Shown here: positions 1 through 64,000 of the stretch, piece by piece | How positions within the stretch are numbered: position 1 is the first letter of the stretch | Layout: every line of letters begins with the position of its first letter | DNA from: an uncultured Planctomycetia bacterium | Lineage (GTDB): Bacteria > Omnitrophota > Gorgyraeia > Pluralincolimonadales > Pluralincolimonadaceae | Assembly (NCBI GenBank): GCA_964484255.1 | Contig: CAZAEH010000004.1 | Coordinates: 2,282 to 66,281 of the forward strand | Reading direction: 5' to 3' | DNA: 64,000 nt | The notes under the pieces: generated by a model | What the model was told of the DNA's origin: nothing | Seen by the model: the letters and a program-made list of their open reading frames with translations, nothing else | The model's database searches: none | Translations under genes and position numbers: made by a program

Positions 1-371
1 GAGATTTTGAGCTTCTCTGAAGCGAATTCACGCGACCTTACCGCCTGCAGGATCCTGGCGCTGCGCTCCTTTGCCTCTTTTAATGTCACATCCCTAAGAA
101 GGACCAGGAACTCATCGCCTCCAAATCTCGCAAGCAGGTCCTTTCCGCCAAGGCCGTCCTTCAATAATCCGGCCAGGGACACCAGGACTTCATTGCCGGT
201 GTTCCTTCCGTACCAGCGGTTGACGCGTTCGAGATTATCTATGTCAACAAGAAGCAATGCAACACTAGGGAGCACTCTCTTATCTTTAGAGCCGGATATC
301 TCGTTATCCAGGACACCTATGATATCCTCTATTTTATTAGGGCAACCTATGCTCCCACAAGCTTCTTCCAT
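1..371 (-). CDS. Stand-alone GGDEF-domain diguanylate cyclase; the ORF continues past the window edge (C-terminus off window), so this is partial.
   Basis: Reverse-complement translation from ATG at 369-371: MEEACGSIGCPNK...LLLVDIDNLERVNRWYGRNTGNEVLVSLAGLL...RFGGDEFLVLL. An intact GGDEF motif and the DID motif are present. SIGCPNK aligns to the LTGLPNRR start of the domain, so there is no N-terminal sensor. An in-frame stop lies upstream at 414-416 with no alternative start. This ORF is not in the supplied track. Confidence 0.6.
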   Translation of the reverse strand, partial: MEEACGSIGCPNKIEDIIGVLDNEISGSKDKRVLPSVALLLVDIDNLERVNRWYGRNTGNEVLVSLAGLLKDGLGGKDLLARFGGDEFLVLLRDVTLKEAKERSARILQAVRSREFASEKLKI

Positions 372-946
372 ATCTGTCTGACCTGTTTCTCCGTGGCTAT
401 AGGAGAACCTCCATTATCCACCACATAATCGGCAGCTGCCGCTTTCTCCTTGAGCGGAAGCTGCGCGGATATCCTTTTAAGCGCTTCGGAACGGCTTATC
501 CCGAGCTTGCCGCAAGCCCTTTCTATTTGTACGCGCTTAGGGGCGGTAACCACTACCAGTTTATCTATATATCGCCTCCCGCCGGACTCCAGAAGCAACG
601 GTACGTCAAGTATTATTATAGCGGACTTATCGGCCCGGCGTATCCTGGCTGCGGCTGCACGCATATGCCTGTATATCTCGGGATGCAATATGCCGCAAAG
701 CCTGTCCAATCCCCCGCTGTCGGAGAAGACAATCTTTCCGAGGACTTTCCTATCAATATACCCGCCGCGCCTCAAGAGCTTCTTGCCGAAAACCGAAACT
801 ACTTTCTTCCAGGCCGGTTTTCCCGGTTCCATTATTGAATGGGATATCTCATCCGCGTCAATGACCGCCGCACCCATTCTCCTGAACATCCCGGAGACGG
901 TACTCTTACCCGTACCGATACTTCCGGTAACTCCTATCACGGGCAT
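347..946 (-). CDS. coaE: Dephospho-CoA kinase
   Basis: MPVIGVTGSIGTGKST P-loop at the N-terminus, 200 aa. The start was chosen at the internal Met (residue 33 of the track ORF 347..1042) just below the glgA stop; a start at 1000 is also possible. Confidence 0.75.
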   Translation of the reverse strand: MPVIGVTGSIGTGKSTVSGMFRRMGAAVIDADEISHSIMEPGKPAWKKVVSVFGKKLLRRGGYIDRKVLGKIVFSDSGGLDRLCGILHPEIYRHMRAAAARIRRADKSAIIILDVPLLLESGGRRYIDKLVVVTAPKRVQIERACGKLGISRSEALKRISAQLPLKEKAAAADYVVDNGGSPIATEKQVRQIWKKLVGA

Positions 947-948
947 CT

Positions 949-2346
949 TCAGACCAGTTTCTTGTATAATTCCAGGTACTTCTTCGCCGAACGTTGCCAT
1001 GAAAAATCGCACGCCATGGCGTTCGACACCAACTTCGTCCATAACCTCTTCTGCTTATAGACCATCAGGGCGCGTCTTACGGCGTCAAAAAGTTCCCATG
1101 TATCATAGCGCCCAAAAAGGAACCCGTTGCCCTCGCCGGTCTTTATGTTAAACTCCGATATGGTATCGGCCAGGCCTCCGGTATTACGGGCTATCGGTAT
1201 AGTCCCGTACCTGAGAGATATCATCTGCCCCAGTCCACATGGCTCATACCTTGACGGCATAAGGAACATATCCGAACCGGCATAAATCTTCTTTGCCAAC
1301 ACTTCGTCAAACTTGAGGTTTATAGATGCTTTTCGGGGCATTCTACTGCCAATCTCCCCGAACAGCCGGTGGTATTTTTCCTCGCCGGTTCCCAAGAGCA
1401 CAAATTGGACATCCATATCATCCAAGAGCCGGTTGATCATCCCGGATATGAGGTCCAATCCTTTCTGGTCCGCTAATCTGGATATCACCCCTATAACGGG
1501 CATATCGGCTCTTACATCGAGCCCGCATTCTTTCTGAAGTAAGGCCTTGTCCATTGCCTTACCTCCGGGCCTTGAGGCTGAAAAATGATATTTTAGTTCA
1601 GTGTCTTTTGACGGGTTCCACTCGCCGTAATCGATCCCGTTGAGTATACCGAAAAGGTGGTCCCTTCTCTCTCTGAGCAACGGATCTAGCCCGTAACCGA
1701 ACTCTCCGGTCTGGATCTCTTCGGCATACGCAGGAGATACGGTACTTATGAAGTCCGAAAAGACCAGGCCTCCTTTCAAGACATTCACCATGTCATAGAA
1801 CTCCAGCCTGTGCATGGTAAAATATTCCCATCCCAGCTGCGTCTTCGGAAAATCTAATTTGGAAAAAACACCCTGGTAACCGAGGTTATGGACGGTTAAC
1901 AATGTTCTTATCCCTCTGCAAGACTTATACTTAGGCCAAAATATCTCTTTAAGATATAATGGGACAAGGGCCGTCTGCCAATCATTGCAATGTATGATAT
2001 CAGGTTTGAACTTCTTTTTTCTTATTATCTCAAGAACCTGTTTTGAAAAGAACACGAACCTGTCAAGGTTATCGCCGTAATCGTTGCCGTTCTCGGCATA
2101 CAGGCCATCCCGCATGAAATAACCGTCATTCTCTACAAAATATACCGGCACTTTACCGCCCAGGAGCGTTTCATTGCCCTTGACCTTCACGCATTTGTAT
2201 TTCGGGGTCACCACCCTTATATCAACCCCGGATTTATTGAGCGCAACGGGCAGGCTTCCGGCAACATCAGCCAGTCCGCCTGTCTTGGAATAAGGCTCTA
2301 CCTCGCTTGAGGCAAAGAGCACTTTCAGCTTACTGCGCGTCGCCAT
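949..2346 (-). CDS. glgA: Glycogen synthase (ADP-glucose type, GT5)
   Basis: N-terminal KTGGLADVAGSLP motif, 465 aa, GT-B fold signatures. Confidence 0.85.
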   Translation of the reverse strand: MATRSKLKVLFASSEVEPYSKTGGLADVAGSLPVALNKSGVDIRVVTPKYKCVKVKGNETLLGGKVPVYFVENDGYFMRDGLYAENGNDYGDNLDRFVFFSKQVLEIIRKKKFKPDIIHCNDWQTALVPLYLKEIFWPKYKSCRGIRTLLTVHNLGYQGVFSKLDFPKTQLGWEYFTMHRLEFYDMVNVLKGGLVFSDFISTVSPAYAEEIQTGEFGYGLDPLLRERRDHLFGILNGIDYGEWNPSKDTELKYHFSASRPGGKAMDKALLQKECGLDVRADMPVIGVISRLADQKGLDLISGMINRLLDDMDVQFVLLGTGEEKYHRLFGEIGSRMPRKASINLKFDEVLAKKIYAGSDMFLMPSRYEPCGLGQMISLRYGTIPIARNTGGLADTISEFNIKTGEGNGFLFGRYDTWELFDAVRRALMVYKQKRLWTKLVSNAMACDFSWQRSAKKYLELYKKLV

Positions 2347-2347
2347 A

Positions 2348-5014
2348 TCAGGCGGCCTCCAGCCAGTTCTTTCCCGCTTTTATCTGGACCTTTACAGGAA
2401 CTTTAAGCCTAACCACTTCTTCCATCCTTGTCTTTACAAGACCTTTCATTACCTCCAGCTCTTCTTCAGGGACCTCAAAAACGAGCTCATCGTGTACTTG
2501 GAGGATCATCTTGGACCTCAGTTTCTTTTCGTCGATCAAGCGTTGGATATTGATCATCGCTATCTTGATCAGGTCCGCAGCCGAACCCTGGATCGGGGCG
2601 TTGATCGCCGCCCTTTCGGCGAACTGCCTGACTGAGTTGTTCTTGCTGTTTATCTCCGGCAGGTACCTGCGCCTGTTTAATATCGTGGTGACATAACCGT
2701 CATGTCTTGCCTCTTCCACCAAGCCCTCCAAAAAAATCTTTACCTTGACGTATTTATCGAAATATGCGTCTATAAACTCCTTGGCCTTGGATATCCCGAT
2801 CCTGAGTTCTTTCGAAAGCCCGAATGGGCTCATCCCATAGACTATCCCAAAGTTGACCGTCTTGGCTATAGAACGCATCTCGTTAGTGACATCATTCTCC
2901 CCGACCCCGAATATAAGCGAAGCGGTGTGGGCATGTATGTCACGGTCATTCTCGAAAGCCTTCAGGAGCTCGTTATCCGAGGAAAAATGTGCTAGTATCC
3001 TCAGTTCTATCTGCGAATAATCCGCGGCCAGTATCGACCACCCTTTGTTGCCTGATATAAAAGCTTTGCGTATCCTCCTGCCCATCTCTGTCTTTACCGG
3101 GATATTCTGGAAATTGGGATCCGAGGAACTCAGCCGGCCGGTAGCGGTTACCGTCTGGTTAAAAGACGTGTGGACCCGGCCCGTCTTGCCGTTCACCAAT
3201 TCCGGCAATGCATCGACATAAGTAGACTTAAGTTTCTGGATCTCCCTGTATTTCAACAACAACGCCGGCAAAGGGTGAGCCGCCGACAAGGTATCCAGGA
3301 CATCAACGTCCGTTGAATGGCCCGTCTTCGTCTTCTTAACCGCAGGGAGCCCGAGTTTAACAAAGAGCACTTCGGAAAGCTGTTTAGGCGAATTGATATT
3401 GAACTCTGTCCCTGCCGTTTCGTATATTTCCGCAGTCAATCTATCAAGCTGCTTTTCCATATCAACCGACATTTTGCCCAAGTAACCGGTATCGATAGCC
3501 ACCCCGGTAAATTCCATGTCCGCCAGGCAATCAACCAGCGGCATCTCGACCTCATGGAAAAGCTTGCCCATATCCTTTTCTTCAAGCTGGGCATCCAGCA
3601 CTTTTTTAAGCCTGAAAGTCGCATCAGAATCCTGGCAGCAATAGTCTTTTACACGGCCAACATCGACTTCCTTCATAGTTATCTTCTTCTTGCCCTCGCC
3701 TATAAGCTCCGTTATGGGGGTCTTCTTCAGCCCCAGGTATTCCAGCGAGATATCCTCAAGGTTATGGTTAAATTTTGAAGGGTTGAGGATATATGAAGCC
3801 ACCATAGTATCAAAGATCTGCCCTTTTATCTTCACTCCGTTTACTTCCAGAAGCAGCTTCTCGTATTTTATGTTCTGGCCTATCTTCGTTATGCCCTTGT
3901 CTTCCAATACCTTTTTAAGCTGGCCTAAAACTTCCTGTTTAGGCAACCCTCCTTCAACATCACCTATAGGAACGTAAAAGGCAAGGCCTTCCTTCCAGCA
4001 AAAAGATACGCCCACGGGTTCACAGGACATGGGATCCGGCCCGGTCGTCTCGAAGTCCAGAGCAAACTCATTTTGCGCTGACAAATCTTTAACCAACCGT
4101 TCAAGGCCGTCATTGCCAGATACAAGCCTGTAATCACCGGATATCTTCTTGCCCGGTGAAGACAGGTCCTTAAGCAAGCTCTTGAATTCCAGTTCATTGA
4201 ACAGTTCATATAATCTTTGCCCGTCAGGCGCCCCCAGGCGGAGGGATTCAAGGTCAATCTCTATGGGCACATTGCCGTCAACCGTAGCCAATTCTTTGCT
4301 CATGATCGCCTGTTCCCTGCCGGACGATATTTTTTTACGCAGGGTCTCAGACTTTATCGAATTAACGCCGTCCAAGACCTTCTCGAGGCTGCCAAAATCC
4401 TCCATAAGTTTCCTGGCAGTCACCTCCCCGACCCCGGCTATACCGGGAATATTGTCGGAAGCGTCCCCCATAAGTGCCATGAGATCCGTTATCTTCCCGG
4501 GGGGAACTCCGTATCGTTCTCTGACCGCCTCCGCATCATATATGAGCCCTTCTTTATGAAGATTGTATACGTTGGTACGCGGCCCGACAAGCTGAAGCAT
4601 ATCCTTATCCCCGGTCACTATATAGACCTCGAAACCTTCCCCGGAAGCCCTGCCGGCGACGGTCGCCAGGATATCATCCGCCTCGTAACCCTGCATTTCA
4701 AAGATCGGTATATTATAAGCCCTTACAACTTCTTTTATTATGGGCATCTGGTCTACAAGCTCTTCCGGCATCGGTTTCCGGTGTATCTTGTATTTCTCGA
4801 ACTTCTTATGCCTGAAAGTCGGCCCTTTCAGGTCGAAAGCTATCGCCATATATCCGGGCTTTTCGTCCTTGATGATCTTGTTGATCATCGTGATAAACCC
4901 GTATATAGCGTTCGTAGGCTGGCCTTTCGAGTTCGTCAGGGCCCGTATGGCATAAAATGCCCTGTAACAGAACGAATTGCCATCTACGAGAAACAACCTT
5001 CTTTTATCGGACAT
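2348..5014 (-). CDS. polA: DNA polymerase I
   Basis: 888 aa. 5'-3' exonuclease N-terminus (LFLVDGNSFCYRAFYA), C-terminal pol A family motifs (RRxAKxxNFGxxYG, QVHDELVFE). Confidence 0.9.
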   Translation of the reverse strand: MSDKRRLFLVDGNSFCYRAFYAIRALTNSKGQPTNAIYGFITMINKIIKDEKPGYMAIAFDLKGPTFRHKKFEKYKIHRKPMPEELVDQMPIIKEVVRAYNIPIFEMQGYEADDILATVAGRASGEGFEVYIVTGDKDMLQLVGPRTNVYNLHKEGLIYDAEAVRERYGVPPGKITDLMALMGDASDNIPGIAGVGEVTARKLMEDFGSLEKVLDGVNSIKSETLRKKISSGREQAIMSKELATVDGNVPIEIDLESLRLGAPDGQRLYELFNELEFKSLLKDLSSPGKKISGDYRLVSGNDGLERLVKDLSAQNEFALDFETTGPDPMSCEPVGVSFCWKEGLAFYVPIGDVEGGLPKQEVLGQLKKVLEDKGITKIGQNIKYEKLLLEVNGVKIKGQIFDTMVASYILNPSKFNHNLEDISLEYLGLKKTPITELIGEGKKKITMKEVDVGRVKDYCCQDSDATFRLKKVLDAQLEEKDMGKLFHEVEMPLVDCLADMEFTGVAIDTGYLGKMSVDMEKQLDRLTAEIYETAGTEFNINSPKQLSEVLFVKLGLPAVKKTKTGHSTDVDVLDTLSAAHPLPALLLKYREIQKLKSTYVDALPELVNGKTGRVHTSFNQTVTATGRLSSSDPNFQNIPVKTEMGRRIRKAFISGNKGWSILAADYSQIELRILAHFSSDNELLKAFENDRDIHAHTASLIFGVGENDVTNEMRSIAKTVNFGIVYGMSPFGLSKELRIGISKAKEFIDAYFDKYVKVKIFLEGLVEEARHDGYVTTILNRRRYLPEINSKNNSVRQFAERAAINAPIQGSAADLIKIAMINIQRLIDEKKLRSKMILQVHDELVFEVPEEELEVMKGLVKTRMEEVVRLKVPVKVQIKAGKNWLEAA

Positions 5015-5109
5015 TGCTCAATATAGATATTCTTCTTATTGGGTACTTTTCCGGTGTAGGTAATATGCGGGAATACAATAAGGCGTGAACCCCAAAAATA
5101 CTGGTTTGT

Positions 5110-5433
5110 CTATTCCTTGAGCTTTACAGCCGTTCCATAAGCATATACATAACCGCTGTAATTGAAGTAATTGATACCTACTACGTAATCGGCTCCAAGG
5201 TCCCTCGCGGTATCCTTTAATTTTCCGTTAAGGCCGTCGAGATTCACCTCTCCTCCGCGAGCCGAGATTATTCCTATTACTTTGTATGACTCCTTCAGGT
5301 CCCCCGTGGTAAGGACGATCTCTTTCTGTTTGCCGTTGGAACCCTTGTTCTTGGGCATCACCTGGGCATCAATTGTCGAAACCAATACCAGTGCAGCCAA
5401 AACGGCTGCAACTATAAATATATTACGCTTCAT
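5110..5433 (-). CDS. YbjQ/UPF0145 (DUF74) family protein with an N-terminal Sec signal peptide
   Basis: 107 aa. Signal peptide MKRNIFIVAAVLAALVLVSTIDA. C-terminus LGADYVVGINYFNYSG..YGTAVKL resembles E. coli YbjQ LGADAVVGIDIDYE..VSGTAVK. Confidence 0.5.
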   Translation of the reverse strand: MKRNIFIVAAVLAALVLVSTIDAQVMPKNKGSNGKQKEIVLTTGDLKESYKVIGIISARGGEVNLDGLNGKLKDTARDLGADYVVGINYFNYSGYVYAYGTAVKLKE

Positions 5434-6554
5434 AGTACCGGTTCTCCTCTGGAATCAAGTACCGTAGCCGTAAGGAAGATCAAAAGGTTCTTCTTCGCAC
5501 TGGTGCTGTGATGGGTCTTAAAAAGATCCCCTACCAGCGGGAGATCTCCCAGTACGGGCACCTTCCTCTTCGTGACATCCTCAGTCTCCCTGATAAGGCC
5601 GCCGATAACAACAGTTTCTCCGCTTTTTAGGACTACCGACGTCTGCGTAGTCCTGGTATCTATTATGGGGTAACCGAGCCCGTCAGGAAACTCATCTGCG
5701 GCTGAAATCGGCACCTGGTCGACCAGGACACTTACTTCCGGATGTATATCCATGGTGATTATCTTGTTGTCGCCTGAAACGGTAGGAGTGACTTCAAGCA
5801 TGATCCCGGTAACCTTTTCGGCAACTTTATATACCTCGACCATGATAGGCCTGCCGGTAGTACCGATATTCGTCCTCGTGAAATCGGAGGCATAGGGCAC
5901 TATATTGGCAAGCTGTATGTTGGCCATCTGCCCGGAAAGCGTCGTTACCGTAGGCGACGAGAGCAGGTTTAACTTGCCCTGCTCCTCAAGGGCCTTTATA
6001 TGCATTCGTATCTGGTTACCTGCAGCCGTGAAAGTGCCGAGTTGTAAATCCAGACCGCCGGCTTCGTTTGCAAGCCCGAATACACCTGCAAGATCATCAT
6101 TGGCATCGCTTCTGTCCAGCATGGAACTAGAGAACATACTTACGCCGGTATTGCTGAAACGATTATTCTTTTCCGCGGAGCGGTTGGGTCTGTACCATTC
6201 CCATTCCACTCCAAGTTCTTCTATATCGGTAACATCTATCTCCACGAACCTGGCCTGGATCTTAACCTGGCTGGGACCGGTGTCCCAAAGCTCGATTAGG
6301 TCCCTTGCCAATACCTGGTTGGTCGGGGTGTCCGTTATAGTCAAAACACCGGTGATATCATCCATCACTATCTTCCTTTCCGGGTTCTCCGGTAGGGCCT
6401 GCTGAAGATAGTCTTGAATATTGTCGGCCTCTCCACCTGATGAGATTTCTCCTGCCCCCTCGCTTTCCGCCTGGGCAAACACGTTTGAAGAAACAAAAAA
6501 AGCAAAGGCCGTTATAACCGTTGCAAATATCAAAACCCGGACGGTCATCTTCAT
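5430..6554 (-). CDS. Short secretin (signal peptide, single N3-type domain, C-terminal secretin domain; no N0 domain)
   Basis: 374 aa. N3-like segment QVKIQARFVEIDV. Secretin C-domain VPVLGDLPLVGDLF ... NLLIFLTATVL. Paralog of the next gene. Confidence 0.8.
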   Translation of the reverse strand: MKMTVRVLIFATVITAFAFFVSSNVFAQAESEGAGEISSGGEADNIQDYLQQALPENPERKIVMDDITGVLTITDTPTNQVLARDLIELWDTGPSQVKIQARFVEIDVTDIEELGVEWEWYRPNRSAEKNNRFSNTGVSMFSSSMLDRSDANDDLAGVFGLANEAGGLDLQLGTFTAAGNQIRMHIKALEEQGKLNLLSSPTVTTLSGQMANIQLANIVPYASDFTRTNIGTTGRPIMVEVYKVAEKVTGIMLEVTPTVSGDNKIITMDIHPEVSVLVDQVPISAADEFPDGLGYPIIDTRTTQTSVVLKSGETVVIGGLIRETEDVTKRKVPVLGDLPLVGDLFKTHHSTSAKKNLLIFLTATVLDSRGEPVL

Positions 6555-7642
6555 CTTACCGCCTCCCCTCTGGCATTGATGATGCTCGCCGTGATGAAAA
6601 TAAGGAGGTTCTTCTTGCGCTGGTTCTTGTAATCATATTGGAACGCCTTGCCCAGGACAGGAATATCTCCAAGTACGGGTACCTTCATCTTCGTTATAGT
6701 CTCTTCATCCTTTATCATGCCGCCTAACACTATCGTCTGTCCGCTGTCAACAACAACACTCGTCTGGGCGGTCCTTACATCCACAACCGGCCAGCCTAAC
6801 GAATCAGGGATCAACGGCACGGCATCTGTCGCGGTGACGTTTCCGAGCTGCCCGGTCTCACCGCTCGTGGTCAACGTGGATATGCTTACCTGGTCCTTAA
6901 GGATACTTACCTCGGGATGCAGGTCCAGGGTTATGGTATTGGAGCCTTCGGTCACATAGGGAGTAGCTTCAAGGAATATCCCTATGGGTTTCTCAGCCAA
7001 TGTAAGTTTATAACTCCATATAGGATCTTCGGCCGTACCTATGTTCTCAAGGGTGAAATCCGACACATAGGGCTGCGTCCTTACAACCTGGATATTGGCC
7101 ATCTGTCCTGCGATCGTGGTGATCTTAGGTGAAGACAAAAGGTTGGCTTTGCCCTGTTCGGCCAACGCTCTAAGATTGGCAACAAAATAATCGCCGCCTT
7201 CCAGGATCTTAAAGAGCATCAACTGGCTGGCATAACTTCCGGAAAGCGGGAAAGCTCCCGCAGCGCTGTCCCAGACAACCTGTCCCGGCCCGACCCTGCT
7301 GCCCCTGAGACCCTTATTGCTGGTATGGCCTTCATGCATCTCATAATATTCTACGCCAAGTTCCCAGAGATCGGTAACATCGACTTCGACGAACCTTGTC
7401 TCTATCATGACCTGTTTAGGCCCGACCTCGTACTGCTTAATAAGGTCCTTTATGAGGGATTGGTTCGTCTTCGTGTCTGTCACCGTAAGGAGCTTCGTGG
7501 CCTGGTTGTATGTTATTTTCCTGCCGTCCTGCGGGGGCAGGCTGTTCTGGAGATATTCGGCAATGGTAAGATCTTCCGAAGACGCGATACAGGGGAGCCC
7601 CAAAAGGGAAACGACTGCTAGAATAAGGAGATTTTTTCTCAT
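6551..7642 (-). CDS. Short secretin paralog (signal peptide, N3-type domain, secretin domain; no N0)
   Basis: 363 aa. QVMIETRFVEVDV; VPVLGDIPVLGKAF...NLLIFITASII. Overlaps the downstream paralog by 4 nt. Confidence 0.8.
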   Translation of the reverse strand: MRKNLLILAVVSLLGLPCIASSEDLTIAEYLQNSLPPQDGRKITYNQATKLLTVTDTKTNQSLIKDLIKQYEVGPKQVMIETRFVEVDVTDLWELGVEYYEMHEGHTSNKGLRGSRVGPGQVVWDSAAGAFPLSGSYASQLMLFKILEGGDYFVANLRALAEQGKANLLSSPKITTIAGQMANIQVVRTQPYVSDFTLENIGTAEDPIWSYKLTLAEKPIGIFLEATPYVTEGSNTITLDLHPEVSILKDQVSISTLTTSGETGQLGNVTATDAVPLIPDSLGWPVVDVRTAQTSVVVDSGQTIVLGGMIKDEETITKMKVPVLGDIPVLGKAFQYDYKNQRKKNLLIFITASIINARGEAVR

Positions 7643-7644
7643 GT

Positions 7645-8760
7645 CTATTCCTGTTTGGTCTCGAATTCTTTCAGTTTAACTTCCCTGGTCTTACGTTCCG
7701 GATATTTAAGTTTGTAGGTCCTGGTAACCAAGTCTTCTTTCTGTATTACGGATTTGCTTGATACATAGACGTAATTCGGTTCTACTTTATATGCCAACTG
7801 CGTTGTCTTGAAAGCTATATCCAATACATCAAGAAGTGGCATAGGAGTAGCCGTGCTCAAGGAAATCTTTATAGGGCTGTCTTTTGTGAGGTTGGCAAGC
7901 TCCCTCTCGTCGACAACAATCGTAACACCCGTCATCTCCATCAGCTGGCGGATAAGGTCTTGGATATCCGCATCGGTTACCGAGATCGCCGGGACCATTA
8001 CGCTGCGCATCTTGTCGACCAGGGCTTTTTTCGCTTCCTGCTCGGCCCTTTCGGCCTCAGATATAACTTCTTCTATCTGTACCTCTTCCTTAGCCGGAGG
8101 CGTAGGAGGCAACCAACTCCTGTCTACGTCCCGCAGCGAAGCCTGCTCTGCGGTTTCCTTTTCCTCGCTTATAACCTGTCTGTCTTTAATTATATCCTTG
8201 CGCTCCTCAAGCGTGGACTTTTCCCTGAGATAATAGTTTTCGGCTTTTTGGGCTTTCTCAAGCCATAGACGCGCCTCTGAATCATTTGGGTTGGCCGCGA
8301 GAGCAGTCTCAAAATCGCTTACCGCCGCGGAATACTGCTTATTGGCATAATTGGCCTTACCCCTCTTTACCATGGAACCCGTTACCGTTCCCGGAACATC
8401 CTTAACTATCCCTTCCTTGCATAACTCGACGTAATGGACCGCAGACTTGTTCTTGGGGTCCATCTGGACGATCTTCTCGAACAGTTGTTGGGCAGTTTCG
8501 TAATTTTTGGCTTCGTATTCTTTTTTAGCTTGGCTGAAGAGGTCTGAAATAACGGTTTTCCGTTCGATCTTCTTTTGCTTTGCGAGGTCCTGGGCTACTA
8601 TCTTGGCTTCAATGGACTCATCGGAGTACGCTGAAGTGCTTGCTGCGCGGGCTTCACTTCCCGAGAAATAAAACAATGAGATAATAAAGAACAAATTAAA
8701 AGTCAGGCAAATACAAAAAAACGGCAGTACCGTTCTTTTAACCCCATTGGTAATATCCAT
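7645..8760 (-). CDS. Membrane-anchored TPR-repeat protein with a C-terminal secretin-N0-like domain
   Basis: 371 aa. N-terminal TM segment, TPR-like repeats (AKNYETAQQLFEKIVQMDPKN; KQYSAAVSDFETALAANPND). C-terminus ISVTDADIQDLIRQLMEMTGVTIVVDE...ISLSTATPMPLLDVLDIAFKTTQLAYKVEPNYVYV aligns to the N0 domain of the full-length secretin at 51116..52876 (ITLDFKDADIQNVLRVLAFKSGINIVAGKEV...VDVPWEQALAVILNTYGFAYERDGNIITV). Confidence 0.55.
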   Translation of the reverse strand: MDITNGVKRTVLPFFCICLTFNLFFIISLFYFSGSEARAASTSAYSDESIEAKIVAQDLAKQKKIERKTVISDLFSQAKKEYEAKNYETAQQLFEKIVQMDPKNKSAVHYVELCKEGIVKDVPGTVTGSMVKRGKANYANKQYSAAVSDFETALAANPNDSEARLWLEKAQKAENYYLREKSTLEERKDIIKDRQVISEEKETAEQASLRDVDRSWLPPTPPAKEEVQIEEVISEAERAEQEAKKALVDKMRSVMVPAISVTDADIQDLIRQLMEMTGVTIVVDERELANLTKDSPIKISLSTATPMPLLDVLDIAFKTTQLAYKVEPNYVYVSSKSVIQKEDLVTRTYKLKYPERKTREVKLKEFETKQE

Positions 8761-8765
8761 TTATA

Positions 8766-9443
8766 TCATCTCCCCTTGTTAATAACCCACTCTTGATTTT
8801 GGCCGTATAATACCACACTACCCGGCTTTATGTCAAGAACTTTATAACCGTTGTATTCCTCGCCCTTCTTGACTTCGAAGGTCTTGTCGTTCATTGAGTC
8901 GTATAATTTAGCTATAAGCTCTTTACTTTTAACGGGTTTCTTGTATTCAAGGATAAGCTGGCCGTCCCTATTTTCGGCCTTTATCAGTTTGGAGTTTATC
9001 TCCAAAATTTTGTAATCCTTAAACTTTTCCCCCTTCTTAGCAAAATATGTCTTGCCCGACCAGTTGATTTGCCCTATCATGGTCCCATCCTGCTTCTGGA
9101 TGAAGCCGTTATACATAAAAGGCAGATTATTCGCCCCTATAGAAACCACCTTAAGCTTTTCAGGGCTGAACTGTTCGGGGGGCGCTTCCGGTTTGATAAA
9201 GATGTTCCTGTCGAACAAAGGTTTATATCTCGATATTGCGAACGGTGAATTGATGCCATCGATAAGCGCGGCATAATTGTCGGTTGTATCCGTGACTTCC
9301 AGGCCCTGGGCTTTCTGCATCCCGGCCTTCTCCTCCATTAAAACACCGGATTCTTCAGGCGCAAAAAGGGACGAGCCCCTCCAGATAAAGATAAGCCATA
9401 TCGCAAACAGGATTATAGTTGCTATTTTATACGCATCCTTCAT
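8766..9443 (-). CDS. PilP/GspC-like periplasmic protein with N-terminal TM anchor and two tandem HR-type beta domains
   Basis: 225 aa. Internal repeat YFAKKGEKFKDYKILEINSKLIKA / FEVKKGEEYNGYKVLDIKPGSVVL resembles the PilP core of locus B (LKVGDILGDYKVTKITEDEVTL). Confidence 0.45.
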   Translation of the reverse strand: MKDAYKIATIILFAIWLIFIWRGSSLFAPEESGVLMEEKAGMQKAQGLEVTDTTDNYAALIDGINSPFAISRYKPLFDRNIFIKPEAPPEQFSPEKLKVVSIGANNLPFMYNGFIQKQDGTMIGQINWSGKTYFAKKGEKFKDYKILEINSKLIKAENRDGQLILEYKKPVKSKELIAKLYDSMNDKTFEVKKGEEYNGYKVLDIKPGSVVLYGQNQEWVINKGR

Positions 9444-19460: not shown

Positions 19461-20210
19461 CTACTGTACGCGTATGAAATCCGTGAAAGTCCTCTTCTGG
19501 CTCCCGTCGCGGCTTTGTATAGTTATTGAAACCGCTACCGCATTGGGCAAACCATCCGGGACCTTCGCGTTATTCCCGTAGTCATAATTCTGGTTGGGAC
19601 TCCCGTCAAGGAGATCCAGGCCGGAATTCCATTCGCTTACCGTCGTTGTCGAAGACCCCCCGACGGAAGACTTATAATAATATGTGAACTGCAAGTCCGT
19701 AACATTGTGCGCTATGATATCATCGGAAAAAGTCCCTGAACTGTTGTTGGAAAAATCGTATACCACCGGGACCGTACTGCCATTGAAATATTCGAAATGC
19801 CTAATTAGGCAGTTATCGTCACGAAGCCAGTAACCTATTTCACACAGGTCCTGCATGCCGGGGTTATCTTCAACCGGGGCCACAAGGAACAATTCATCGG
19901 CGATAGAACCGGACTTTATTATATAGGTGCTGCCTTTGTCGTTACCCTGGAACTTTGTCCAATATCCAGTGTTATCCGATTTCTGGTAAAGCACGGCAGA
20001 GGGTATCTCTTTGCGCATAAGTTCCAGCGCGAACCTGCCGTTCTGGTATATATCCAGCAAGGTCTCGGATTTACGCCATGAGTCGAGGGCCCCCCTGAAG
20101 ACCGTAAATAGCGATAGAACAACTATAGAAAAAATGACGGAAACTACCAGTATTTCAACAAGGGTGAGCCCTGCCCTGCCGGCTCTTGAATGCCTACCTG
20201 TCCGCGACAT
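19461..20210 (-). CDS. GspJ-like minor pseudopilin
   Basis: 249 aa. Prepilin N-terminus AGLTLVEILVVSVIFSIV. Confidence 0.6.
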   Translation of the reverse strand: MSRTGRHSRAGRAGLTLVEILVVSVIFSIVVLSLFTVFRGALDSWRKSETLLDIYQNGRFALELMRKEIPSAVLYQKSDNTGYWTKFQGNDKGSTYIIKSGSIADELFLVAPVEDNPGMQDLCEIGYWLRDDNCLIRHFEYFNGSTVPVVYDFSNNSSGTFSDDIIAHNVTDLQFTYYYKSSVGGSSTTTVSEWNSGLDLLDGSPNQNYDYGNNAKVPDGLPNAVAVSITIQSRDGSQKRTFTDFIRVQ

Positions 20211-20547
20211 TTATGGTAAAACCTCTCTGAAAACCCTTATTGCCTTGCCCCCAGCCGACAGTGCAGATCACCTGCCTTAAATTATCCACGGAGGTGGTCG
20301 AGACCGTCTGGGTCCAGGTATATGCGGGGTCTGTGAATGTGCCTGAGGTGGTGCCGAGACTGGGAAAACCGCTGTTCCTTATCTGTTCAAAATGCTCGTG
20401 GGCGAATATCGTGGCCTGGGTAGCACTTACCGACCTTCGGGCGGAATCGAAACCTATCGGGAAAAGGGACAATATCCCCACAAGCCCTATCGCGAGGATA
20501 GAAAGAGAGATGATTATTTCGATGAGGGTAAATCCGCTCCTATTCAT
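20194..20547 (-). CDS. GspI-like minor pseudopilin
   Basis: 117 aa. MNRSGFTLIEIIISLSILAIGL. Confidence 0.6.
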   Translation of the reverse strand: MNRSGFTLIEIIISLSILAIGLVGILSLFPIGFDSARRSVSATQATIFAHEHFEQIRNSGFPSLGTTSGTFTDPAYTWTQTVSTTSVDNLRQVICTVGWGQGNKGFQRGFTINVADR

Positions 20548-20574
20548 GCTGCGCCCTCGCTTTTACCGGCCCGG

Positions 20575-21075
20575 CTATCTGGTCCAGTTCGTTACGTTGT
20601 CCGTGCCTCCGACCACCCTGTCCGGACCATACGAAATAATATCGACATAATAGCCGCCGTGTCCCGAAGTATCAGGATTAGTGTAAGTTAACGCCGTCCC
20701 CCACGCATCTATTATCGTATTACCTCCGGTAAGGTCACCGTCCTTGAACGTCATGTACGGCCCCGACCAGTTGGTGGTGGGAAGGGAATAAGAAGTTACG
20801 GTACCTATAGTATAGGTACCCGTATTGCTGACCAGGCAGTTGTAAAGGTTAGTGTTGCCGCTCGAGGGATAACCGCCGAGGTCAGCCTGGAACATCCCAA
20901 TGCCGGTCTCTATCGCGGCTATCATCGCTTTGGTGCGGGCTATCATCGCCTTCTGCCTTGCGGTCTGGGCGGCAGCCGCCACCAATCCCGCTAACAGCAA
21001 TATTATAGTCATGACGACCACGAGTTCTATTATGGTGAAACCTTTCTTCCTGTTCGCCCTAACCATATTAACCAC
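20575..21075 (-). CDS. gspG: GspG-like major pseudopilin
   Basis: 166 aa. KGFTIIELVVVMTIILLLAGL, then a GspG-like body (PYMTFKDG...DAWG). Confidence 0.7.
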   Translation of the reverse strand: MVNMVRANRKKGFTIIELVVVMTIILLLAGLVAAAAQTARQKAMIARTKAMIAAIETGIGMFQADLGGYPSSGNTNLYNCLVSNTGTYTIGTVTSYSLPTTNWSGPYMTFKDGDLTGGNTIIDAWGTALTYTNPDTSGHGGYYVDIISYGPDRVVGGTDNVTNWTR

Positions 21076-22333
21076 CTCCTAAAGCGGTTACGAGCTGGAA
21101 GAGCGGCATGAACATGGCTATTACTATGAAACCGACTATCATACCCAGCCCGATGATCAAGAACGGCTCGAGCAACGACATCAAGCCCGTTACCGTGACA
21201 TCTACTTCTTCATCATATACATCGGCAACCTTCAGCAGCATCTGGTCCAAGGCACCCGTCTCCTCCCCTACGGAGATCATGTTAACGGCCATCGCAGGGA
21301 AGAGCCCTGCCTTAAGCAAGGGCTTGGCTATCGTCTCTCCTTCCCTTACCGCATCATGAACCACCACTATAGAACGGGCCATCGCCTCATTGCCGGTAGT
21401 GTCCTTTGAGACCATAAGGGACTGCAGTATAGGAACACCGCTTGATAACAGTGTCCCGAGCGTCCTCGAGAAACGGGCAATGGCTATCTTCCTCAACAAC
21501 TGACCCATTACCGGTATCTCCAACTTACCCTTGTCGATCAGGAGCTTTGTCACGGGCAAACGATATAGGACATTCCATAGGACGATGAGCAATACTATCG
21601 AGCCTATACCGATATACCATTTGCTCCTTGCAAAATCGCTGACCACGAGCAGGACTTTGGTCATTACCGGCAGCTCCACGTCCATTTCTTTGAATATCTG
21701 CAAAAATTTGGGGACGATAAACGTTATAAGAAAACCCAGGACCGATAGAGCCATGGTAAGAACGAGGGCGGGATAGACCATGGCCGATTTTATCCTTCCC
21801 TCCAACCTTTGGGATTTTTCGGCAAACTCCGCAAGACGGGTAAGCACCACTTCGAGCACACCGCCGGCCTCGCCCGCTTTTACCGTATTTACATACAGAG
21901 GGGGGAACGCCTTGGGAAACTTCGAAAGCGCTTCGGAAAAGGAGCTGCCGCCTTCGACCTGCTCTGCAAGCCCGCGGATAGTAGTCTTCAATACCCCCGA
22001 CTTCTCCTGCCTTTCGAGGACATATAAGGCGCGGACAAGGGGCAGACCGGAACCTATAAGGGTAGCCAGCTGCCTGGTAAACACGGTTATCTGCTTGGCG
22101 CTGACACCTCCGAACGACAAACTTAAAACTGACTTCGCCGGCTTGGGGCCGCCGGGTATCTCCCTGCTCCTCAAGGGAGAACCGTTACCTTTATCCTTCT
22201 CTTCGTTGATACTTATGGGATAAAGGCCTTTCTGGCGCATCTGTTCCATGGCATCCTGGTTTCCGGAAGCCTCGAGCCTGCCCTTGCTCTCCTTGCCGTC
22301 CTTGTCTATAGCGACGTAATTGAAGATGGCCAT
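21068..22333 (-). CDS. gspF: Type II secretion / type IV pilus inner-membrane platform protein
   Basis: 421 aa. Two GspF repeats and three TM segments. Confidence 0.85.
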   Translation of the reverse strand: MAIFNYVAIDKDGKESKGRLEASGNQDAMEQMRQKGLYPISINEEKDKGNGSPLRSREIPGGPKPAKSVLSLSFGGVSAKQITVFTRQLATLIGSGLPLVRALYVLERQEKSGVLKTTIRGLAEQVEGGSSFSEALSKFPKAFPPLYVNTVKAGEAGGVLEVVLTRLAEFAEKSQRLEGRIKSAMVYPALVLTMALSVLGFLITFIVPKFLQIFKEMDVELPVMTKVLLVVSDFARSKWYIGIGSIVLLIVLWNVLYRLPVTKLLIDKGKLEIPVMGQLLRKIAIARFSRTLGTLLSSGVPILQSLMVSKDTTGNEAMARSIVVVHDAVREGETIAKPLLKAGLFPAMAVNMISVGEETGALDQMLLKVADVYDEEVDVTVTGLMSLLEPFLIIGLGMIVGFIVIAMFMPLFQLVTALGGG

Positions 22334-22403
22334 TAATTTTATCTCCCCCTTCTATATTATAAATATACCTTATACAAAGGTCTTTGTCAAAGGCTCAAAA
22401 AAA

Positions 22404-24137
22404 CTACATTACGGAAGATTGAGCCTCCTTTAGCACCTCTTCTGCGGTCGTGACCCCTGCGTTTACCTTTTCCAAGCCGTCGTCCAGGAGCGTCTTCATG
22501 CCGTTCTCAATAGCAGCTTTCCTTATAAGGGCTGTATGCGCCTTTTCTATTACGAGCTGCCTTATCTTTTCATTTAATACAAGGAGTTCATATATACCCG
22601 TCCTGCCTTTATAGCCCGAATTGTTGCATTTCACGCAACCCACGCCCCTGTAAAATTTCCTGTTCTTTGCTTCTTCGGGAGCCAGCCCCAGGTCGGATAT
22701 CAGTTCGGGTTCCGGAGTATACTCTTCCTTGCAGTTCTGGCATATCTTGCGCACGAGCCTCTGGGCAAGCACCGCTTCAAGCGTGGAAGTAACAAGGAAT
22801 GGCTCGATGCCCATATCGATCAACCTCGTGATCGTGCCTGCCGCGTCGTTGGTATGCAGCGTCGAGAAGACCAAATGTCCGGTAAGGGACGCCTGTATCG
22901 CTATCTGTGCGGTCTCGGCATCCCTTATCTCACCTACCATTATTATATCGGGGTCCTGCCTTAATATATGGCGAAGGGACGTGGCGAATGTAAGGCCTAT
23001 CTTGGCATTTATCGGGACCTGTATTACACCCTTAAGGTCGTACTCGACAGGATCCTCGGTAGTGATCACCTTATACTCTATCTTGTTTATCTCCCTCATA
23101 CATCCGTACAATGTAGTGGTCTTGCCGCAACCGGTCGGCCCGGTAGTAAGGAATATGCCGTTTGGCTTGATTATTATATTCCTTATCCTCTTCTTGGTTT
23201 CATCCAGCATTCCGACCTCATCTATAGAAAGGCTGACCGTCGTCCTGTCGAGGACCCTCATGACGATGCTCTCGCCGAATATCGTAGGCAAAGTAGAGAT
23301 ACGCAGGTCCACGCTCTTGCCTTCTATTGTGACCATGATACGTCCGTCCTGCGGAAGGCGGCGTTCGGCTATATCAAGGTTCGCCATGACCTTTATCCTG
23401 GATGACAGGCCAAGGCTCAAGTTCTTAGGAGGCCTGGCCACCTCATAAAGGACGCCGTCCACCCTGTACCTTATCCTGTAATCTTGTTCGAAAGGCTCGA
23501 AATGTATGTCTGATGCCTTCTCCCTGACCCCCTGGAGAAGTATCATATTAAGAAGCTTGATGACAGGGGCGCGTGAAGCAAGCTCCTGGAGTGTAGCTAT
23601 GTCATTTATCTCTTCCCCCTCAGGAACAAGCTCCATCTTCTCGCCAAAGACGCCGAGGACATCCTGTATCGTTTCGCCCTCGGAACCGTAATACCTTTGT
23701 ATCTGCTCTTTTATCTCCTCATCACTGGCAACCACACCCTTTATGTTCATTCCGAGGGTGAACCTCAGGTCGTCAAAAGCGGCTACATTTAGCGGGTCCG
23801 CTATGGCTATTGAAAGCTGGTTGCTTTCAACAGAAACAGGAAGTATGGTATATATCTTCGCAACGGAAGCCGGGACCTTGTCAATTACCTCCTTCGGGAT
23901 CTTCATGTCCTTGAGCCTGACCACAGAGAACCCGGACCGCGCCCCAAGCAGCTGCAGGATATCGTCTTCCTTGACAATGCCCATATCGACGAATATCCTT
24001 CCAAGAAGTTTGCCGGTAAGCTTTTGCTCTTCCAGCGCCTGCTCGAGCTGGCGTTCGTTTATCATCCCCTTCTCAAGGAGAAGCTGGCCTATCCGCTTGT
24101 ATTTTTCCTGTTTAGGTTGTTCTTTTTCGGCAGCCAT
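22404..24137 (-). CDS. gspE: GspE/PilB-family secretion ATPase with MshEN-type N-terminal domain
   Basis: Walker A GPTGCGKTT, Asp box, tetracysteine CQNC...CVKCNNSGY. N-terminal RIGQLLLEKGMINERQLEQALEEQ-KLTGK-LLGRIFVDMGIVKEDDILQLL matches the tandem 24-residue MshEN motif with a 5-residue spacer. Start set at Met7 (GGAG RBS upstream); the track ORF extends to 24155. Confidence 0.9.
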   Translation of the reverse strand: MAAEKEQPKQEKYKRIGQLLLEKGMINERQLEQALEEQKLTGKLLGRIFVDMGIVKEDDILQLLGARSGFSVVRLKDMKIPKEVIDKVPASVAKIYTILPVSVESNQLSIAIADPLNVAAFDDLRFTLGMNIKGVVASDEEIKEQIQRYYGSEGETIQDVLGVFGEKMELVPEGEEINDIATLQELASRAPVIKLLNMILLQGVREKASDIHFEPFEQDYRIRYRVDGVLYEVARPPKNLSLGLSSRIKVMANLDIAERRLPQDGRIMVTIEGKSVDLRISTLPTIFGESIVMRVLDRTTVSLSIDEVGMLDETKKRIRNIIIKPNGIFLTTGPTGCGKTTTLYGCMREINKIEYKVITTEDPVEYDLKGVIQVPINAKIGLTFATSLRHILRQDPDIIMVGEIRDAETAQIAIQASLTGHLVFSTLHTNDAAGTITRLIDMGIEPFLVTSTLEAVLAQRLVRKICQNCKEEYTPEPELISDLGLAPEEAKNRKFYRGVGCVKCNNSGYKGRTGIYELLVLNEKIRQLVIEKAHTALIRKAAIENGMKTLLDDGLEKVNAGVTTAEEVLKEAQSSVM

Positions 24138-24144
24138 GCTTACG

Positions 24145-25857
24145 CTACTCCTCATAGCCGTGCGTGATGCGCACGACCTCAGAAATTGTCGTTATGCCTT
24201 CCCTTACCTTATTAAGGCCGTCTTCCCTCAGGAGCTTCATGCCGTTGCGGCGCGCGGCTTCCCTTATCTCTTGCGAAGAAAGTCTCTTCACTATCATTTC
24301 GCGTATTTCGTCATTGTTGACCAGAAGCTCAAATATTCCGATCCTTCCCTTATACCCGGTATAATTACACATCTTGCATCCCTTGCCCCTGAACAGCTGC
24401 ATTCCTTCAACGGCTTTTGGATCGGCTGATTTTTGCCCGAGGACATATAACTCTTCATATGAAGGTTTATACGGCTCCTTGCAGTTCTGGCATATCTTGC
24501 GCACAAGCCTCTGGGCCATTACCGCCTGGACCGTAGAACTGACGAGATATGACTTGACACCCATATCTATTAGTCGGGTAAATGCGCCGGCGGCATCGTT
24601 GGTATGCAGAGTACTGAACAGCAGATGTCCCGTAAGGGCGGCTTGTATGGCTATAGATGCGGTCTCAAAATCGCGGATCTCGCCGACCATTATTACATCG
24701 GGCGCCTGCCTGAGCATAGTCCTCAAGCCCGAGGCAAAGGTAAGGCCTATCGAAGGCCGTACATGGACCTGGTTTATACCCGATATCTGGTACTCGACCG
24801 GGTCCTCTACCGTTATGAGTTTTTTGTTGGGTTTATTTATATAGCTAAGGGCCGCGTAAAGAGTCGTCGTCTTTCCGCTTCCGGTAGGGCCCGTAATAAG
24901 CAACATGCCGTACGGCAGGTGTATAAGCTTCTCGAAAGTCTCGGCATCCTCATGGAGGAATCCGAGTTCAGCGAGGCCAAGCATAAAACTGGATTTGTCG
25001 AGGATCCTCATGACCACGCTCTCACCATATATAGCCGGAAGTGTAGAGACGCGCAGGTCAAGGTCCTTGCCCATGCCTTGTATCCTGATCCTGCCGTCCT
25101 GCGGAAGGCGCTTCTCGGCTATATTCATGCCCGCCATGATCTTAAGGCGGCTCAATATGGAAGGTTGCAGCTGTTTTGGGGGGCCGGGAACTTCATGCAA
25201 GACGCCGTCTATCCTGTACCTTACGCGGAACTTGTCTTCAAGCGGCTCAACATGTATGTCGGAAGCGCGGTTCTTTACGGCTTCGGATATTATCTGGGTA
25301 ACAAGCTTTATTATGGGTGCCTCGTCTTTTTCCTCTTCTTTCACGACTTCAGCCGCGACACCTTTAAAAGACACCGTCGCGTTATCATTCTGTTTCTGCG
25401 CAACGGCATCCAGTATGTTCTTGCTTCCTCCATAATGTTTCTCAAGCGCTATATTTATGTTCGACTCGGAGCTAAGCACAAAATCAAGCTTCGAACCTGT
25501 AAACGTTTCAAGGTTATCCTGTGCCAGAAGGTTAATGGGGTCATCCGTCGCAACGGTCAGGATATCATTCTCGAATTTTATGGGAACTAACTTGTGGCGG
25601 TATGCTAATGCCGGTTTTACCTTGGAAAGGATATCGAAGGGGATCTCCATATCAAATATAGGGGTGCGCACAAGGGAGAATTCCTGGATTATAAGGTCCC
25701 TGAGCTGTTCGGTCTGGAGGAACCCTATACCGTTGAGGATATCGGAAAGGCGGTTTCCGGAATCAAGCTGCGATTTTAGGACACTCCTTAATTGGGATTC
25801 GTCAAGTATCCCTATCGACTTGAGGTATTCGCCTATAAGCCTGCTTCTATTGATCAA
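24145..25857 (-). CDS. Second tandem GspE/PilB-family ATPase (TTG start as called by the track)
   Basis: 570 aa. GPTGSGKTT, CQNCKEPY...CKMCNYTGY. N-terminal LIGEYLKSIGILDESQLRSVLKSQ-LDSGN-RLSDILNGIGFLQTEQLRDLI is MshEN-like. Confidence 0.9.
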   Translation of the reverse strand: MINRSRLIGEYLKSIGILDESQLRSVLKSQLDSGNRLSDILNGIGFLQTEQLRDLIIQEFSLVRTPIFDMEIPFDILSKVKPALAYRHKLVPIKFENDILTVATDDPINLLAQDNLETFTGSKLDFVLSSESNINIALEKHYGGSKNILDAVAQKQNDNATVSFKGVAAEVVKEEEKDEAPIIKLVTQIISEAVKNRASDIHVEPLEDKFRVRYRIDGVLHEVPGPPKQLQPSILSRLKIMAGMNIAEKRLPQDGRIRIQGMGKDLDLRVSTLPAIYGESVVMRILDKSSFMLGLAELGFLHEDAETFEKLIHLPYGMLLITGPTGSGKTTTLYAALSYINKPNKKLITVEDPVEYQISGINQVHVRPSIGLTFASGLRTMLRQAPDVIMVGEIRDFETASIAIQAALTGHLLFSTLHTNDAAGAFTRLIDMGVKSYLVSSTVQAVMAQRLVRKICQNCKEPYKPSYEELYVLGQKSADPKAVEGMQLFRGKGCKMCNYTGYKGRIGIFELLVNNDEIREMIVKRLSSQEIREAARRNGMKLLREDGLNKVREGITTISEVVRITHGYEE

Positions 25858-25967
25858 AGCCCGACTTTCTCCCCCTTATATTTCACGAGCGCCGCGGCCG
25901 CTGCGCAATCACCATGTTCCGGAGAAACTTTGTTCACCTTGTCCTCAGGCAACCCAAGCTTTACCCT

Positions 25968-25996
25968 TATATTACCACATTTTGTATTTACTTCAA
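25968..25996 (-). promoter_or_regulatory. Candidate sigma70-type promoter for the locus A operon
   Basis: Minus-strand TTGAAG (25996..25991), 17-nt spacer, TAATAT (25973..25968), about 110 nt upstream of the gspE TTG start. RBS AAGGGGGAG lies before the start. Confidence 0.3.
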
Positions 25997-26029
25997 CTAT
26001 TTTACGGTCGGATGCCAACCTTTCGATAC

Positions 26030-26425
26030 CTATTTCCTGGTAATAATAAAAACCGTCAAAAGCACTATCAGGATAAAGACAAGAATATAGAAATCGTTCA
26101 GGTAAACGAAATCCCTGACTTTATCAAAAAGCGAATACCTTTGCCTGCTTTGGGGTTCACTCGGAGGGGATAGATGATAGATGGGGACAGACTGGTGTTT
26201 TAGCACCTTTAGGCGGCTCTTAAGGGCCTCGACCTGTCCCTTCCTGAGCCTTATGAACTCCCCTCCTATCCTGTAGGCCGGGATCTTGCCTTCGGCCACG
26301 AAAGACCTGACATCCCCCTCGTCCAACTCGAGTATGCTTGCAGCTTCCTCGATAGTTATAAGCCTTTCGCGGTCGCTTTTCCCGTCCGGGACTCTATTTA
26401 ATTCTCTCCGAGCTGATCCATTCAT
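26030..26425 (-). CDS. Excisionase-family HTH (HTH_17) protein with C-terminal transmembrane anchor
   Basis: 131 aa. LITIEEAASILELDEGDVRSFVAEGKIPAYRIGGEFIRLRKGQVEAL; C-terminal hydrophobic segment FYILVFILIVLLTVFII. Confidence 0.5.
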   Translation of the reverse strand: MNGSARRELNRVPDGKSDRERLITIEEAASILELDEGDVRSFVAEGKIPAYRIGGEFIRLRKGQVEALKSRLKVLKHQSVPIYHLSPPSEPQSRQRYSLFDKVRDFVYLNDFYILVFILIVLLTVFIITRK

Positions 26426-26933
26426 CTATTTTAGCTTTGTCAAAATGAAGTTTATCGCCTTCCCTGATGGACGGCAGTTTTCCGTTAGATGTCCAATCCG
26501 ATACGACGGAGATATCCACTTCCAGATACCTGGCAACCTCATCTATATCCATCAACTGCGCTCCGGATTGGGAAACGCTTTTTATCCCGGAGGTCATCTG
26601 GCAGTTCCCGTTCAAGACAGAACCCTTGCCCACCTCAAGCAGGGGAGTGCGTATATTGCCGTCCACCCTGGCGGGTGAAATAAGCTTCAGGGATTTCTTC
26701 GCGACAACCTCGCCTGTTACCCGGCCGGCTATAGTAATCTCGTCGCCGGTTATGTTGGCGTTGACGAAAGCCTTCTCGCCTATGGTCAAAGTCCCCTTTG
26801 TGTCCAGGGTACCTTCGAACCTGCCGTTTATCTGCAGGTTCACGGGATCTTTGAACGACATGGTGCCTTGCATGCTGGCGTCTACGTCCAATACCTTCTC
26901 TTCAACCTTCTTGTTCTTGCCTATCATCGCCAA
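26394..26933 (-). CDS. Bactofilin (DUF583)-domain protein fused to a C-terminal excisionase-family HTH
   Basis: 179 aa. Bactofilin beta-helical repeats INGRFEGTLDTKGTLTIGEKAFVNANITGDEITIAGRVTGEVVAKKSLKLISPARVDGNIRT..GKGSVLNGNCQM. C-terminal MDIDEVARYLEVDISVVSDWTSNGKLPSIREGDKLHFDKAKIDEWI. Confidence 0.6.
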   Translation of the reverse strand: MAMIGKNKKVEEKVLDVDASMQGTMSFKDPVNLQINGRFEGTLDTKGTLTIGEKAFVNANITGDEITIAGRVTGEVVAKKSLKLISPARVDGNIRTPLLEVGKGSVLNGNCQMTSGIKSVSQSGAQLMDIDEVARYLEVDISVVSDWTSNGKLPSIREGDKLHFDKAKIDEWISSERIK

Positions 26934-26962
26934 GCACCCCCTTTCCTTTATCGGATATATTT

Positions 26963-27643
26963 TCAGATATCCGACATCACCTTCCAGTCCGCCCTTGCCA
27001 CGCCCTTGAGTTGGCGTATCTTGGAGATTATCTCATTGTCATATTCGTTGCTTAAAAGCTTGAGGTTTATCCTTAGGACCATGCCCTCGCAGCCCTGCAT
27101 TCTTTTAGCGTCGAAATCCTTTATCTCAATATCATATTCTGAAAGTACGTCGCGTATCTCCTCCAACTGGACAACCCCGCTCGGTACCTCTATCTCGAGC
27201 GATTTATACCAATCCTTGCGAATCATTATCTTTTCCACCCTGTTGAGAAAGAAGAGAGTGGCAAGCACTATGGCTGTAGCGGCGGCCGCAGGAGCAAAAA
27301 CACCGGCGCCGACTGCAAGGCCTATGCCGGCCACGGTCCAAAGGCTTGCGGCGGTCGTAAGCCCTCTTACCGATGCCTTGAACCTGATTATGGTACCGGC
27401 ACCCAGAAAACCTATACCGCTTACCACCTGCGCGGCGATCCTGCCCGGATCGGGTGTAGAAAGTCCCCTGTATATATCGAATATATGCATGGATGTCAGC
27501 ATTATAAGGGTAGAGCCCACGCCTACGAGTATATGGGTCCTGAAACCCGCAAGTCTGCCGTGTATCTCGCGCTCATATCCCACCAACCCGCTCAGAAAAG
27601 CGGCAAGACATAACCGTATTATCATCTCGTAATCGGAAAGCAT
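26963..27643 (-). CDS. mgtC: MgtC/SapB family membrane protein
   Basis: 226 aa. GYEREIHGRLAGFRTHILVGVGSTL signature. Confidence 0.8.
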   Translation of the reverse strand: MLSDYEMIIRLCLAAFLSGLVGYEREIHGRLAGFRTHILVGVGSTLIMLTSMHIFDIYRGLSTPDPGRIAAQVVSGIGFLGAGTIIRFKASVRGLTTAASLWTVAGIGLAVGAGVFAPAAAATAIVLATLFFLNRVEKIMIRKDWYKSLEIEVPSGVVQLEEIRDVLSEYDIEIKDFDAKRMQGCEGMVLRINLKLLSNEYDNEIISKIRQLKGVARADWKVMSDI

Positions 27644-27663
27644 CGTCTCTTCTCCTATCCTGT

Positions 27664-28659
27664 TCAGACGGCCAGGTCCGGACGGACCTTTAGTCCCGCA
27701 CCGGACTTTATCCTCTTCACGTATAACATGTATCCGGCTGCCGCGATCATCGCGCCGTTATCCAGTGAAAGCCTCATCTCCGGGAACACAATGTCTATAC
27801 CGCTCTCTTCACCTGCCTCGGAAAGCCTCTCGCGCAGAAGCCTGTTGGCGCTGACCCCTCCGCCCGTTATAAGCACATCCGCCCTCTGTTTCAGGCAGGC
27901 ATATACAGCCCTCTCAACCACATACTCAACGGCTACCCTCTGGAAACTTGCGGCGATATCCGATATCTCTCTGGCCCCCGGCTTGCGGCCTTTCGTATGA
28001 TATAATACCGCCGTTTTTAGGCCGCTGAAACTGAAATCGTATGAATCTTCTCCGAGAAACGGGATCTTGAACTTAACCGAACGGGGATCCCCGTTCACGG
28101 CGGCCTTCTCTATCGCGGGACCTCCCGGATACCCTAAACCCAGGACTTTTGAGACTTTGTCGAAGGCTTCCCCGATTGCGTCATCCCTTGTCTGCCCCAG
28201 AAGTTTGAAGCTCCCGACATCTCTGCACAAGACCAACCCTGTATGGCCGCCTGATATAACAAGTCCCATAAAAGGGAACTTTATGTCGGGGCGGTTTATG
28301 AGCCCGGAATACAAATGGGCCCACAGGTGATTGACCCCCACTACCGGGATATTAAGGGAATAACCGAGCGCCTTGGCAAAAGAAACACCTACAAGCAAGG
28401 CTCCCACCAAGCCGGGGCCTTTTGTAACAGCTATCATGTCTATATCGCGCGGGCGGATACCGGCGGTATCGAGCGCGTCCCTCACGACATAATCCATTAC
28501 TTCCACGTGGTAACGGGTAGCTATCTCAGGGACCACTCCGCCATATTTCTTATGGAACTCCAGGGACGAGGCAACCGTATTGGATAATATCCGCCTCCCA
28601 TCCTTTACTATGCTGGCACCGGTTTCATCGCACGATGTCTCGATACCTAATACAAGCAT
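27664..28659 (-). CDS. tsaD: tRNA N6-adenosine threonylcarbamoyltransferase
   Basis: 331 aa. LVLGIETSCDETGASIV, Kae1/Gcp fold. Confidence 0.85.
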   Translation of the reverse strand: MLVLGIETSCDETGASIVKDGRRILSNTVASSLEFHKKYGGVVPEIATRYHVEVMDYVVRDALDTAGIRPRDIDMIAVTKGPGLVGALLVGVSFAKALGYSLNIPVVGVNHLWAHLYSGLINRPDIKFPFMGLVISGGHTGLVLCRDVGSFKLLGQTRDDAIGEAFDKVSKVLGLGYPGGPAIEKAAVNGDPRSVKFKIPFLGEDSYDFSFSGLKTAVLYHTKGRKPGAREISDIAASFQRVAVEYVVERAVYACLKQRADVLITGGGVSANRLLRERLSEAGEESGIDIVFPEMRLSLDNGAMIAAAGYMLYVKRIKSGAGLKVRPDLAV

Positions 28660-28662
28660 GGA

Positions 28663-29796
28663 TTATTCCGCCAATTCCGAAACGGGCACGGCCTCTACAC
28701 CCCTTGTCTTGAGGGTAGGCATCAATTGCCCGAGCACGGAAATGGTATTGGGCCTGTCGTGGCCTATAGCCACAGCGCTGCCGTTCTTAATGGCTGCGCT
28801 TACGGCCTTTTCGAACTGGGCTCTTATATAATTCTCATTACTTTCATTATCAAGGAATATCGACCTCTTAGCGAACCTTACGCCTATCTTTTTGGCAATA
28901 TATTCCCCTGTAGAATCATTGGTCACAAGGCTGTCCAGAAAGAACATATCCCTCTTCTTCAATTCTTCCAGGAACACACCCATAAGCCGCGGGTCTTCCG
29001 TGGCCTTGGAGCCTTCGTGGTTGTTCGCTCCGACGGCATACGGGACACTGGCCAAAGCTTTATTGAAAGTCACCCTTATCTGATCGTCACTCATGGTGGT
29101 AAGCAGCGTCAGGGTCTCAAGCCTCATCTTGGCTTTCGGTTCCATGGGCATATGCACGATTATCTCGAACCCTTTCTCCCTGGCCTTCTGCGCAATTTCG
29201 GTGGAATAAGGAAGGGAAGGCAATATGGAAAGGGTGACAGGTTCATCTATCTTCATCAGGCCCTGCAGGTTCCTTGCACTGTAGCCCCAGTCATCCAGGA
29301 CTATGGCAAGTTTAGGGAGTTTCTCTTTCGGCGGGACTACCGGTAAGACCGGAACGGCAGGAACCTCGGCTTGGGCAGCGAGCTTGTGTATAAGGGTCAG
29401 GCGCAGCACGGGGATATCCGAGTTACGCTCTGTGATTATGTATGAGACCTCTTCCCTCGCATGTTTTTTGCCTTTTACGGAGACCTCCCTTATCCCCCTG
29501 ACCTCGCCTCTTATATCGAAACCGCTCTTCCTAAGCGACTTCTCGAGAGAACGGCGGAAGTCGGCAAACTTGAAATCATCTTTTACCCAATAACGCCTCT
29601 CCGTGTATACATGCCTGAACTTTCCGACCATGTCCCTGGAAGAGACCTTGGCAGCCGCAAGCTCCTTCCCGACTACCTTATCCAACGGACGAGATGCCAG
29701 GAACCCGGATATAGCGCCATAAATATACATGGCGGTTATCACCGTTGCGGCAACTACCACTATGTGGGATGATCTTATTTTTTTTATTCTTTTCAT
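28663..29796 (-). CDS. Divergent polysaccharide deacetylase (YibQ/DUF610-like), membrane-anchored
   Basis: 377 aa. LAIVLDDWGYS, HMPMEP, NNHEGSK. Confidence 0.6.
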   Translation of the reverse strand: MKRIKKIRSSHIVVVAATVITAMYIYGAISGFLASRPLDKVVGKELAAAKVSSRDMVGKFRHVYTERRYWVKDDFKFADFRRSLEKSLRKSGFDIRGEVRGIREVSVKGKKHAREEVSYIITERNSDIPVLRLTLIHKLAAQAEVPAVPVLPVVPPKEKLPKLAIVLDDWGYSARNLQGLMKIDEPVTLSILPSLPYSTEIAQKAREKGFEIIVHMPMEPKAKMRLETLTLLTTMSDDQIRVTFNKALASVPYAVGANNHEGSKATEDPRLMGVFLEELKKRDMFFLDSLVTNDSTGEYIAKKIGVRFAKRSIFLDNESNENYIRAQFEKAVSAAIKNGSAVAIGHDRPNTISVLGQLMPTLKTRGVEAVPVSELAE

Positions 29797-31088
29797 TTTT
29801 TCGTAGCGAAGGTTTTATATATCTTCATGGTCTTTATCGCATCGATTGCACCTTGCAGCTGGTTATCGTAATCGGCTTTCTTGGATGCCGGCGCACCTTT
29901 TTCCTGCTCCAATTTATCGAATACCTCATCGGGGTTTTTCTTGCCTTCGGTCTCCTGCTTATTCAGCTGTTCACGCTCTATCACAAGGTCCGGGATTATA
30001 CCCTGCCCATGTATGGAGCGCCCGTTGGGTGTATAATATTTACTGGTGGTCAACCTTACAGCAGAACCGTCGGACAAAGGTATTACTGTCTGCACCGATC
30101 CCTTCCCGAAGCTTTTTACGCCTACTATTATGGCCCTCTTCAAGTCCTGCATGGCCCCGGCCACTATTTCCGAAGCTGAAGCCGAACCCTGGTCTACTAT
30201 GACTACCATAGGCATATCCGTTCTTGGGTGCTTGTCTTTAGCCCTGAACTCCATGGCCTGCTTGCCATCCCTTCCTTTAGTATATACTATAAGCTCACCG
30301 GCGGGCAGGAATTTGCCTGCGACATCGGCAGCCACGTTAAGGAGCCCGCCAGGGTCGTTCCTGAGGTCAAGGACAAGACTGTCTATGCCCTGCTTTTCGA
30401 GGTCCGCAAGCGCATCCTCAAGGTCCTTGGCCGAACGTTCTTGAAAGACGCTTAGTTTTATGTAGCCGATCTTGTCTTCAAGAACCTTCGCCTCTTTTAT
30501 GGATTTTACCTTGATGGTATCCCGCGTTATACTGAAATCGAGTATTTTGCCTTCGCCTTCCCTCAGGACTGTTATAGTGACGGAAGTCCCCGGCTTACCG
30601 CGCAACTTCTTTACCGCTTCAAGCAGCGTTATGCCCCTGGTTATCTCATTGTTTATCTTTACTATCCTGTCCTGGGACTTGACACCCGCCTTGAATGCCG
30701 GGGTGTCCTCTATAGGGGCTATGACCGTAAGCAGGTCGTCCTTTATTGCTATCTCGATGCCGATGCCCCCGAATTCACCCTCGGTCTCGACTTTCATCTC
30801 CGTATAGGTCTCGGGATCCATGAATTCACTGTACTTATCAAGGGATTGTATCATCCCTTTGAGGGCGCCATAAATAAGGTCTTTCGCTTTGACGTTGTCT
30901 ACATATTCGGAGCGCACCATGGTCAGGACATCCGAAAACAGCTCAAGCTGCTTATATATGTCCTCTGGCTTCTCCTGAGCTTTTTCCTGGGTCTCTTCTT
31001 TAGCCTTCTCCACCGTCGCAGGATAAACAAAGCCCGGAACGGCAATAGCGGCCGCCAGCACCAGCAATAAAAATCTCTTCTTGAACAT
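29793..31088 (-). CDS. ctpA: Carboxyl-terminal processing protease (S41 family)
   Basis: 431 aa. Signal peptide, PDZ domain, catalytic GSASASEIVAGA and LTTSKYYTPNG. Confidence 0.85.
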   Translation of the reverse strand: MFKKRFLLLVLAAAIAVPGFVYPATVEKAKEETQEKAQEKPEDIYKQLELFSDVLTMVRSEYVDNVKAKDLIYGALKGMIQSLDKYSEFMDPETYTEMKVETEGEFGGIGIEIAIKDDLLTVIAPIEDTPAFKAGVKSQDRIVKINNEITRGITLLEAVKKLRGKPGTSVTITVLREGEGKILDFSITRDTIKVKSIKEAKVLEDKIGYIKLSVFQERSAKDLEDALADLEKQGIDSLVLDLRNDPGGLLNVAADVAGKFLPAGELIVYTKGRDGKQAMEFRAKDKHPRTDMPMVVIVDQGSASASEIVAGAMQDLKRAIIVGVKSFGKGSVQTVIPLSDGSAVRLTTSKYYTPNGRSIHGQGIIPDLVIEREQLNKQETEGKKNPDEVFDKLEQEKGAPASKKADYDNQLQGAIDAIKTMKIYKTFATKK

Positions 31089-31107
31089 CTCTTCTCCTTC
31101 CCCCCGG

Positions 31108-32547
31108 TTATTTTTTGCCCGCGAGCCTTTTTCTCAAAACTTCATTGACCATGGCAGGGTTCGCCTTACCTCTGGTCTTCTTCATGACCTGCCCGACCAG
31201 GAACATCAGCGCGCTATCCTTGCCCTTCATGAAATCCTCTACCGTCTTGGAATTATCTGCTATGGCCTCATCGGCAAACTTCTCCAGCTCCGAGGCATCG
31301 GAGATCTGCGACAGCCCTTTTTCCGATATTATCACCGAAGCCTCTTTCCCTGTATCACACATCTCCAGGATTATTTCCTTTGCCATCTTGCCGCTTATCT
31401 TCCCGGAATCTATCTCTTTAAGCAGCCCGGCCAGCGAAGCAGGTTTCATCTTAAGGGCGGCTATGGACATCCCCTTAGAATTCAAATATGCCGATACATC
31501 CCCCATCATCCAGTTGGAGACCGTTTTCGGTTTATCATAATTTTTCAGGCATTCCTCAAAATAATCTGCGTTCTCCTTCTCCTGCGTCAACACTTCGGCG
31601 TCATAATCGGGCAAGCCGAGCGAATTTAGGAACCTTTCCTTCCTTGCCTTGGGTAATTCAGGAAGTGAAGCCTTCTGAGCTTCCACGACGGTCCCATCCA
31701 GGACAAAAGGCACAAGGTCCGGCTCGGGAAAATACCTGTAATCGTGAGCCTCTTCCTTAGAACGCATTGAAATGGTGATGTTCCTCTCGGGGTCCCAAAG
31801 CCTGGTCTCCTGGACTATCCTTTCTCCTGTATTAAGCAACCCCGCCTGCCTGCTTATCTCAAACTCAAGCGCTGCCTTGACACCCTTGAAAGAGTTCATG
31901 TTCTTGACCTCGGCCTTAGTACCCAGGCCCTTATCCCCTTTAGGCCTTAAGGATATGTTGGCGTCACAGCGCAAGCTGCCTTTTTCCATATCGCAATCAG
32001 ATACATCCAGATACTTTAACAGCAGTTTGAGGTTAGTAAGGTACTGGTATGCTTCGTCGGGGGAATTGATATCGGGTTCACTGACTATCTCAAGCAGGGG
32101 CATCCCGGAACGGTTAAAATCGACAAGGCTCGAATTCTCTCCCTCTTCATGGATGAGCTTTCCGGCATCTTCCTCCATATGGACCCTTTTTACGCGTATC
32201 GTCTTTGCGGCACCCCCGGGTTCTATCTCTATTTTCCCGTTCTCCGAAAGGGGTTCGTCATACTGGGATATCTGGTAATCTTTCGGCAAGTCCGGATAGA
32301 AATAGTTCTTCCTGTGGAATTTGACTTCACCTGATATCTTGCAGCCAACGGCAAGCGCAGCCTTTACGGCAAGCAGAAGAGCTTTCTTGTTAAGCACCGG
32401 CAGGACGCCGGGAAAACCAAGGCAAACAGGACACGTGTGCGAATTTGGAGAACCGCCAAATTCGGTCGTGCAGCCGCAGAACATCTTTGAAGATGTTTTT
32501 AGCTGTACGTGCACCTCAAGCCCTATTACAGGTTCGTAGTCCATCAA
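31108..32547 (-). CDS. gatB: Asp/Glu-tRNA amidotransferase subunit B
   Basis: 479 aa. YEPVIGLEVHVQL...KMFCGC N-terminus. Confidence 0.9.
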   Translation of the reverse strand: MMDYEPVIGLEVHVQLKTSSKMFCGCTTEFGGSPNSHTCPVCLGFPGVLPVLNKKALLLAVKAALAVGCKISGEVKFHRKNYFYPDLPKDYQISQYDEPLSENGKIEIEPGGAAKTIRVKRVHMEEDAGKLIHEEGENSSLVDFNRSGMPLLEIVSEPDINSPDEAYQYLTNLKLLLKYLDVSDCDMEKGSLRCDANISLRPKGDKGLGTKAEVKNMNSFKGVKAALEFEISRQAGLLNTGERIVQETRLWDPERNITISMRSKEEAHDYRYFPEPDLVPFVLDGTVVEAQKASLPELPKARKERFLNSLGLPDYDAEVLTQEKENADYFEECLKNYDKPKTVSNWMMGDVSAYLNSKGMSIAALKMKPASLAGLLKEIDSGKISGKMAKEIILEMCDTGKEASVIISEKGLSQISDASELEKFADEAIADNSKTVEDFMKGKDSALMFLVGQVMKKTRGKANPAMVNEVLRKRLAGKK

Positions 32548-33989
32548 ATCCGCGGGCTCCGCTTGTGCCAGTCTGTACTGCTTTCATAAGCATGCGCCAT
32601 CCTGAAAAGTTTCCCTTCCTCAAAGAAACCGCCTATCAGCTGCATGCCGATGGGCAGGCCGCTTCCGGTAAAACCGCACGGCAGCGACAGCGCCGGGACA
32701 CCGGCAAGGTTAACGGATATCGTGAATATATCCGAAAGGTACATCGACAACGGGTCAGCCGACCTCTCCCCTAACTTAAAGGCCGGGGTCGGGGACGTGG
32801 GGGTCAGTATGCAATCGAAACCGGCATTAAATACTTTCTCGAAATCCTCCTTTATGAGCCTGCGGACCTTCTGCGCTTTAAGATAATAAGCATCGTAATA
32901 TCCGCTGGAAAGAACGTAAGTACCCAGTATTATCCTTCGCTTGGCTTCTGCGCCGAAACCTTCGCCGCGGGTCCTCTCGTACATGTCCAGAACGTTCACG
33001 GGGTCCTTGCAACGGTATCCGTATTGCACCCCGTCGAAACGTGCAAGGTTCGAAGATGCCTCGGCCGTGGCCAGTATATAGTATACCGAGACCGCATATT
33101 CGGTATGGGGAAGGGATACCTCCGATACACAGGCGCCTTTTCCCTTAAAGATCTCTATGGCTTTTTTTATCGCTGAATCCACTTCGCTGTCGAGGCCTCC
33201 GACAAAATATTCTTTGGGTATACCTATCTTTGCGCCTTTTATCTTGCAATCCATGAAAGAAACATAATCCGGTACTGGGACATTTACCGAAGTGGAATCT
33301 TTAGGGTCGTAACCGGCTATGACACTAAGCATCAGGGCGGCATCATGCACGTCTTTTGCCAAAGGGCCTATTTGGTCAAGGCTTGAGGCAAAAGCTATCA
33401 AGCCGTAACGGGATACCCTGCCGTAAGTGGGCTTCATTCCCACGACACCGCATAATGCGGCCGGCTGTCTTATGGAACCTCCTGTATCCGAGCCCAGCGC
33501 CACTATTGCCTCATCCGCAGCTACCACGGCAGCGGAACCTCCGCTAGAACCTCCGGGTATCCTGGAAGTATCCCAAGGGTTTAAAGTAGGGAAATAAGCG
33601 GAGTTCTCGCAAGAGGAACCGAACGCGAATTCATCCATATTGGCCCTGCCGAATATAACCGCCCCTTCGGACTTGAGCTTCTCTATTACGGTAGCGTTGT
33701 AAGGCGGTTTAAAACCATCCAGGATCTTTGAAGCGCATGTGGTAAGTTCGCCTTCTATGCAAATATTGTCTTTTATCGCTACAGGAACACCCCTGAGCCT
33801 TCCCGATGCGGGCAGGCGAGACACCTGGCCTATTGCGGCATCCCTGTCAAGGCGTATATAACCTTTTATCTTGGCGTCCACGGACTGCGAACGTGAATAG
33901 ACCGAGTCTATTATCTCTTCCGGTCTTACGGATTTCTTATCCAGAAGGTCAAGCAGTTCACGAGCGGTAAAGGAGTAGAGATTTTCCAT
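32544..33989 (-). CDS. gatA: Asp/Glu-tRNA amidotransferase subunit A
   Basis: 481 aa. Amidase signature GGSSGGSAAVVAA...GSDTGGSIRQPA. Confidence 0.9.
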   Translation of the reverse strand: MENLYSFTARELLDLLDKKSVRPEEIIDSVYSRSQSVDAKIKGYIRLDRDAAIGQVSRLPASGRLRGVPVAIKDNICIEGELTTCASKILDGFKPPYNATVIEKLKSEGAVIFGRANMDEFAFGSSCENSAYFPTLNPWDTSRIPGGSSGGSAAVVAADEAIVALGSDTGGSIRQPAALCGVVGMKPTYGRVSRYGLIAFASSLDQIGPLAKDVHDAALMLSVIAGYDPKDSTSVNVPVPDYVSFMDCKIKGAKIGIPKEYFVGGLDSEVDSAIKKAIEIFKGKGACVSEVSLPHTEYAVSVYYILATAEASSNLARFDGVQYGYRCKDPVNVLDMYERTRGEGFGAEAKRRIILGTYVLSSGYYDAYYLKAQKVRRLIKEDFEKVFNAGFDCILTPTSPTPAFKLGERSADPLSMYLSDIFTISVNLAGVPALSLPCGFTGSGLPIGMQLIGGFFEEGKLFRMAHAYESSTDWHKRSPRI

Positions 33990-33998
33990 GTATGCCAG

Positions 33999-34295
33999 TT
34001 ATTCTTCTATTATCCTGGGGACTTTAAAGAAATCGCCCTTCTTCTGCGGGGCATTCGCAAGAACGGCTTCACTTGAGGCCGATCCGCGCGCCTCGTCCTC
34101 CCTGAAAGGATTTGAGGCAACGTGGGGATGGCTCATCGGCACCACATCCTTGGCTACATCGAGGCGTTCGTTGAGCTTATCGACATAACCGAGTATCCCG
34201 TCAAGCTGGCGAGCAAAGAGGGAAACCTCTTCGTCGGTAAGCTTGAGCCGCGCAAGCCGCGCAACGTACTTTATCTTATCTTCTTTTATGCTCAT
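33999..34295 (-). CDS. gatC: Asp/Glu-tRNA amidotransferase subunit C
   Basis: 98 aa, immediately upstream of gatA. Confidence 0.8.
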   Translation of the reverse strand: MSIKEDKIKYVARLARLKLTDEEVSLFARQLDGILGYVDKLNERLDVAKDVVPMSHPHVASNPFREDEARGSASSEAVLANAPQKKGDFFKVPRIIEE

Positions 34296-34306
34296 CTCTT
34301 TTAATT

Positions 34307-34335
34307 AAATTATCACAAGTGACCGGCAAAGTCAA
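34307..34335 (-). promoter_or_regulatory. Weak candidate promoter upstream of gatCAB
   Basis: Minus-strand TTGACT, 17-nt spacer, TAATTT. The -10 ends only 11 nt before the gatC ATG, so it is questionable. Confidence 0.2.
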
Positions 34336-34336
34336 T

Positions 34337-35182
34337 CTACGGCCAGATAGCATCCGCTATGGCCGCGAATTGCGCTAGCGAAAGCCGTTCTGCGCGGATA
34401 CCGGGGTCTATTCCCAAGCGCAGGAGCAATGCCGATAACGCCGGTTTATCAAGGTTTATGGCTTCGCTAGACAGCAATGAGTTCAGTAACGTCTTCCTCC
34501 TTTGGCCAAACCCGGCCTTTACAACGGCGAAGAACCTGTTTTCGTCGTTAACCTTTACCGAAGGTCTGGGAAGTAGGCCAAGCTCAAGGAAAGAGGAATC
34601 GACCTCGGGCTGCGGATAGAAAGAGTGCCTGTTTATCTCAAGAAGGATACGCGGCTTGGCGTAAAACTGCGCGTATACGGAAAGCGAACCGTAGTCCTTG
34701 CCTCCGGGACCGGCACATATCCTTGCGGCAACCTCTTTTTGCACCATGACAAACACCGTCTCGAAATTGTTCCGGTTCTCAATAAGCCGCTCGATTATCG
34801 GTGTAGTTATATAATACGGAAGGTTGCCGATCGCTTTGACCCTGGATGGCGCCTCGACCAATACGGATCCAAGGTCCAATTCCAGGAAATCATCGCAGAC
34901 CGTCCTGACATTTCCGAAACCCTTGAGCATATCGTTCAGGGCCAGGCAGACGCCCCTGTCCTTCTCTATTGCGATGATATGCTTTACTTCGCGGGCCAGC
35001 CTGCACGTAAGAGCTCCCAGACCGGCTCCTATCTCCATTACCCAATCAAAATTCTTAAAACCGCAGACAGTTATTATGTCCTCGACAACATCGCGATCCA
35101 CAAGGAAGTTCTGTCCGAGAAACTTCTTGGGGGTTATGTCGTATTTTTTAAGGGTCGACTTCAGCTCCGGCAGGTCCAGCAT
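34337..35182 (-). CDS. rsmA: 16S rRNA (adenine1518/1519-N6)-dimethyltransferase
   Basis: 281 aa. FLGQNFLVD, EIGAGLGALT. Confidence 0.85.
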   Translation of the reverse strand: MLDLPELKSTLKKYDITPKKFLGQNFLVDRDVVEDIITVCGFKNFDWVMEIGAGLGALTCRLAREVKHIIAIEKDRGVCLALNDMLKGFGNVRTVCDDFLELDLGSVLVEAPSRVKAIGNLPYYITTPIIERLIENRNNFETVFVMVQKEVAARICAGPGGKDYGSLSVYAQFYAKPRILLEINRHSFYPQPEVDSSFLELGLLPRPSVKVNDENRFFAVVKAGFGQRRKTLLNSLLSSEAINLDKPALSALLLRLGIDPGIRAERLSLAQFAAIADAIWP

Positions 35183-36174
35183 TACCGATGCCTCTTCGAT
35201 AGGAACATGGCAACGGCCGCTTTTATCGATTCTTCCATTGGACCCGCATCTGCGATACCCTTACCTGCTATATCAAAAGCTGTGCCATGCCCGGGGGAAG
35301 TCCTGGGGAACGGAAGCCCAAGGGTCACATTTATGCTTTCATCACGCGCTATCATCTTGAGCGGCGTAAGACCCTGGTCGTGGTACATCGCAACTATGCA
35401 ATCAAGCTTTCCGCGATAAGCGGAATAGAAAAGGGCTTCCGATGAAACAGGGCCTACTACTCCGGGAAATCTTCTTTTCGCGGCCCGAACAGCCGGGGCT
35501 ATGATATCTATCTCCTCCCTTCCTATCCGTCCGCCTTCCCCTCCATGTGGATTGAGGCTGGCCACCCCTATCCTGGGATATGGAATGCCGAAGATGACTT
35601 TCATAGCGTCGTAACTCAATTCTATGCAGTCGAGTATGTCTTTTTTCCTGATACCGGAGGGAACGTCTTTCAGCGGGATATGTCTCGTTACAAGGCTAAC
35701 CCTTAAAGGACCGCCTGCCAGCATCATCGCAAACTTGCCAACACTGAACCTGCGGGCTATATACTCGGTATGGCCGGAAAATTTTATACCCGAAAGGCAG
35801 ACCGCTTCCTTGCTAAGCGGGGCATTCACCAGGCAATCCGCCTCGCCGCATTCTATCATATCGAGAGCGCGATCGAGGTAAGCCAGGGAGGCCCTGCCGG
35901 AGAGTCTGGACGGCTTGCCCATTTTAACCGATGAGGCGCCAACCATATTCATGCCCACGAATTTTATCCCGGAGCGAACAAGTGCGGAAGCGCCTGAAAC
36001 CGCTGAAATGACGGGAAAATCCCCTACAATAATAAAATCGGCAAGCCCTCGCAACCTCCGGCTTGCCACCGCTTTCAGAGTCACTTCCGGCCCGACGCCG
36101 AACGGGTCGCCTGTCGTTATGACGACTCTCGGACGGCCGCGGGGTCTTTTTTTACTTGATCTGTATGAAGGCAT
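35182..36174 (-). CDS. pdxA: 4-hydroxythreonine-4-phosphate dehydrogenase
   Basis: 330 aa. ITTGDPFGVGPEV, GHTEY. Confidence 0.8.
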   Translation of the reverse strand: MPSYRSSKKRPRGRPRVVITTGDPFGVGPEVTLKAVASRRLRGLADFIIVGDFPVISAVSGASALVRSGIKFVGMNMVGASSVKMGKPSRLSGRASLAYLDRALDMIECGEADCLVNAPLSKEAVCLSGIKFSGHTEYIARRFSVGKFAMMLAGGPLRVSLVTRHIPLKDVPSGIRKKDILDCIELSYDAMKVIFGIPYPRIGVASLNPHGGEGGRIGREEIDIIAPAVRAAKRRFPGVVGPVSSEALFYSAYRGKLDCIVAMYHDQGLTPLKMIARDESINVTLGLPFPRTSPGHGTAFDIAGKGIADAGPMEESIKAAVAMFLSKRHR

Positions 36175-37117
36175 CTCGTTTTAATTTCGCCATCCATTCC
36201 TCATAGCGTTTCTGGGCCTTCTGCCTGTAAATGGTGTTCTCTATGTCGTCACGCGCTTCGGCCATTGAAAGAGGCTTGCTCTGTCTCTTCTCCTCGACCT
36301 TGAATATGAAATACCCCGTGTCAGTCTTGAGCGGAGCGGATACCTCGCCTTCTTTCAGGCTGAATATGACATTATCAAAATCCTCTCGCATCTGCCCTTT
36401 CTCGACAAAACCAAAATCCCCCCCCTCTTCCGACCTGATACCCTGCGAATAGAGCTTTGCGAGTTCTCCGAAATCCCTTCCCTCCTTTATAAGACGCATT
36501 ATGTCGTCCGCCTTCTGTTTTGTCAGGGCCTCGCTCTCTTTCCCTTCGTAACGCAGCATTATGGTCCTTATATGCACCGCTTCAGGCGATATAAGCTCCT
36601 GAGAATGTTCCTTGTAATATTGTTCGATCTCGAAAGGCGTGACTACTACCTTGTCTTTTACTTCATGGGAAACCAACCTTCCCATCATTATATTGTCTTT
36701 ATAACGTTTCTTGAGCACTTCCGTGGAGAGGCCGGCTTTTTGGACCTCGGAATAAAAGACCTCTTCGGATGGGAACTTGGACTTTACTTCCTTGAAACGA
36801 TCCTCTATCTCCGATTCGTCGACTATTACCCCGCGCCTTTTGGCCTCTTGAAGGATCAGTTTATCCTCTATCATCTGGTTGAGGTATTCTTTCCTGGCTT
36901 CTTCCGTTTTGGCTTTAAGTTCATTGCCGGAATATTCCTTCTGGAGGTCTGATATTATCTGGTTTAGGCCGACACTAAGGTCTTCCTCGGTTATTACGTC
37001 ATCGTTTACCACCACTAATATCTTGTTATCCGCGTCCGCCGGCTGGACAAGGACCCCGGAAAGGACCGTTAATAAGAAAAGTACGGCACAAATAAATGCC
37101 GCGTTGCAGCGCATCAT
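36152..37117 (-). CDS. SurA-like periplasmic parvulin-type peptidyl-prolyl isomerase
   Basis: 321 aa. Signal peptide. PPIC domain GGDFGFVEKGQM...TDTGYFIFKVEE. Confidence 0.7.
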   Translation of the reverse strand: MMRCNAAFICAVLFLLTVLSGVLVQPADADNKILVVVNDDVITEEDLSVGLNQIISDLQKEYSGNELKAKTEEARKEYLNQMIEDKLILQEAKRRGVIVDESEIEDRFKEVKSKFPSEEVFYSEVQKAGLSTEVLKKRYKDNIMMGRLVSHEVKDKVVVTPFEIEQYYKEHSQELISPEAVHIRTIMLRYEGKESEALTKQKADDIMRLIKEGRDFGELAKLYSQGIRSEEGGDFGFVEKGQMREDFDNVIFSLKEGEVSAPLKTDTGYFIFKVEEKRQSKPLSMAEARDDIENTIYRQKAQKRYEEWMAKLKRDAFIQIK

Positions 37118-37959
37118 TGCACACTCCCTTCGAGGAGTTTCTCGTTTATCCTGATATGAGCCTTTGACCTCAGGTTCTTTATAAGCTCTTCCATGCCGGT
37201 CTGCTGCGCCTGGTCCATAAGTTCTTTCTTTATTGCATCCCTTACCTCGGAGAGGTCAACAGCGCGCGGCTCTACCTTTTCGGTCAACCTTATTATGTGG
37301 TACCCGAATTTGGTCCTGATGATATCGCTGGTCTGCCCTACATCCAGTTTAAGGCATACTTCTTCTATCTGCGGCATAAGTTGGCCTTTAACGAAATAAC
37401 CTATATCGCCGCCCCTGTCTTTCGAAGGGTCTTTCGAATATTCCCTGGCAAGCTGCGCAAAATCAGCGCCTTCATTGAGCTTCTTCTGGACTTCCCTGGC
37501 TTCCTCTTCGGTATCGACCATTATGTGGCTCGCGCGCATCTTGAGCGGCGTCACAAAATCATCCTTATGCTCCTGGTAAAATTCCTCTATCTTCTCCTCG
37601 CTTACCGCCGTCTTCTTGCTCTCGTTCTCAAGCAGCTTGGCAACTATTATCTTGCTCCTGGCCTCTTCAATAAGCTCCTTGACATCCTTGTCCCTGTTCA
37701 GCCCCCTCTTAAGGGCCTCCCTGTAAAGGAGCTGCTCGTTGATCATGTCCTCAAGAAAATCCTTTTTCCTCTGGCTCGCTATTGCTTTATAATATGCAGG
37801 CATCTTGGACAGCCTTGAATCGAAATCTTTCACGGTTATGGCTTTCCCGTTGACTTTCGCGAGCACACGGGATTTCCCGTCCCCGCAACCGGAACATAAA
37901 GCGGCGGATACGGTTATAATAACGGAAAACAGTATTATTATTCTAGGTGTATTAGGCAT
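37114..37959 (-). CDS. PrsA/SurA-like parvulin PPIase lipoprotein
   Basis: 281 aa. Lipobox LCSGC. GGDIGYFVKGQLMP...FGYHIIRL. Confidence 0.7.
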   Translation of the reverse strand: MPNTPRIIILFSVIITVSAALCSGCGDGKSRVLAKVNGKAITVKDFDSRLSKMPAYYKAIASQRKKDFLEDMINEQLLYREALKRGLNRDKDVKELIEEARSKIIVAKLLENESKKTAVSEEKIEEFYQEHKDDFVTPLKMRASHIMVDTEEEAREVQKKLNEGADFAQLAREYSKDPSKDRGGDIGYFVKGQLMPQIEEVCLKLDVGQTSDIIRTKFGYHIIRLTEKVEPRAVDLSEVRDAIKKELMDQAQQTGMEELIKNLRSKAHIRINEKLLEGSVQ

Positions 37960-38011
37960 AATTTTATTTGCGGTAAGTTACTGTATTATATACTACCATA
38001 CCGGCTTGCCG

Positions 38012-39931
38012 TTAAGCAAGACCTTTCGGGCTTTTCTTGAGCCCGGCTATCGTGCTGCGCAACAGCCTGCAGTACAGGTCAAAACCTATGGCTTGTATAA
38101 AGCCGTGCTGCTCTGTACCCAAGAGGTTCCCCGCACCGCGCAACTCCAGGTCCTCCATGGCTATCTTGAACCCTGAACCGAGTTCCGTATGCTCTTCGAT
38201 CGCTTTAAGCCTCGCCTCGGCATCCTTTGGCAGCTGCCAGCCTCTGGGATACAGGAAATACGAATAGGCCTGCACGGTATATCTGCCCACCCTGCCCCTA
38301 AGCTGATACAGGTCCGCGAGACCGAACATATCGGCACGGTTAACGAATATAGTGTTCGCATTCGGTATATCTATGCCCGACTGGACTATAGCGGTAGAGA
38401 CAAGTACGTCTATCTTGCCCTTGATAAAAGCAACCATTATACTCTCCAGCTCATGCGCGGGCATCTGCCCATGTGCCTCTTCCACCCTGGCGGAAGGGAC
38501 CATTTCCTTGAGCCTTGTCGCCAGTTTGTTCAACCCCTGTATCCTGTTATTGACAAAGAAAACCTGCCCGGAGCGTTTCAGTTCGCGTTCTATCCCCGAT
38601 TTTATTATCCTTTCGTCGAATTCCGCAACTTTCGTCGCAACGGGTATCCTGTTCTTGGGAGGAGTATCGATGACCGACATGTCTTTTATTCCCATAAGCG
38701 ACATATAAAGGGTCCTGGGTATAGGGGTGGCCGTAAGGGTAAGGACATCGACAAGCAACCGCATCCTTTTAAGCCGTTCCTTGTGCCTGACACCGAAACG
38801 CTGTTCCTCATCTATTACCACGAGGCCCAGGTCCTTGAACCTGATATCGTGCGAAAGGAGCCTATGGGTACCTATTATAATGTCAACGGAACCGTCCCTG
38901 ACCCCTTCTACTATCTTCTTCTGTTCCAATTTGCTTCTGAAACGCGAGAGCATCTCGACGTTAACCGGATAACCTTTGACCCTCTCGCTGAAGGTGGAAT
39001 AGTGCTGCTCTGCAAGGATGGTCGTCGGAACGAGCATCGCTACTTGCTTATTGTCCATTACCGCCTTGAAAGCGGCCCGGAGCGCCACTTCCGTCTTGCC
39101 GTAGCCGACATCGCCGCAGACAAGCCTGTCCATGGGCTTCGGTTTCTCCATATCCGCCTTTATTTCTGATGACGCCTTCGCCTGCGCCGGGGTATCATCA
39201 AAAGGAAACGATTTTTCCAGTTCAGCCTGCCAATCCGTATCTTTCGAGAAAGCATGACCTTTAAGGGATTCCCTCTTGGCCTGTATCTCCACATATTCAA
39301 GCGCAAGCGAATAGATGCCCTTTTGGGCGCGGGCTTTCGCAAGGGCCCAGGTCCTGGAACCGAGCCTATATAATTTAGGGGGACGGCCTTCGAACCCCAC
39401 ATATCTCTGGACAAGGTTCATGTCGTCCATGGGCACATAGAGCTTGGCGCCTTCGGCATACTCGACTACCATGTAGTCCACCGGGCCTTTTGGCTCCTTT
39501 ACCCTTTCAATGCCGTTGTACTTGCCTATGCCATGTTTGACGTGGACAACGAAATCTCCGGGAGATATATCTATGAAATTGCTTATAGGAAGGTCCTCGG
39601 TCATCTCGCCGACGGACCTGTGAGCCCTGATCTTGCGCGGTATCACGCCTTTGACCGGAAGCACCATGGCCATCTGGTGGTCGAGGAAAGACGAGCCGGT
39701 GGCTATATCGAAAGACCTGATTCGGGTGAGCCTGTCATCGTCGAATTCAATACGGATAGGCTCGTCAAAACCCATAGGGAAGATATCCAGTATTCCGCCT
39801 CGCTGGGCAAAATCCCCTTCTTCCTCTACGATCGGTTGGCGCCTGTAGCCGGCATCGACAAGCCGCCTGTGGACGTTCTCAAGCGACAATTCCTCGTTTT
39901 TGTATAATTTGATGGATTCGAACATAGGCAC
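38012..39931 (-). CDS. mfd: Transcription-repair coupling factor, short form (no D1a/D2 N-terminus, no D7 C-terminus)
   Basis: 639 aa. UvrB-like [23 protein letters not shown]; CarD/TRCF RNAP-interaction domain [19 protein letters not shown]2 motifs [39 protein letters not shown]. Ends right after helicase motif VI. Confidence 0.8.
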
Positions 39932-39944
39932 GGGAACACCGCCT

Positions 39945-41609
39945 TTACATCTTCGCGGGGCAGGATACTCCGAGAAGCGTAAGGCCGTTGGCCAGGACCT
40001 GCCTTACGCAGGAAATAAGATAAAGCCTTGCTTTGGTAAGCGCGGCATCCTCGGTGATGACCTTATTGGCCTCATAGAATTTATGGAAACACGCCGAGAG
40101 CCCCTGCAGGTACGTTATTATCCTGTAAGGGTCCTCTTCCTGGGCGCTCAACCTTACGATAGCCGGATATTGCCTCAATTCCCTGAGAAGGTTCAGTTCT
40201 TCGGGGGCGGAAAGAAGCCCGAGATCGGCTTTATCGATCTGTTCTTCGGATACCTTTGCGGCCGCGATTATGCTGGATATCCTGGCATGGGCATACTGCA
40301 CGTAGAATACGGGGTTCTCCTGGGTCTGTTTCTTGGCCAGCTCCAGGTCAAAATCAAGATGGGCACTCGCCTTCCTCATCAGGAAAAAGAACCTGGCGGC
40401 ATCCTTGCCCACGTCGTCAAGGACCTCGCGCAAAGTTATGTACTCGCCGGCCCTGGTAGACATCTTGACGGGCTGGCCGTTCTTATAAAGAGTGGCAAGC
40501 TGTATTATTATTATATTTACCGCGGCGGAGGGATAGCCGAGGGCCTGGACCGCGGCCTTTATCCTGTTTATATAGCCGTGGTGGTCTGGTCCCAGTATGT
40601 CGATTACCTTCTTGAACCCGCGCTCAAATTTGTCCTTATGGTAAGCTATATCCGGGGTGACATAGGTGTAGGCGCCGTCGCTCTTTTTTACTACCCTGTC
40701 CTTGTCGTCACCGAACATGGTCGACTTAAACCATAATGCTCCCTCGGATTCGTACAGGAACCCCTTCTTGTCCAGTGCGCTAAGGGTACCTTCTATTTTA
40801 CCGGAAGCCCCGAGGGCCTTCTGGCTGAACCAGACATCGAACCCGACCCCGAAATCCAGGAGCTCTTTCTTTATTTCATTGAGCAAATAACCACATCCCC
40901 ACTCCGAATAGACCTTAAGATTTTCCGGGGTCTCGGCCTTATACCTGTCGCCGTATTCCTCGCGGAACCGCCCGGCCATGTCCCTTATATACTCTCCCCT
41001 GTAACCGTTCTCCGGGAACTCATATTTGTCGCCGATCAACTCCCTGTACCTGGCGTAGATGGAACGGCCCAAGACCGTTATCTGCACGCCCTCGTCGTTT
41101 ATGTAATATTCGCGCGTCACGTCATATCCGTTGGCAGAAAGTATGTTAGAGAGCGAATCGCCGAAAGCCGCCTGCCTGGCATGCGCGACACTCAACGTCC
41201 CCGTAGGATTGGCGCTTACGAACTCAACCTGCACCTTTATGCCCTTGCCGGCATCCGAGGTCCCGAACTTCGTACCAGCGGCCCTGATCTTCCTTATCAC
41301 ATCGCGCAGTGCCCCTGCGGAAAGACGCATGTTTATAAACCCGTTCAGCGGCTCGATGCTGTCTATCTCGCCTTTAAGGGCGGACATAGCCAGCGCCGAA
41401 CTCAGTATCTTAGAGATGTTCTCCGCAAGGTCCTTCGGGTTCTTCTTAAGGGGCTTGGCCATCCTGAAAGCAATGTTAGTGGCCATATCTCCATGGGAAG
41501 GATCTTTAGGGCTTTCGAGTATAAGCATATCCCTGTCATAAAGACCGGATAAAGAGGCCTCACCTGACAATGCGGAATCTATGAAATCGGTTATCTTTTT
41601 CTCAATCAT
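39945..41609 (-). CDS. argS: Arginyl-tRNA synthetase
   Basis: 554 aa. Class I HIGH-region [14 protein letters not shown] and the ArgS anticodon-binding C-terminus. Confidence 0.9.
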
Positions 41610-41630
41610 ACTTTTTCCCGCTCAAAATAC

Positions 41631-41660
41631 AATGCCACCCGCAAGAGCGCGGGTGGCATT
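41631..41660 (-). terminator. Hairpin between rsfS and argS (possible weak terminator/attenuator)
   Basis: Perfect 12-bp inverted repeat aatgccacccgc / gcgggtggcatt with a 6-nt loop. On the minus-strand transcript it is followed by GUAUUUU. Confidence 0.35.
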
Positions 41661-41672
41661 CATATACCTGAT

Positions 41673-42029
41673 TCAGCCGAGATTTTCTTTAGGGACGTCT
41701 CCCCAAAGACTCTCCAGGCCGTAGAATCTCCGGGCTTCGGACTCAAAGACATGCACGACACAATTCCCGAAATCCAGAAGCATCCAGCTCGCGTCGCTGC
41801 CTCCTTCGCGGTGCCAGAGCCTTATTCCTTCCTCTCCCAGTTTGTCCTCAAGCTCATCGGATACGGCCTTGACCTGGCGCTGGTTCATGGCGGTCATGAC
41901 TACGAAATAATCGCAGAACGCCGACACCTTGCTCATATCCATGAGGACTATATCTTCGGCCTTCTTTTCCTTCGCTACTTCTACTATCAGCTCAGCCTTA
42001 TCCCTGGAGGAATCTATCTTACTTTCCAA
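41673..42029 (-). CDS. rsfS: Ribosome silencing factor RsfS (Iojap)
   Basis: 118 aa. KKAEDIVLMDMSKVSAFCDYFVVMTAMNQRQV. The track start is TTG. Confidence 0.8.
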   Translation of the reverse strand: MESKIDSSRDKAELIVEVAKEKKAEDIVLMDMSKVSAFCDYFVVMTAMNQRQVKAVSDELEDKLGEEGIRLWHREGGSDASWMLLDFGNCVVHVFESEARRFYGLESLWGDVPKENLG

Positions 42030-42159
42030 GTATCCTATACATTCCCGTGCCGCAAGCCGGGCATTTGCCCTTCATGGCTTCGCGACCGTTCTTCATCTTC
42101 TCTTTCTGGGCATCCTTCATCTCTTGTTTCTTCTTACATTTAACGCAATATGCTTCCAT
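42019..42159 (-). CDS. Small zinc-ribbon protein (46 aa, DUF5679-like); not in the ORF track
   Basis: Manual translation: MEAYCVKCKKKQEMKDAQKEKMKNGREAMKGKCPACGTGMYRILGK*. Two CxxC pairs. Strong SD AAGAGGAGGTG 6 nt before the ATG. The stop overlaps the rsfS start by 10 nt. Confidence 0.55.
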   Translation of the reverse strand: MEAYCVKCKKKQEMKDAQKEKMKNGREAMKGKCPACGTGMYRILGK

Positions 42160-42208
42160 CTAGCACCTCCTCTTAAGGTTTGGAAACGTTTTTAGTCTAC
42201 CATACCGC

Positions 42209-43246
42209 TCAATGGCTGTCAAGAACGGGGTCTTCCTCAATTTCCCCTACTATCTCTTCCACCAGGTCCTCAAGAGTGACCAAACCGACTGCCCTCTTCT
42301 CGATCTCGGAAGTGTCGGTTATTATGGCTATCTGGACCCTGAGCCTTTGGAAATCCTTCAAAAGATCATTAACCCTCTTGTCTTTAGGCACAAAATACGG
42401 CTGGTGGACAAGGTCGGGTATTATTACCAATCCCTTGTTCTGCCATATGTATAACAGGTCCCTGGCATATATTATTCCTACGATATTGTTGCGGGTCCCC
42501 TTATAGACGGGCAACCTGGAATGGCCTTCTTCCACAAAAAGGGTCAAAAGTTCCTCGGGGTCGGCGTCTATATCTATTGCCACCATCTCGGACAGGGGTA
42601 TCATTACTTCGTTCACCCTGGTGTCGCCGAATTCGAATATCCTGTGGAGCATCTTCCTCTCTTCGTCCCCTACAACCCCTTCCTCCTTGCCTAACTCTAT
42701 CATCAGCCTTATCTCTTCTTCGCTGATAAGGGGAGAACGCTGCTTTACTTCGCCGCCAAATAGCTTTATCGTGGCATTCCCCAATTTTGTGAATAATTTT
42801 GCAACGGGATCAAATACCGTAACGAGAAGTTTTATAGGCTTGGCTATTGCCAGAGAGACTCGCTCCGACCTTTGGACAGCGAACATCTTGGGGATTATCT
42901 CTCCAAATATAAGCAGGACCATGGTCACAAAAACCGTTGCTGCCACCATGCCCATCTCGTCTCCGAGGAAGAAAACGAAGATGATGGCACCGATGACCGA
43001 TATGGCCGTGTTGACAAGGTTGTTACCGACCAGGATAGAGGTTATCAGCCTCTCGGGCTTGGATACCAACTGCTGGACAAGCTTGGCATTCTTGGCACCC
43101 TTTGAGACCAGATGGCGCAATTTTATCTTGTTCAGCGATATAAGGGCTGTCTCTGACATCGAAAAGAAAGCCGACATGACCACAAGGATACCCATCGACA
43201 CCAGAAGCGGCAGAAATTCTTTTAAAAGTTTGTCTATTATAGCCAT
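42209..43246 (-). CDS. corC: HlyC/CorC family transporter (DUF21, CBS pair, CorC_HlyC)
   Basis: Start taken at MAIIDKLL (track ORF extends to 43312). TM DUF21 N-terminus, CBS domains, C-terminal transporter-associated domain. Confidence 0.8.
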   Translation of the reverse strand: MAIIDKLLKEFLPLLVSMGILVVMSAFFSMSETALISLNKIKLRHLVSKGAKNAKLVQQLVSKPERLITSILVGNNLVNTAISVIGAIIFVFFLGDEMGMVAATVFVTMVLLIFGEIIPKMFAVQRSERVSLAIAKPIKLLVTVFDPVAKLFTKLGNATIKLFGGEVKQRSPLISEEEIRLMIELGKEEGVVGDEERKMLHRIFEFGDTRVNEVMIPLSEMVAIDIDADPEELLTLFVEEGHSRLPVYKGTRNNIVGIIYARDLLYIWQNKGLVIIPDLVHQPYFVPKDKRVNDLLKDFQRLRVQIAIITDTSEIEKRAVGLVTLEDLVEEIVGEIEEDPVLDSH

Positions 43247-44202
43247 TTTTTCTTCTTCAAATAAAGCACCATTAGCACCGTAAGCAGTGCGGTAAAAGCA
43301 AGGATGAACCAAAGCCCGTGCTCATGGTTAGAGAACGGCAGGAACTTGAGGTTCATGCCGTATATGCTGGGTATTACCACAAAAGGCATCATTACCGTGG
43401 CCAGGAGCGTAAGGACCTTCATGACCTCGTTGAGCCTGTTGGAGACAATGGATACGTATGCTTCCAGCGCTCCGGTGACGATATCGCGGGAAGTACCCAC
43501 TATATCGTTTATCCTCACAAGATGGTCAAAAACATTCCTGAAATAAACATAGTTGACGGGCTTGATTATAGGAAAATCGCCCCTGGTAAGCATGGAAAAA
43601 ACATCCGCCTGCGGGCCTATCGTCCTGCGCAGGAGCATGGTATCGTTCTTGAGCCTGTATATCTCGTTGAAGACCTTTGTGGTCGGGTCCTTAAAAAGTT
43701 CGGCCTCCATGTCATCGACCCGTTTATCGAACCGGTCAACTATAGGATAATAGCTATCGGCCAGGGACTCAAGGATAGAACACATAAGGAAATCGCTTCC
43801 CCTGGTTATAATGGGCGAGCCTTTGTCAACTCTTTCGAGGTTCAGGTTTATGGAACTGACCGGGTCGGTGTGCACCGTTATAAGATAATTCTTGCCCAGG
43901 CAAAAATCCGCTTCAAAGACTTGTATTTTCCCGGTCTCCTCATCGATCTTGACGCCTTGAGTTACAAGGAACAGGTAATTCGGGAAATCCTCAACTTTCG
44001 GCCGGGCATTTACCATTATGCAGTCCTCGACCGTAAGCGGATGGAGCCCGAAGACATCCATAAGTATCTCGATATCGCCGTCCTCCAGGCCTTCCATATC
44101 CACCCAGAGAAGAGAGTTCTCCGAAGAAAGCGCTTCACGGAACTTCTCAACAGGAAGATCCTTGACCACTTTTCCTTCGGGACCGAAATAGTAGCTTCTC
44201 AT
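43237..44202 (-). CDS. corA: Magnesium/cobalt transporter CorA
   Basis: 321 aa. C-terminal two TM helices with YGMNLKFLP (GMN motif). Confidence 0.85.
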   Translation of the reverse strand: MRSYYFGPEGKVVKDLPVEKFREALSSENSLLWVDMEGLEDGDIEILMDVFGLHPLTVEDCIMVNARPKVEDFPNYLFLVTQGVKIDEETGKIQVFEADFCLGKNYLITVHTDPVSSINLNLERVDKGSPIITRGSDFLMCSILESLADSYYPIVDRFDKRVDDMEAELFKDPTTKVFNEIYRLKNDTMLLRRTIGPQADVFSMLTRGDFPIIKPVNYVYFRNVFDHLVRINDIVGTSRDIVTGALEAYVSIVSNRLNEVMKVLTLLATVMMPFVVIPSIYGMNLKFLPFSNHEHGLWFILAFTALLTVLMVLYLKKKKWL

Positions 44203-44215
44203 GGCTATTCCCCCG

Positions 44216-44785
44216 TTATCTGTAAAGTCTTCTCGCTATTATATACTCCCTGACCGGCTCCGGAACAAGATATCTTATCGACTTGCCTTCCTTTATCTTC
44301 CTGCGTATAAGGGAGGAAGATATCTCAAGCGAAGTGATCGTTACCACGTCGACACCCGTAGGCACGTTAGCAATATCATATCCAGGGCGGTTGGTTACTA
44401 TGAAATTGGAGAGCTTGAATATCTGGTCTATCTCTTTCCATGTATAAAGCTCCCCAAGCGAATCTGCACCCGTCAGGAAAAAAAGTCTGGCATCCTCGCC
44501 GTACTTTTGCCTGAATGCCTTGAGGGTCTCTACGGAATACGAGGTCGTCTTTGCGTCTATCTCGACCGAGGATACCTCAAAATTCGGGTTCCCCCTTATT
44601 GCAAGCTCGACCATCTTGAACCTGTCATTCGGCTCGGCCAGGTCCTCCTCCTTCTTATGGGGAGGTACGTATGCCGGAACCAGTATCACCTTATCCAGGT
44701 TCAGTTTTTCCCTGGCCTCTTCCGCCAGGACAAGATGGCCCGCGTGTATCGGGTTGAATGTCCCGCCGAGTATGCCTATACGCAT
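44216..44785 (-). CDS. nadD: Nicotinate-nucleotide adenylyltransferase
   Basis: 189 aa. IGILGGTFNPIHAGHL. Confidence 0.85.
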   Translation of the reverse strand: MRIGILGGTFNPIHAGHLVLAEEAREKLNLDKVILVPAYVPPHKKEEDLAEPNDRFKMVELAIRGNPNFEVSSVEIDAKTTSYSVETLKAFRQKYGEDARLFFLTGADSLGELYTWKEIDQIFKLSNFIVTNRPGYDIANVPTGVDVVTITSLEISSSLIRRKIKEGKSIRYLVPEPVREYIIARRLYR

Positions 44786-44789
44786 GTTG

Positions 44790-46049
44790 TCACTCCCTTG
44801 TCTGTCCGTTGCCGTATATTATGTACTTGTAGCTTGTCAGTTCTTCTACCCCTACCGGGCCGCGAGCGTGGAACTTGTCGGTCGATATCCCTATCTCCGC
44901 TCCAAAACCGAACTCCCCGCCGTCGGTGAACCTTGTGGAGGCATTCACGTATACCGAGGCCGAGTCCACCTTTTTGAGGAACTCAACCGCATTATGGTAA
45001 TTTTCGGTAACTATGGCATCGGAAAGCCTGGTGCTATACCTGTTTATATGTTCAACGGCCTCATGCAGGTTCTTTACCACTTTTATAGAAAGGATCAGGT
45101 CCAAATATTCGGTAGACCAGTCCTTCTCGGTGGCAGCCTTAAGCCCTTTGACTAGCCTGCGGGTCGCGGAACAACCCCTTATCTCAACACCCGACTCTTT
45201 ATATTTCTTTATCATCGAAGGCAGGAAACGCGCGGCCACATCCTCGTTCACCAGCAAGGTCTCCATCGCATTACAGACGGACGGCCGCTGGACCTTGGCG
45301 TTGAAACATATGCGCTCAGCCATGTTCAGGTCGGCATCCTCATCCACATAGACGTGGCAAATACCCTTATAATGCTTGAGGACGGGAATCCTGGAACTGC
45401 GAGCCACTTCTTTTATCAGGCTCTCGCCCCCCCTGGGTATTATCAGGTCCACAAGGTCGCATAGACCCAGCAGCACCTTGACCGCTTTTCTGTCGGTCGT
45501 CCTGATAAGGTTGATAGCCCCGTCCGGGATGCCCGCATCCCTCGCCGCCTCGTTAAGGATATCGAATATCGCTATATTGGAGTTGATCGCCTCGCTGCCT
45601 CCGCGAAGGATAACGCTGTTACCCGCCTTCAGGCACAGGCCTATGCAATCCGCAGTAACATTAGGCCGCGATTCATAAATAACCCCGATCACGCCTAACG
45701 GAACGCGCAGTTTGCCTATCCATAACCCGTTAGGACGGGTCCACATCTTCGTTACTTCGCCTATGGGATCGCGCAGGCCCGCCACGGTCCTGAAGCCTTC
45801 TGCCATGGATTTTATCCTTTTGTCATTCAGGGTAAGCCTGTCAATGAAAGCCGGGCCGAGCTTCTTGGACTGCGCCGCGCGTATATCCTTCTTGTTGGCC
45901 GCGAATACGGCGGACCTTCCCTTCTCCAAGGCATCGGCCATGGCGCGCAATGCCCTGTCCTTGACCGAAGAGGATAACTGTCCCATTTCAAAGGACGCCT
46001 TCCTGGCATCCTGAGCTATTGATGTCACTTCTTTGCTTAGATCGCCCAT
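44790..46049 (-). CDS. proA: Gamma-glutamyl phosphate reductase
   Basis: Start taken at Met57 of the track ORF (MGDLSK...), 1-nt overlap with the proB stop. ALDH-fold. Confidence 0.85.
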   Translation of the reverse strand: MGDLSKEVTSIAQDARKASFEMGQLSSSVKDRALRAMADALEKGRSAVFAANKKDIRAAQSKKLGPAFIDRLTLNDKRIKSMAEGFRTVAGLRDPIGEVTKMWTRPNGLWIGKLRVPLGVIGVIYESRPNVTADCIGLCLKAGNSVILRGGSEAINSNIAIFDILNEAARDAGIPDGAINLIRTTDRKAVKVLLGLCDLVDLIIPRGGESLIKEVARSSRIPVLKHYKGICHVYVDEDADLNMAERICFNAKVQRPSVCNAMETLLVNEDVAARFLPSMIKKYKESGVEIRGCSATRRLVKGLKAATEKDWSTEYLDLILSIKVVKNLHEAVEHINRYSTRLSDAIVTENYHNAVEFLKKVDSASVYVNASTRFTDGGEFGFGAEIGISTDKFHARGPVGVEELTSYKYIIYGNGQTRE

Positions 46050-46855
46050 TAAGATTGGCTCCTTCTTGCCTTGGGTGCGAATATGGTGCCCACCTTCTCT
46101 TTCGCTGTTATCTTTATAAGTATGTTCCTGGTCTTGCCGTTTGCGATCACCATCGGTATCCCGGCGTCGGTAACGGTTTTCGCGGCCTTTATCTTGGTCG
46201 ACATGCCGCCTACGCACGTCTCCTTATCGGTACCACTGGCAACCCGCTCTACCCCGGAGTCTATCTCCGTGACCGTATCTATAAGTTCCTTCCTGCCTAT
46301 ATGGCTGTAGAGGCCGTCCACATCCGACAATATAATCAGAAGGTCGGCGCAAAGCAGGTTCGTTACCAGTGCGGCAAGCGTATCATTGTCCCCGAATTTT
46401 ATCTCATCAACGGAGACCGTGTCGTTCTCATTGACTATCGGTACCGCGCCGTATTCGAGTATCGTCAACAATGTGCTTTTGACGCTGGAGCGCCTCTTGT
46501 TCTCTCTGAAGTCATCGCGCGTAAGCAGGACCTGAGCCACTTTTCGCCGGTGGTCCTTGAAGTATTCGTCATAGGCCTTCATCAACTGAGCCTGCCCTAT
46601 GGCCGCGGCAGCCTGCAGGTGGTTAAGCGTCTTGGGACGCGCTTTAAGCCCAAGCAGGTGCATGCCGGCGCCGATGGCGCCGGAACTGACCAATACTACT
46701 TTTATGCCCCTGTCAAGCAGTTCGCATACCTGCCTTGATATCTCCCTGACAGCATGCCTGTCCATAGGCAGCGACCTGGAAGTGAACATAGACGTTCCGA
46801 CCTTGACAACAGCCAACTTTATATTAGAAAGGAACTTATCCCTCATGCGCCTCAT
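46049..46855 (-). CDS. proB: Glutamate 5-kinase (no PUA domain)
   Basis: 268 aa. LAVVKVGTS amino-acid kinase N-terminus. Confidence 0.85.
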   Translation of the reverse strand: MRRMRDKFLSNIKLAVVKVGTSMFTSRSLPMDRHAVREISRQVCELLDRGIKVVLVSSGAIGAGMHLLGLKARPKTLNHLQAAAAIGQAQLMKAYDEYFKDHRRKVAQVLLTRDDFRENKRRSSVKSTLLTILEYGAVPIVNENDTVSVDEIKFGDNDTLAALVTNLLCADLLIILSDVDGLYSHIGRKELIDTVTEIDSGVERVASGTDKETCVGGMSTKIKAAKTVTDAGIPMVIANGKTRNILIKITAKEKVGTIFAPKARRSQS

Positions 46856-47813
46856 CCAGTTTTTTTACGATTGCAGACTTTAATTCTTCCATTCCTTCGC
46901 CCGTAAGGGCGGATATCGCTATTATATCCTTTTTTACTTTCGACTTAAACTTTTTTAGATTCGGCAGCGAAACAGGCAAATCTATCTTGTTTGCCACCAC
47001 AAGCTGCGCCTTCTTCTCGAGTCCTGCGCCGTAAAGCTTCAACTCATTATTCAGGACCTTAAAATCTTCGGCAGGGTCCCGCTGGTCAGCGCCGGCCATA
47101 TCTATGACATGCACCAATATCGTAGTGCGCTCTATATGCCGCAGGAATTTGTCTCCCAGGCCCCTGCCGGCATGCGCGCCTTCTATGAGCCCCGGAATAT
47201 CGGCCACTTTGAATGTCTTTCCGTGGCTGCCGTATTCTACAATACCGAGTACGGGCTCCCTTGTCGTGAACGGATATGGGGCTATCTTCGGCTTCGCCTT
47301 TGATATCCTGGATATTATTGAGGATTTCCCCGCATTCGGAAAACCGATCAGGCCGCAATCGGCGATCAACTTCAGTTCCAGGCCCAGCATCTTCTCATCG
47401 CCAGGCTCGCCTTTTGTAGCAGGTTTCTTGGACGCATTGCCGCGGCCGCCTCTGCCGCCTCTTGCCGCAACAAACCTGTCACCTGCGGCTTTAAGGTCTC
47501 TTAAGATAACGCCTGAGGCATAGTCCTTTATAATAGTCCCGGGCGGGACCTGTATGATGCAATCTTCCCCGTTCCTGCCGTTCTTGTTGTTTGACGAACC
47601 GTTCTCGCCCTTCTGGGCTTTGAAATGCTGGCGGTATTGGAAGTCGAGGAGGGTATGGATGTTCTCGTTGGCAAGTATTATTACATCACCGCCGTCGCCG
47701 CCCGGTCCTCCGTTCTGGACCGGGTAGCGGGCGAATTTATCCTTGTAGAAGCTCTGGCAGCCGTCTCCGCCCTTACCTGCTCTGACCTCGATCTTCGCAG
47801 TATCTACAAACAC
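46836..47813 (-). CDS. obg: GTPase Obg
   Basis: 325 aa. Gly-rich Obg fold (GKGGDGCQSF, GGPGGDGGDV), G1 GFPNAGKSS, G3, NKID. Confidence 0.9.
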   Translation of the reverse strand: MFVDTAKIEVRAGKGGDGCQSFYKDKFARYPVQNGGPGGDGGDVIILANENIHTLLDFQYRQHFKAQKGENGSSNNKNGRNGEDCIIQVPPGTIIKDYASGVILRDLKAAGDRFVAARGGRGGRGNASKKPATKGEPGDEKMLGLELKLIADCGLIGFPNAGKSSIISRISKAKPKIAPYPFTTREPVLGIVEYGSHGKTFKVADIPGLIEGAHAGRGLGDKFLRHIERTTILVHVIDMAGADQRDPAEDFKVLNNELKLYGAGLEKKAQLVVANKIDLPVSLPNLKKFKSKVKKDIIAISALTGEGMEELKSAIVKKLDEAHEG

Positions 47814-47829
47814 CTTGGCGTTTAGCTTT

Positions 47830-48072
47830 TTATTGTGGCAGGATGCTGACTAATTTGGACTTGCTGAAAGTTACTATGCCGTCTTTCAAGGCAAATAACG
47901 TGTCATCCTTGCCCCTGCCGACGTTAAGACCCGGTTTCCACGGGGTCCCGCGCTGCCTTATTATGATGCTTCCGGCGGTCACTTTCTGCCCGCCGTAAGC
48001 CTTTATCCCGAGCCTCTGGGAGTTGCTGTCGCGGCCGTTCCTGGTTGAACCTTGACCTTTATGATGAGCCAT
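47830..48072 (-). CDS. rpmA: 50S ribosomal protein L27
   Basis: [24 protein letters not shown]. Confidence 0.9.
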
Positions 48073-48093
48073 TTAAAGCCTCCTGATCCTTTC

Positions 48094-48408
48094 TTAAGCT
48101 TTTATCTCTTTTACTTTTACCTTCGTCAAAAGCTGGCGGTGCCCCTTCTTCCAGCGTGAATCCTTCCTCCTGCGGTACTTGTAGGATATGGTCTTCTCGC
48201 CCTTAAGGTCGGAGACAACTTCGCAGACGACCTTTGCGTCCTTCAGGTAGGGTTTGCCGAATTTGGCATCCTTGCCGTCGGAAACCATGAGCACTTCCTT
48301 GATTATTATCTCTTTTTCCTTTTCGGGAAGGGTCAGGCGCTCGACTATGATAGCGTCGCCCTTTTTGACCTTATACTGCTTCCCGCCTGTCAATATTACG
48401 GCGTACAT
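48094..48408 (-). CDS. rplU: 50S ribosomal protein L21
   Basis: MYAVILTGGKQYKV. Confidence 0.9.
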   Translation of the reverse strand: MYAVILTGGKQYKVKKGDAIIVERLTLPEKEKEIIIKEVLMVSDGKDAKFGKPYLKDAKVVCEVVSDLKGEKTISYKYRRRKDSRWKKGHRQLLTKVKVKEIKA

Positions 48409-48443
48409 TAGAGACTCCTTCTATTTGTTTTGGATTTCGTGAG

Positions 48444-48472
48444 ATTATACCTTAAAACCGCCTGGGTGTCAA
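48444..48472 (-). promoter_or_regulatory. Consensus sigma70 promoter for rplU-rpmA-obg-proBA-nadD
   Basis: Minus-strand TTGACA (48472..48467), exact 17-nt spacer, TATAAT (48449..48444). RBS GAAGGAG before the rplU ATG. Confidence 0.55.
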
Positions 48473-48485
48473 GGAGATTGGGGCA

Positions 48486-49001
48486 TCAGGCAGGCTGCAA
48501 AGCAGTCCGGTAGACCCTCAGGTCCTTCTCCGAGAAGAGCACAAATACGACTTTATCTAAAACCCCGGTATCGGCAGAAATGAATTTTCTCACGGTATTA
48601 ACGGCGATCGGCGCAGCAAGCTCTATCGGGAACCTATAAGCCCCGGTAGATATGGACGGGAACGCTATCGATTTCAAGCCGTGCTTCTTTGCCAGCTCAA
48701 GTGAATTCCGGTAGCATGAGGCAAGCAACTCGGGTTCGCCGTGTTTCCCGTTACGCCAGACAGGGCCTACGGTATGTATAACGTATTTCGCGGGAAGGTT
48801 ATAGCCCTTGGTTATCTTAGCCGCACCGGTCTCGCATCCGCCAAGCATAGCGCATTCGGCAAGCAGCCCCGGACCTGCCGCGCGGTGTATGGCACCGTCG
48901 ACACCGCCGCCTCCCAAAAGTGTCCTATTGGCAGCGTTGACTATTGCATCTACGGCAAGCTTTGTTATATCACCCTGGACAAACTCTATCTTTGCGGACA
49001 T
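48486..49001 (-). CDS. Macro-domain protein (O-acetyl-ADP-ribose deacetylase, YmdB-like)
   Basis: 171 aa. [33 protein letters not shown]. Confidence 0.8.
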
Positions 49002-49014
49002 GGGAACACATCCC

Positions 49015-50511
49015 CTATATCAGCTTAATGTCCTCAACATGCAATAGCGGGTCGGCCTTGACGATTATCTTCGCGCGGAAATGCCGCTCTATGGATTCTA
49101 TCGCCGGACGGTCCTCGTTGAACAGGCGCGAGGCAACCTCCGGATGGGCATGCAATTCGACCTGTTTCTTCTTTGTCTCTTTAAGGTACTTCTTGACCTT
49201 GCGGAGTGCCTGTATCGACACGGTAGATACCGATTTGATAAGGCCCCTGCCCTGGCAATAAGGACACTCGCGGAACGACATGCTCTCTACGCTGCGGCGC
49301 ATCCTCTGGCGGGTCATCTCAACGAGGCAAAGCTCGGATAGCGGGGATACGTCCGTCTTGGCCTTATCGCGCTTGAGGGAATCGTTTAAGGCTTCGAAAA
49401 CCCTGCGCCTGTGGGAAGCTTGCATCATATCGATAAAATCGATGACTATTATACCGCCAAGGTCACGCAACCTTATCTGGCGGGCTATCTCCCTGGAGGC
49501 CTCCATGTTCACTGCGAACGCGGTCTCCTCGAGGCTCTTCTTCTCGGTGAACTTGCCGCTGTTGACATCTATTGCTACCAGCCCTTCGGTAGGCTCTATT
49601 ATGATATATCCGCCGCATTTCAGCGGGACTTTCCTCTCAAAAAGCTTCTCTACGTCCTTTTCTATCATCTTCCTGTCAAAGAGGGGGATCTCACCTTCGT
49701 ACAACTCGACCTTCTGCCTCAAGTGGGGAGCAACGGCGCTAAGGAAATGTTGTATTTTCCTGTATTCATCTCGAGAATCAATGGTAAGTTTTTCGACATC
49801 CTCGGTAAGATAATCACGGCCGACCCTTAAGGTAAGGTCATACTCCTCATGCAGGAGCGCGGGCGCTGACTTGCGCGCTGCGCCTATCTTTATCTTCCTC
49901 CAAAGCCCAAGCAGGTACTTAAGGTCCCTGGCAAGCTCTCTCTTGGATTGGCCGATGCCGGCCGTCCTGATTATTACGCCCATGTCGCTGGGCACGTCAA
50001 GTCCCTTTAATATCTCCTTAAGCCGGGCGCGTTCTTTATCATCGGATATGCGCCGGGATATGCCCAGGTGCCTGTCGAACGGCAGTAATACTATATAACG
50101 TCCCGGCAGTGATATATGCGTGGTCAGGCGCGCCCCTTTCGTCCCGAACGGTTCCTTGGTGACTTGGACAAGGACCTCCTGCCCCTTCTTGAGGAGCTGG
50201 TCTATGGACTGGTGGTGCCGTTGACGGTGCCGTTGCGTCTTTTTCTCTTCTTCTTCCTTATCCAGGGATTCGAAGTCCATCCCTAGCCCTACCACATCAG
50301 CCAGGTAAAGATAACCGTTCTTCTCCAGTCCGAGCCCTACGAACGCGGCTTTTACCGCGGGGACGACCGAGCTTACCCTTCCTTTAAATACATTGCCTAC
50401 AACCCTTTTTTCACAATGCCTTTCTACCGAGAATTCCTCGAGGACTTTCTCCTCCAATACCGCAAGCCTCTTTTCCTGCGGTTCGATGTTTATCAATATC
50501 TCTTTTGCCAT
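49015..50511 (-). CDS. rng: Ribonuclease G/E family endoribonuclease
   Basis: 498 aa. S1 domain [24 protein letters not shown]. RNase E/G catalytic core. Confidence 0.85.
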
Positions 50512-50774
50512 TAATTTATTTCCTCTATATTCTTTAACGAAATACCTTCGGGCAGCTGTGCCTGCAACCTGTTTATGAAATCCTCCGGCAAGATACCGGT
50601 ATACACCTGTAAAGACATCTCTTCGGCCTCGCTTTCCAGGCCGAGTTTAAGCGCTCTCTTGAAACTCATCTTGGGCCGCGGACTGAAGCCCTGTGACATG
50701 ACCAGGGGAAGGTCCGCCCTTCTCGCGGCACGCTGGAACAGCCTTTGAAGGTCAAGGTGGGATATGAATTTCAT
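50511..50774 (-). CDS. DUF2344/TIGR03936-like protein, N-terminal portion only
   Basis: KFISHLDLQRLFQRAARRADLPLVMSQGFSPRPKMSF matches the start of the radical-SAM-linked family. Only about 88-141 aa depending on start. It is translationally coupled to rng (1-nt overlap). Confidence 0.4.
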   Translation of the reverse strand: MKFISHLDLQRLFQRAARRADLPLVMSQGFSPRPKMSFKRALKLGLESEAEEMSLQVYTGILPEDFINRLQAQLPEGISLKNIEEIN

Positions 50775-50817
50775 GGGGCCCTTTTTCGCAAATGCTATGC
50801 GGAAAGCCCTGCGGATG

Positions 50818-51105
50818 TCATTGGCCACTTTCAACCTGGTCCCTGGTGCTCTTGACATCCTTCTTGATATCTGCGATATCTTTACGCAGTTTTTCCAGTT
50901 CACTGAGTATCGCCATATTCTCCTTATGAAGGACATAGGTTATGTCCCTGACCAAAAGATCCGTGCCTTTGACCGCCTCGGATCCTCTTATGAGCGCTGC
51001 GTCGGAATATTGGCTCTCGAAATCGGCGATACTGATATCATCGGCAGCCGCTATAGAAGGCGCTGCCAGGAAAAAAAACAACAACAACCCTGAAATCCCT
51101 TTCAC
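50818..51105 (-). CDS. Small secreted coiled-coil protein downstream of pilQ (GTG start)
   Basis: 95 aa. Signal peptide MKGISGLLLFFFLAAPSIAAA. SD AAGGAGG 7 nt upstream of GTG. Confidence 0.5.
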   Translation of the reverse strand: MKGISGLLLFFFLAAPSIAAADDISIADFESQYSDAALIRGSEAVKGTDLLVRDITYVLHKENMAILSELEKLRKDIADIKKDVKSTRDQVESGQ

Positions 51106-51115
51106 TTTCTCCTCC

Positions 51116-52876
51116 TTACCTCGTATTCAGATATCCCGCGTTCCCATTAGCGGATTTCTTTGCTTTACTATATCCTTCCACCTTAATGCTGGAATCTTTT
51201 TTATCCTTGCCCTTGTCATCCTTCTTGGCCGGCTGCGGGCTTATGTTAGGCTGGCCGGCTTCGAGCGCTTGTTTGACCATCGCCATATCCTGCTCGGTTA
51301 ACTCGCCGGGTTTTATTATGCGCGCCGTGATAAAGATCAGGAGGTCGATCTTTTCTACGTCATCCGTGTACCTGGTGAACAACGCACCTAATACCGGTAT
51401 GTCGCTCAAAAGAGGGACCCCTATCTTGCCTTTCGATTTAACGTCCTTGAGCAGGCCTCCTATGACTATCGTCTCACCGTCCCTCATAAGGACCTGGGTC
51501 TCGGCTTCCCTCGTTACCAGTATAGGATATTCGTTATCGCTGACTGTCTCGGTAAACGACGATATGACAGGGTGGACTATCATGTTCACGTATTGTTCAT
51601 CGCCGGTTATCTGCGGGACAACATAAAGCTGTATACCGACATCCTGGTAGTACGCAAGGTTTATCGTGGCATTACCCGCCGTACCGGATATCTGGGTCTC
51701 GATTATTGGATACTTCTGACCGATTAGGATAAGGGCTTCCTGTCCCGATAACGTCAAAATCTTTGGAGCGGACAAAGTATTGGTCCTCACGTCCTCCTCA
51801 AGCGCATGGACCATCACTTCCATCTGCTTGCCCATAAGTTTCTCAAAAAGGACCTCTATACCAGCATTCTCGGCGGTCAACCCCGAAGCCAACGGCACGA
51901 AGTTTGCGGGGCTGAAACTGTTGTCATCGGAAGATGAATAATTCCGTCCGGTCATGACCCCGGTATGGTGCCCGCTTCCTACATTAACGGTACCTAAAAG
52001 GTCGCCGTTCGCATCGGTTCTTCCCGCATGGGTCTGGAGCCTTGTGCCTGTGCTGAATTCCACGCCGAGGTCTTTCAGGACATCCCTGTTCACTTCCATT
52101 ATCCTGGCCTCGATCAATACCTGTTGCGGCTTCACATCTATCTCTTTGAGTATCTTGGCTATCCTATCGAGGGAGCTCGGGGTATCTGTTATTATAAGGG
52201 AATGCGAACGCGCGTTCTCCCTTTCCCTGCGCTCCTTGCCCTGGTCAGTCTCCTGGCCGCCGGCCGCGGGCACACCCACCTTCCATCCCTTCTGCCCGGT
52301 TATCTCAAGGACCGATATCTTTCCCTGCGGGGACAACTGCGGCTCCAGCATCTTCTTGGCATCGACCGCATCCAGGAACTGCAGCGAAAAAACCTTGCTC
52401 GTCACGCCTTCTATCTCTGTCAATTCCCTTTGTTTCTCCCTGCGTTCCTTCAGGCCGTCCACGGTGGAGACCGTTATGATATTGCCGTCCCTTTCATAGG
52501 CAAAACCGTAAGTATTGAGTATTACGGCCAGGGCCTGTTCCCACGGGACGTCCACAAGGCGGATAGTTACCGTACCTACTACTTCCTTGCCGGCAACGAT
52601 ATTTATCCCGCTCTTGAAGGCAAGAACCCTGAGGACGTTCTGTATATCGGCATCTTTAAAATCAAGGGTAATATTCCCTGACTTATCTTCTCCTGCGGGA
52701 AGCATCTCGACCGGTTTTATGGTCACAACCGGCATCTCTTCCTCCTGCACTTCCACCTCTACTACCGGTTCATCCTGGGGCGGTAAAACTTCCGCTGCAT
52801 CCTGTCCCCAGGCAGGCAAGATAAAGACCGCCGACAAAAAACAGGTGAAAAGAATAACTGATATCCTTCTGGTCAT
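51116..52876 (-). CDS. pilQ: Type IV pilus secretin
   Basis: 586 aa. Signal peptide, N0 domain (ITLDFKDADIQNVLRVLAFKSGINIVAGKEV), N-domains, secretin C-domain (IGVPLLSDIPVLGALF...IDLLIFITARII). Confidence 0.85.
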   Translation of the reverse strand: MTRRISVILFTCFLSAVFILPAWGQDAAEVLPPQDEPVVEVEVQEEEMPVVTIKPVEMLPAGEDKSGNITLDFKDADIQNVLRVLAFKSGINIVAGKEVVGTVTIRLVDVPWEQALAVILNTYGFAYERDGNIITVSTVDGLKERREKQRELTEIEGVTSKVFSLQFLDAVDAKKMLEPQLSPQGKISVLEITGQKGWKVGVPAAGGQETDQGKERRERENARSHSLIITDTPSSLDRIAKILKEIDVKPQQVLIEARIMEVNRDVLKDLGVEFSTGTRLQTHAGRTDANGDLLGTVNVGSGHHTGVMTGRNYSSSDDNSFSPANFVPLASGLTAENAGIEVLFEKLMGKQMEVMVHALEEDVRTNTLSAPKILTLSGQEALILIGQKYPIIETQISGTAGNATINLAYYQDVGIQLYVVPQITGDEQYVNMIVHPVISSFTETVSDNEYPILVTREAETQVLMRDGETIVIGGLLKDVKSKGKIGVPLLSDIPVLGALFTRYTDDVEKIDLLIFITARIIKPGELTEQDMAMVKQALEAGQPNISPQPAKKDDKGKDKKDSSIKVEGYSKAKKSANGNAGYLNTR

Positions 52877-52877
52877 T

Positions 52878-53231
52878 TTATTCCTCCTGACTCCTTGAGA
52901 TAAGAACTATATCTTCTCCTGCCCTGTTTAGGGTAACTTCATCCTCTGTTATTTTTGTGACCTTATAATCCCCGAGTATATCACCCACCTTCAGGACGGC
53001 ACCGCTTATCAGGGCATAAGAATCCCCGCCCTCCGACCAGACTATTCCCTCAAGATTGAGTTGAACGGACGAGTTCGCCGGCCTGGCTTCCGGGAGTATG
53101 TTGCCGTCTTTGTCTACCAACGGCCTAAAGGGATCCCTTCTGTTATTGACGTTATATTTGAATACCGGCTGGGCAAAAACAAGCGGGACAATTATAAAAA
53201 CCAGGAAAGCGGCTAATATCGTCTTCCTCAT
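52878..53231 (-). CDS. pilP: Pilus assembly protein PilP
   Basis: 117 aa. Signal peptide, RRDPFRP motif, beta domain LKVGDILGDYKVTKITEDEVTL. Confidence 0.7.
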   Translation of the reverse strand: MRKTILAAFLVFIIVPLVFAQPVFKYNVNNRRDPFRPLVDKDGNILPEARPANSSVQLNLEGIVWSEGGDSYALISGAVLKVGDILGDYKVTKITEDEVTLNRAGEDIVLISRSQEE

Positions 53232-53860
53232 TTAGCCTTGGCCTCCTCATTCAGTACATAAGCGATTATGAGCAGCCTGGCGCTGTGGTTGGATATGTCA
53301 TCGGCGTTGGAATGTAATTCGATATCGCCTATAGACATCACATTGGGGGCAGTTTCAACCTTGTTTATAAACTCGGCTATTTCATGGTAGCCGCCTTTTG
53401 CCTCTACCTGAATAGGGATCTCGGAATATAATGCCTTAGGCTTTCCGGCTTCCTGCTTGGCAACAGGCTTGCCCTTGGCCCCGTTGGAAGGATTTAACTG
53501 TTTCTCAGAACGTAAAGGCTCTATCTTGCTTATCTTTACTTTGCAATCCGAAGCCATGCCTGAGATCTCTTGCAATATATTCGGCATGTCCGTATGTGCG
53601 GGTATGGCCTTTTCATAAGCATCTACCTGCGCAGTAAGTTTTTCAAGCCGTTTCTCGAGTTGCGGTTTATTTTTTATAAGGCTATCCGCATTCTTAAGGG
53701 CTTCGCGTTCCTTGTTTATATCCTTATTGAGTTTCCCGATCCCGCTCAAAAGCGGTAATGTCGAGAATTGGATAAGCGCAAAAAAAGCTATTGCTACACC
53801 TATGCCGATCAGGACAAGCTTTTCCGTCTCTTCTTTGGAAAGTTTCAGTTTCTCCGCCAA
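53228..53860 (-). CDS. pilO: Pilus assembly protein PilO
   Basis: 210 aa. Single TM then coiled coil. Position between pilN and pilP. Confidence 0.65.
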   Translation of the reverse strand: MAEKLKLSKEETEKLVLIGIGVAIAFFALIQFSTLPLLSGIGKLNKDINKEREALKNADSLIKNKPQLEKRLEKLTAQVDAYEKAIPAHTDMPNILQEISGMASDCKVKISKIEPLRSEKQLNPSNGAKGKPVAKQEAGKPKALYSEIPIQVEAKGGYHEIAEFINKVETAPNVMSIGDIELHSNADDISNHSARLLIIAYVLNEEAKAK

Positions 53861-53861
53861 G

Positions 53862-54476
53862 TTAAAGCCCTCTTCCTTTCTTAAAATGGCAGATTATGAC
53901 AAAATCCATTATCTCGGTGTTCTTGATCTTCTTCCTCTCGACTTTAGAGAGTTCTATCTCATCGAAATCGCTAAAGAATGACTGGTTATCTTTGAGGGCA
54001 TTGACAAAAGGACCTATGCACCCATCCTCGCGGCCGTCCCCAACCACACTCGAACCTTCTATTACCATGACCTCTTTCAGGACACCCGGTTCTCCGGAAG
54101 CTTCTCCCTTTTTTACGTCCAGGCTGCGCAGCCATATGCCGGGGACCATGGAATCTGAAAGGTCATTCAACTTCCTGGCCAGGTTGAACCTCGACGCCCT
54201 TAATTTATCCACGGCATCGGCCTTAATGGAAAGGGCCTTGACAGAGCTATCTACCTTTACCGCGTCAGAATTGGCAGTTTGCACCACTTCATTCTTTTTC
54301 TTCAGCGACGCCAATGTCGCCCCCTTGAATTGCAGGACGAGGAACAGCAATACCTGTATTGCAACAAGGGCAATTACTATGGCTACAGCTATCGGCACAA
54401 CAGGCAAGGCAGGAAGGTCAATGTGCTCCTTCTTCCTGACCCTCATCTGCACCGGCAAAAGATTTATCTCTATCAT
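53862..54476 (-). CDS. pilN: Pilus assembly protein PilN
   Basis: 204 aa. N-terminal IEINLLP motif, TM helix, coiled coil. Confidence 0.75.
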   Translation of the reverse strand: MIEINLLPVQMRVRKKEHIDLPALPVVPIAVAIVIALVAIQVLLFLVLQFKGATLASLKKKNEVVQTANSDAVKVDSSVKALSIKADAVDKLRASRFNLARKLNDLSDSMVPGIWLRSLDVKKGEASGEPGVLKEVMVIEGSSVVGDGREDGCIGPFVNALKDNQSFFSDFDEIELSKVERKKIKNTEIMDFVIICHFKKGRGL

Positions 54477-54477
54477 A

Positions 54478-55404
54478 TCATTGCCTTATAGCCAATCCTA
54501 TACATACCGCCATCTGGCCCGAGACTTCTTTAAGCGCCTTGGAATCCACTTTTGGCGAAATAACCAGTTTGGCCGTAGGGTCCCACACTACCATCTCTAA
54601 CCCGAAAGCCTGCTTAAGCCTTTCGTTGACTGCCGTATCCTTGGCCCCTCCGCCGCTTATATATATCCCGTCTATTCCCTTCCCAAACTGGTTCTCGTAA
54701 TAATCGAAAGACAGCCTTATCTGGGTCTCAAGGGCATCTATACTCTTGATATCAACCGGGATATCACGCGCAAAGTTAAGCGTTTCATCCTTCAATATAC
54801 AAACGTTCGTCATGCTGGCGCCTATATTGAGCAAAGCTACCGTCCTGTCCTTCCCGGCACCCGCATTATTGAAAACAAATGAGTTCGTTACAGCTATAGA
54901 ATCACAATCAACGGCTTCGGGCGCTATGCCTGCGTCGTTCATATAAGTTATGTATTCGCCCACGAGGTCCTTCTTTGCGGCTACTATAAGCACTTTTACC
55001 TTACCGCCCTCAACCTTGCCGCCGATTATCTGCGCGTCTATAAACACTTCATTTATACCGAAAGGTATGTATTTCTCGGCTTCAAATTGCAGCGCGGAAT
55101 GCAATTCATCGGAACTCATCTTTGGGAAAAGCACCTGCCTGACAACTACGGATTGGCCTGAGACCGATATCACCGCTTTCTGTATCTTCGTCTCCTGCTT
55201 AGCCATAAAACGCTTAAGGGCAGCAGCAACGCTTTCCCTGGAACGCTCTCCCTCTATCTGTTCAATGGAAAAACGGTCGATCTGCATGACACCCGTCTTT
55301 TGTTTTGAGATGACAACGGACTTTATTGAGGAGGTCCCGATATCCAGCGCGACCTTATTCCTTGCCGCGCCCAGGTTCAAGAAGGGGATTTTTATCTCTT
55401 TCAT
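54478..55404 (-). CDS. pilM: Pilus assembly protein PilM (actin-like ATPase fold)
   Basis: 308 aa. ALDIGTSSIKSVVIS. Confidence 0.8.
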   Translation of the reverse strand: MKEIKIPFLNLGAARNKVALDIGTSSIKSVVISKQKTGVMQIDRFSIEQIEGERSRESVAAALKRFMAKQETKIQKAVISVSGQSVVVRQVLFPKMSSDELHSALQFEAEKYIPFGINEVFIDAQIIGGKVEGGKVKVLIVAAKKDLVGEYITYMNDAGIAPEAVDCDSIAVTNSFVFNNAGAGKDRTVALLNIGASMTNVCILKDETLNFARDIPVDIKSIDALETQIRLSFDYYENQFGKGIDGIYISGGGAKDTAVNERLKQAFGLEMVVWDPTAKLVISPKVDSKALKEVSGQMAVCIGLAIRQ

Positions 55405-55407
55405 GTC

Positions 55408-55866
55408 CTATTCGATCGGCGTATCGGTGCTACCGGCCCTATTCCCGGCCTTAGCCCTTATTATACCCGTCTCATCGGTAAAAAAATACCTGTTGCCTGT
55501 CTTGCCAGGAGAAACAGGATCTGCGTTCAGATCAAAGTTCTCGGAGTCTGAAAATGAATAATCGAACTGATAGCCTTGCTTTTTCCCTTGGACAGCCAAG
55601 ACTGAATCAAGATACGGAGGATCGGATTTCGGCGCCGCAAGCTCATCAAGAGACGCCGGATAAGTATGGGGGTTGCTGTTCGTATAATAGCTTTGGCAGG
55701 CGGTTTGTATCGTCTTGCATGATACAATAGCGGAAGCCTCATTGGCATTTATCCTGGAAGTCAAGAAAATAGGTATACCAATGGCCGCCAAAGTTGAAAT
55801 GATGGCGATGACGATCATTATTTCAACCAAAGTAAAACCGTAGTTTGTATATTTTTCTCTCGCCAT
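55408..55866 (-). CDS. pilA: Type IV pilin (PilA-like)
   Basis: 152 aa. Class III signal YGFTLVEIMIVIAIISTLAAIGIP. C-terminal region paralogous to the pilins at 58700 and 59237. Confidence 0.75.
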   Translation of the reverse strand: MAREKYTNYGFTLVEIMIVIAIISTLAAIGIPIFLTSRINANEASAIVSCKTIQTACQSYYTNSNPHTYPASLDELAAPKSDPPYLDSVLAVQGKKQGYQFDYSFSDSENFDLNADPVSPGKTGNRYFFTDETGIIRAKAGNRAGSTDTPIE

Positions 55867-55874
55867 TGGATTTT

Positions 55875-55903
55875 AGTTTATATTTTTTACGCAAAAAAGT
55901 CAA
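55875..55903 (-). promoter_or_regulatory. Candidate promoter for pilA-pilMNOPQ
   Basis: Minus-strand TTGACT (55903..55898), 17-nt spacer, TAAACT (55880..55875), which ends 8 nt before the ATG. There is no SD. Confidence 0.35.
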
Positions 55904-55929
55904 GAAAAATTCCGAATTTTCACTAATCG

Positions 55930-55958
55930 TTGATATTGAAGCCGCGTTGTAGTATACT
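55930..55958 (+). promoter_or_regulatory. Candidate promoter for the divergent minor-pilin operon
   Basis: TTGATA (55930-55935), 17-nt spacer, TATACT (55953-55958). RBS GGGAGG 55965-55970. ATG at 55979. Confidence 0.4.
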
Positions 55959-55978
55959 TTTACAGGGAGGATAATAAG

Positions 55979-56461
55979 ATGTTTACCTCATGCGGGAAAA
56001 GAGGTTTCACCCTTCTGGAGTTGATGCTCTCTGCCGCAATACTTATCGTGGCGATAGGAGGGCTTTTATCGGCCTATATATTGTGCTTTCATCTTACCGA
56101 AACCGCAAAAAACACTACCCTTGCCACTAATGCCATCCAGCTTAAGCTGGAAGAAATCCGGGATACGGATTTTGATGAGATAATAACGGACTACGACCAC
56201 ACTACTTTCACAGTCAATGGTTTCAGCGCCGGGCAGGCTATCGGGTCCATAACCGTTGAAAGCATCACTACGGACCTGTTGATGGTAACCGTAAGCGTCT
56301 GTTGGAGACAGAGCGGAAACAGGATAATGGGCGAAGATAACGGCGGGGGCGGGGGCGTAGCTCTCAGCGGATATCTGGAAGGTACCGAAGATACTAATGC
56401 AAACGGTATTGTGGATTCGCCGGCAATGATCTCCACCCTAATGATCAACAGAGGTACATGA
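55979..56461 (+). CDS. pilV: Minor pilin, PilV-like
   Basis: 160 aa. KRGFTLLELMLSAAILIVAIGGLL. Confidence 0.6.
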   Translation: MFTSCGKRGFTLLELMLSAAILIVAIGGLLSAYILCFHLTETAKNTTLATNAIQLKLEEIRDTDFDEIITDYDHTTFTVNGFSAGQAIGSITVESITTDLLMVTVSVCWRQSGNRIMGEDNGGGGGVALSGYLEGTEDTNANGIVDSPAMISTLMINRGT

Positions 56462-57027
56462 CCATGAAAGCTGTTGGCACACGAAGACATGGTTTAAGCC
56501 TCGTAGAGGTAATGATAACGGTCGCTATAATATCCGTGATAGGAGGTGCTTTGGCCTATTTCCTTATAATAGGCTCTTCATCTTGGCGGAGCGGCGATGC
56601 CGAAATCCAGGCGAACCAGGAAGCCAGGATCGGGATGATGACCATGATAAAGGAGATAAGACAGGCCAAGGACGGAAATATAAAAACGACGTCGGGGACC
56701 TTGTACGCCGACAATACGGCCTATGACAATATAATGTTCGTGATCAGTTCGGATACGGATGGTGACGGAGATACGATAGATACGACCGGGGCGCTCGAAT
56801 GGTCGGCACCAATATCGTATTATCTCTCCGGGACACAGCTGGTAAGGCAGTCCGAAAGCAGCACAAAAATTGTGGCAAACCACGTTACGGCCTTACAGTT
56901 CGCGATAGTCGTGGACACGCTTAAAGGTACCCGCGTACTAAACGTTACCATCCAGACCGTAAAGACAAGCGCCGACAGACGGCAGATGACGTCAACCCTT
57001 ACCAGCAGCGTAAACATAAGGAACTAA
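56458..57027 (+). CDS. pilW: Minor pilin, PilW/GspJ-like
   Basis: 189 aa. HGLSLVEVMITVAIISVIGGAL. Confidence 0.6.
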   Translation: MTMKAVGTRRHGLSLVEVMITVAIISVIGGALAYFLIIGSSSWRSGDAEIQANQEARIGMMTMIKEIRQAKDGNIKTTSGTLYADNTAYDNIMFVISSDTDGDGDTIDTTGALEWSAPISYYLSGTQLVRQSESSTKIVANHVTALQFAIVVDTLKGTRVLNVTIQTVKTSADRRQMTSTLTSSVNIRN

Positions 57028-57031
57028 AAAG

Positions 57032-58303
57032 ATGAAAAACAGAAAAGGTTTCATGCTGATATTCTCTTACGCTGTGGTCAGTGTCATAGTAATACTGGTA
57101 GCGGCTTATGTGGCGCGCAGCATAAACGAGATAAGGATGGCCCAACGCGAGAAGAATTCCGCAGCAGCGCTTTATGCGGCGGAAGCAGGCATAGATTACG
57201 CTTTCGACTGGCTTAAATCGCAGGGTACTCCCCCCTCGGGAACTTCGTCTTTCAGCGTGACCGGCGGCCCGTCCCTTACTACCGGGACCTATTCTGTGAT
57301 GATCGATCCCAACGACTCAAATCCTACGTCATATTCCAAGAGATATAATATAATAGCGACGGGCCAGTGCGAGGATTCCACCAGGACGGTGAACCTGGAA
57401 GTCACGCAGGATAACTTTTCCAGACATGTATGGTTTACGGATTCCGAGACCTATGACGGGGCATCGGTATGGTTCGTTACCAATGACAGCCTTAACGGGC
57501 CCGTCCATACCAACGGCAGGTTCAACATTTCCGGAGATCCGTGGTTCGGGGACGTTACGAGCGAAAGCGGTTCCTCGATCAACTACATGCACGGAGGCCC
57601 GCCCAACGATAATCCCACTTTCGAGGAAGGCATAGACTTCAATGTCGAATCCAGCGAAATGCCTACAAGGGCAACCAGTCTCAGGAACGCCGCGTCAAGC
57701 GGAGGCATGAGACTTTACGGACAGACCACGATAGTGCTTAACTCAAACGGAACGATGAATGTCACGAATTCCAACGCCGGGTACAACAACACTAATATGG
57801 CCCTTCCGGCTAACGGAGCTATATTCGTCGAGAACAGGATAGTCAACAGGAGGCTTGTGGAATACGGCAACGTGACCGTAAGCGGGACCCTCGATGGACG
57901 GCTGTCGATAGGCGCCAACAATAATATCAATATCGGAGGCAATATTACTTACAGTGATGCCTCCGGCGACGATATGCTCGGCCTGATAGCCGAACAGGAC
58001 CTGGTCATACTCCAGAGTTCCTGTCCCACTAACGGGAACCTTACAATACAGGCCAGCATGATGGCAATGTCGGACGCCTTCTATCTCGAAAACTGGACTT
58101 CATCCATGAAGGGGACATTGAATGTCCTGGGAGGTATAATCCAGAAAGAGCGCGGACCGGTCGGCACCTTCAACACCTACACAAATTCTAAGGCAAGCGG
58201 TTTTACGAAGAACTACGTATACGATGAGAGGCTTAGAACGACTCCTCCTCCTTTCTTCCCCACAACCGAAGACTTTATACCCGTATCCTGGAGAGAACAA
58301 TGA
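57032..58303 (+). CDS. pilX: Minor pilin, PilX-like (PilX_N domain)
   Basis: 423 aa. MKNRKGFMLIFSYAVVSVIVILVAAYVARSINEIRMAQREKNSAAALYAAEAG. Confidence 0.6.
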   Translation: MKNRKGFMLIFSYAVVSVIVILVAAYVARSINEIRMAQREKNSAAALYAAEAGIDYAFDWLKSQGTPPSGTSSFSVTGGPSLTTGTYSVMIDPNDSNPTSYSKRYNIIATGQCEDSTRTVNLEVTQDNFSRHVWFTDSETYDGASVWFVTNDSLNGPVHTNGRFNISGDPWFGDVTSESGSSINYMHGGPPNDNPTFEEGIDFNVESSEMPTRATSLRNAASSGGMRLYGQTTIVLNSNGTMNVTNSNAGYNNTNMALPANGAIFVENRIVNRRLVEYGNVTVSGTLDGRLSIGANNNINIGGNITYSDASGDDMLGLIAEQDLVILQSSCPTNGNLTIQASMMAMSDAFYLENWTSSMKGTLNVLGGIIQKERGPVGTFNTYTNSKASGFTKNYVYDERLRTTPPPFFPTTEDFIPVSWREQ

Positions 58304-58686
58304 CAAAGAACCGAATAATAATAGCCGGAGCCTTGTTGATACTGGGCATACTCATCGCCATGCCTTTATTGAAACCGGCGAATGGACCTATCGTCCCCGA
58401 AAATAAACAGGCGGTCCAGGAAACTGTGCCGCAGGCAGGCGTCTTTGAATTACCGCCTGACAGTGCAAGGGACACCAGAGAACCGGTCATGACTGAGACC
58501 GCGACAACCGTAACGGTAAGTGAAATGCCAAGCAAAAAAACCCCCAGAAAGGCAAGACATATTGAGGAAGATCCACAGGACAAGGGTTACGATTCAATAG
58601 ACCCGGGCCTCGTGCCTAACCCGCCTAAATCACCTTCACCCGAGATACTAAGGAACATGCAAAAGAAGGGTATAGTCCTTTACTGA
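58300..58686 (+). CDS. Small N-terminally anchored, Pro-rich membrane protein of unknown function
   Basis: 128 aa. TM IIIAGALLILGILIAM then a low-complexity P/E/T-rich tail. It is the last gene of the minor-pilin operon. Confidence 0.35.
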   Translation: MTKNRIIIAGALLILGILIAMPLLKPANGPIVPENKQAVQETVPQAGVFELPPDSARDTREPVMTETATTVTVSEMPSKKTPRKARHIEEDPQDKGYDSIDPGLVPNPPKSPSPEILRNMQKKGIVLY

Positions 58687-58699
58687 AAAGCGCCCGCGT

Positions 58700-59134
58700 T
58701 CATTCTATTGGATTGCCGGATGCGTCATCGACCCTTATCACGCCCGATTCATCGACGAAGAATACCCTTACACCCGTTATATTGGGAGTTACAGGCGCAG
58801 CCGTGCACGTATACTGGTTAGCGCTAACCAAAGCATAGGTAAACGTATAACCCTGTTTCGTGCCGCTTCCGAGCGTGGAATCTATATAAGGAGGGTTATC
58901 GCTGCTTAATGTCGCCAGGTCCGGCGGATATGTAGAAGGGTTCTGCATGGCACGGTAGCTTTCACATGCCGTACTGATGGTCCTCATGGATGCTATGGCC
59001 GAAGATTCATTAGCGTTCGAGCGCGCCCTTATAAAACCGGGTATGGCTATAACGGCCATAATGGTAATGATCGAGACGACTATCATTATCTCTACCAGGG
59101 TAAAGCCTTTCCTGGGGCAGATCCTGTATTCCAT
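58700..59134 (-). CDS. pilA: Type IV pilin paralog 1
   Basis: 144 aa. MEYRICPRKG/FTLVEIMIVVSIITIMAVIAIP. Shares KQGYTFTYALVSANQYTCTAAPVT with paralog 2. Upstream has TTGACA, 17-nt spacer, TAAACT ending 8 nt before the ATG, and no SD. Confidence 0.75.
   Translation of the reverse strand: MEYRICPRKGFTLVEIMIVVSIITIMAVIAIPGFIRARSNANESSAIASMRTISTACESYRAMQNPSTYPPDLATLSSDNPPYIDSTLGSGTKQGYTFTYALVSANQYTCTAAPVTPNITGVRVFFVDESGVIRVDDASGNPIE
58788..58866. repeat. 79-nt block identical to 59325..59403 inside the two pilin paralogs
   Basis: gttacaggcgcagccgtgcacgtatactggttagcgctaaccaaagcataggtaaacgtataaccctgtttcgtgccgc is present in both genes. Flanking coding sequence is diverged. Confidence 0.7.
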
Positions 59135-59175
59135 AGGAAATTAGTTTATATCCGCGCTGGCAAAATGTCAATATG

Positions 59176-59212
59176 CGAAAAAAGGGCGGGAATTCTCTTC
59201 CCGCCCTTTTAC
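59176..59212 (-). terminator. Rho-independent terminator downstream of pilin paralog 2
   Basis: Perfect 11-bp GC-rich stem aagggcgggaa/ttcccgccctt (59182-59192 / 59198-59208) with loop ttctc. On the minus transcript it is followed by UUUUUU. A 4-T tail on the plus side gives it some bidirectional potential. Confidence 0.6.
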
Positions 59213-59236
59213 GTTAAACCTTTTTACGCCCGAGTA

Positions 59237-59668
59237 TTATTCGATCGGGTTGCCTGCGGCGTTGTTAAGTCTTAAAACACCCGATTCATCGACGAAGAAC
59301 GTCCTCGAACCGGTGACGTTCGCCGTTACAGGCGCAGCCGTGCACGTATACTGGTTAGCGCTAACCAAAGCATAGGTAAACGTATAACCCTGTTTCGTGC
59401 CGCCCGCCAAAGTCGCATCGATGTACGGGGGAGTAGCCGATCCCAAAGCCGCCAGGTTGGCCGGATATGTTACCGGGCTCTGTGCAGCTCTGAAGCTTTC
59501 GCAAGCCGTGCTGATGGTACGAAGCGAGGCTATGGCAGCCGCTTCGTTAGCGTTAAGCCTTGCGCGTAGTAAGTTGGGTATCGCTATCGCCGCTAATAGA
59601 GCTATAATTGCGACTACGATCATGATTTCAACGAGCGTAAAACCCTTTCTCCTTACTAATCTACTCAT
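59237..59668 (-). CDS. pilA: Type IV pilin paralog 2 (likely the most highly expressed pilin)
   Basis: 143 aa. MSRLVRRKG/FTLVEIMIVVAIIALLAAIAIP. Strong SD AAAGGAGGGG. It is flanked by a near-consensus promoter and a hairpin terminator. Confidence 0.8.
   Translation of the reverse strand: MSRLVRRKGFTLVEIMIVVAIIALLAAIAIPNLLRARLNANEAAAIASLRTISTACESFRAAQSPVTYPANLAALGSATPPYIDATLAGGTKQGYTFTYALVSANQYTCTAAPVTANVTGSRTFFVDESGVLRLNNAAGNPIE
59325..59403. repeat. Second copy of the 79-nt identical block (see 58788..58866)
   Basis: Identical to 58788..58866. Confidence 0.7.
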
Positions 59669-59720
59669 CTCCGTTCCCCTCCTTTCGTCCTTATCAGGAC
59701 TATTGTTATCCGTTATTTAC

Positions 59721-59748
59721 AGTATAACATAAAAGACATTTGTGTCAA
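59721..59748 (-). promoter_or_regulatory. Strong candidate promoter with extended -10 upstream of pilin paralog 2
   Basis: Minus-strand TTGACA (59748..59743), 16-nt spacer ending in TG, TATACT (59726..59721), i.e. TGtTATACT. About 50-nt leader to the SD. Confidence 0.5.
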
Positions 59749-59753
59749 GAACT

Positions 59754-60965
59754 CTATTTAGCGACCACCTGAATCAGTTTAACTATGGGCAGGAACATGG
59801 ACACCACTATCCCTCCAACGACTATCCCGAGAAAAGCGATTATGAGCGGTTCTATAAGACTCGTCAGGCCGGAGACCGCGGCGTCAACTTCACTCTCGTA
59901 GAAGTCCGCGATCTTACTGAGCATCTCCTCGAGCTTACCAGTCTGCTCTCCTACCGATATCATCCTTGTCACCATAGGCGGGAATACCTTGCTTGCCGCC
60001 AAAGGCTGGGCTATGGATTCACCCTCTTTAATGCTCAGTTTCGTCTTTATTACGGCCATCTCGATGACCTTGTTGCCGGACGTCTTGCCGACTATCTCCA
60101 GCGCGGTCAATATGGATACGCCGCTCTTCTGGAGCGTGGAAAGCGTCCTTGCGAACCTTGCGACCGCCACCTTCCGCAACAATGGTCCGATCACGGGGAT
60201 CTTGAGCAGCATCCTGTCCCAGGCCAGCGCACCCTTCTCTGTCTTTATCAACTTAGAAAGAATGAATATGAATGCGCAGAGCACGATGATCACAATTATT
60301 ATCCATTTCCTTAACATGTCGGATATGGCTATAAGTATAAGTGTCGGCACGGGGAGGGAAACACCTATCGTAGAGAATATGTTCTTGAACGTAGGCACCA
60401 CAAAGATTATCAGGAACATCGTGATCGCTATGGCCATGAATATTACTACCGCCGGGTATATCAGGCTGGATTTCACCTTCCTGACAAGCGCAATGGTCTT
60501 TTCCATGTATATAGCGACCCTGTCGAGTATCTCATCGAGGTCGCCGCTTGACTCCCCGGCGCGGACCATGTTTATGAAGAACGGCGAAAAGACGTTCGGC
60601 TGCTTGCTTAAAGATTCCGAAAGGCTCAGACCCCCTTCCACGTTGTCCCGGACTTTCTTGACTATATTCTTGAATCCCGCCCTCTCCATCTGGTCCTGTA
60701 GCGCGTCGAGCGCGCCGACAAGGGGGATGCCCGCGTCAACCATGGTGGCAAGCTGCCTCGAGAATATAACAAGGTCCTCAGGCGATGCCTTGTCGCCCCC
60801 GATCGACATCGAGGTCTTCGCCTTCTCCCTGACCTCCTCGATCGATATGATGGTAAGCTCTTTCTGCCTAAGGACATCGACAAGGGATGCGCTGTTAGCC
60901 GAATCCATGACTCCGCTAACGGCTTTGCCGTCCTTGTCCCTGGCAGTATACCTGAAATTGGGCAA
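59754..60965 (-). CDS. pilC: Type IV pilus platform protein PilC (GspF family)
   Basis: 403 aa. Two GspF repeats and three TM segments. Confidence 0.85.
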   Translation of the reverse strand: MPNFRYTARDKDGKAVSGVMDSANSASLVDVLRQKELTIISIEEVREKAKTSMSIGGDKASPEDLVIFSRQLATMVDAGIPLVGALDALQDQMERAGFKNIVKKVRDNVEGGLSLSESLSKQPNVFSPFFINMVRAGESSGDLDEILDRVAIYMEKTIALVRKVKSSLIYPAVVIFMAIAITMFLIIFVVPTFKNIFSTIGVSLPVPTLILIAISDMLRKWIIIVIIVLCAFIFILSKLIKTEKGALAWDRMLLKIPVIGPLLRKVAVARFARTLSTLQKSGVSILTALEIVGKTSGNKVIEMAVIKTKLSIKEGESIAQPLAASKVFPPMVTRMISVGEQTGKLEEMLSKIADFYESEVDAAVSGLTSLIEPLIIAFLGIVVGGIVVSMFLPIVKLIQVVAK

Positions 60966-60966
60966 T

Positions 60967-62679
60967 TTATTCCTCCGAGGTAACCCTCAAGACTTCTTCA
61001 ACGGTAGTATTCCCCAGGGCAAGGTTCTCAAGCGCCGCAGCCCTAAGCGTAAGCATACCTTTCTCCTTTACAGCATAATCTTTTATCTTATCGCTATGCA
61101 CCCTGTCAAGTATCATCTCTTTTATCTTATCATCTATTATAAGGTTTTCCAGGATGGCAAACCTGCCGAAATACCCGGTCTTGTTGCATTTTGCGCAGCC
61201 TTTCCCCTGGTAGAACACGGCTTTGCCTTTTTCAGTATAGCCTATCCGGTCCAAAACCTCTTTTTTTATCTCCACGGCTTCTTTGCAATTCGGGCAGACG
61301 CGGCGCATGAGCCTTTGCGCGCAGATAAAGACCACGCTGGAAGCGACAAGGAACGGTTCGACGCCCATGTCTATAAGCCTTGTTATAGCGCTTGAGGCAT
61401 CGTTGGTATGGAGCGTGGACAATAACAGCTGTCCGGTCAGTGAAGCTTTTATGGCAATATCCGCCGTCTCAAAGTCGCGGATCTCGCCTACCATCACTAT
61501 GTCCGGCGCCTGGCGCAGGAATGCGCGGAGACCGTTCGCAAATGTCAGCCCTATCTCGGGTTTGACCTGCACCTGCGTTATACCCATCAGCTCATACTCT
61601 ATCGGGTCTTCTATCGTTACTATGTTCTTCTCGGGCGTATTCAGGATATTGAGTATGGAATAAAGCGTGGTAGACTTTCCGCTTCCCGTAGGTCCCGTGA
61701 CAAGGAACATGCCGTAAGGTTTGGATATGGCCTCCTTGAGCTCCTCAAGAGTCTTGGGCAAAAAACCCAATTTCTCTGGCGAGACCTTAATACTCTGTTT
61801 ATCGAGGACTCGGCATACGACCTTCTCCCCGTGGACCAGCGGAAGCGTCGAGACGCGGAAATCTATTTCTCTTTCATCCATCCTGACCTTAAACCTGCCG
61901 TCCTGCGGGAGGCGCCATTCCGTTATATCCATGTCAGACATGATCTTGAGCCTGGTCAATACCGCCGCCTGGTTCGACTTAGGCAGATGCGAGAACTCGG
62001 TAAGAGCGCCGTCTATCCTGTAGCGTATACGCATATCCTTCTCGAGGGGTTCTACATGTATATCGGAAGCCCTCCTCTTAAGCGCCTCACTGACAATGAC
62101 ATCGACCATCTTGAGTATAGGCGCTTTCTGGCTTTCAATGGCAAGCTCGGATACATCGAACCTCTCCTCGTCCTCGTTCACGGACATGACCTCGACGTCC
62201 TCTGAACCGACATCCTGGATGATCTTATTTATTGAAAGGGTCTCTTCCCCGTAATAGGCGGATATTGCATCCCTTACGTCCTTATCCGTGGCAAGGACAG
62301 GGTCTATCTCGTATTTAGTCAGTATCTTGAGGTCATCCAGCGCGAATATGTCCAGCGGATCCGACATGGCAACGGTCATCCTGCTGCCTATCTTGGATAC
62401 TGGTATCACATGATAAAGCCTGGTAATCTTTTCCGGGACAAGGGATATTATCTCCTTGTCTATCTTATACTTGGACAGGTTTATTGGGGTTATACCGAGT
62501 TCCTGGCTGAATATGGAAAGCAGCTCGTTCTCGTTGGCCAGGCCTTTTTCCACGAGTATCTTAGTAAGACTGCCCCCTTTTTCGTGCTGGGTCTTTATGG
62601 CCTCGTCGAGCTTCTCCTTGGTGACGACACCCTTATTTACCAGGACCTCTGCTATCTTATCCCTAAGGCTTTTTGCCAT
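60967..62679 (-). CDS. pilB: PilB/GspE-family pilus assembly ATPase
   Basis: Start taken at MAKSLRDK (track ORF extends to 62742). GPTGSGKST, CPNCKEAV...CAKCNKTGY. N-terminal KIAEVLVNKGVVTKEKLDEAIKTQ is an MshEN-like motif. Confidence 0.9.
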   Translation of the reverse strand: MAKSLRDKIAEVLVNKGVVTKEKLDEAIKTQHEKGGSLTKILVEKGLANENELLSIFSQELGITPINLSKYKIDKEIISLVPEKITRLYHVIPVSKIGSRMTVAMSDPLDIFALDDLKILTKYEIDPVLATDKDVRDAISAYYGEETLSINKIIQDVGSEDVEVMSVNEDEERFDVSELAIESQKAPILKMVDVIVSEALKRRASDIHVEPLEKDMRIRYRIDGALTEFSHLPKSNQAAVLTRLKIMSDMDITEWRLPQDGRFKVRMDEREIDFRVSTLPLVHGEKVVCRVLDKQSIKVSPEKLGFLPKTLEELKEAISKPYGMFLVTGPTGSGKSTTLYSILNILNTPEKNIVTIEDPIEYELMGITQVQVKPEIGLTFANGLRAFLRQAPDIVMVGEIRDFETADIAIKASLTGQLLLSTLHTNDASSAITRLIDMGVEPFLVASSVVFICAQRLMRRVCPNCKEAVEIKKEVLDRIGYTEKGKAVFYQGKGCAKCNKTGYFGRFAILENLIIDDKIKEMILDRVHSDKIKDYAVKEKGMLTLRAAALENLALGNTTVEEVLRVTSEE

Positions 62680-62683
62680 GGCC

Positions 62684-64000
62684 TTATTCCTGCTCCCCAA
62701 GCGTAACGCGAAGGATCTCTTCCAATGTAGTAACGCCTTCAAAGACCTTTCTCAATCCTGACTCCCTTAAAGTGACAAGCCCCGCCCTCCTGGCCGCTTC
62801 ATATATCTGGTTCTCGTGGGCCCTCTTTGCTACAAGCTCCCTCAACTCCGCATTCATCGCAACGGCTTCGATAAGTCCTATCCTGCCCCTGAAACCAGTC
62901 TTGAAACAGTAGTCGCATCCTTTTCCTTTATAGAATTTTGCATCGACCCCTGCGGGTATCTTTATCTTCAACTTTTCGAGCATGGACTTGTGTATCTCCT
63001 GCGGCTCCTTGCAGCGAGGGCACACCCTTCTGACGAGCCGCTGCGCGGCGACAAGCGCAACAGACGAGCTGATAAGAAAAGGCTCGACCCCCATATTGAC
63101 CAGCCTCATTATGACACCGGTAGCGGTATTAGTGTGTAAGGTACTCAAGACCAGGTGGCCCGTAAGGGCTGCTTTTATGGCTATATCAACGGTCTCGAGG
63201 TCCCTGATCTCCCCTACCATTATGATGTTTGGGTCCTGCCTGAGTATAGAACGCAAACAGGCCGCGTACGTAAGACCTATCTCGGTATTTATATTGACCT
63301 GGTTTATCCCCGGCAAAAGATACTCCACCGGGTCCTCGACCGTAACAAAATTCTTTTCGGGGGCATCTATGCTTTTAAGTATGGAGTAGAGTGTTGTCGT
63401 CTTGCCCGAACCGGCCGGGCCGCAGACAAGTATCATGCCATGCGGCCTCTTCGAGGCCTTCTTTAACTCCTCGAGGGGCTCCTTTTCGAACCCGAGTTTC
63501 TCTATATCAAGCATAGCCTGGGATTTATCGAGGATCCTGAGAGCAACCTTCTCGCCGAAAGCGGTAGGTACAGTCGACACCCTGAAGTCAACCTCCCTGT
63601 CCTGCACCCTTATCTTGAACCTGCCGTCCTGAGGAAGGCGGCGCTCCGCTATATTAAGGTTGGACATTACTTTTATCCTTGATATCATCGCCGATTGTAT
63701 GGAGCGCGGCAATGACTGCGCTTCCCTGAAGATCCCGTCAACCTTATACCTTATCCTCAAGCGGTCTTCCATTGGTTCGATAAGTATGTCGCTCGCGCGG
63801 GACTTTGTGGCATCAAGGACGACCGCCGACGTCAGCTTGACCACGGGAGTGTCTATGGCCGCCTCCTTGAGGTCGGACGAGCTCTCGTCGTCCTTCTTCA
63901 TGGATATGAGCTCTATATTCGTCTCCTTGACCAGGTCCTCGATGGCAGACGTCGCCTGGCTTCCATAATGCTGCTCGATGGCCGCTTTTATATCGTCGGA
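62684..64000 (-). CDS. Fourth GspE/PilB-family ATPase; N-terminus runs off the window end
   Basis: GPAGSGKTT, CPRCKEPQ...CDYCFKTGF. The frame stays open upstream of the track Met to 64000 (..SDDIKAAIEQHYGSQATSAIEDLVKETNIELISMKKDD.., which looks like the end of an N1 domain). Confidence 0.85.
   Translation of the reverse strand, partial: SDDIKAAIEQHYGSQATSAIEDLVKETNIELISMKKDDESSSDLKEAAIDTPVVKLTSAVVLDATKSRASDILIEPMEDRLRIRYKVDGIFREAQSLPRSIQSAMISRIKVMSNLNIAERRLPQDGRFKIRVQDREVDFRVSTVPTAFGEKVALRILDKSQAMLDIEKLGFEKEPLEELKKASKRPHGMILVCGPAGSGKTTTLYSILKSIDAPEKNFVTVEDPVEYLLPGINQVNINTEIGLTYAACLRSILRQDPNIIMVGEIRDLETVDIAIKAALTGHLVLSTLHTNTATGVIMRLVNMGVEPFLISSSVALVAAQRLVRRVCPRCKEPQEIHKSMLEKLKIKIPAGVDAKFYKGKGCDYCFKTGFRGRIGLIEAVAMNAELRELVAKRAHENQIYEAARRAGLVTLRESGLRKVFEGVTTLEEILRVTLGEQE

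Follow-up and report, generated by a model that had tools for sequence, protein, structure and literature searches.

A probable variant of the PVC-wide type IV pilus-like machine in Candidatus Omnitrophota, with giant GspK-like tip pilins and a predicted three-gene secretin

Results

The sequences nearest to the window (the whole stretch of 64,000 nucleotides analysed here) are Omnitrophota MAGs, which match it at 98-100% (98% to MAG UBA6215), and by this match it is DNA of Candidatus Omnitrophota. It carries a tightly packed cluster of 17 genes, all on the minus strand, running over about 20 kb from 25857 to 5110 (Table 1). Independent JGI gene calls on an identical contig gave the same products, and the order of the genes is kept across Omnitrophota at 25% to 98% identity. 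All 16 genes of the original prediction were found at their positions and on this strand, with the predicted identities almost exactly right and labels backed by domain and fold evidence; a 17th, Sm, had been missed. Its start overlaps the SecB stop by 4 nt, and 18 Omnitrophota loci have it in the same place. The probable start of K2, as set by comparison with L013, is 15603, and that of LP is 13081.

Table 1. Genes of the cluster, their predicted products and the matches behind them.
Gene	Position	Strand	Length (aa)	Predicted product	Basis
E1	24145..25857	-	570	PilB/GspE-type extension ATPase	T2SSE 478 bits + MshEN
E2	22404..24155	-	583	PilB/GspE-type extension ATPase with c-di-GMP-binding MshEN motif	T2SSE 473 bits + MshEN
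F	21068..22333	-	421	PilC/GspF platform protein	T2SSF 201 bits
G	20575..21075	-	166	GspG-like major pilin	Pfam T2SSG 40.9 bits (cutoff 21) + N_methyl
I	20194..20547	-	117	GspI/PilV-like minor pilin	N_methyl; weak PilV, GspI, Verru_Chthon B matches
J	19461..20210	-	249	GspJ/PilW-like minor pilin	N_methyl; weak Verru_Chthon C match
K1	16590..19451	-	953	Giant GspK-like tip pilin, PA14 lectin domain and further lectin-like beta-sandwiches	
BH	15694..16593	-	299	Secreted right-handed beta-helix protein, K1 partner	Beta_helix 29.3 bits; signal peptide
K2	13090..15603	-	837	Second giant GspK-like tip pilin, without PA14	NCBIfam GspK 48 bits, Pfam T2SSK 23.9 bits
LP	11888..13081	-	397	Lipoprotein, fold unassigned, K2 partner	LVLSC lipobox
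MN	10207..11844	-	545	PilM-TM-PilN fusion, Amuc_1101 family relative	PilM_2 122 bits (residues 7-343), PilN 36.8 bits (450-528), TM 369-390
O	9440..10204	-	254	Bitopic PilO/GspM-like protein, Amuc_1100 family	Family profile vs PDB; N-terminal TM 9-36
P	8766..9443	-	225	TM-anchored connector, two HR (PilP/GspC-type) domains	
TPR-N0	7645..8760	-	371	Detached N-terminal secretin module (TPR repeats, N0, first strand of next ring domain)	TPR domains; weak STN, N0 matches
SecA	6551..7642	-	363	Short secretin (partial N3-like + secretin domain), own signal peptide	Secretin 131 bits
SecB	5430..6554	-	374	Second short secretin, 47% identity to SecA	Secretin 147 bits
Sm	5110..5433	-	107	Small secreted YbjQ-like protein, cluster end	Signal peptide; motif GADYVIG...YGTAVK

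Sigma-70-like sites are at chance level overall, with two promoter matches at 11/12; since these sit one in each of the two largest intergenic gaps, the cluster may form up to three transcription units instead of a single operon. Neither PilT nor an A24 prepilin peptidase was found within the window, in keeping with the original prediction, but for PilT the absence is local only, as a true PilT is encoded in the same genome 0.9 kb past the window's right end. GGDEF genes are present both three genes beyond the downstream end of the cluster and upstream of PilT. A separate T4aP locus at 51-64 kb (locus 2) is present as predicted; its second ATPase (62684-63901) runs off the end of the window, the full protein being a 569-aa PilB.

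The two adjacent extension ATPases, which in the original prediction may form a hetero-hexamer, are intact as had been proposed, with Walker A and B, the Asp box, the His box and the zinc-binding CxxC...CxxC motif in both. NCBIfam scores are 634 (E1) and 656 (E2) for GspE (cutoff 630) and 637 and 644 for PilB (cutoff 676), and the top PDB match is Geobacter PilB for E1 (508 bits) and PilB for E2 (558 bits). The MshE-type c-di-GMP motif scores 63.7 bits in E2, where the exact motif RIGQLLLEKGMINERQLEQALEEQ is present, and is degenerate in E1 (27 bits, exact motif absent; cutoff 38 for both). Each has its own orthologue clade (bootstrap 98% for E1, 100% for E2); E2 adjoins the PilC gene F in every case, and E1 is absent from at least one related locus (L044). 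In other Omnitrophota, orthologous operons show the order PilB-PilT-PilB'-PilC, in which a true PilT separates the two ATPases; those of L018, L021, L042 and L044 have PilT inside them. The platform family HMM scored 445 with locus-2 PilC and 360 with A. baumannii PilC, against 311 with Etp GspF and 300 with XcpS.

The predicted G/I/J/K pilin set without GspH was borne out. The prepilin motif G↓F/LTxxE is carried by G (as KKG↓FTIIE), I and J, and K1 and K2 are GspK-like, without E5. The G family HMM gave 99.7 with XcpT and 82 with Etp GspG, against about 40 with locus-2 pilins; that of I gave 54 with a locus-2 minor pilin and 39 with XcpV, and that of J 47 with a locus-2 pilin and 42 and 34 with GspJ. 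By such scores the major pilin is the only part of the cluster with GspG-like character. For K1 the structural model has matches to GspK, to the PA14 domains of adhesins and to ConA-like folds, from which we infer that K1 may bind sugars. K2 has in common with K1 the N-terminal module (32% identity) as well as one middle and one C-terminal segment, the PA14 insert being confined to K1. BH follows K1 in seven loci (L001, L003, L006, L009, L010, L012, L019), and LP follows K2 in every case, the K2-LP pair being doubled in L003 and L006. The N-terminus of LP gave weak matches to Lepto_7_Nterm and PTPDL only; a PDB search returned no relative, and there is no similarity to Amuc_1102-like proteins.

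MN has the domain order of GspL, as had been claimed. Its family HMM matched PilM (186) and PilN (35), and that of O matched locus-2 PilO (37.9); among the Xcp and Etp proteins they gave no match at all to GspL or GspM, respectively. Against the PDB, the O family profile found Amuc_1100 (6lad, 6kny; E 4e-15) ahead of PilO (E 0.05). Fused PilM-PilN proteins were seen in Omnitrophota, Auribacterota, Planctomycetota and Verrucomicrobiota, and judged by its family (NCBIfam Amuc_1101) the fusion is a PVC-wide trait, not one peculiar to the source organism. The HR fold is present twice in P, and its comparison to GspC holds in that the TM anchor is as in GspC.

TPR-N0 aligns over its whole length with the 727-aa secretin of L026 (residues 35-368), and its N0 motif aligns with XcpQ 54-84 and locus-2 PilQ 70-144. 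The Secretin_N match begins only at profile position 14 in SecA and 10 in SecB; in alignment and in-silico re-joining, the C-terminal strand of TPR-N0, LVTRTYKLKY, completes this domain of both. By these alignments TPR-N0, SecA and SecB are pieces of one ancestral single-chain secretin, a point absent from the original prediction. One might suspect that faulty assembly or a frameshift had broken up what is really a single long gene, given one-piece long secretins in relatives and a gap of only 2 nt, with a change of frame, between TPR-N0 and SecA. Such an artefact is scarcely credible and is refuted by the conservation of the three genes, which recur at the same sizes in 18 independent MAG or metagenome loci at 25-98% identity. 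SecA and SecB form sister clades, each with orthologues from all of these loci (SecA being represented in every split-type locus), each has a signal peptide of its own, and stand-alone TPR-N0 proteins of 357-430 aa make up about a dozen 50%-identity clusters.

Discussion

Proteins of the window match the Amuc_1101, Amuc_1100 and Amuc_1098 families as well as Verru_Chthon A, B and C. The kinship to Akkermansia is distant, because the Amuc family scores fall far under the NCBIfam cutoffs (278 bits against 650 for MN with Amuc_1101_fam, and 30 against 180 and 141 against 750). The Verrucomicrobiota-type locus L063 is collinear with the cluster, carrying PilC, Verru_Chthon-like pilins, a giant K, an Amuc_1102-like protein, Amuc_1101 (351 bits), an Amuc_1100-like protein, Amuc_1098 (310 bits) and PolA. 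Gene order and family matches make the cluster the collinear counterpart of a PVC-wide system composed of the “Verru_Chthon cassette” pilins and the Akkermansia Amuc_1098-1102 (MUL2) module. Akkermansia MUL2 has been described as a type IV-like pilus attaching to fucose-rich glycans, and mucin uptake needs MUL genes (PMC13174399; PMC12418764). In Akkermansia muciniphila, Amuc_1098-1102 has the same order of PilM-PilN fusion (Amuc_1101), PilO-like Amuc_1100 and TPR-bearing secretin (Amuc_1098), with polA, coaE and rho downstream as in Omnitrophota. The Omnitrophota cluster differs in its split and duplicated secretin, in its extra double-HR protein, lipoprotein and YbjQ-like protein, and in containing the ATPases, PilC and pilins itself, whereas the Akkermansia PilC (Amuc_1584) is encoded elsewhere; no Amuc_1102 homologue was found in the cluster. 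The Verru_Chthon cassette A-D (TIGR02600, TIGR02598, TIGR02599, TIGR02596) is a prepilin-like set whose giant member A has a GspK/PilX-like N-terminus, and in Verrucomicrobiota-type loci the set precedes the PilM-PilN fusion. The likeness is confined to the N-terminal 60-80 residues, and the Omnitrophota giants have PA14 and ConA-like domains and come as two paralogous modules.

The original prediction saw in the cluster T2SS-like logic built from T4P-like parts. The parts, the GspL-like topology and the GspC-like anchor stand; a distinct T2SS-like system does not, as judged by family HMMs, PDB matches and the ATPase tree. A type II secretion-like machine, in which a short GspG-type pseudopilus with an I-J-K cap pushes folded exoproteins through the secretin, with MN acting as GspL, O as GspM and P as GspC, is nevertheless an alternative to be taken seriously, if an unlikely one. 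The cluster has the E-F-G-I-J-K order of T2SS (Xcp, Etp, Gsp), a major subunit far nearer GspG than the source genome's other pilins, a GspK-fold cap, and two ATPases above the GspE and below the PilB cutoff. Both here and in relatives, genes for secreted enzymes are found within the cluster or next to it, and candidate substrates would be BH and, in relatives, Peptidase_MA or lipase-like neighbours. A GspC/L/M-type operon was seen in no fetched locus, and Gsp operons of the canonical kind are not known to be common among PVC bacteria. What counts against a pilus is that the major pilin is GspG-like and that PilT is missing from the window's operon, which fits a short, non-retractile pseudopilus.

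Set against this, nearly all parts are nearer T4aP than Xcp/Etp proteins, G alone being GspG-like: with family HMMs built from operon orthologues, PilC, PilM, PilN, PilO and PilQ outscore Xcp/Etp GspF and GspD, and GspL/GspM sequence relation is lacking. The GspE cutoff is exceeded by 4 and 26 bits only, and PGAP gives the name GspE also to a full-length ATPase of PilB architecture on a Comamonas plasmid. In a neighbour-joining tree E1 and E2 fall outside the XcpR+EtpE clade (100% support), with bootstraps below 30 at deep nodes. PilT lies inside orthologous operons, GspH, an S-domain pilotin pair, the secretin N1-N2 domains and a PDZ domain in the HR protein are absent, the ATPases, unlike those of T2SS, are two in number, and lectin-bearing tip pilins some 950 aa long fit an exposed filament, not a periplasmic piston. 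TXSScan-based work likewise classes Omnitrophota systems as T4aP and proposes a role in cell-cell attachment for these pili (PMC10066038). Like the T4aP of Myxococcus, Geobacter and Pseudomonas (PilBTC-PilMNOPQ), the cluster has MshEN-bearing PilB-type ATPases, PilC, PilM, PilN, PilO, an HR protein and a PilQ-like secretin; the pilB-pilT-pilC core recurs in orthologous Omnitrophota operons, and minor pilins prime the T4aP tip, as would be the case here. Unlike them, it has PilM fused to PilN, a TM-anchored and doubled HR protein, a GspG-like major pilin, a giant K pilin and no PilY1, a split secretin without AMIN domains, and, in the window's copy, no PilT. DNA uptake, which in Thermus and Neisseria is carried out by T4P-like machines with PilQ-type secretins, is suggested by the position of polA, which in about 30 loci belonging to several PVC phyla comes next after the secretin or Sm. 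A competence pilus is, in our view, very improbable: ComEA, ComEC and DprA are missing from the cluster and the annotated flanks (window flanks, L089, L091), the tip proteins have lectin folds rather than DNA-binding folds, and polA followed by glgA, coaE and rho looks like a retained ancestral gene order (PMC13174399, Fig. 2B legend).

We favour, with reasonable if not strong confidence, the view that the cluster is the Omnitrophota version of a PVC-wide type IV pilus-like machine, of the lineage of MUL2 and the Verru_Chthon pilins, and most likely a c-di-GMP-controlled, glycan- or host-binding pilus. It is composed of two PilB-type ATPases, PilC, a GspG-like major pilin, an I-J-K set, the fusion with O and P, and a three-gene secretin. 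In such a pilus E2, and perhaps E1, would polymerise G subunits under c-di-GMP control, beginning below the I-J-K cap. From its place at the apex, K would present the PA14 and lectin-like domains on the filament tip, where they could bind glycans carried by a surface, a particle or a host cell; K1 plus BH and K2 plus LP would be alternative tip modules. The N0 domain of TPR-N0 may be bound by the HR domains of P, and TPR-N0 in turn may stay joined to the ring of SecA and SecB through its last beta-strand, donated to complete the first ring domain of both. Retraction may use the PilT encoded beside the second pilus locus.

A pilin-fold module bearing a large adhesive tip domain, with alternative tip modules as proposed here, recalls pili with exchangeable tips. 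Exchangeable adhesive tips are known from the modular pilins of Streptococcus sanguinis and the minor-pilin/PilY1 sets of Myxococcus, and the Kil Tad pili reportedly have adaptable tips. In Omnitrophota, as read from genes and models, a cap subunit of GspK/PilX type would instead be the carrier, with PA14 and ConA-like domains for adhesion. Four features look new: the tandem pair of conserved PilB paralogues, the GspK-like tip pilins of about 950 aa (one with PA14 and lectin-like folds), the membrane-anchored connector with two HR domains, and the secretin, which a break within its first ring domain divides into TPR-N0 and two short paralogues. Since Akkermansia and other PVC bacteria are already recognised as having the same type of machine, the cluster is best seen as an uncommon form of a known system and not as a new secretion system.

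Results

Pfam, NCBIfam and the ORF listing confirmed, almost item by item, the gene set of the original prediction, which had described a T2SS-like operon of about 20 kb built from type IV pilus-like parts, and the same set is present in the JGI gene calls for a contig encoding identical proteins. The genes follow one another without interruption (Table), most junctions being overlaps or gaps of less than 30 nt; the largest gaps separate E2 from F (70 nt), BH from K2 (about 90 nt, with the K2 start corrected) and LP from MN (43 nt). As had been claimed, the pseudopilin set comprises G, I, J and K with H absent, and both ATPases are intact, each retaining Walker A and B, the Asp and His boxes and the tetracysteine motif. 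The seventeenth gene, Sm, overlaps the stop of the last secretin and is kept at the same place in 18 related loci. The lipoprotein LP has no useful relative in Pfam, NCBIfam or the PDB and is not Amuc_1102-like. Horizontal transfer of the cluster was rejected, as its GC content (0.46-0.52) lies inside the range of the remaining window.

Promoter and terminator scans gave overall counts at chance level. Two 11/12 matches to the sigma-70 consensus fall in the E2-F and LP-MN gaps and, by position only, may be internal promoters; their placement agrees with the separate MN-to-Sm module found in L002, a locus of a 61%-identical relative. In that locus the pilins ahead of the module are replaced by other genes, and a K1 homologue lies elsewhere on the same contig. 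The two small genes directly upstream of E1 are possible candidates for regulators or positioning factors of the pilus cluster.

Features of the pilus cluster, its flanks and related loci (window coordinates; L numbers denote related fetched loci)
Feature	Coordinates (strand)	Description
Cluster, 17 genes	25857-5110 (minus)	contiguous
E1, E2		two T2SSE ATPases, each with MshEN N-terminus (Pfam/NCBIfam)
F		T2SSF protein (Pfam/NCBIfam)
G, I, J		T2SSG-type pilin and two further prepilin-motif proteins (Pfam/NCBIfam)
K1, BH, K2		two proteins of about 850-950 aa with GspK match at N-termini, beta-helix protein between (Pfam/NCBIfam)
LP		lipoprotein
MN		PilM_2-PilN fusion, single TM helix 369-390
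O, P		two proteins without any family match (Pfam/NCBIfam)
TPR-N0		TPR protein, weak N0 and STN signals
SecA, SecB		secretins, 363 and 374 aa
Sm	5110-5433 (minus)	signal peptide and YbjQ-like motif
Genes upstream of E1	26030-26425 and 26394-26933 (minus)	one with HTH_17 domain and C-terminal TM helix, the other a bactofilin-HTH_17 fusion
Sigma-70 match, E2-F gap	22362-22390 (minus)	11/12
Sigma-70 match, LP-MN gap	11859-11887 (minus)	11/12
polA	2348-5014	
glgA	949-2346	
coaE	347-1042	
GGDEF gene	1-371	partial
DUF4900 protein, locus 2	57032-58303 (+)	423 aa
PilB, locus 2	62684-63901	569 aa, cut by window end to a "405-aa ATPase"
L091 overlap	58001-64000	100% identical; JGI contig extending the window's last 6 kb
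PilT	about 64866-65933 (L091:3736-4803)	just outside window; 458 bits to PDB 5zfq
MshEN-only protein	on L091 (L091:4813-5259 and L091:2285-3721 also listed beside PilT)	outside window; 148 aa
HAMP-GAF-GGDEF protein	on L091	outside window; directly upstream of PilT
Peptidase_MA_2 genes	L018:16878-20345; L021:17143-18799; L024:17148-17939	one or two genes between Sm and polA
L002 locus	L002:654-9484	1782-aa beta-helix/PA14/LamG protein and 718-aa lipase-like protein before MN-to-Sm module
O-P fusions	L025:7189-8421; L031:5081-6349	411-423 aa chain

Relatives of MN at 60-98% identity were found only in Candidatus Omnitrophota MAGs; in a GTDB scan the match to UBA6215 was at 98% identity, and JGI and NCBI contigs carry sequences 100% identical to one of the proteins. 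At 25-35% identity the MN family extends to further classes of Omnitrophota and to Auribacterota, Planctomycetota (Uabimicrobium and Kuenenia among them) and Verrucomicrobiota, with Akkermansiaceae included. Mapping of 82 loci with phmmer gave one order throughout Omnitrophota, E1-(PilT)-E2-F-G..I-J-K-(BH)-(K2-LP)-MN-O-P-TPR-SecA-SecB-Sm-PolA. In about 30 loci, from Omnitrophota, Verrucomicrobiota-type and further PVC MAGs, the gene directly after the secretin or Sm is polA, and beyond it lie glgA, coaE, a gene for a 172-aa GGDEF protein and rho (window and the related locus L089), an order whose conservation is unusually deep. In other Omnitrophota, Peptidase_MA_2 genes intervene between Sm and polA, and L018 additionally carries a Dpy19-like membrane glycosyltransferase; neither kind is present in the window, and their products could be cargo or processing enzymes. 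Genes of about 270 aa after Sm in relatives had been suspected of encoding PilD and were rejected as Peptidase_MA_2. Two further loci carry O and P as a single chain, alongside one undivided secretin of about 710 aa, which is another fusion/fission state of the same machine.

By NCBIfam the assignment of E1 and E2 is ambiguous at the level of model scores: the GspE model TIGR02533 gives 634 and 656, respectively, against a cutoff of 630, and the PilB model TIGR02538 gives 637 and 644 against 676. The best solved relatives of both are full-length PilB. Since PGAP gives the name GspE to a full-length ATPase of PilB architecture on the Comamonas odontotermitis plasmid NZ_CP083452.1 (aligned to E2 22-582), that model name is not specific for T2SS. 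The phylogeny of the four GspE/PilB paralogues was a neighbour-joining tree with PilT as outgroup and few references, taken from plasmid records (XcpR, Etp GspE, A. baumannii PilB, Legionella MshE, a Deinococcus PilF-like and a cyanobacterial PilB-like protein). The E2 clade (100%), the E1 clade (98%) and XcpR with EtpE (100%) were robust, and neither E1 nor E2 grouped with the latter; E1 joined E2 at 65% and both joined the locus-2 ATPases at 50%, but with all deeper nodes below 30% bootstrap the tree does not assign the system.

No PilT or A24 peptidase homologue is encoded within the window, and tblastn with A. baumannii PilD and the Etp A24 peptidase found no prepilin peptidase in the window or the 82 related loci. 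The predicted lack of a retraction ATPase thus holds for this operon and window, but not for its orthologues or for the genome. PilT and its setting weigh most in the choice between T2SS and T4P. In four related loci (L018, L021, L042 and L044) a gene of about 355 aa scoring 346 bits to Geobacter PilT stands before E2, and between E1 and E2 where E1 is present, so that the ancestral core is pilB-pilT-pilB'-pilC, a typical T4aP motor block. The L091 extension places a true PilT beside locus 2, the separate T4aP locus, just beyond the window, and the genome therefore does have a retraction ATPase. There PilT lies ahead of the MshEN-only protein and two full-length PilB genes, the second of which shows that locus 2 also has tandem PilB genes. 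The MshE-type c-di-GMP motif is exact in E2 and degenerate in E1, and genes for GGDEF proteins lie three genes downstream of the cluster and immediately before PilT.

The secretin is both split and duplicated. TPR-N0, with its N0 motif in region 254-337, can be aligned over its full length with residues 35-368 of a 727-aa Auribacterota secretin, and mature SecB aligns with 368-709 of the same protein. Fission took place in a variable loop that follows strand 1 of the first Secretin_N domain: TPR-N0 ends in LVTRTYKLKY, SecA and SecB start at the following helix, and for this reason Pfam Secretin_N matches SecA only from position 14 and SecB from 10. When the pieces were re-joined in silico, full-length 1-69 Secretin_N matches of 29.7 and 35.3 bits were obtained, compared with 22.2 and 25.3 for the proteins alone (cutoff 28.2). 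SecA and SecB share 47% identity and their clades are sisters, with orthologues of each in all split-type loci; among 1.8 billion representatives, TPR-N0 proteins that stand alone account for only about a dozen clusters at 50% identity. Together, these alignments, clades and rarity indicate that the split is real, old and clade-restricted; a frameshift artefact was considered and rejected. Long secretins in tandem pairs (about 670-800 aa each) are carried by Auribacterota and other lineages (L026, L027, L030, L033, L034, L040, L042 and L044), where each pair is lineage-specific in the tree and separate from SecA/SecB, which points to repeated duplication or gene conversion.

PA14 is present in all 23 close K1 homologues (P0167-P0189), and the K1 model (pLDDT 76.7, pTM 0.75) matches three kinds of fold. 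K2 shares with K1 the GspK module and C-terminal parts but lacks PA14. K1 is paired with BH and K2 with LP; some genomes have one pair only, and two have K2-LP twice.

Discussion

Whether the cluster is a secretion system or a pilus was weighed with family HMMs built from its orthologues and scored against fetched reference operons (P. aeruginosa Xcp, E. coli Etp, A. baumannii pilBCD and the Legionella MSH locus) and against locus 2. The F family scored higher on PilC (445 and 360) than on GspF (311 and 300), and the secretin families higher on PilQ (166-197) than on GspD (105-160); I and J slightly preferred the locus-2 minor pilins to those of T2SS. The original prediction had likened MN to GspL in topology and O to GspM; in the HMM scores, MN matched PilM (186) and PilN (35) and O matched PilO (38), with no match to XcpY, XcpZ, Etp GspL or Etp GspM and no T2SSL or T2SSM Pfam match. 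The sole exception to the T4aP preference among the scored components is, judged by profile score, G, with XcpT at 100 and Etp GspG at 82 against about 40 for local pilins. This GspG-like subunit is the main reason for keeping a T2SS-like role, which we consider unlikely, in view; G passes Pfam T2SSG (40.9, cutoff 21) and falls below TIGR01710 (61 against 88.85). A T2SS GspD is an N0-N1-N2-N3 secretin, whereas here N0 sits on a separate protein and the secretins score 162 and 176 on the GspD model TIGR02517 (cutoff 351). A T2SS also has no associated retraction ATPase, whereas PilT is present in the orthologous operons and in the genome. For Omnitrophota, a published TXSScan analysis reports T4aP and Tad systems and no T2SS (PMC10066038).

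All four domains of the T4aP alignment complex (PilM, PilN, PilO and PilP) are here, but PilM forms one chain with PilN, and P, the counterpart of PilP, is TM-anchored and carries two HR domains. On the PilQ model TIGR02515, SecA and SecB score 127 and 169 against a cutoff of 284, which the locus-2 secretin passes at 285.2. E2 carries the MshE motif of an MSH-type pilus, but the MshL scores are 143 and 151 against a cutoff of 250, and gene order and content are unlike the Legionella MSH locus. We favor, with some reserve, a T4aP-derived, PVC-type pilus with lectin caps, which c-di-GMP probably controls and which may be retracted in trans; what the original prediction observed stood, and its interpretation is partly supported. 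At locus 2, a DUF4900 protein weakly matches the K2 family HMM (21.6 bits) and probably caps the second pilus as its PilX/GspK-class subunit.

The closest named kin of the cluster are PVC families. The best or only specific NCBIfam matches of the window proteins are to the families Amuc_1101, Amuc_1100 and Amuc_1098 and to proteins A, B and C of the Verru_Chthon cassette, all below cutoff. For MN the best-scoring model is NF045709 (Amuc_1101; 278 bits, cutoff 650), with the same architecture and a family continuous across PVC loci. O scores 30.5 on NF038287 (Amuc_1100; cutoff 180), and its orthologue profile matches solved Amuc_1100 (E 4e-15) and then PilO (E about 0.05), which makes O a PilO/GspM-class bitopic protein of the Amuc_1100 family; a profile of P found no match in the PDB, and its relatives came from fold comparison only. 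NF042912 (Amuc_1098) is covered, below cutoff, by three proteins, TPR-N0 at profile positions 159-370 and SecA/SecB at 662-804. No window protein matched Amuc_1102 (NF042424), and LP, at the Amuc_1102 position upstream of MN, is unrelated to the Amuc_1102-like ORF of L063. This Verrucomicrobiota-type locus is collinear gene for gene and scores far higher on the same Amuc and Verru_Chthon models, so that the cluster belongs, if distantly, to a system found across PVC bacteria. [quoted passage not shown] The likeness to MUL2 extends downstream, where the same neighbours recur (polA, then glgA, coaE, a GGDEF gene and rho), coaE and rho being drawn beside Akkermansiaceae MUL2 loci as well (PMC13174399). 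The role in glycan attachment or uptake is known for Akkermansiaceae only (PMC13174399; PMC12418764); the lectin folds modelled in K1 are the one feature here that would suggest it for the Omnitrophota cluster.

How the parts might fit together can be imagined, if tentatively. In solved complexes GspK caps the I-J-K tip, and K1 with BH and K2 with LP may thus be alternative adhesive caps. We infer strand donation in trans and a mixed SecA/SecB ring. A three-component hetero-oligomeric secretin, in which SecA and SecB would form one ring, TPR-N0 would be held by its donated first beta-strand and P would bridge to the PilM-PilN platform, with interchangeable lectin caps (K1 and BH or K2 and LP) catching glycans or host cells for ultra-small Omnitrophota, is a doubtful proposal; we know of no secretin that is hetero-oligomeric or complemented in trans.

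For annotation, GspE and GspG model matches alone should not count as evidence of T2SS in PVC genomes. The parts most worth pursuing are the secretin, being both split and duplicated, and the fusions of GspK with lectin domains. The former offers secretin biology a natural experiment, a gene fission inside a ring-building domain together with duplication of the pore-forming part, and tandem secretin duplications recur independently in neighbouring phyla. The Verru_Chthon cassette families join Omnitrophota pili and MUL2 in one PVC-wide type IV filament lineage, tying the pili of uncultured, possibly host-dependent bacteria to the medically studied, mechanistically obscure MUL2/Amuc_1100 machinery of Akkermansia, and Amuc_1100 is then seen as a PilO/GspM-like assembly subunit, not a pilus fibre protein. 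Finally, GspK-type caps with PA14 and ConA-like domains would be a compact route for placing adhesins at the pilus tip, and such tip adhesins fit the epibiotic or predatory lifestyle proposed for Omnitrophota.

Follow-up and report, generated by a model that had tools for sequence, protein, structure and literature searches.

MshEN motifs on ATPases of the GspE/PilB type were described in 2016 and occur in over 10,000 proteins. A 64,000-nucleotide stretch of DNA from a Candidatus Omnitrophota genome (hereafter the window) encodes three such ATPases, i.e., the paralogs A1 and A2 and the PilB (A3) of a type IVa pilus, together with a GGDEF protein at its edge, and raises the question of which of these motors, if any, could be controlled by c-di-GMP. 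A preliminary description of the locus had proposed c-di-GMP gating of pseudopilus or pilus extension, and the coordinates and peptides it quoted for the ATPases and the GGDEF fragment were exact when re-checked against the window sequence. The minus strand, which carries A1, A2, PilB, GspF, the PilM-PilN fusion and the GGDEF gene alike, was not mentioned there for the ATPase and GGDEF genes. The explanation that we favour, with moderate confidence, is that A1 serves as the hexameric GspE-type assembly ATPase in a T2SS-like pseudopilus machine and carries an MshEN domain that would bind c-di-GMP and gate assembly or secretion, with A2 and PilB probably showing no direct response.

The T2SS-like pseudopilus machine consists of A1, GspF, GspG-like pseudopilins, a GspL-like PilM-PilN fusion and two short secretins (Table 1). 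GspF is encoded directly downstream of A1. By analogy with EpsE-EpsL and PilF-PilM, the PilM-PilN fusion is a probable cytoplasmic docking partner for the N-domains of the ATPases. The A1 start at 24137 (577 aa) agrees with public gene calls, and an identical protein is present on 8 public contigs. A1 was matched by the Pfam models T2SSE (5.7e-142; aa 192-575 of the 583-aa open reading frame) and MshEN (2e-20), it scored 656.1 bits on the NCBIfam GspE equivalog TIGR02533 (cutoff 630.25), and its Walker A, Walker B, His box and tetracysteine motifs, read from the translation, are kept in 13/13 orthologous loci. A2 also exceeded the TIGR02533 cutoff (634.3 bits; Pfam T2SSE 1.4e-143), its gene ends 7 nt upstream of the A1 start, and the A2-then-A1 tandem is retained in 13 genome loci, the two genes being probably co-transcribed. 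PilB fell under both the NCBIfam PilB and GspE cutoffs (646.7 and 601.2 bits, respectively).

Table 1. Features of the window discussed in the text (positions counted from the first nucleotide of the window)
Feature	Position	Strand	Remarks
GGDEF protein fragment, first 123 codons	1..371	-	Pfam GGDEF 9.3e-20; cut by window edge
PilM-PilN fusion (GspL-like)	10207..11844	-	Pfam PilM_2 2.7e-35 and PilN 4.1e-09
GspF platform protein	21068..22333	-	two Pfam T2SSF domains; NCBIfam GspF 416.9 bits
A1, GspE-type assembly ATPase, 577 aa	22404..24137	-	N-terminal MshEN domain, then T2SSE ATPase domain
A1 ATPase domain	22431..23582	-	Walker A GPTGCGKT, Walker B, His box, tetracysteine motif
A1 MshEN domain, C-terminal alpha/beta subdomain	23673..23927	-	Pfam PF05157 match confined to here; AF2 pLDDT >90
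A1 Asp114	23796..23798	-	equivalent of MshE D108; Asp of IADP aligned to D108 of 5HTL
A1 motif II, aa 44-67, LLGRIFVDMGIVKEDDILQLLGAR	23937..24008	-	position 1 Leu, position 24 Arg (alignment)
A1 spacer KLTGK, aa 39-43, 5 residues	24009..24023	-	length equals MshE spacer KNTGR
A1 motif I, aa 15-38, RIGQLLLEKGMINERQLEQALEEQ	24024..24095	-	gap-free alignment to VcMshE R9-Q32
A2, GspE-type ATPase, paralog of A1, 570 aa	24145..25857	-	46% identity to A1; degenerate MshEN motifs
A2 motif region, aa 7-59, LIGEYLKSIGILDESQLRSVLKSQ / LDSGN / RLSDILNGIGFLQTEQLRDLIIQE	25681..25839	-	II-3 Ser, II-24 Glu
PilB (A3), 570 aa, separate type IVa pilus cluster	60967..62679	-	MshEN motifs degenerate
PilB motif region, KIAEVLVNKGVVTKEKLDEAIKTQ / HEKGG / SLTKILVEKGLANENELLSIFSQE	62500..62658	-	9/14 key positions

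The architecture of tandem 24-residue motifs with a 5-residue spacer is common to A1, A2 and A3 (residues are numbered below by motif and position, e.g., II-24). In the alignment to V. cholerae MshE that had been suggested as a check, aa 15-67 of A1 matched R9-Q61 over all 53 motif residues with zero gaps. In motif I of A1 the sole departures from the published consensus are two conservative ones (position 2 is Ile and position 11 is Met), and the hydrophobic triads at positions 2, 17 and 21 consist of I16, L31 and L35 in motif I and of L45, I60 and L64 in motif II. Position 3 is Gly in both motifs (G17 and G46), the capping residues at position 1 (Arg15 and Leu44) lie within the extended R/K/L set, and position 24 is Gln38 in motif I and Arg67 in motif II, which departs from the strict consensus there. 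The claim that A1 fits the published tandem motif is therefore correct for motif I and the spacer and overstated for motif II, which departs at two contact residues (Leu for Arg at position 1, Arg for Gln at position 24). Likewise, the contact residues on whose conservation the preliminary description had staked its case are partly kept (both position-3 glycines, Arg I-1, Gln I-24) and partly replaced (Arg II-1, Gln II-24); the Gly10 that it had counted among them is the inter-helix turn glycine, the contacting one being at position 3 (G11/G40 in MshE).

Across the six reading frames of the window, the strict published MshEN expression had zero matches, and the extended expression and the relaxed one of Wang et al. 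had a sole match, A1 motif I. On a score of 14 key motif positions, for which V. cholerae MshE reaches 14, A1 scored 13, A2 12 and PilB 9, while none of the remaining open reading frames in the window scored >8 and 2000 shuffles of the A1 N-terminus never gave >9 (mode 6-7); the tandem motif of A1 is well above chance. On the NCBIfam model NF053729 ("c-di-GMP_motif, MshE-related", curated cutoff 38 bits) A1 reached 68.3 bits, compared with 86 for V. cholerae MshE, 63.0 and 62.3 for two demonstrated binders, the GSPII-B domain of T. thermophilus PilF and M. xanthus PilB, respectively, and 55.1 for the non-binding PilF GSPII-A. Clearing this cutoff is a necessary-like, insufficient sign of binding, because GSPII-A, with its 55 bits, remains non-binding even after its consensus is restored.

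The N-domain of A1 matched PilF (1.4e-36) and MshE (5HTL, 7.2e-15) in phmmer searches. The AF2 model of aa 1-170 (pLDDT 83) contains helices at 14-22, 28-41, 45-51 and 57-68, followed by a subdomain of three strands and a helix, and the Foldseek comparison with the PDB returned 5HTL_B (TM 0.83, rmsd 2.4 A) and the ligand-bound PilF GSPII-B (TM 0.72-0.74; 8PDK 0.72). Structure prediction, another of the proposed checks, hence yielded the MshEN fold, and by sequence and model the A1 N-terminus is a bona fide MshEN (GSPII) domain with a four-helix bundle and an alpha/beta subdomain.

Among 121 A1 orthologs (down to 57% identity), Gly I-3 is found in 94%, Gly II-3 in 95% and Gln I-24 in 95%. The spacer Gly is at least 90% conserved, and conservation within the N-domain is among its highest at six key motif positions and at Asp114 (invariant among 45 orthologs). 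Position II-1 is Leu in 85% of the 121; at II-24, 64% have Gln and 28% have Arg. The change from Gln to Arg or Lys is fixed in the close clade, where the orthologs carry Arg. Published measurements allow these departures to be weighed. In MshEN, the backbone amide of the position-3 Gly reads the guanine, and the position-24 Gln forms hydrogen bonds to the phosphate and the ribose 2'-OH. PilF GSPII-B, which has Leu at II-1 (L196), binds c-di-GMP at 6 nM and 4-fold more weakly as L196R, and the consensus has accordingly been extended to (R/K/L)LG (PMC11731258). Ile in the Leu positions is tolerated at a ~2-fold cost (about 2.4-fold; PMC12002112). At II-24, loss of the Gln side chain in MshE Q61A weakens binding ~12-fold (Suppl. 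Table 1, PMC5013675), Q218E in PilF GSPII-B weakens it 77-fold and still leaves binding at 460 nM (PMC11731258), and R or K is permitted there by the relaxed pattern that Wang et al. used for searching (PMC5013675). At the contact glycines, MshE G11L showed no binding and G40I was 72-fold weaker (PMC5013675 supplement). Ala at II-3 weakened binding 10-fold, and Ser at II-1 abolished it in constructs of PilF GSPII-A (PMC12002112). Taken with the conserved motif residues, this makes c-di-GMP binding by A1 likely.

The most serious competitor, which we consider doubtful, is that the A1 N-domain is merely a structural or docking GSPII domain for the GspL-like PilM-PilN protein or the platform. According to published work, a match to the motif does not suffice for binding and is not strictly required for it either, and PilF GSPII-A clears the NF053729 cutoff and does not bind even with a perfect restored consensus, owing to contacts between its subdomains and to a helix 1 that is extended and N-capped (PMC12002112). 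The A1 model superposes on non-binder folds (9G1W, 2D28, 7LKM) as well as on those of binders, and its Arg at II-24 is common to the non-binding GSPII-A (R62), which would count against binding by A1. Against a docking-only role stand both contact glycines and Gln I-24, which A1 retains, whereas key positions of PilF GSPII-A are occupied by Ala, Ser and His, and eight are changed in XpsE. Moreover, the contact positions of A1 are conserved at 94-95% over the 121 orthologs, while those of its same-operon paralog A2 drift, a contrast that points to selection acting specifically on the ligand site.

The preliminary description rightly called the motifs of A2 and PilB looser versions: A2 has lost the contact glycine of motif II, and PilB has lost both. 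A2 scored 31.5 bits on NF053729, under the cutoff, and its orthologs are without Gly at II-3 in 13/13 cases and at I-3 in 10/13. PilB has Ala at I-3, Ser at II-1, Thr at II-3 and Glu at II-24. Neither contact glycine is present in its orthologous lineage, in which 121 orthologs never have Gly at I-3 and have Ser or Asn at II-1; its 46.7 bits on NF053729 are above the cutoff and below the 55.1 of the non-binder PilF GSPII-A. Both domains resemble the degenerate PilF GSPII-A (9G1W), Xanthomonas XpsE (2D27/2D28) and X. citri PilB (7LKM), in which the fold is kept and substitutions have removed the contact Gly, the residue at position 1 and the Gln at the motif end, unlike A1, which differs from these domains by its glycines and Gln I-24 and shares Arg II-24 with GSPII-A. 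The window encodes neither a PilZ nor a FimX-type adaptor, the kind on which X. citri PilB relies. To judge from their residues, A2 and PilB keep the fold, have lost the nucleotide contacts, and are probably weak binders or non-binders of c-di-GMP; a direct response of either is thus probably not to be expected.

The idea that all three ATPases are receptors, with pseudopilus and type IVa pilus both gated by the product of the nearby GGDEF gene, is therefore improbable. The shared fold family, the 12/14 key positions of A2, the above-cutoff score of PilB and the residual binding of the single mutant Q218E of PilF GSPII-B at 460 nM (PMC11731258) speak for it. However, A2 (II-3 Ser, II-24 Glu, sub-cutoff) and PilB with its four substitutions have accumulated changes whose published equivalents are costly (binding abolished by G11L and by II-1 Ser, weakened 72-fold by G40I, 10-fold by II-3 Ala and 77-fold by Q218E; PMC5013675 supplement, PMC12002112, PMC11731258), the contact positions are conserved in neither lineage, and the GGDEF gene belongs to a housekeeping operon, coaE-GGDEF-rho, whose synteny is independent of secretion. 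Since the motif of A1 is supported and the lineages of A2 and PilB have lost the contacts, the gating proposed earlier is plausible for the T2SS-like pseudopilus via A1 (fold, NF053729 score, conservation in 121 orthologs) and not for the type IVa pilus.

The complete GGDEF gene (L085:11976-12494) lies between coaE and rho, both of which it overlaps, and encodes 172 aa with no further domain. It was described as a sensor-less protein with an intact active site, which holds insofar as the GGDEF domain stands alone and has kept both its GGDEF motif and the Asp that binds the metal. The active-site sequences RFGGDEF and VDID show little or no variation among the window protein and 49 orthologs, with the GGDEF motif itself invariant in all 50 aligned sequences. 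Two caveats apply, i.e., of the guanine-specifying residues the equivalent of PleD Asp344 is Asn (that of PleD Asn335 is present) and the protein has no RxxD I-site; at the Asp344 position, 38 of the 50 sequences have Asn and 12 have Asp. The full protein also contains no dimerising or sensor partner domain, which is needed for GGDEF activation, and its catalytic competence, as far as it can be read from sequence, is uncertain. The gene is 22 kb away from the ATPases, with polA and glgA intervening before the secretion cluster, and the coaE-GGDEF-rho synteny is kept independently of any secretion function. The protein is a sign of c-di-GMP signalling in the genome, not of a tie to the secretion cluster, and is a possible source of ligand without a specific link to it.

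A further reading, in which A1 binds another cyclic dinucleotide such as 3',3'-cGAMP and its clade-specific Arg II-24 is matched to the product of an Asn-type GGDEF, would draw on the fixed II-24 change, the Asn in 38/50 GGDEF sequences, the Hypr GGDEFs that alter the same PleD position to Ser and make cGAMP (PMC6456294) and the weak cGAMP binding of V. cholerae MshEN (PMC5013675), but is very improbable, as the base is read by the backbone amides of positions 3 and 4, unchanged in A1, II-24 touches phosphate and ribose and not the base, and Asn and Asp flip between GGDEF orthologs 97% identical, a pattern suggestive of neutrality. The Hypr GGDEF paper (PMC6456294) reports no GGDEF of the Asn type whose specificity is altered.

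In the favoured reading, with A1 as the c-di-GMP receptor of the pseudopilus machine, motif, fold, motif-model score and conservation are observations, and binding, affinity and regulatory effect are predictions. Judging from the homologous structures 5HTL and 8PDK, aa 15-67 (the four-helix subdomain) would most likely hold a single c-di-GMP monomer in extended form, as MshE and PilF GSPII-B do. Its two guanines would be stacked on the triads I16/I60/L64 and L45/L31/L35, with Arg15 and Leu44 as caps, and the backbone amides of Gly17/Gln18 and Gly46/Arg47 would recognise the Hoogsteen edges. Gln38 would grip the phosphates and riboses together with Arg67, which stands where a Gln is usual, and a guanine amino group would be touched by Asp114 from the C-terminal subdomain. 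By analogy with MSHA pilus production, which depends on MshE, and with twitching and adhesion, which depend on PilF GSPII-B, the ligand would then favour productive engagement of the motor with the platform, and pseudopilus assembly or secretion would track cellular c-di-GMP. Two observations count against gating: the ATPase activity of MshE in vitro shifts by <10% with c-di-GMP (PMC5013675), and no phosphodiesterase, PilZ protein or riboswitch was found in the 64-kb window.

Compared with V. cholerae MshEN (5HTL; Wang et al. 2016, PMC5013675), A1 has the same two-subdomain fold, gap-free 53-residue motif and 5-residue spacer, the same contact and turn glycines, Gln I-24, hydrophobic triads and D108 equivalent, and the same N-terminal placement on a GspE/PilB-type ATPase; it differs in the Leu start and Arg end of motif II, in Ile at two Leu positions and in its host machine, which is T2SS-like and from Omnitrophota rather than an MSHA pilus, its binding being predicted. 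With PilF GSPII-B (8PDK; PMC11731258) it shares the start of motif II (LLGRI; DLLGRIL in PilF, KLLGRIF in A1), including the Leu at II-1 that is tied to the 6 nM affinity and covered by the (R/K/L)LG consensus. Unlike A1, GSPII-B begins motif I with Lys, ends motif II with Gln and has lost one residue within motif II by deletion, and PilF carries three GSPII domains in series compared with one in A1. The closest functional precedent, set beside A1 by description, is P. aeruginosa PA14_29490 (cited in PMC5013675), a T2SS-type GspE with a c-di-GMP-binding N-domain, although the organism and the secreted cargo are unrelated.

A1 is accordingly a probable further example of a receptor that is widespread and has been described before; the motif copies in A2 and PilB have decayed. 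A more far-reaching and quite unlikely version is that the A2-then-A1 tandem forms a mixed or alternating motor in which only A1 senses the cyclic dinucleotide (A2 being blind), with its site retuned by the clade-fixed Gln-to-Arg change at II-24 and the ligand supplied by the constitutively co-expressed minimal GGDEF between coaE and rho, polymorphic for Asn and Asp at the base-specifying position. If true, this would mean a streamlined c-di-GMP or variant-dinucleotide circuit in a reduced, possibly predatory, Omnitrophota genome.

The window (64 kb, 50% G+C) derives from an uncultured Candidatus Omnitrophota bacterium, with UBA6215 as its best genome match (98% protein identity), and all features of the finding are encoded on the minus strand. 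Its T2SS-like cluster contains two tandem ATPases, A1 (GspE-type, with an N-terminal MshEN domain) and the paralog A2, followed downstream of A1 by GspF, three pseudopilins, large PA14, beta-helix and GspK-like proteins, a PilM-PilN fusion and two short secretins; the third ATPase, A3, is the PilB of a type IVa pilus cluster. The A2-then-A1 tandem is kept in 13 genome loci, and an identical A1 protein is present on 8 public metagenome contigs.

Coordinates of the ATPases, their motifs and the accompanying genes
Feature	Position	Strand	Details
A1	22404..24137	-	577 aa; ORF 22404..24155, public records start at Met7
A1 motif I	24024..24095	-	
A1 residue 67 (motif II, position 24)	23937..23939	-	Arg
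A2	24145..25857	-	570 aa; 46% identical to A1; precedes A1, 7-nt gap
Bactofilin-HTH_17 fusion and small HTH_17 protein	26030..26933	-	fusion directly upstream of the A2/A1 ATPases
Large proteins amid pseudopilin genes	13090..19451	-	
PA14-domain protein	within 13090..19451	-	953 aa
Beta-helix protein	within 13090..19451	-	299 aa
Protein with PilX_N and GspK-like segments	within 13090..19451	-	858 aa
PilM-PilN fusion	10207..11844	-	545 aa
Two short secretins and preceding TPR protein	5430..8760	-	secretins 374 and 363 aa, tandem; TPR protein 371 aa
GGDEF protein (window edge)	1..371	-	
Type IVa pilus cluster	51116..63901		PilB, PilC, pilins, PilM/O, PilQ; separate from the T2SS-like cluster
A3 (PilB)	60967..62679	-	inside the type IVa pilus cluster
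PilB/GspE-like ATPase	62684..63901	-	405 aa, directly upstream of PilB

The peptides quoted in the preliminary description for the ATPase N-termini agreed exactly with the translation, and the alignment of the A1 N-domain to V. cholerae MshE, whose motif in PDB 5HTL reads R9-LGDLLVEEGIVSEAQLEQALNAQ32-KNTGR-R38-LGDTLISLGFLSETQLLNFLAQQ61, was ungapped over aa 15-67, including a spacer of five residues between the two 24-residue half-motifs (motifs I and II; positions within them are written as I-3, II-24, etc.). The fit of A1 to the published motif, as originally claimed, holds for motif I, where only conservative deviations from MshE were found, but only partly for motif II, in which position 1 carries Leu in place of Arg and position 24 Arg in place of Gln. 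When the window was searched in six frames, the strict published MshEN pattern gave zero matches, and an extended pattern, as well as the relaxed pattern of Wang et al., gave motif I of A1 as the sole match. In addition, MshE Asp108, the sole C-subdomain contact of the ligand, has its counterpart in A1 in the Asp of IADP, which is invariant in 45 orthologs. On a 14-position key score, A1 reached 13, A2 12 and A3 9, compared to a maximum of 9 in 2000 shuffles and at most 8 in all other ORFs of the window, indicating that the motif is real and not due to chance; the score sets A1 and A2 apart from chance, not from each other, and the two differ in which positions were lost (contact glycine, terminal Gln) and in their conservation within the lineage.

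The Pfam MshEN model (PF05157), proposed earlier as a check, matched all three ATPases, but solely over the C-terminal subdomain (about aa 67-167 for the three together, ~77-161 for A1), and is therefore uninformative on the c-di-GMP motif, for which the informative model is NCBIfam NF053729 ("c-di-GMP_motif, MshE-related"; 53 positions, cutoff 38 bits). Here A1 scored 68.3 bits, below the binders VcMshE (the V. cholerae MshE N-domain, 86.0 bits) and GSPII-C of T. thermophilus PilF (84.0 bits), and above the binders PilF GSPII-B (63.0 bits) and M. xanthus PilB (62.3 bits) as well as the non-binder PilF GSPII-A (55.1 bits); A3 obtained 46.7 bits and A2, with 31.5 bits, fell below the cutoff. 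The likewise suggested structure prediction confirmed the fold of A1, as the AlphaFold2 model (pLDDT 83) showed the expected four helices and alpha/beta subdomain and superposed on 5HTL with a TM of 0.83 and an rmsd of 2.4 Å (Foldseek), but it does not discriminate binders from non-binders, since 9G1W (PilF-A), 2D28 (XpsE) and 7LKM (X. citri PilB), all non-binders, rank beside the binders.

Considering the score of the dedicated motif model, the precedents for the deviating residues and the conservation, A1 probably binds c-di-GMP. For instance, PilF GSPII-B has Leu at II-1 (L196) and an affinity of 6 nM, the L196R exchange makes binding 4-fold worse, and its authors widened the consensus to (R/K/L)LG (PMC11731258); Ile in place of Leu at the motif Leu positions costs ~2-fold (PMC12002112). 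At II-24, removal of the Gln side chain in MshE (Q61A) costs ~12-fold (PMC5013675 supplement) and charge reversal in PilF-B (Q218E) results in 77-fold weaker binding (PMC11731258); the Arg of A1 might still act as a hydrogen-bond donor towards the phosphate. Among 121 orthologs of A1, which are 57-99% identical and come almost exclusively from Omnitrophota, glycine is kept at I-3 in 94% and at II-3 in 95%, Gln at I-24 in 95% and Leu at II-1 in 85%, and at II-24, 64% have Gln and 28% Arg. In the clade that shares 75% identity or more with the window, Arg/Lys is fixed there, and the more distant Omnitrophota orthologs (~60% identity) have Gln. PilF GSPII-A, like A1, has Arg at II-24 and passes NF053729 yet does not bind, so that a motif match is no proof; restoring all six of its deviant residues does not rescue binding, as the site is obstructed by contacts between the subdomains and by a helix 1 that is extended and N-capped (PMC12002112).

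c-di-GMP gating had been suggested for the secretion ATPases in general, and of the three it would apply to A1, but not to A2 and PilB, whose motifs appear decayed. In this genome, motif I of A2 is good, and in its motif II the contact Gly is replaced by Ser and the terminal Gln by Glu. Across the 13 loci, A2-type proteins lack Gly II-3 without exception and Gly I-3 in 10 cases, A1-type proteins keep both glycines in all 13, and the Walker A and tetracysteine motifs are kept in both types. In A3 the contact-glycine positions I-3 and II-3 hold Ala and Thr, and II-1 and II-24 are occupied by Ser and Glu; none of 121 PilB orthologs carries Gly at I-3, and their II-1 residue is either Ser or Asn. 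Given the large published effects of such changes (in MshE, G11L abolishes binding and G40I makes it 72-fold weaker, PMC5013675 supplement; elsewhere, Ala at II-3 is 10-fold weaker and Ser at II-1 abolishes binding, PMC12002112), the A2 and PilB domains are best read, from their residues, as decayed GSPII domains. The combined prediction of binding by A1 and no binding by A2 or A3 is somewhat less secure than binding by A1 taken alone, and we still favor it. If c-di-GMP control is present here, the T2SS-like machine would be its target rather than the type IVa pilus.

A contig that carries an identical GlgA supplied the part of the GGDEF gene lying past the edge of the window (full gene L085:11976-12494), and the complete 172-aa protein consists of a GGDEF domain and nothing else, so it is indeed sensor-less, as first described. 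The gene lies 22 kb from the ATPases in a housekeeping operon, where it shares 25 nt with coaE and 11 nt with rho, and relatives with as little as 60% identity retain the collinear order secretins-polA-glgA-coaE-GGDEF-rho-rpmE-prfA; owing to these overlaps, the collinear block and the intervening polA and glgA, a functional link with the secretion cluster was rejected. In the alignment with its 49 Omnitrophota orthologs (56-97% identity), the GGDEF motif and the metal-binding Asp vary little or not at all, an invariant NRWYGR replaces the usual NDxxGH, and no conserved I-site was found in the 50 sequences. The guanine-specifying position (PleD Asp344) is Asn in 38/50 and Asp in 12/50, varying even between 97%-identical proteins. 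No PilZ, EAL or HD-GYP domains were found among the window ORFs scanned with Pfam, and no Rfam family reached its gathering score over all 64 kb, and hence no c-di-GMP riboswitch is present in the window.

Several other features of the locus were recorded. The PilM-PilN fusion has the same domain logic as GspL and is likely the docking partner of the ATPase N-domains. Ahead of the unusually short secretins, each with a Secretin and a weak Secretin_N domain, lies a TPR protein of 371 aa that matches N0/STN faintly; this arrangement is kept in three relatives (contigs L085, L088 and L090) and could represent a split or heteromeric secretin. After the bactofilin, which is fused to an excisionase-type HTH_17 domain, comes a small HTH_17 protein whose C-terminal part includes a hydrophobic segment (by eye, a putative transmembrane helix); both are kept in the identical public contigs and could serve in the regulation or localisation of the cluster. 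The large proteins might act as giant minor pseudopilins or as tip adhesins, which would agree with the Omnitrophota T2SS-like loci reported to adjoin giant adhesion genes, and in L090 a gene of >2304 aa with NosD, PA14 and Laminin_G lies ~10 kb past the window edge. The gene directly upstream of PilB was rejected as PilT, since its product scored 163.7 bits on the PilT/PilU family (cutoff 319) compared with 564.6 bits over positions 165-562 of the PilB model; it encodes a PilB/GspE-like ATPase without the entire MshEN N-domain, so the type IVa cluster likewise has a tandem of assembly-type ATPases; no bona fide retraction ATPase was found within the 64-kb window.

The MshEN domain of A1 is a known feature in a new lineage, and it was correctly and carefully spotted in the preliminary description. 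Such domains were described in >10,000 proteins from a wide range of phyla, where they usually form the N-terminal part of GspE/PilB ATPases encoded in gsp or pil operons (Wang et al. 2016, PMC5013675), and the curated motif model already recognises A1, so binding by A1, even if true, would leave the picture of MshEN receptors unchanged. The A1 orthologs are already named GspE by NCBI, a phmmer search with aa 1-75 of A1 retrieved 5108 cluster representatives (E ≤ 0.001), and 41 of 70 unrelated GspE/PilB-like ATPases from other phyla had a key score of at least 12/14 (at least 13 in 20). The mildly interesting details are that a single operon holds an intact and a decayed paralog, and that across a clade Gln has given way to Arg at the phosphate-contacting II-24; together with the fully decayed PilB of the same genome, beside intact A1 and half-decayed A2, they provide a natural contrast for the roles of single motif residues, the most useful by-product of the analysis. 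The Omnitrophota giant-gene preprint describes conserved T2SS-like loci with pilZ genes nearby, adjoining giant adhesion or cell-wall-degrading proteins with a suggested role in predation, and does not mention c-di-GMP or MshEN (bioRxiv 10.1101/2023.11.21.568195). If A1 binds c-di-GMP, this conserved machine would be under second-messenger control, which would offer a handle on how attachment or secretion is switched on in these uncultured bacteria.

Follow-up and report, generated by a model that had tools for sequence, protein, structure and literature searches.

Two short overlapping genes in the window, the whole 64,000-nucleotide stretch of DNA analysed here, encode a bactofilin with a folded winged HTH (wHTH) domain at its C-terminus (gene A) and a tail-anchored protein with a paralogous wHTH (gene B). 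The bactofilin and the HTH_17 wHTH are each known as families; the new element is their fusion in the company of a tail-anchored wHTH partner, for which no describing paper was found. We propose, with moderate confidence, that A and B make up a two-gene cytoskeletal module, in which a membrane-bound bactofilin scaffold displays wHTH modules and is paired with the tail-anchored wHTH protein.

Gene A combines a bactofilin β-helix with a C-terminal wHTH

Gene A lies at 26394..26933 on the minus strand. It can be read as 179 aa from a TTG at 26933, but the likelier start is the ATG at 26927, two codons in, which gives 177 aa (MIGKNKK...) and is favoured by homologues and by independent gene callers. 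A preliminary description had assigned to A a bactofilin domain and an excisionase-family HTH, and both assignments held, each domain scoring above its Pfam threshold. Residues 14–112 (26598..26894, minus strand) matched the Pfam Bactofilin family PF04519 (E = 2.1e-23; 82.8 bits against a cutoff of 27.9), and PDB profiles of the same domain matched 2N3D (E = 1.9e-9) and 6RIA (E = 9e-8). In the AF2 model, the β-helix strands occupy residues 16–113 with pLDDT values of 88–97, and Foldseek aligned this domain to BacA (2N3D) with a TM score of 0.86 on the target and an rmsd of 2.2 Å. Moreover, L107 of A aligns with the polymerisation-critical residue F130 of BacA (F105 of TtBac), and this column was always hydrophobic among 80 homologues (Leu in 53, Phe in 21, Ile in 5, and Val in 1). 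Judged by its sequence, A is a genuine bactofilin β-helix that retains the hydrophobic end-interface residue, and it is predicted to form polymers.

The N-terminal peptide of A (MIGKNKK...; 26895..26927, minus strand) resembles a membrane-targeting sequence (MTS), a resemblance drawn from alignment column counts, and binding of A to the membrane is putative. The published MTS consensus of bactofilins is MFSKKKK, in which a hydrophobic residue at position 2 and the lysines at positions 4 and 7 are critical (PMC12448750). The N-terminus of the A family reads M, hydrophobic, G, K/R, x, K/R, K, with no Phe at position 2. At the other end of the β-helix, pLDDT and alignments defined a flexible linker at residues 113–126 (26556..26597, minus strand). 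The model is disordered at residues 114–126, with pLDDT below 50 at 117–123, and the linker varies in both sequence and length and is unconserved in the family alignments.

The C-terminal domain (residues 127–179; 26397..26555, minus strand) is a net acidic wHTH of the BldC/Xis type, as indicated by HTH_17, a BldC profile, and Foldseek. Residues 127–175 matched HTH_17 (PF12728) with an E value of 1.4e-8 and 35.3 bits (cutoff 27), the 'excisionase family' model TIGR01764 scored 30.8 against a cutoff of 28.8, and the profile match to BldC (6AMA) had an E value of 2.4e-3. The BldC subfamily model NF033787 reached 21.8 bits, below its cutoff of 77, which speaks against membership of the BldC subfamily. 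Residues 127–178 were modelled with pLDDT values of 84–92 in the order helix–helix–strand–strand–helix, which DSSP located at H130–137, H141–149, E156–158, E161–165, and H166–178, with no MerR coiled coil. Foldseek aligned the domain to BldC (6AMA/6AMK) with TM scores of 0.75–0.80 and an rmsd of about 1.5 Å, and further matches were RdfS, RacA (5I44), the Pukovnik Xis, CbpM (3UCS), and DafA (9DVI). An HTH on a bactofilin had been called unusual, which agrees with the atypical presence of a folded domain on a bactofilin tail. No additional bactofilin or HTH_17-like copy was found within the window.

Gene B encodes a wHTH protein with a C-terminal tail anchor

Gene B (26030..26425, minus strand) encodes a protein of 131 aa, which was defined from Pfam, homologues (30 of them close), and an AF2 model. 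Its residues 22–69 (26219..26362, minus strand) form a wHTH with the basic wing YRIGGEFIRLRK; they matched HTH_17 with an E value of 6.6e-8 and 33.1 bits (cutoff 27), and TIGR01764 scored 34.5 against the cutoff of 28.8. The profile match to the Pukovnik Xis gp37 (4J2N) had an E value of 5e-4. DSSP of the AF2 model gave H25–32, H36–44, E50–53, E57–61, and H62–76, again with no MerR coiled coil. The HTHs of A and B are alike, with 38% identity over 34 aa and a pairwise E value of 3e-6, and the view that the downstream gene carries a paralogous HTH was thus confirmed.

Residues 99–130 of B (26036..26131, minus strand) comprise a juxtamembrane motif, (R/K)DFxYFNDFY, and a transmembrane (TM) tail anchor, as judged from hydropathy and the AF2 model. 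The single C-terminal TM anchor proposed earlier corresponds to a hydrophobic helix at residues 112–128, which has a Kyte–Doolittle 17-mer mean of 3.34 and only 3 residues beyond it. A C-terminal TM was present in 78 of 78 distinct B sequences (17-mer means of 2.2–3.4, with 0–4 residues beyond), and the motif, DFFYFNDFY in near-invariant form, was found in nearly all of them. The model placed helices at residues 99–109 and 111–130, with pLDDT values of 87–92 for the TM. This topology suggests that B probably displays its wHTH to the cytoplasm through a flexible linker from the C-terminal anchor.

A and B are separate genes that stay together

The ORFs of A and B overlap by 32 nt (26394–26425) in different frames, an arrangement that could also arise from one frameshifted gene or a chance ORF. 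The probability of such an artefact is negligible. Among the species genomes that extend far enough downstream, B lies after A in 75 of 75; nearly all of these genomes are Candidatus Omnitrophota, and the two are separate genes in each, at spacings from −32 to +159 nt. Across species, A keeps 51–97% identity and B keeps its motif and TM, indicating clear purifying selection on both, and A and B each exceed the Pfam gathering thresholds. The single frameshifted gene, an objection that the preliminary description had itself raised, was rejected on the basis of this separation and variable spacing.

Searches returned 1184 homologues of A, and the best 120 of the 1184 were all two-domain proteins of 177–188 aa. 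Relatives of A were counted in at least 551 species genomes, which belong to a single phylum; among 80 listed genomes with such a relative, nearly all are labelled Omnitrophota and a minority 'uncultured Planctomycetia'. Among the distant clusters that were looked up (25–47% identity), most of which have no source name, no phylum beyond Omnitrophota was seen, and the only source names present were 'PVC group bacterium' and 'Omnitrophica WOR_2'; proteins from metagenomes mostly come without a taxon. The architecture also carries automatic database names, 'polymer-forming cytoskeletal protein' and 'excisionase family DNA binding protein'. The earlier reservation that it might already be common and annotated is half right: it is widespread and auto-named, but no description of the fusion was found in the literature on bactofilins with HTH or excisionase domains or in Omnitrophota.

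The pair persists at 36–43% identity in other contexts, namely a locus with SPOR and PDZ genes (L087) and one with tsaD upstream and SNase-tilS downstream (L089). The A–B pair is invariant while its flanks change.

The adjacent secretion operon is a variable insert

The conserved context of the pair is ctpB-(deacetylase)-tsaD-(mgtC)-A-B. In the window, a gene for an MgtC/SapB-family membrane protein, considered here as context only, lies at 26963..27643 on the minus strand (PF02308, E = 4.2e-40), and an mgtC-type gene is the usual upstream neighbour (60 of 75 loci), 29–35 nt from A. The upstream gap of A has a median of 35 nt, by a heuristic that is noisy for about 19 loci in which the mgtC match was filtered out. 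Around A–B, neither promoter-like sites (16 against 11.3 ± 4.1 expected) nor terminators (11 against 10.8 ± 3.1) gave a signal.

Several upstream neighbours are envelope-related (an S41 CtpB-like protease, a PF04748 deacetylase, and SPOR in L087), and this would suit a switch in which the wHTH of B or A is a regulator silenced by capture on the bactofilin polymer and released on envelope stress. A precedent exists in Bacillus subtilis, where BacE and BacF bind the HTH protein BacR (YhbD, DUF4004), retain it at the membrane, and inhibit its binding to DNA (PMC13649987). Such a switch is improbable here. Release would need proteolysis because B is permanently tail-anchored, and no cleavage site or protease link is evident; in addition, neither A nor B matched DUF4004/BacR at E ≤ 0.1, there is no operator room upstream of A, and the promoter-like sites are not above chance.

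Downstream, the preliminary description had placed the pair directly before a secretion operon and suggested a functional tie to that T2SS/T4P-like machinery, for which A–B could be a scaffold or regulator, with the positioning of PilB and PilT by BacP in Myxococcus as the analogy. In the window, A–B indeed lies on the same strand as two GspE/PilB-like ATPase genes, 170 nt upstream of them. Between B and gspE, however, stands a larC remnant ORF of the C-terminal 54 codons (25854..26018, minus strand; PF01969 positions 326–366 of 375, E = 7e-6), which is not part of the module. Close relatives (L007, L010, L012, and others) have an intact larB-larC at this place, and apart from the window and its nearest relative, every GspE-linked relative has larB-larC in between. 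Positions 26025 to 26006 of the window correspond to 8130 to 9900 of L007, which puts the loss at about 1.77 kb, covering larB and the greater part of larC; this deletion is common to the window and UBA6215. The gspE gene therefore stands beside B in the window because of a recent larB-larC deletion.

Furthermore, of the 41 loci with at least 9 kb of downstream sequence, only 9 have gspE at a distance of up to 9 kb, and 17 have polA within 9.5 kb. GspE at this distance occurs in the clade of the window and also in another clade (L067, L068, L071, and L083), but A–B is retained without it elsewhere, and the stable neighbours are instead ctpB, tsaD, and mgtC upstream. Between B and polA, the secretion operon has the behaviour of a variable insert, and the function of A–B should not be inferred from it. 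A role of the pair as an accessory of this operon is not supported; the functional link is very unlikely and was rejected on synteny and the larBC deletion.

DNA-contact residues differ between the two wHTHs

The contact residues of BldC are known, and the substitutions R30A, H46E, and G44E lose DNA binding (PMC5859096). Net charges counted from the sequences are about +6 for BldC and +4 for gp37, compared with −4 for the A wHTH in the window and a median of −2 for its family. The equivalent of BldC R30 is acidic in 69 of 80 A sequences (Glu in 53, Asp in 16). The positions of K26, H46, R47, and R48 hold S/N, W/L, a deletion, and R/K/H, respectively; those of R22, T42, and R50 are acidic, and the wing is one residue shorter. 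W147, K152, and R/K157 of A, which align with BldC W31, K36, and R41, are conserved. Because it is acidic and has no Arg30-type contacts, the A wHTH is more likely a protein-pairing or regulatory module.

In B, the wing has Arg at the equivalent of BldC R48 in 78 of 78 sequences and Arg or Lys at that of R50 in 77 of 78, and the T29 equivalent is Lys or Arg in 58 of 78. The retained basic wing makes B the better candidate for DNA contact. The N-terminus of its recognition helix is acidic, the equivalents of BldC P25, K26, and T27 being mostly Glu or Asp, and B may therefore not bind DNA either. Conversely, recognition helices can employ a conserved Glu for reading cytosine, as with Glu181 of CAP, so the A wHTH could be a DNA binder after all. 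The suggestion of a novel polymerising transcription factor, made in the earlier reading, is weakened because the short gap upstream of A leaves no intergenic operator room and BldC-type basic contacts are missing in A.

In a second Bactofilin-HTH subfamily, the acidic residue is retained but there is no B partner, and the acidic surface is consequently not explained by B alone. This subfamily adjoins a ParA/MipZ-AMPK1_CBM gene, which encodes a ParA/MipZ-like ATPase, an association that recalls BacNOP-PadC-ParA (PMC5703909) and bears on a nucleoid–membrane tether, or polymerising DNA-binding protein. Both wHTHs would then bind DNA, and the polymer would serve as a multivalent surface that organises, anchors, or segregates the chromosome, comparable to RacA and DivIVA in one polypeptide or to BacNOP-PadC-ParB. 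We regard a tether as possible, though short of probable. In fold, the wHTH comes closest to DNA-binding architectural proteins that form oligomers on DNA (BldC, RdfS, Xis, and RacA), the three conserved residues shared with BldC agree with a tether, and a single-copy, syntenic gene retained in every species genome sampled would suit a core function in cell biology. The net acidic charge of the A wHTH, the replacement of the essential R30, K26, H46, and R47 equivalents, and the three acidic positions at the start of the B recognition helix argue against it. A broader proposal, which we hold as speculative, is that a wHTH on every bactofilin subunit together with the tail-anchored partner constitutes an unrecognised nucleoid–membrane tether or chromosome organiser, core to the ultrasmall uncultured Omnitrophota, and that the paralogous Bactofilin-HTH with its ParA/MipZ-like ATPase positions cargo.

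A proposed membrane scaffold displaying wHTH modules

In the scaffold model that we favour, A would polymerise on the inner membrane face and thereby present a regular array of wHTH modules. This array would engage the wHTH of B, head-to-tail as in BldC and Xis filaments, and the polymer would gather B, together with anything that B holds, at the membrane. B would be the partner more suited to touch DNA, and the A wHTH would act in protein pairing or regulation. The result would be a scaffold close to the membrane, tethering or sequestering a wHTH ligand, for which nucleoid DNA is the simplest candidate. Precedents for the scaffold model are CbpM (3UCS) and DafA (9DVI), MerR-like folds that serve as protein binders, and BacR–BacEF, in which an HTH protein is held at the membrane by bactofilins. 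Against it, net charge does not covary between the wHTHs of A and B (rho = −0.04 across 78 species, a weak test), and the recognition helix of B starts with acidic residues.

A folded DNA-binding-type domain on every bactofilin subunit, with a membrane-anchored paralogous partner, was present in every Omnitrophota genome sampled here, and to be conserved in this way in small genomes suggests a role at the core of the cell. Should the wHTHs bind DNA, the pair would be a compact chromosome–membrane tether in a lineage that lacks a cultured model. Should they bind protein, the pair would represent one more MerR-like fold turned adaptor and a cis version of the recent BacR–bactofilin switch. The small size of both proteins (177 and 131 aa) would make them easy to test in a heterologous host.

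Comparison with known systems

According to existing descriptions, a bactofilin consists of a β-helical core and disordered tails, whose short peptides recruit clients. Like the canonical members BacA (2N3D) and the Thermus thermophilus protein (6RIA/6RIB), A has a PF04519 core (TM score of 0.86 to 2N3D), keeps a hydrophobic residue at the position of BacA F130 and TtBac F105, and has a short, basic, hydrophobic N-terminus that resembles MFSKKKK as a putative MTS. Their tail is usually unstructured, whereas that of A is a folded wHTH (pLDDT 84–92). Unlike them, A always has a tail-anchored wHTH gene as its partner, and no cell-wall enzyme client is evident.

BldC of Streptomyces and the Xis/RDF excisionases are HTH_17/TIGR01764 wHTHs that assemble head-to-tail on DNA repeats. 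The wHTHs of A and B share the fold and topology of BldC and of Xis/RDF proteins (Pukovnik gp37, RdfS), without a MerR coiled coil, and hydrophobic positions of the BldC head-tail interface are conserved (F21 as Leu, V23 as Val, and W31 as Trp). The differences in A are the exchange of R30 for E/D, K26 for S/N, and H46 for W/L, the deletion of R47, and a net acidic domain. In addition, BldC and Xis are free proteins of 60–70 aa, whereas the A wHTH is tethered to a predicted polymer and the B wHTH to the membrane.

The BacR–BacE/BacF system likewise has an HTH protein and bactofilins in one operon and shares the theme of a bactofilin polymer with an HTH at the membrane. BacR, however, is a separate soluble DUF4004 protein, whereas in the present pair the bactofilin itself carries one HTH and an integral membrane protein contains the other.

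The RacA–DivIVA anchor of sporulating B. subtilis also links a MerR-like wHTH to a membrane-bound polymeric scaffold. RacA makes YpG contacts through an Arg equivalent to BldC R30 (PMC5859096), the position at which A has Glu or Asp. Moreover, that anchor is built from two separate proteins, and DivIVA has a coiled-coil structure whereas A is a β-helix.

In Myxococcus, bactofilin scaffolds position other machineries: BacP, with SofG, positions the pilus ATPases PilB and PilT. The BacNOP scaffold, with PadC and ParABS, positions DNA-segregation proteins (PMC5703909). A–B differs in that no ParB-like, PadC-like, or SofG-like gene accompanies it, and its synteny with pilus or secretion ATPases is confined to the 9 of 41 loci. 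The Myxococcus scaffolds are linked to their cargo by adaptors (PadC and SofG), whereas A would be linked by its own fused HTH.

Domain architecture of the A–B pair

ORF A (26394..26933, minus strand) encodes 179 aa from a TTG codon, and Pfam placed Bactofilin (PF04519) on residues 14–112 (E 2.1e-23, 82.8 bits vs. a gathering score of 27.9) and HTH_17 (PF12728) on residues 127–175 (E 1.4e-8, 35.3 bits vs. a gathering score of 27). ORF B (26030..26425, minus strand), which overlaps ORF A by 32 nt in a different frame, encodes 131 aa with HTH_17 at residues 22–69 (E 6.6e-8) and a strongly hydrophobic 17-mer at residues 112–128, followed by three residues only. All genes around A–B lie on the minus strand. 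Because these family matches are well above chance, the observation is real, and both the bactofilin–HTH fusion and the HTH protein with a C-terminal transmembrane (TM) segment were confirmed as the preliminary description had them. In addition, A and B each scored slightly over the cutoff of the generic NCBIfam 'excisionase family DNA-binding' domain, and the score for the NCBIfam BldC subfamily model was far under its cutoff.

The ORF assigned to A stands, but its start probably does not: homologues begin with M-[L/I/M]-G-K and are mostly 177–178 aa, and independent gene callers gave A 177 aa on metagenome contigs encoding an identical B protein, so the ATG at 26927 is the likely start. In the clade of the window (loci L006–L022), the 32-nt overlap with A encodes a 21-residue N-terminal extension of B (26363..26425, minus strand); the B proteins of other clades begin right at the HTH (M-x-E-K-L-L), 1–159 nt past A.

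The AlphaFold2 model of A, built on a 121-sequence alignment, consists of a beta-helix (residues 16–113, pLDDT 88–97), a disordered linker (114–126) and a helix–helix–hairpin–helix winged HTH (wHTH; 127–178, pLDDT 84–92). Its pTM of 0.57 is expected for two domains whose mutual orientation is not fixed. The AlphaFold2 model of B comprises a wHTH (22–76), a disordered linker (77–98), a short helix (99–109) and a TM helix (111–130, pLDDT 87–92). Foldseek against the PDB matched the N-domain of A to Caulobacter crescentus BacA (2N3D, TM 0.86 on the target) and the Thermus bactofilin, and the C-domain to BldC (6AMA/6AMK, TM 0.75–0.80, rmsd about 1.5 Å), followed by RdfS excisionase, RacA and Pukovnik Xis; PDB searches with sequence profiles agreed with these placements. 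CbpM and DafA, which act through protein binding, were likewise among the C-domain matches.

Distribution of the architecture

A word-indexed search returned 1184 homologues, and each of the best 120 contained both domains in 176–188 aa; where named, these were labelled 'polymer-forming cytoskeletal protein [Candidatus Omnitrophota]' or 'excisionase family DNA binding protein'. When GTDB species were scanned with one genome each, at least 551 genomes had a relative, and the best 80 were mostly labelled Omnitrophota/Omnitrophica, with a minority of 'uncultured Planctomycetia'. When 1.84 billion cluster representatives were searched exhaustively with HMMER, 8313 matches emerged, for the most part plain bactofilins; only 20 clusters fell below 1e-30, and about 22 representatives covered both domains. 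These searches indicated that the architecture is common inside one candidate phylum. The distant clusters looked up showed no named taxon outside it (the only names were 'PVC group bacterium' and 'Omnitrophica WOR_2'), and most of them carried no name.

Thus, the caveat that the architecture might already be common holds within one phylum, but no description of it was found in the literature searched. Taken singly, each domain is an ordinary member of a known family; what is new relative to that literature is their combination, the obligatory partner and the conservation across sampled Omnitrophota. Two metagenome proteins from the HMMER search, P0188 (253 aa) and P0233 (364 aa), join bactofilin cores 41–46% identical to A to folded C-terminal domains of other kinds, PilZ (c-di-GMP receptor type) and 3D (cell-wall lytic-transglycosylase type). 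These fusions on closely related cores suggest that the use of bactofilin as a polymeric display scaffold may be broader than A.

Genomic neighbourhood and the secretion cluster

Ten window proteins, together with LarB, LarC and the B homologue of relative L001, were compared with 85 loci; the counts given here refer to the 80 species-genome loci among them. B followed A in 75/75 loci whose downstream sequence reached at least 500 nt, at gaps of −32 to +159 nt. Upstream, the conserved block was ctpB–(PF04748 deacetylase)–tsaD–(mgtC)–A, with CtpB in 53/57 loci, TsaD in 62/68 and MgtC in 60/75; larB lay downstream of A–B in 37/62. Distant homologues retained B while all other neighbours differed, the context being gatAB–ctpB–deacetylase–tsaD–A–B–SNase–tilS...ftsH at 43% identity and giant protein–SPOR–TPR/PDZ–A–B at 36% identity. 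The invariant unit is therefore the A–B pair.

The MgtC/SapB-family membrane protein (26963..27643, minus strand) has a weak ACT-like C-terminus (E 0.024); its gene is directly ahead of A in 60/75 species and absent from the others. Some Omnitrophota loci carry extra small HTH_17 genes 3–8 kb downstream of A–B (L001 12734–12931, and second B-like matches in L024, L034, L040 and L069), including a stand-alone 65-aa gene. In the 36% relative (L087 1–5569), genes for a protein of >1300 aa, a SPOR-domain protein and a TPR/PDZ protein precede A–B. The SPOR domain is a septal peptidoglycan binder, and this arrangement hints at a division or envelope context.

The gap between A and its upstream gene is 29–35 nt in the window (median 35 nt across loci), leaving no room for an operator of its own. 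Promoter- and terminator-like sites around A–B occurred only at chance level.

In the window, a T2SS/T4P-like cluster of roughly 21 kb (5430..25857, minus strand) follows A–B, and polA (2348..5014) and glgA (949..2346) lie beyond it. It encodes two tandem GspE paralogues, GspF, three pseudopilins, a 953-aa PA14 protein, a beta-helix protein, an 858-aa T2SSK-like protein, a PilM–PilN fusion, a TPR protein and two tandem secretins. A–B had been described as directly upstream of this operon; the two are adjacent, but a 54-codon ORF (25854..26018, minus strand) separates B from the first secretion ATPase gene and matches the last 40 positions of LarC (PF01969 positions 326–366 of 375, E 7e-6). The remnant still shares 4 nt at its stop with the start of gspE, an overlap that intact larC presumably had too. 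The order elsewhere in the clade (L007, L010, L012, L013, L016 and L019–L022) is A–B–larB–larC–gspE–gspE–gspF, and nucleotide alignment equated window 26025 to 26006 with L007 8130 to 9900. Hence about 1.77 kb with larB and most of larC was lost in the window and its closest relative, UBA6215 (L006), and several metagenome contigs (L097, L098) share the deletion scar.

A GspE-type ATPase was found within 9 kb downstream in only 9/41 loci, and polA within 9.5 kb in 17/41. As only two genes separate A–B from polA–glgA in L003 and L031, the secretion operon is a variable insert, between B and polA, in a conserved housekeeping backbone, and its adjacency to A–B is recent and incidental. The proposal that A–B is a scaffold or regulator of the adjacent secretion/pilus machinery, which drew on adjacency in the window, fails this comparison with relatives and is highly improbable.

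Predicted polymer, membrane anchor and wHTH surfaces

L107 of A aligns with F130 of BacA and F105 of the Thermus bactofilin (TtBac), and the column is L/F/I/V in 80/80 sequences; BacA F130R and the Thermus F105R mutant (crystal structure 6RIA) are non-polymerising. The A-family N-terminus reads M, one to three hydrophobic residues, (G), K/R, x, K/R, K. It is similar to MFSKKKK, the global membrane-targeting consensus of bactofilins, whose critical positions are the hydrophobic residue 2 and lysines 4 and 7 (PMC12448750). The bactofilin of A is a putative polymer-former that probably binds membranes. B is tail-anchored in 78/78 distinct sequences, and its most conserved segment is the juxtamembrane (R/K)DFxYFNDFY, not the HTH.

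The wHTHs of 80 A and 78 B proteins were aligned with BldC and Pukovnik gp37. BldC contacts bases through K26 and R30, phosphates through T27, T29 and K33, and DNA through wing residues H46, R47 and R48; R30A and H46E abolish binding (PMC5859096). In A, Glu or Asp stands in place of R30 in 69/80, K26 is replaced by S/N/G/A and H46 by W/L/F, R47 is deleted, and the R22, T42 and R50 equivalents are acidic in at least 71/80. The net charge of the A wHTH has a median of −2 (range −5 to +1), against about +6 in BldC and about +4 in gp37 across the corresponding stretch. B has an acidic start of the recognition helix and a median net charge of 0, K/R at the T29 and R41 equivalents, and a basic wing (R48 equivalent R in 78/78, R50 equivalent R/K in 77/78). 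B would accordingly be the better candidate for DNA contact. A nucleoid–membrane tether, in which both wHTHs bind DNA along the polymer, is a less likely but live alternative given these substitutions in A; a conserved acidic recognition-helix residue is not by itself incompatible with DNA reading.

BldC belongs to a wHTH class known for head-to-tail oligomerisation (PMC5859096), and A conserves the hydrophobic interface positions equivalent to F21, V23 and W31. The charges of the A and B wHTHs, compared in a crude test for compensation, showed no relation (rho −0.04).

A second Bactofilin–HTH_17 subfamily (25% identical, 186–203 aa, canonical N-terminus MKFFSQKKR) comprised 11 clusters, one named Omnitrophica WOR_2, with members at L086 6001–6567, L093 3754–4317 and L091 179–754. 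It has no HTH–TM partner, yet it keeps Glu at the R30 position, and any role of the acidic surface is therefore not specific to B. Upstream of this gene are a 465-aa ParA/MipZ-like ATPase with an AMPK1_CBM carbohydrate-binding module and two unknown genes; other neighbours vary by contig, being Volactin (actin-like) and MamF_MmsF, or GvpA gas-vesicle and two-component genes. The locus could be a cargo-positioning cluster.

Discussion

The A–B module, kept in every sampled Omnitrophota genome, consists of a bactofilin and a BldC/Xis-type wHTH in two copies, one carried by the putative polymer and the other by a membrane anchor. In the most economical mechanism, the wHTH array on the A polymer would pair with the B wHTH, which would cluster B, with any ligand bound to it, at the membrane. 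We regard this layered reading as the best explanation and put its chances at about even. As A and B are small proteins, a bench test is worthwhile.

The nearest functional precedent is in Bacillus subtilis, where two bactofilins, BacE and BacF, bind BacR, an HTH protein whose DNA binding they suppress and which they keep at the membrane (PMC13649987). A regulatory switch of the BacR kind is improbable for A–B. By analogy, the Omnitrophota pair looks like a fused, membrane-anchored elaboration of the BacR–bactofilin theme.

Follow-up and report, generated by a model that had tools for sequence, protein, structure and literature searches.

Recurrent gene conversion between tandem pilin genes and leaderless-type promoter spacing in the type IVa pilus cluster of an uncultured Omnitrophota bacterium

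Two neighboring pilin genes of an uncultured Omnitrophota bacterium share a perfectly identical stretch of 79 nt and carry different expression signals. This arrangement raises the questions of how the identity arose, how each of the genes is expressed, and whether the pair serves pilin variation. An earlier note on this DNA had attributed the shared stretch to gene conversion or recombination and had suggested leaderless or weakly translated alternative pilins and possible pilin switching.

Pilin genes and their genomic context

The genes belong to the part of a type IVa pilus gene cluster that encodes its pilins. All positions below refer to the window, i.e. the whole 64 kb stretch of DNA that was analyzed, and the main features of the cluster are as follows.

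58700..59134, minus strand: P1, second pilin paralogue, 144 aa (ORF)
59237..59668, minus strand: P2, major-type type IVa prepilin gene, 143 aa (ORF)
55408..55866, minus strand: pilA3, third pilin gene, 152 aa (ORF; PF07963)
55930..58686, plus strand: divergent minor-pilin operon (ORFs, promoter scan)
59754..63901, minus strand: upstream pilus machinery (context only), one PilC-like platform protein, two PilB-like ATPases

Type IVa pilus systems are recognized by the clustering of pilins with PilB/PilT-type ATPases, the PilC platform protein, PilMNOP and the PilQ secretin, and the genes found here agree with such a system. PilM and PilQ exceed their NCBIfam cut-offs (153.8 vs 133 and 285.2 vs 284.35, respectively), while the top NCBIfam families of the upstream machinery are PilC, GspF and PilB, all under the curated equivalog cut-offs. 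Pfam matches on the corresponding contig include T2SSE, T2SSF, PilM_2 and PilO. The stop codon of pilA3 lies 3 nt from the start of pilM (55404), and pilA3 is the probable first gene of a pilA3-pilMNOPQ operon. The divergent minor-pilin operon is preceded by the promoter TTGATA-17-TATACT (55930-55958, plus strand) and includes genes at 55979-56461, 56458-57027, 57032-58303 and 58300-58686, each of which has a ribosome-binding site.

Both P1 and P2 encode prepilins, with PF07963 and TIGR02532 matched over the cut-offs; the pilin genes score 29-34 bits for PF07963 (cut-off 21.2) and 30-34 bits for TIGR02532 (cut-off 16.3). The leaders of P2 (MSRLVRRKG/FTLVEIM), P1 (MEYRICPRKG/FTLVEIM) and pilA3 (MAREKYTNYG/FTLVEIM) are class III signal peptides, in which a short basic leader ending in Gly is followed by Phe(+1), Glu(+5) and a hydrophobic N-terminal helix. 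The AlphaFold model of P2 (pLDDT 84.5) has a pilin fold, with a long N-terminal α-helix (12-62) on an antiparallel β-sheet of four strands within 95-135. The best PDB matches of this model are the type IV pilins 4d40 and 4noa (probability 0.99), followed by 5g2f (0.80), with E-values of only 0.04-0.5 and sequence identity under 20%.

P1 and P2 are stable orthologues across species, P1 having orthologues in at least nine other loci. The mature parts of both proteins are under strong purifying selection, with dN/dS values of 0.01-0.1 (about 0.03-0.08 for P1 and 0.00-0.10 for P2). In every species pair the dS of P2 is 3-4 times below that of P1, which fits the expectation for a highly expressed gene. 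Recombination between strains is an alternative cause of the lower dS.

An identical block in two diverged genes

The longest exact run common to P1 and P2 is located in the interior of both genes.

59325..59403, minus strand: 79-nt identical block, P2 copy (donor)
58788..58866, minus strand: 79-nt identical block, P1 copy (converted tract)

The block encodes (G)TKQGYTFTYALVSANQYTCTAAPV(T) and, according to the secondary structure taken from the model, its P1 copy spans β-strands 1 and 2 of the pilin head, including Cys109. Beyond the block, P1 and P2 are 63.5% identical at the nucleotide level and are saturated at synonymous sites. Identical amino acids are encoded by identical codons at 25 of 26 positions inside the block vs 32 of 77 positions outside (Fisher p = 4e-7). 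When codon columns were shuffled, the longest run was 52 nt and none of 100,000 shuffles attained 79, so the perfect block that the earlier note had reported in these two prepilin ORFs is real. A search of the 64 kb window that allowed 3 mismatches gave no third copy of the block. The block was also considered as an RNA element and rejected as such, with folding z-scores of -0.33 in the sense and +0.30 in the antisense orientation. No Rfam match was found over 55000-60200 at E up to 1.

An identical block in two neighboring genes could in principle be an artefact of assembly or consensus calling, in which two diverged copies were collapsed or a chimeric contig was formed. Two of the public contigs might be read in this sense, as that of L128 begins inside the P2 block and that of L134 in the interval separating P2 from P1. 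However, the two copies, each with its own flanks, were recovered in separate assemblies of at least five samples made by different pipelines. In total, at least six independent assemblies contain the two copies. Both genes, each with its block copy, are found side by side in JGI 3300020812, 3300029288, 3300029799, 3300033889 and 3300020813, and consistent but incomplete contigs occur in ENA ERZ27247363 and Logan SRR15237810. Moreover, there are two haplotypes, and the site that distinguishes them is the same in both copies. In strain L002 a synonymous GTT>GTC substitution is found in both block copies, and the same substitution is seen in the complete P2 copy of a partial L003 contig. Altogether the window, L001 and L124-L127 carry the T/T haplotype, and L002 and L085 carry the C/C haplotype. 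Since 79 nt is shorter than the usual short-read length, which we assume here, single reads would span the repeat. The collapse of two copies, named beforehand as the observation that could overturn the gene conversion claim, is thus excluded for practical purposes by the independent assemblies.

Gene conversion from P2 into P1

The origin of the block was resolved by comparison with orthologous genes. Beyond the block, the window P1 is nearest to the P1 genes of L086 and L087 (p-distance 0.27), vs 0.38-0.40 to P2 genes. Inside the block, it differs by 7-10 nt from the P2 genes of L086 and L087 and by 23-26 nt from their P1 genes; the P2 block copy itself differs from the same two P2 orthologues at 10 and 7 nt, respectively. 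P1 therefore groups with its own orthologues outside the block and with P2 inside it, and this conflict between the distance matrices identifies P2 as the donor. No comparable run was detected between the paralogues of L086, L087, L088, L089, L090 and L008 (p 0.10-0.97), and the pair in L092 has a 16-nt run only (p about 0.02).

The same comparison bears on the possibility that the block is kept identical by selection at the nucleotide level, for instance as an RNA structure, a target of an sRNA or antisense RNA, or a site for protein binding or site-specific recombination. Such a role would agree with a perfect 16-nt palindrome, TGGTTAGCGCTAACCA, inside the block and with a weak antisense promoter-like match on the plus strand of both copies (9/12). 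However, 22-29 of the 79 block positions are different in the P1 orthologues of seven related species, and the P1 and P2 genes within each of those species differ from one another at 22-28 block positions. This divergence in seven relatives implies no nucleotide-level constraint in the block region. The single-nucleotide difference between strains falls within the palindrome, and the tree conflict is specific to the block. We consider nucleotide-level selection to be highly improbable.

The strains provide the third line of evidence. The substitution that distinguishes the two haplotypes is common to both copies within a strain and differs between strains, as in concerted evolution. If no conversion had occurred since the strain split, about 3.5 in-block differences between P1 and P2 would be expected per strain, whereas neither strain shows any (joint Poisson probability about 0.0008). 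Likewise, the P1 block has 1 synonymous difference between the two strains, whereas 5.2 would be expected if it had evolved as fast as the remainder of P1. With the concerted evolution across strains, the tree conflict naming P2 as the donor and the absence of the block from seven relatives, the proposal of the earlier note holds: the 79-nt block arose by gene conversion, and not by assembly error or nucleotide-level selection. As events of this kind go, the P1/P2 conversion is an ordinary one that is well documented here.

By non-reciprocal homologous recombination, P2 overwrote the β1-β2 coding segment of P1. Conversion has occurred more than once in the lineage, with the block re-homogenized after strain divergence. 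Another strain, L134 (GCA_030154545.1), has a P2-like P1 block of the YAFTYTLVSTNQY type. Its P2 partner is absent from its contig and no protein with that block was found in the hit list, so the age of the first conversion is uncertain.

A further identical segment was found in P1.

58743..58762, minus strand: second, short conversion tract in P1, 20 nt identical to P2 59280-59299 (exact match)

The run-length permutation test gave p of about 0.02 for this tract. Relative to the P1 genes of L002, L086 and L087, three changes in it are derived in the window P1, all of them to the P2 state. Strain differences are not significantly clustered in the tract when taken alone (p = 0.34), and the evidence for it consists of the run-length test and the outgroup polarity. 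This second tract is specific to the window strain.

Expression signals of P2

The expression signals of P2 are clear-cut and include the following elements.

59721..59748, minus strand: P2 promoter TTGACA-16-TGtTATACT, extended -10 (consensus scan, 11/12 + TG)
59669..59714, minus strand: predicted P2 5' untranslated region, about 46 nt (start inferred from the -10 position)
59180..59210, minus strand: P2 intrinsic terminator GGGCGGGAA-GAGAA-TTCCCGCCC, A/U-pair extension followed by a U run (folding)

The P2 promoter is also present in L088, L089 and strains L002-L004. The predicted 5' untranslated region contains a ribosome-binding site, GGAGGGG (59676-59682), and a 5-bp hairpin (59687-59700, -7.3 kcal/mol) in which the sole strain difference is located in the loop, at position 59693. 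The terminator has a centroid energy of -22.6 kcal/mol and z = -3.2, with 0 of 200 shuffles being equally stable. Its stem is further characterized by a compensatory G-C to A-T change in L002 (positions 59205 and 59185). The terminator was not picked up by the consensus scan and is clear on folding, likely because flanking A/U pairs carry the stem into the T run.

Altogether, the asymmetry of expression signals described in the earlier note is borne out, with P2 having an extended -10 promoter close to consensus, a strong ribosome-binding site and a strong terminator, and P1 and pilA3 lacking a ribosome-binding site. With these signals P2 would be the highly expressed major pilin, its expression relative to the other genes being predicted from the DNA. 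P1, which has its own promoter directly after the P2 terminator, is an old, conserved and functional paralogue.

Leaderless-type promoters of P1 and pilA3

Promoters of a different type were found upstream of P1 and pilA3.

59143..59171, minus strand: P1 promoter TTGACA-17-TAAACT, 8 nt before ATG (consensus scan, 10/12)
55875..55903, minus strand: pilA3 promoter TTGACT-17-TAAACT, 8 nt before ATG (consensus scan, 9/12)

Each of the two genes has a single possible ATG and no ribosome-binding site, and in the P1 ORF only two codons separate the upstream stop from the ATG. The segments from promoter to start form a 21-nt direct repeat with 86% identity, as detected by a repeat finder. The shared upstream motif formulated in the earlier note is one base off for pilA3, the strings being ATATAAACTAATTTCCTATG in P1 and ATATAAACTAAAATCCAATG in pilA3. 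In the public assemblies, contigs run through the P1 and pilA3 promoters; contig ends were checked here as marks of transcript starts.

The spacing between the -10 box and ATG is well conserved. In L002 and L134 the P1 hexamers are intact despite a changed spacer, and P1 orthologues of L086, L087, L089-L092 and L008 have the same -10-to-ATG spacing. A spacing of 7-8 nt was observed in pilA3-type genes of L096, L006, L011, L093, L097, L098, L103, L107 and others. Across species, the spacers and discriminators vary around conserved hexamers. When 37 distinct upstream regions of Omnitrophota pilin genes without a ribosome-binding site were considered, 22 had a TANNNT with its end 7-8 nt from ATG, accompanied in 19 cases by a TTGAC-like -35 at a 16-18 nt spacer; since many of the loci are orthologous, these counts do not represent independent events. 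The start codon is ATG in every gene with leaderless-type spacing. By comparison, the 100 pilin genes that do have a ribosome-binding site include none with a -10 box within 4-8 nt of the start. Within the window, only P1 and pilA3 show this spacing among real genes (2 of 54 ORFs).

A Pribnow box located 6-8 nt from the start codon is a known signature of leaderless transcripts (PMC6028130). Both P1 and pilA3 have such a box before ATG, lack a ribosome-binding site and stand first in their transcription units. Their mRNAs are probably leaderless or nearly so, with 0-2 nt of 5' untranslated sequence. Since 8 nt is close to the upper limit of the distances usually seen, transcription could start 1-2 nt ahead of the A of ATG. 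With the -10 box at 7-8 nt and no ribosome-binding site, translation would start by the leaderless route, which would give P1 and pilA3 an expression level and regulation unlike those of P2. The leaderless idea of the earlier note thus gains support, as an inference, from a spacing that is conserved in about 20 Omnitrophota pilin loci and matches the published signature (PMC6028130).

Alternatively, P1 and pilA3 might be transcribed from other starts with a normal leader and initiate translation in an A/U-rich, S1-dependent manner, or P1 might be largely silent. The transcription starts of both genes are predictions, the sequence immediately 5' of ATG is A/T-rich, and about one third of the window ORFs are without a clear ribosome-binding site, most of these being operon-internal. 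However, the P1 promoter directly follows a strong terminator, and the sole sigma-70-like promoters on the correct strand of both intergenic regions abut ATG. The -35/17/-10/7-8/ATG spacing is kept across species while the intervening bases change, and every such gene starts with ATG. As for silence, the purifying selection on P1 implies that the gene is expressed. Non-leaderless expression or a silent P1 therefore appears somewhat unlikely, and leaderless initiation is the reading that we retain.

Search for a pilin variation system

The tandem arrangement could also be part of a programmed pilin variation system of the Neisseria pilE/pilS or Moraxella type, with P1 as a variant cassette and switching at the block, in line with the pilin switching or antigenic variation suggested by the earlier note. 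The 79-nt direct repeats are 537 nt apart and could delete to a fusion of the P2 N-terminal and P1 C-terminal parts; conversion is recurrent; and the leader peptide of P1 is hypervariable. However, P1 is a complete gene with a conserved promoter of its own and the low dN/dS given above (about 0.03-0.08). All pilin genes found in the 64 kb window are full length and have promoters, with no silent 5'-truncated or promoterless cassettes and no third copy of the block, and the transfer proceeds from the expressed major pilin into P1, erasing differences. No G-quadruplex motif (G3+ x4) was detected in 55000-60200, and no P2-N/P1-C chimera occurs among the 120 closest protein clusters. A search for inversions and other repeats returned only the paralogue pair, the shared promoter-start segment and the internal 16-nt palindrome. 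Thus, neither the silent donor cassettes nor the combination of a G-quadruplex with a diversifying expressed pilin that mark the Neisseria type are seen here. With strong purifying selection and a conversion that makes the copies more alike, the suggestion of antigenic variation is not upheld, and we regard programmed switching as very unlikely.

Comparison with known systems

The tufA and tufB genes of Salmonella and E. coli are a classic case of concerted evolution by RecA-dependent gene conversion. As in these genes, the transfer between P1 and P2 is non-reciprocal and involves paralogues of the same genome, identical tracts lie within diverged copies, and substitutions are common to both copies within a strain and differ between strains. 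In contrast to tufA/tufB, the P1/P2 tracts are short (79 + 20 nt) and confined to an internal segment, and the two genes lie next to each other as direct repeats and differ in their expression signals. In Neisseria, a single expressed pilE receives sequence from many pilS cassettes, which are silent, promoterless and 5'-truncated, in a G4-initiated, diversifying process. The pair described here resembles pilE/pilS in that conversion occurs in the coding sequence of a type IV pilin, with short conserved blocks in variable sequence. It differs in that the expressed major pilin, P2, is the donor, the recipient P1 is complete, promoter-bearing and conserved, and the outcome is homogenization.

Tandem pilA paralogues are known as pilAI/pilAII in Pseudomonas stutzeri and as pilA1/pilA2 in Synechocystis and Xylella. 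The second gene of those pairs has separate, weaker expression and an accessory or modulatory role. As in these pairs, a second major-pilin-like gene is found here directly downstream of the major pilin gene; to our knowledge, neither leaderless-type spacing nor a conversion tract has been described for them. Our literature search returned nothing directly relevant on leaderless pilins, on leaderless genes in Omnitrophota or on conversion between pilA paralogues.

Leaderless transcription accounts for 25-50% of operons in GeneMarkS-2 group C genomes, which include Actinobacteria and Deinococcus-Thermus (PMC6028130). Similar to group C leaderless genes, P1 and pilA3 have a -10 box 6-8 nt from ATG, no ribosome-binding site and the first position in the operon. 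Unlike in group C, the leaderless spacing is specific to a gene family (the same 2 of 54 window ORFs), and most other genes have ribosome-binding sites.

Functional implications

The whole account, in which conversion from P2 into P1 is recurrent, P2 is the major pilin, and P1 and pilA3 are leaderless, is in our judgment likely. Both gene conversion and leaderless initiation are already well known, and the finding thus refines current understanding without changing it. It provides a clean, population-supported case of recurrent conversion between tandem pilin paralogues in an uncultured phylum, with the donor, recipient and tract borders resolved. It also leads to the prediction that two conserved pilin families of Omnitrophota are leaderless, in contrast to the major pilin with its ribosome-binding site.

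Nearly all Omnitrophota have type IVa pili, which are presumed to attach the cells to their hosts or prey (PMC10066038). In a broader and rather doubtful scenario, Omnitrophota would keep a leaderless class of accessory pilins, comprising the P1 type and the pilA3 type at the head of the pilMNOPQ operon, that sets pilus composition at translation, while conversion keeps the β1-β2 region compatible with co-assembly. If this were true, both the composition of the pilus and the dosage of the assembly machinery would be set at translation initiation. Leaderless pilins would be favored, for example, when cells grow slowly or attach to a host, conditions in which leaderless translation is relatively stronger. 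By repeated conversion from the major pilin, the β1-β2 core of the accessory pilin would stay fit for the same fiber, the role of P1 in the pilus being a conjecture from its sequence.

The leaderless-type spacing also has consequences for annotation, in that gene callers mis-start pilin genes of this type. For instance, the gene call in L002 (P0051) begins at a TTG two codons upstream, and the gene calls of L086 and L087 start at an ATG inside the promoter spacer.

Pilin genes and organization of the pilus locus

The region belongs to a cluster of type IVa pilus genes from an uncultured member of the Omnitrophota, and close homologues of its pilins were found almost exclusively in Omnitrophota metagenome-assembled genomes. 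Type IVa pili of Omnitrophota have been linked to attachment and to predatory or parasitic lifestyles (PMC10066038).

Pilus genes and expression signals in minus-strand order
59754-63901, minus strand: PilB-like ATPases and a PilC-like protein, first in this order, ahead of P2
P2 promoter, minus strand: TTGACA-16-TGtTATACT, 11/12 matches, also in other species
P2 leader, minus strand: about 46 nt; contains a small hairpin plus the GGAGGGG ribosome-binding site
59237-59668, minus strand: P2 pilin, between the PilC/PilB-like genes and P1
P2 terminator hairpin, minus strand: -22.6 kcal/mol, z = -3.2
P1 promoter, minus strand: TTGACA-17-TAAACT, 8 nt, ATG; the P1 start lies 45 nt past the P2 terminator hairpin
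58700-59134, minus strand: P1 pilin, after P2
55979-58686, plus strand: divergent minor-pilin operon, beyond P1
pilA3 promoter, minus strand: TTGACT-17-TAAACT, 8 nt, ATG
55408-55866, minus strand: pilA3, a third pilin gene beyond the minor-pilin operon, followed by pilM, pilN, pilO, pilP and pilQ, also on the minus strand

All three pilins score above the Pfam and TIGRFAM cut-offs for the N-methylation domain, and each has a class III signal peptide whose leader ends in G and is followed by FTLVE. The AlphaFold model of P2 (pLDDT 84.5) has a pilin fold, its best PDB matches being type IV pilins. A second set of three prepilin-type genes occurs at 19461-25857, adjoining large ORFs whose position and size alone suggest GspF- and GspE-type proteins; this set may represent a second type II secretion or type IV pilus-like system.

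Gene conversion between P1 and P2

P1 and P2 share a single exact run of 79 nt (58788-58866 and 59325-59403) that codes for the first two beta-strands of the globular head, while the remainder of the two genes is 63.5% identical with saturated synonymous sites. Codons for identical residues are themselves identical in 25 of 26 cases inside this block and in 32 of 77 outside it (Fisher p = 4e-7), and the longest run in 100,000 codon-column shuffles was 52. The exact-run search and the shuffles thus confirm the block described in the earlier note. An assembly collapse, raised there as a possible source of the identity, is not supported: the P2-P1 tandem with both block copies was assembled independently from five JGI samples, with consistent ENA and Logan contigs, and two block haplotypes occur among the assemblies, which in practice rules out an artefact. 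Some assemblies break at the repeat (L128, for instance), as is expected of a true repeat.

Gene conversion, as originally proposed, is strongly supported by tree conflict, a SNP shared by both copies within a strain and block-free related species. Outside the block, the window P1 is closer to its orthologues in two related loci, L086 and L087 (p-distance 0.27), than to any P2 (0.38-0.40), so the duplication must predate these species. Within the block, the window P1 differs from the P2 genes of the same loci at 7-10 positions and from their P1 genes at 23-26. P2 was the donor, and the P2-type peptide TFTYALVSANQYTCT is also the common state among P2 orthologues. Seven related species share the P2-P1 arrangement; six of them lack any significant identical run between the two genes, and the seventh (L092) has one of only 16 nt (p about 0.02).

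A synonymous GTT>GTC change inside the block is found in both copies of a second strain (L002) and in the complete P2 copy of a partial contig, L003; in the window strain and in four further assemblies, T stands at this position in P1 and P2 alike. At the synonymous rates of the remaining gene sequence, P1 and P2 of each strain should have come to differ at about 3.5 block positions since the strain split, yet neither strain shows any difference (joint probability about 0.0008). The P1 blocks of the two strains differ by one synonymous change, where the P1 rate would predict 5.2; the P1 block evolves at the rate of P2. Conversion has therefore recurred. A second identical run of 20 nt (58743-58762 and 59280-59299; run-length test p about 0.02) occurs in the window strain only, and its three derived P1 changes, relative to P1 of L002, L086 and L087, all match the P2 state. 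A more distant P1 orthologue (L134), whose P2 partner was not recovered, also has a P2-like block, suggesting that this segment was overwritten over a longer period.

Selection at the nucleotide level could in principle keep the copies identical. This explanation was rejected, as the block region varies freely among orthologues, the block RNA has no unusual structure and no Rfam match, and the strain SNP falls within the sole notable DNA feature, a perfect 16-nt palindrome (TGGTTAGCGCTAACCA; 58815-58830 and 59352-59367) in the middle of each copy. The palindrome is broken by the L002 SNP and thus not conserved; it is only speculation that breaks or conversion might start there. Both copies also contain a weak antisense promoter-like match on the plus strand (GTTACA-16-TATACT, 9/12; 58788-58815 and 59325-59352), probably by chance.

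The earlier note further saw in this pair a possible basis for pilin switching or antigenic variation. Such a programmed system is unlikely: silent cassettes and a third block copy in the 64 kb window, a G4 motif across 55000-60200 and an inverted arrangement were all looked for and not found, purifying selection acts strongly on both mature proteins (dN/dS 0.01-0.1), sequence moves from the major pilin to P1, and none of the 120 closest clusters contains a hybrid protein. The likeness to Neisseria pilE/pilS is limited to the involvement of pilin sequence, its defining features being absent from P1/P2. Conversion here works as in classical concerted evolution of bacterial paralogues, and the P2/P1 arrangement resembles tandem pilA paralogues of other bacteria.

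Tandem pilin paralogues elsewhere in Omnitrophota and Verrucomicrobiota contain identical tracts of 99 nt (locus L043), 88 nt (L083) and 68 nt (L047), mostly in the N-terminal helix. Such tracts are therefore common among these phyla. Judging from these sequences, concerted evolution of pilin arrays seems widespread in both. In loci L021 (2248/2965), L070, L073, L074, L043 (3007/3577) and L083, the very long identical tracts extend from N-terminal blocks of 99 nt up to whole duplicated genes without any difference, the latter in an alternating arrangement.

Expression signals and probably leaderless pilin genes

The promoters, ribosome-binding site and terminator named in the earlier note are all present, and the terminator pairing of P2 is kept in L002 via a compensatory change. 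The upstream motif ascribed to both P1 and pilA3 exists as well, with a formula that is one base off for pilA3. Among orthologues of the window, L002, L086-L092 and L008, synonymous divergence of P2 is 3-4 times below that of P1 in every species pair (e.g. 0.10 versus 0.32; 0.67 versus 3.2). This suggests strong codon-level constraint and fits P2 being the highly expressed major pilin.

P1 and pilA3 have no ribosome-binding site, motifs resembling which precede about two thirds of window ORFs, and their ATG is the sole possible start because a stop codon lies two codons upstream. In a comparison of sequences upstream of Omnitrophota pilin genes (137 distinct regions), TANNNT ends 7-8 nt before ATG in 22 of 37 regions without a ribosome-binding site, 19 of which combine it with a -35 resembling TTGAC and a spacer of 16-18 nt; in the 100 regions with a ribosome-binding site, no -10 lies 4-8 nt before the start codon. 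When P1-type and pilA3-type families are aligned on the -10, the hexamers are conserved and the spacers and discriminators vary. This spacing equals the published bacterial leaderless signature, in which the Pribnow box lies 6-8 nt ahead of the start codon (PMC6028130), and makes a 0-2 nt leader the most likely form of the P1 and pilA3 mRNAs, a reading we hold with reasonable though not high confidence. The leaderless translation suggested earlier is thus plausible, given promoter-to-ATG spacing conserved across species. Leaderless genes of Actinobacteria and Deinococcus-Thermus have similar spacing; here, in contrast, it is restricted within the window to two real genes, P1 and pilA3. For Omnitrophota, neither leaderless pilins nor conversion between pilin genes turned up in the literature searched, and the P1/P2 locus represents a well-resolved new case of already known mechanisms, modest in import.

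Gene callers mis-start these pilin genes without a ribosome-binding site, at a TTG two codons upstream in L002 (933-1373, P0051) and at an ATG inside the promoter spacer in L086/L087 (2480); the only start common to the window, L002, L086 and L087 is the ATG 8 nt past the -10 hexamer. The stop codon of pilA3 lies 3 nt from the pilM start (55404-55410), so the leaderless-type pilA3 promoter probably drives the whole pilA3-pilMNOPQ operon.

The cleaved P1 leader peptide is almost wholly different from one close strain or species to the next: MEYRICPRKG in the window (59105-59134), MKPEFSARRG in L002 (939-968), MKPKFCRSKG in L134 (56-85) and MDSRDSGIAG in L086 (2501-2530). Mature P1 of the window strain and mature P1 of L002 are about 97% identical, and P2, unlike P1, has a conserved leader peptide. 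This variability may be relevant to leaderless translation, because the first codons are the ribosome's first contact on a leaderless mRNA. Two pilA3-type genes with the usual leaderless-type promoter (L102 3148-3696 and L113 789-1337) encode 182-aa products in which the roughly 35 residues after MKSKRG do not follow the FTLVE motif, which could reflect an insertion or a frameshifted variant.

In Verrucomicrobiota (loci L066-L084), 15 of 35 pilin genes are preceded by a conserved motif, TAACCCGCCTGTTG-N5-6-GTTCAC(G/A)CCGC, ending 14-25 nt before ATG and followed by a purine-rich stretch without a ribosome-binding site. No Rfam family matches this motif, which may act as a promoter or 5' untranslated region element particular to the lineage.
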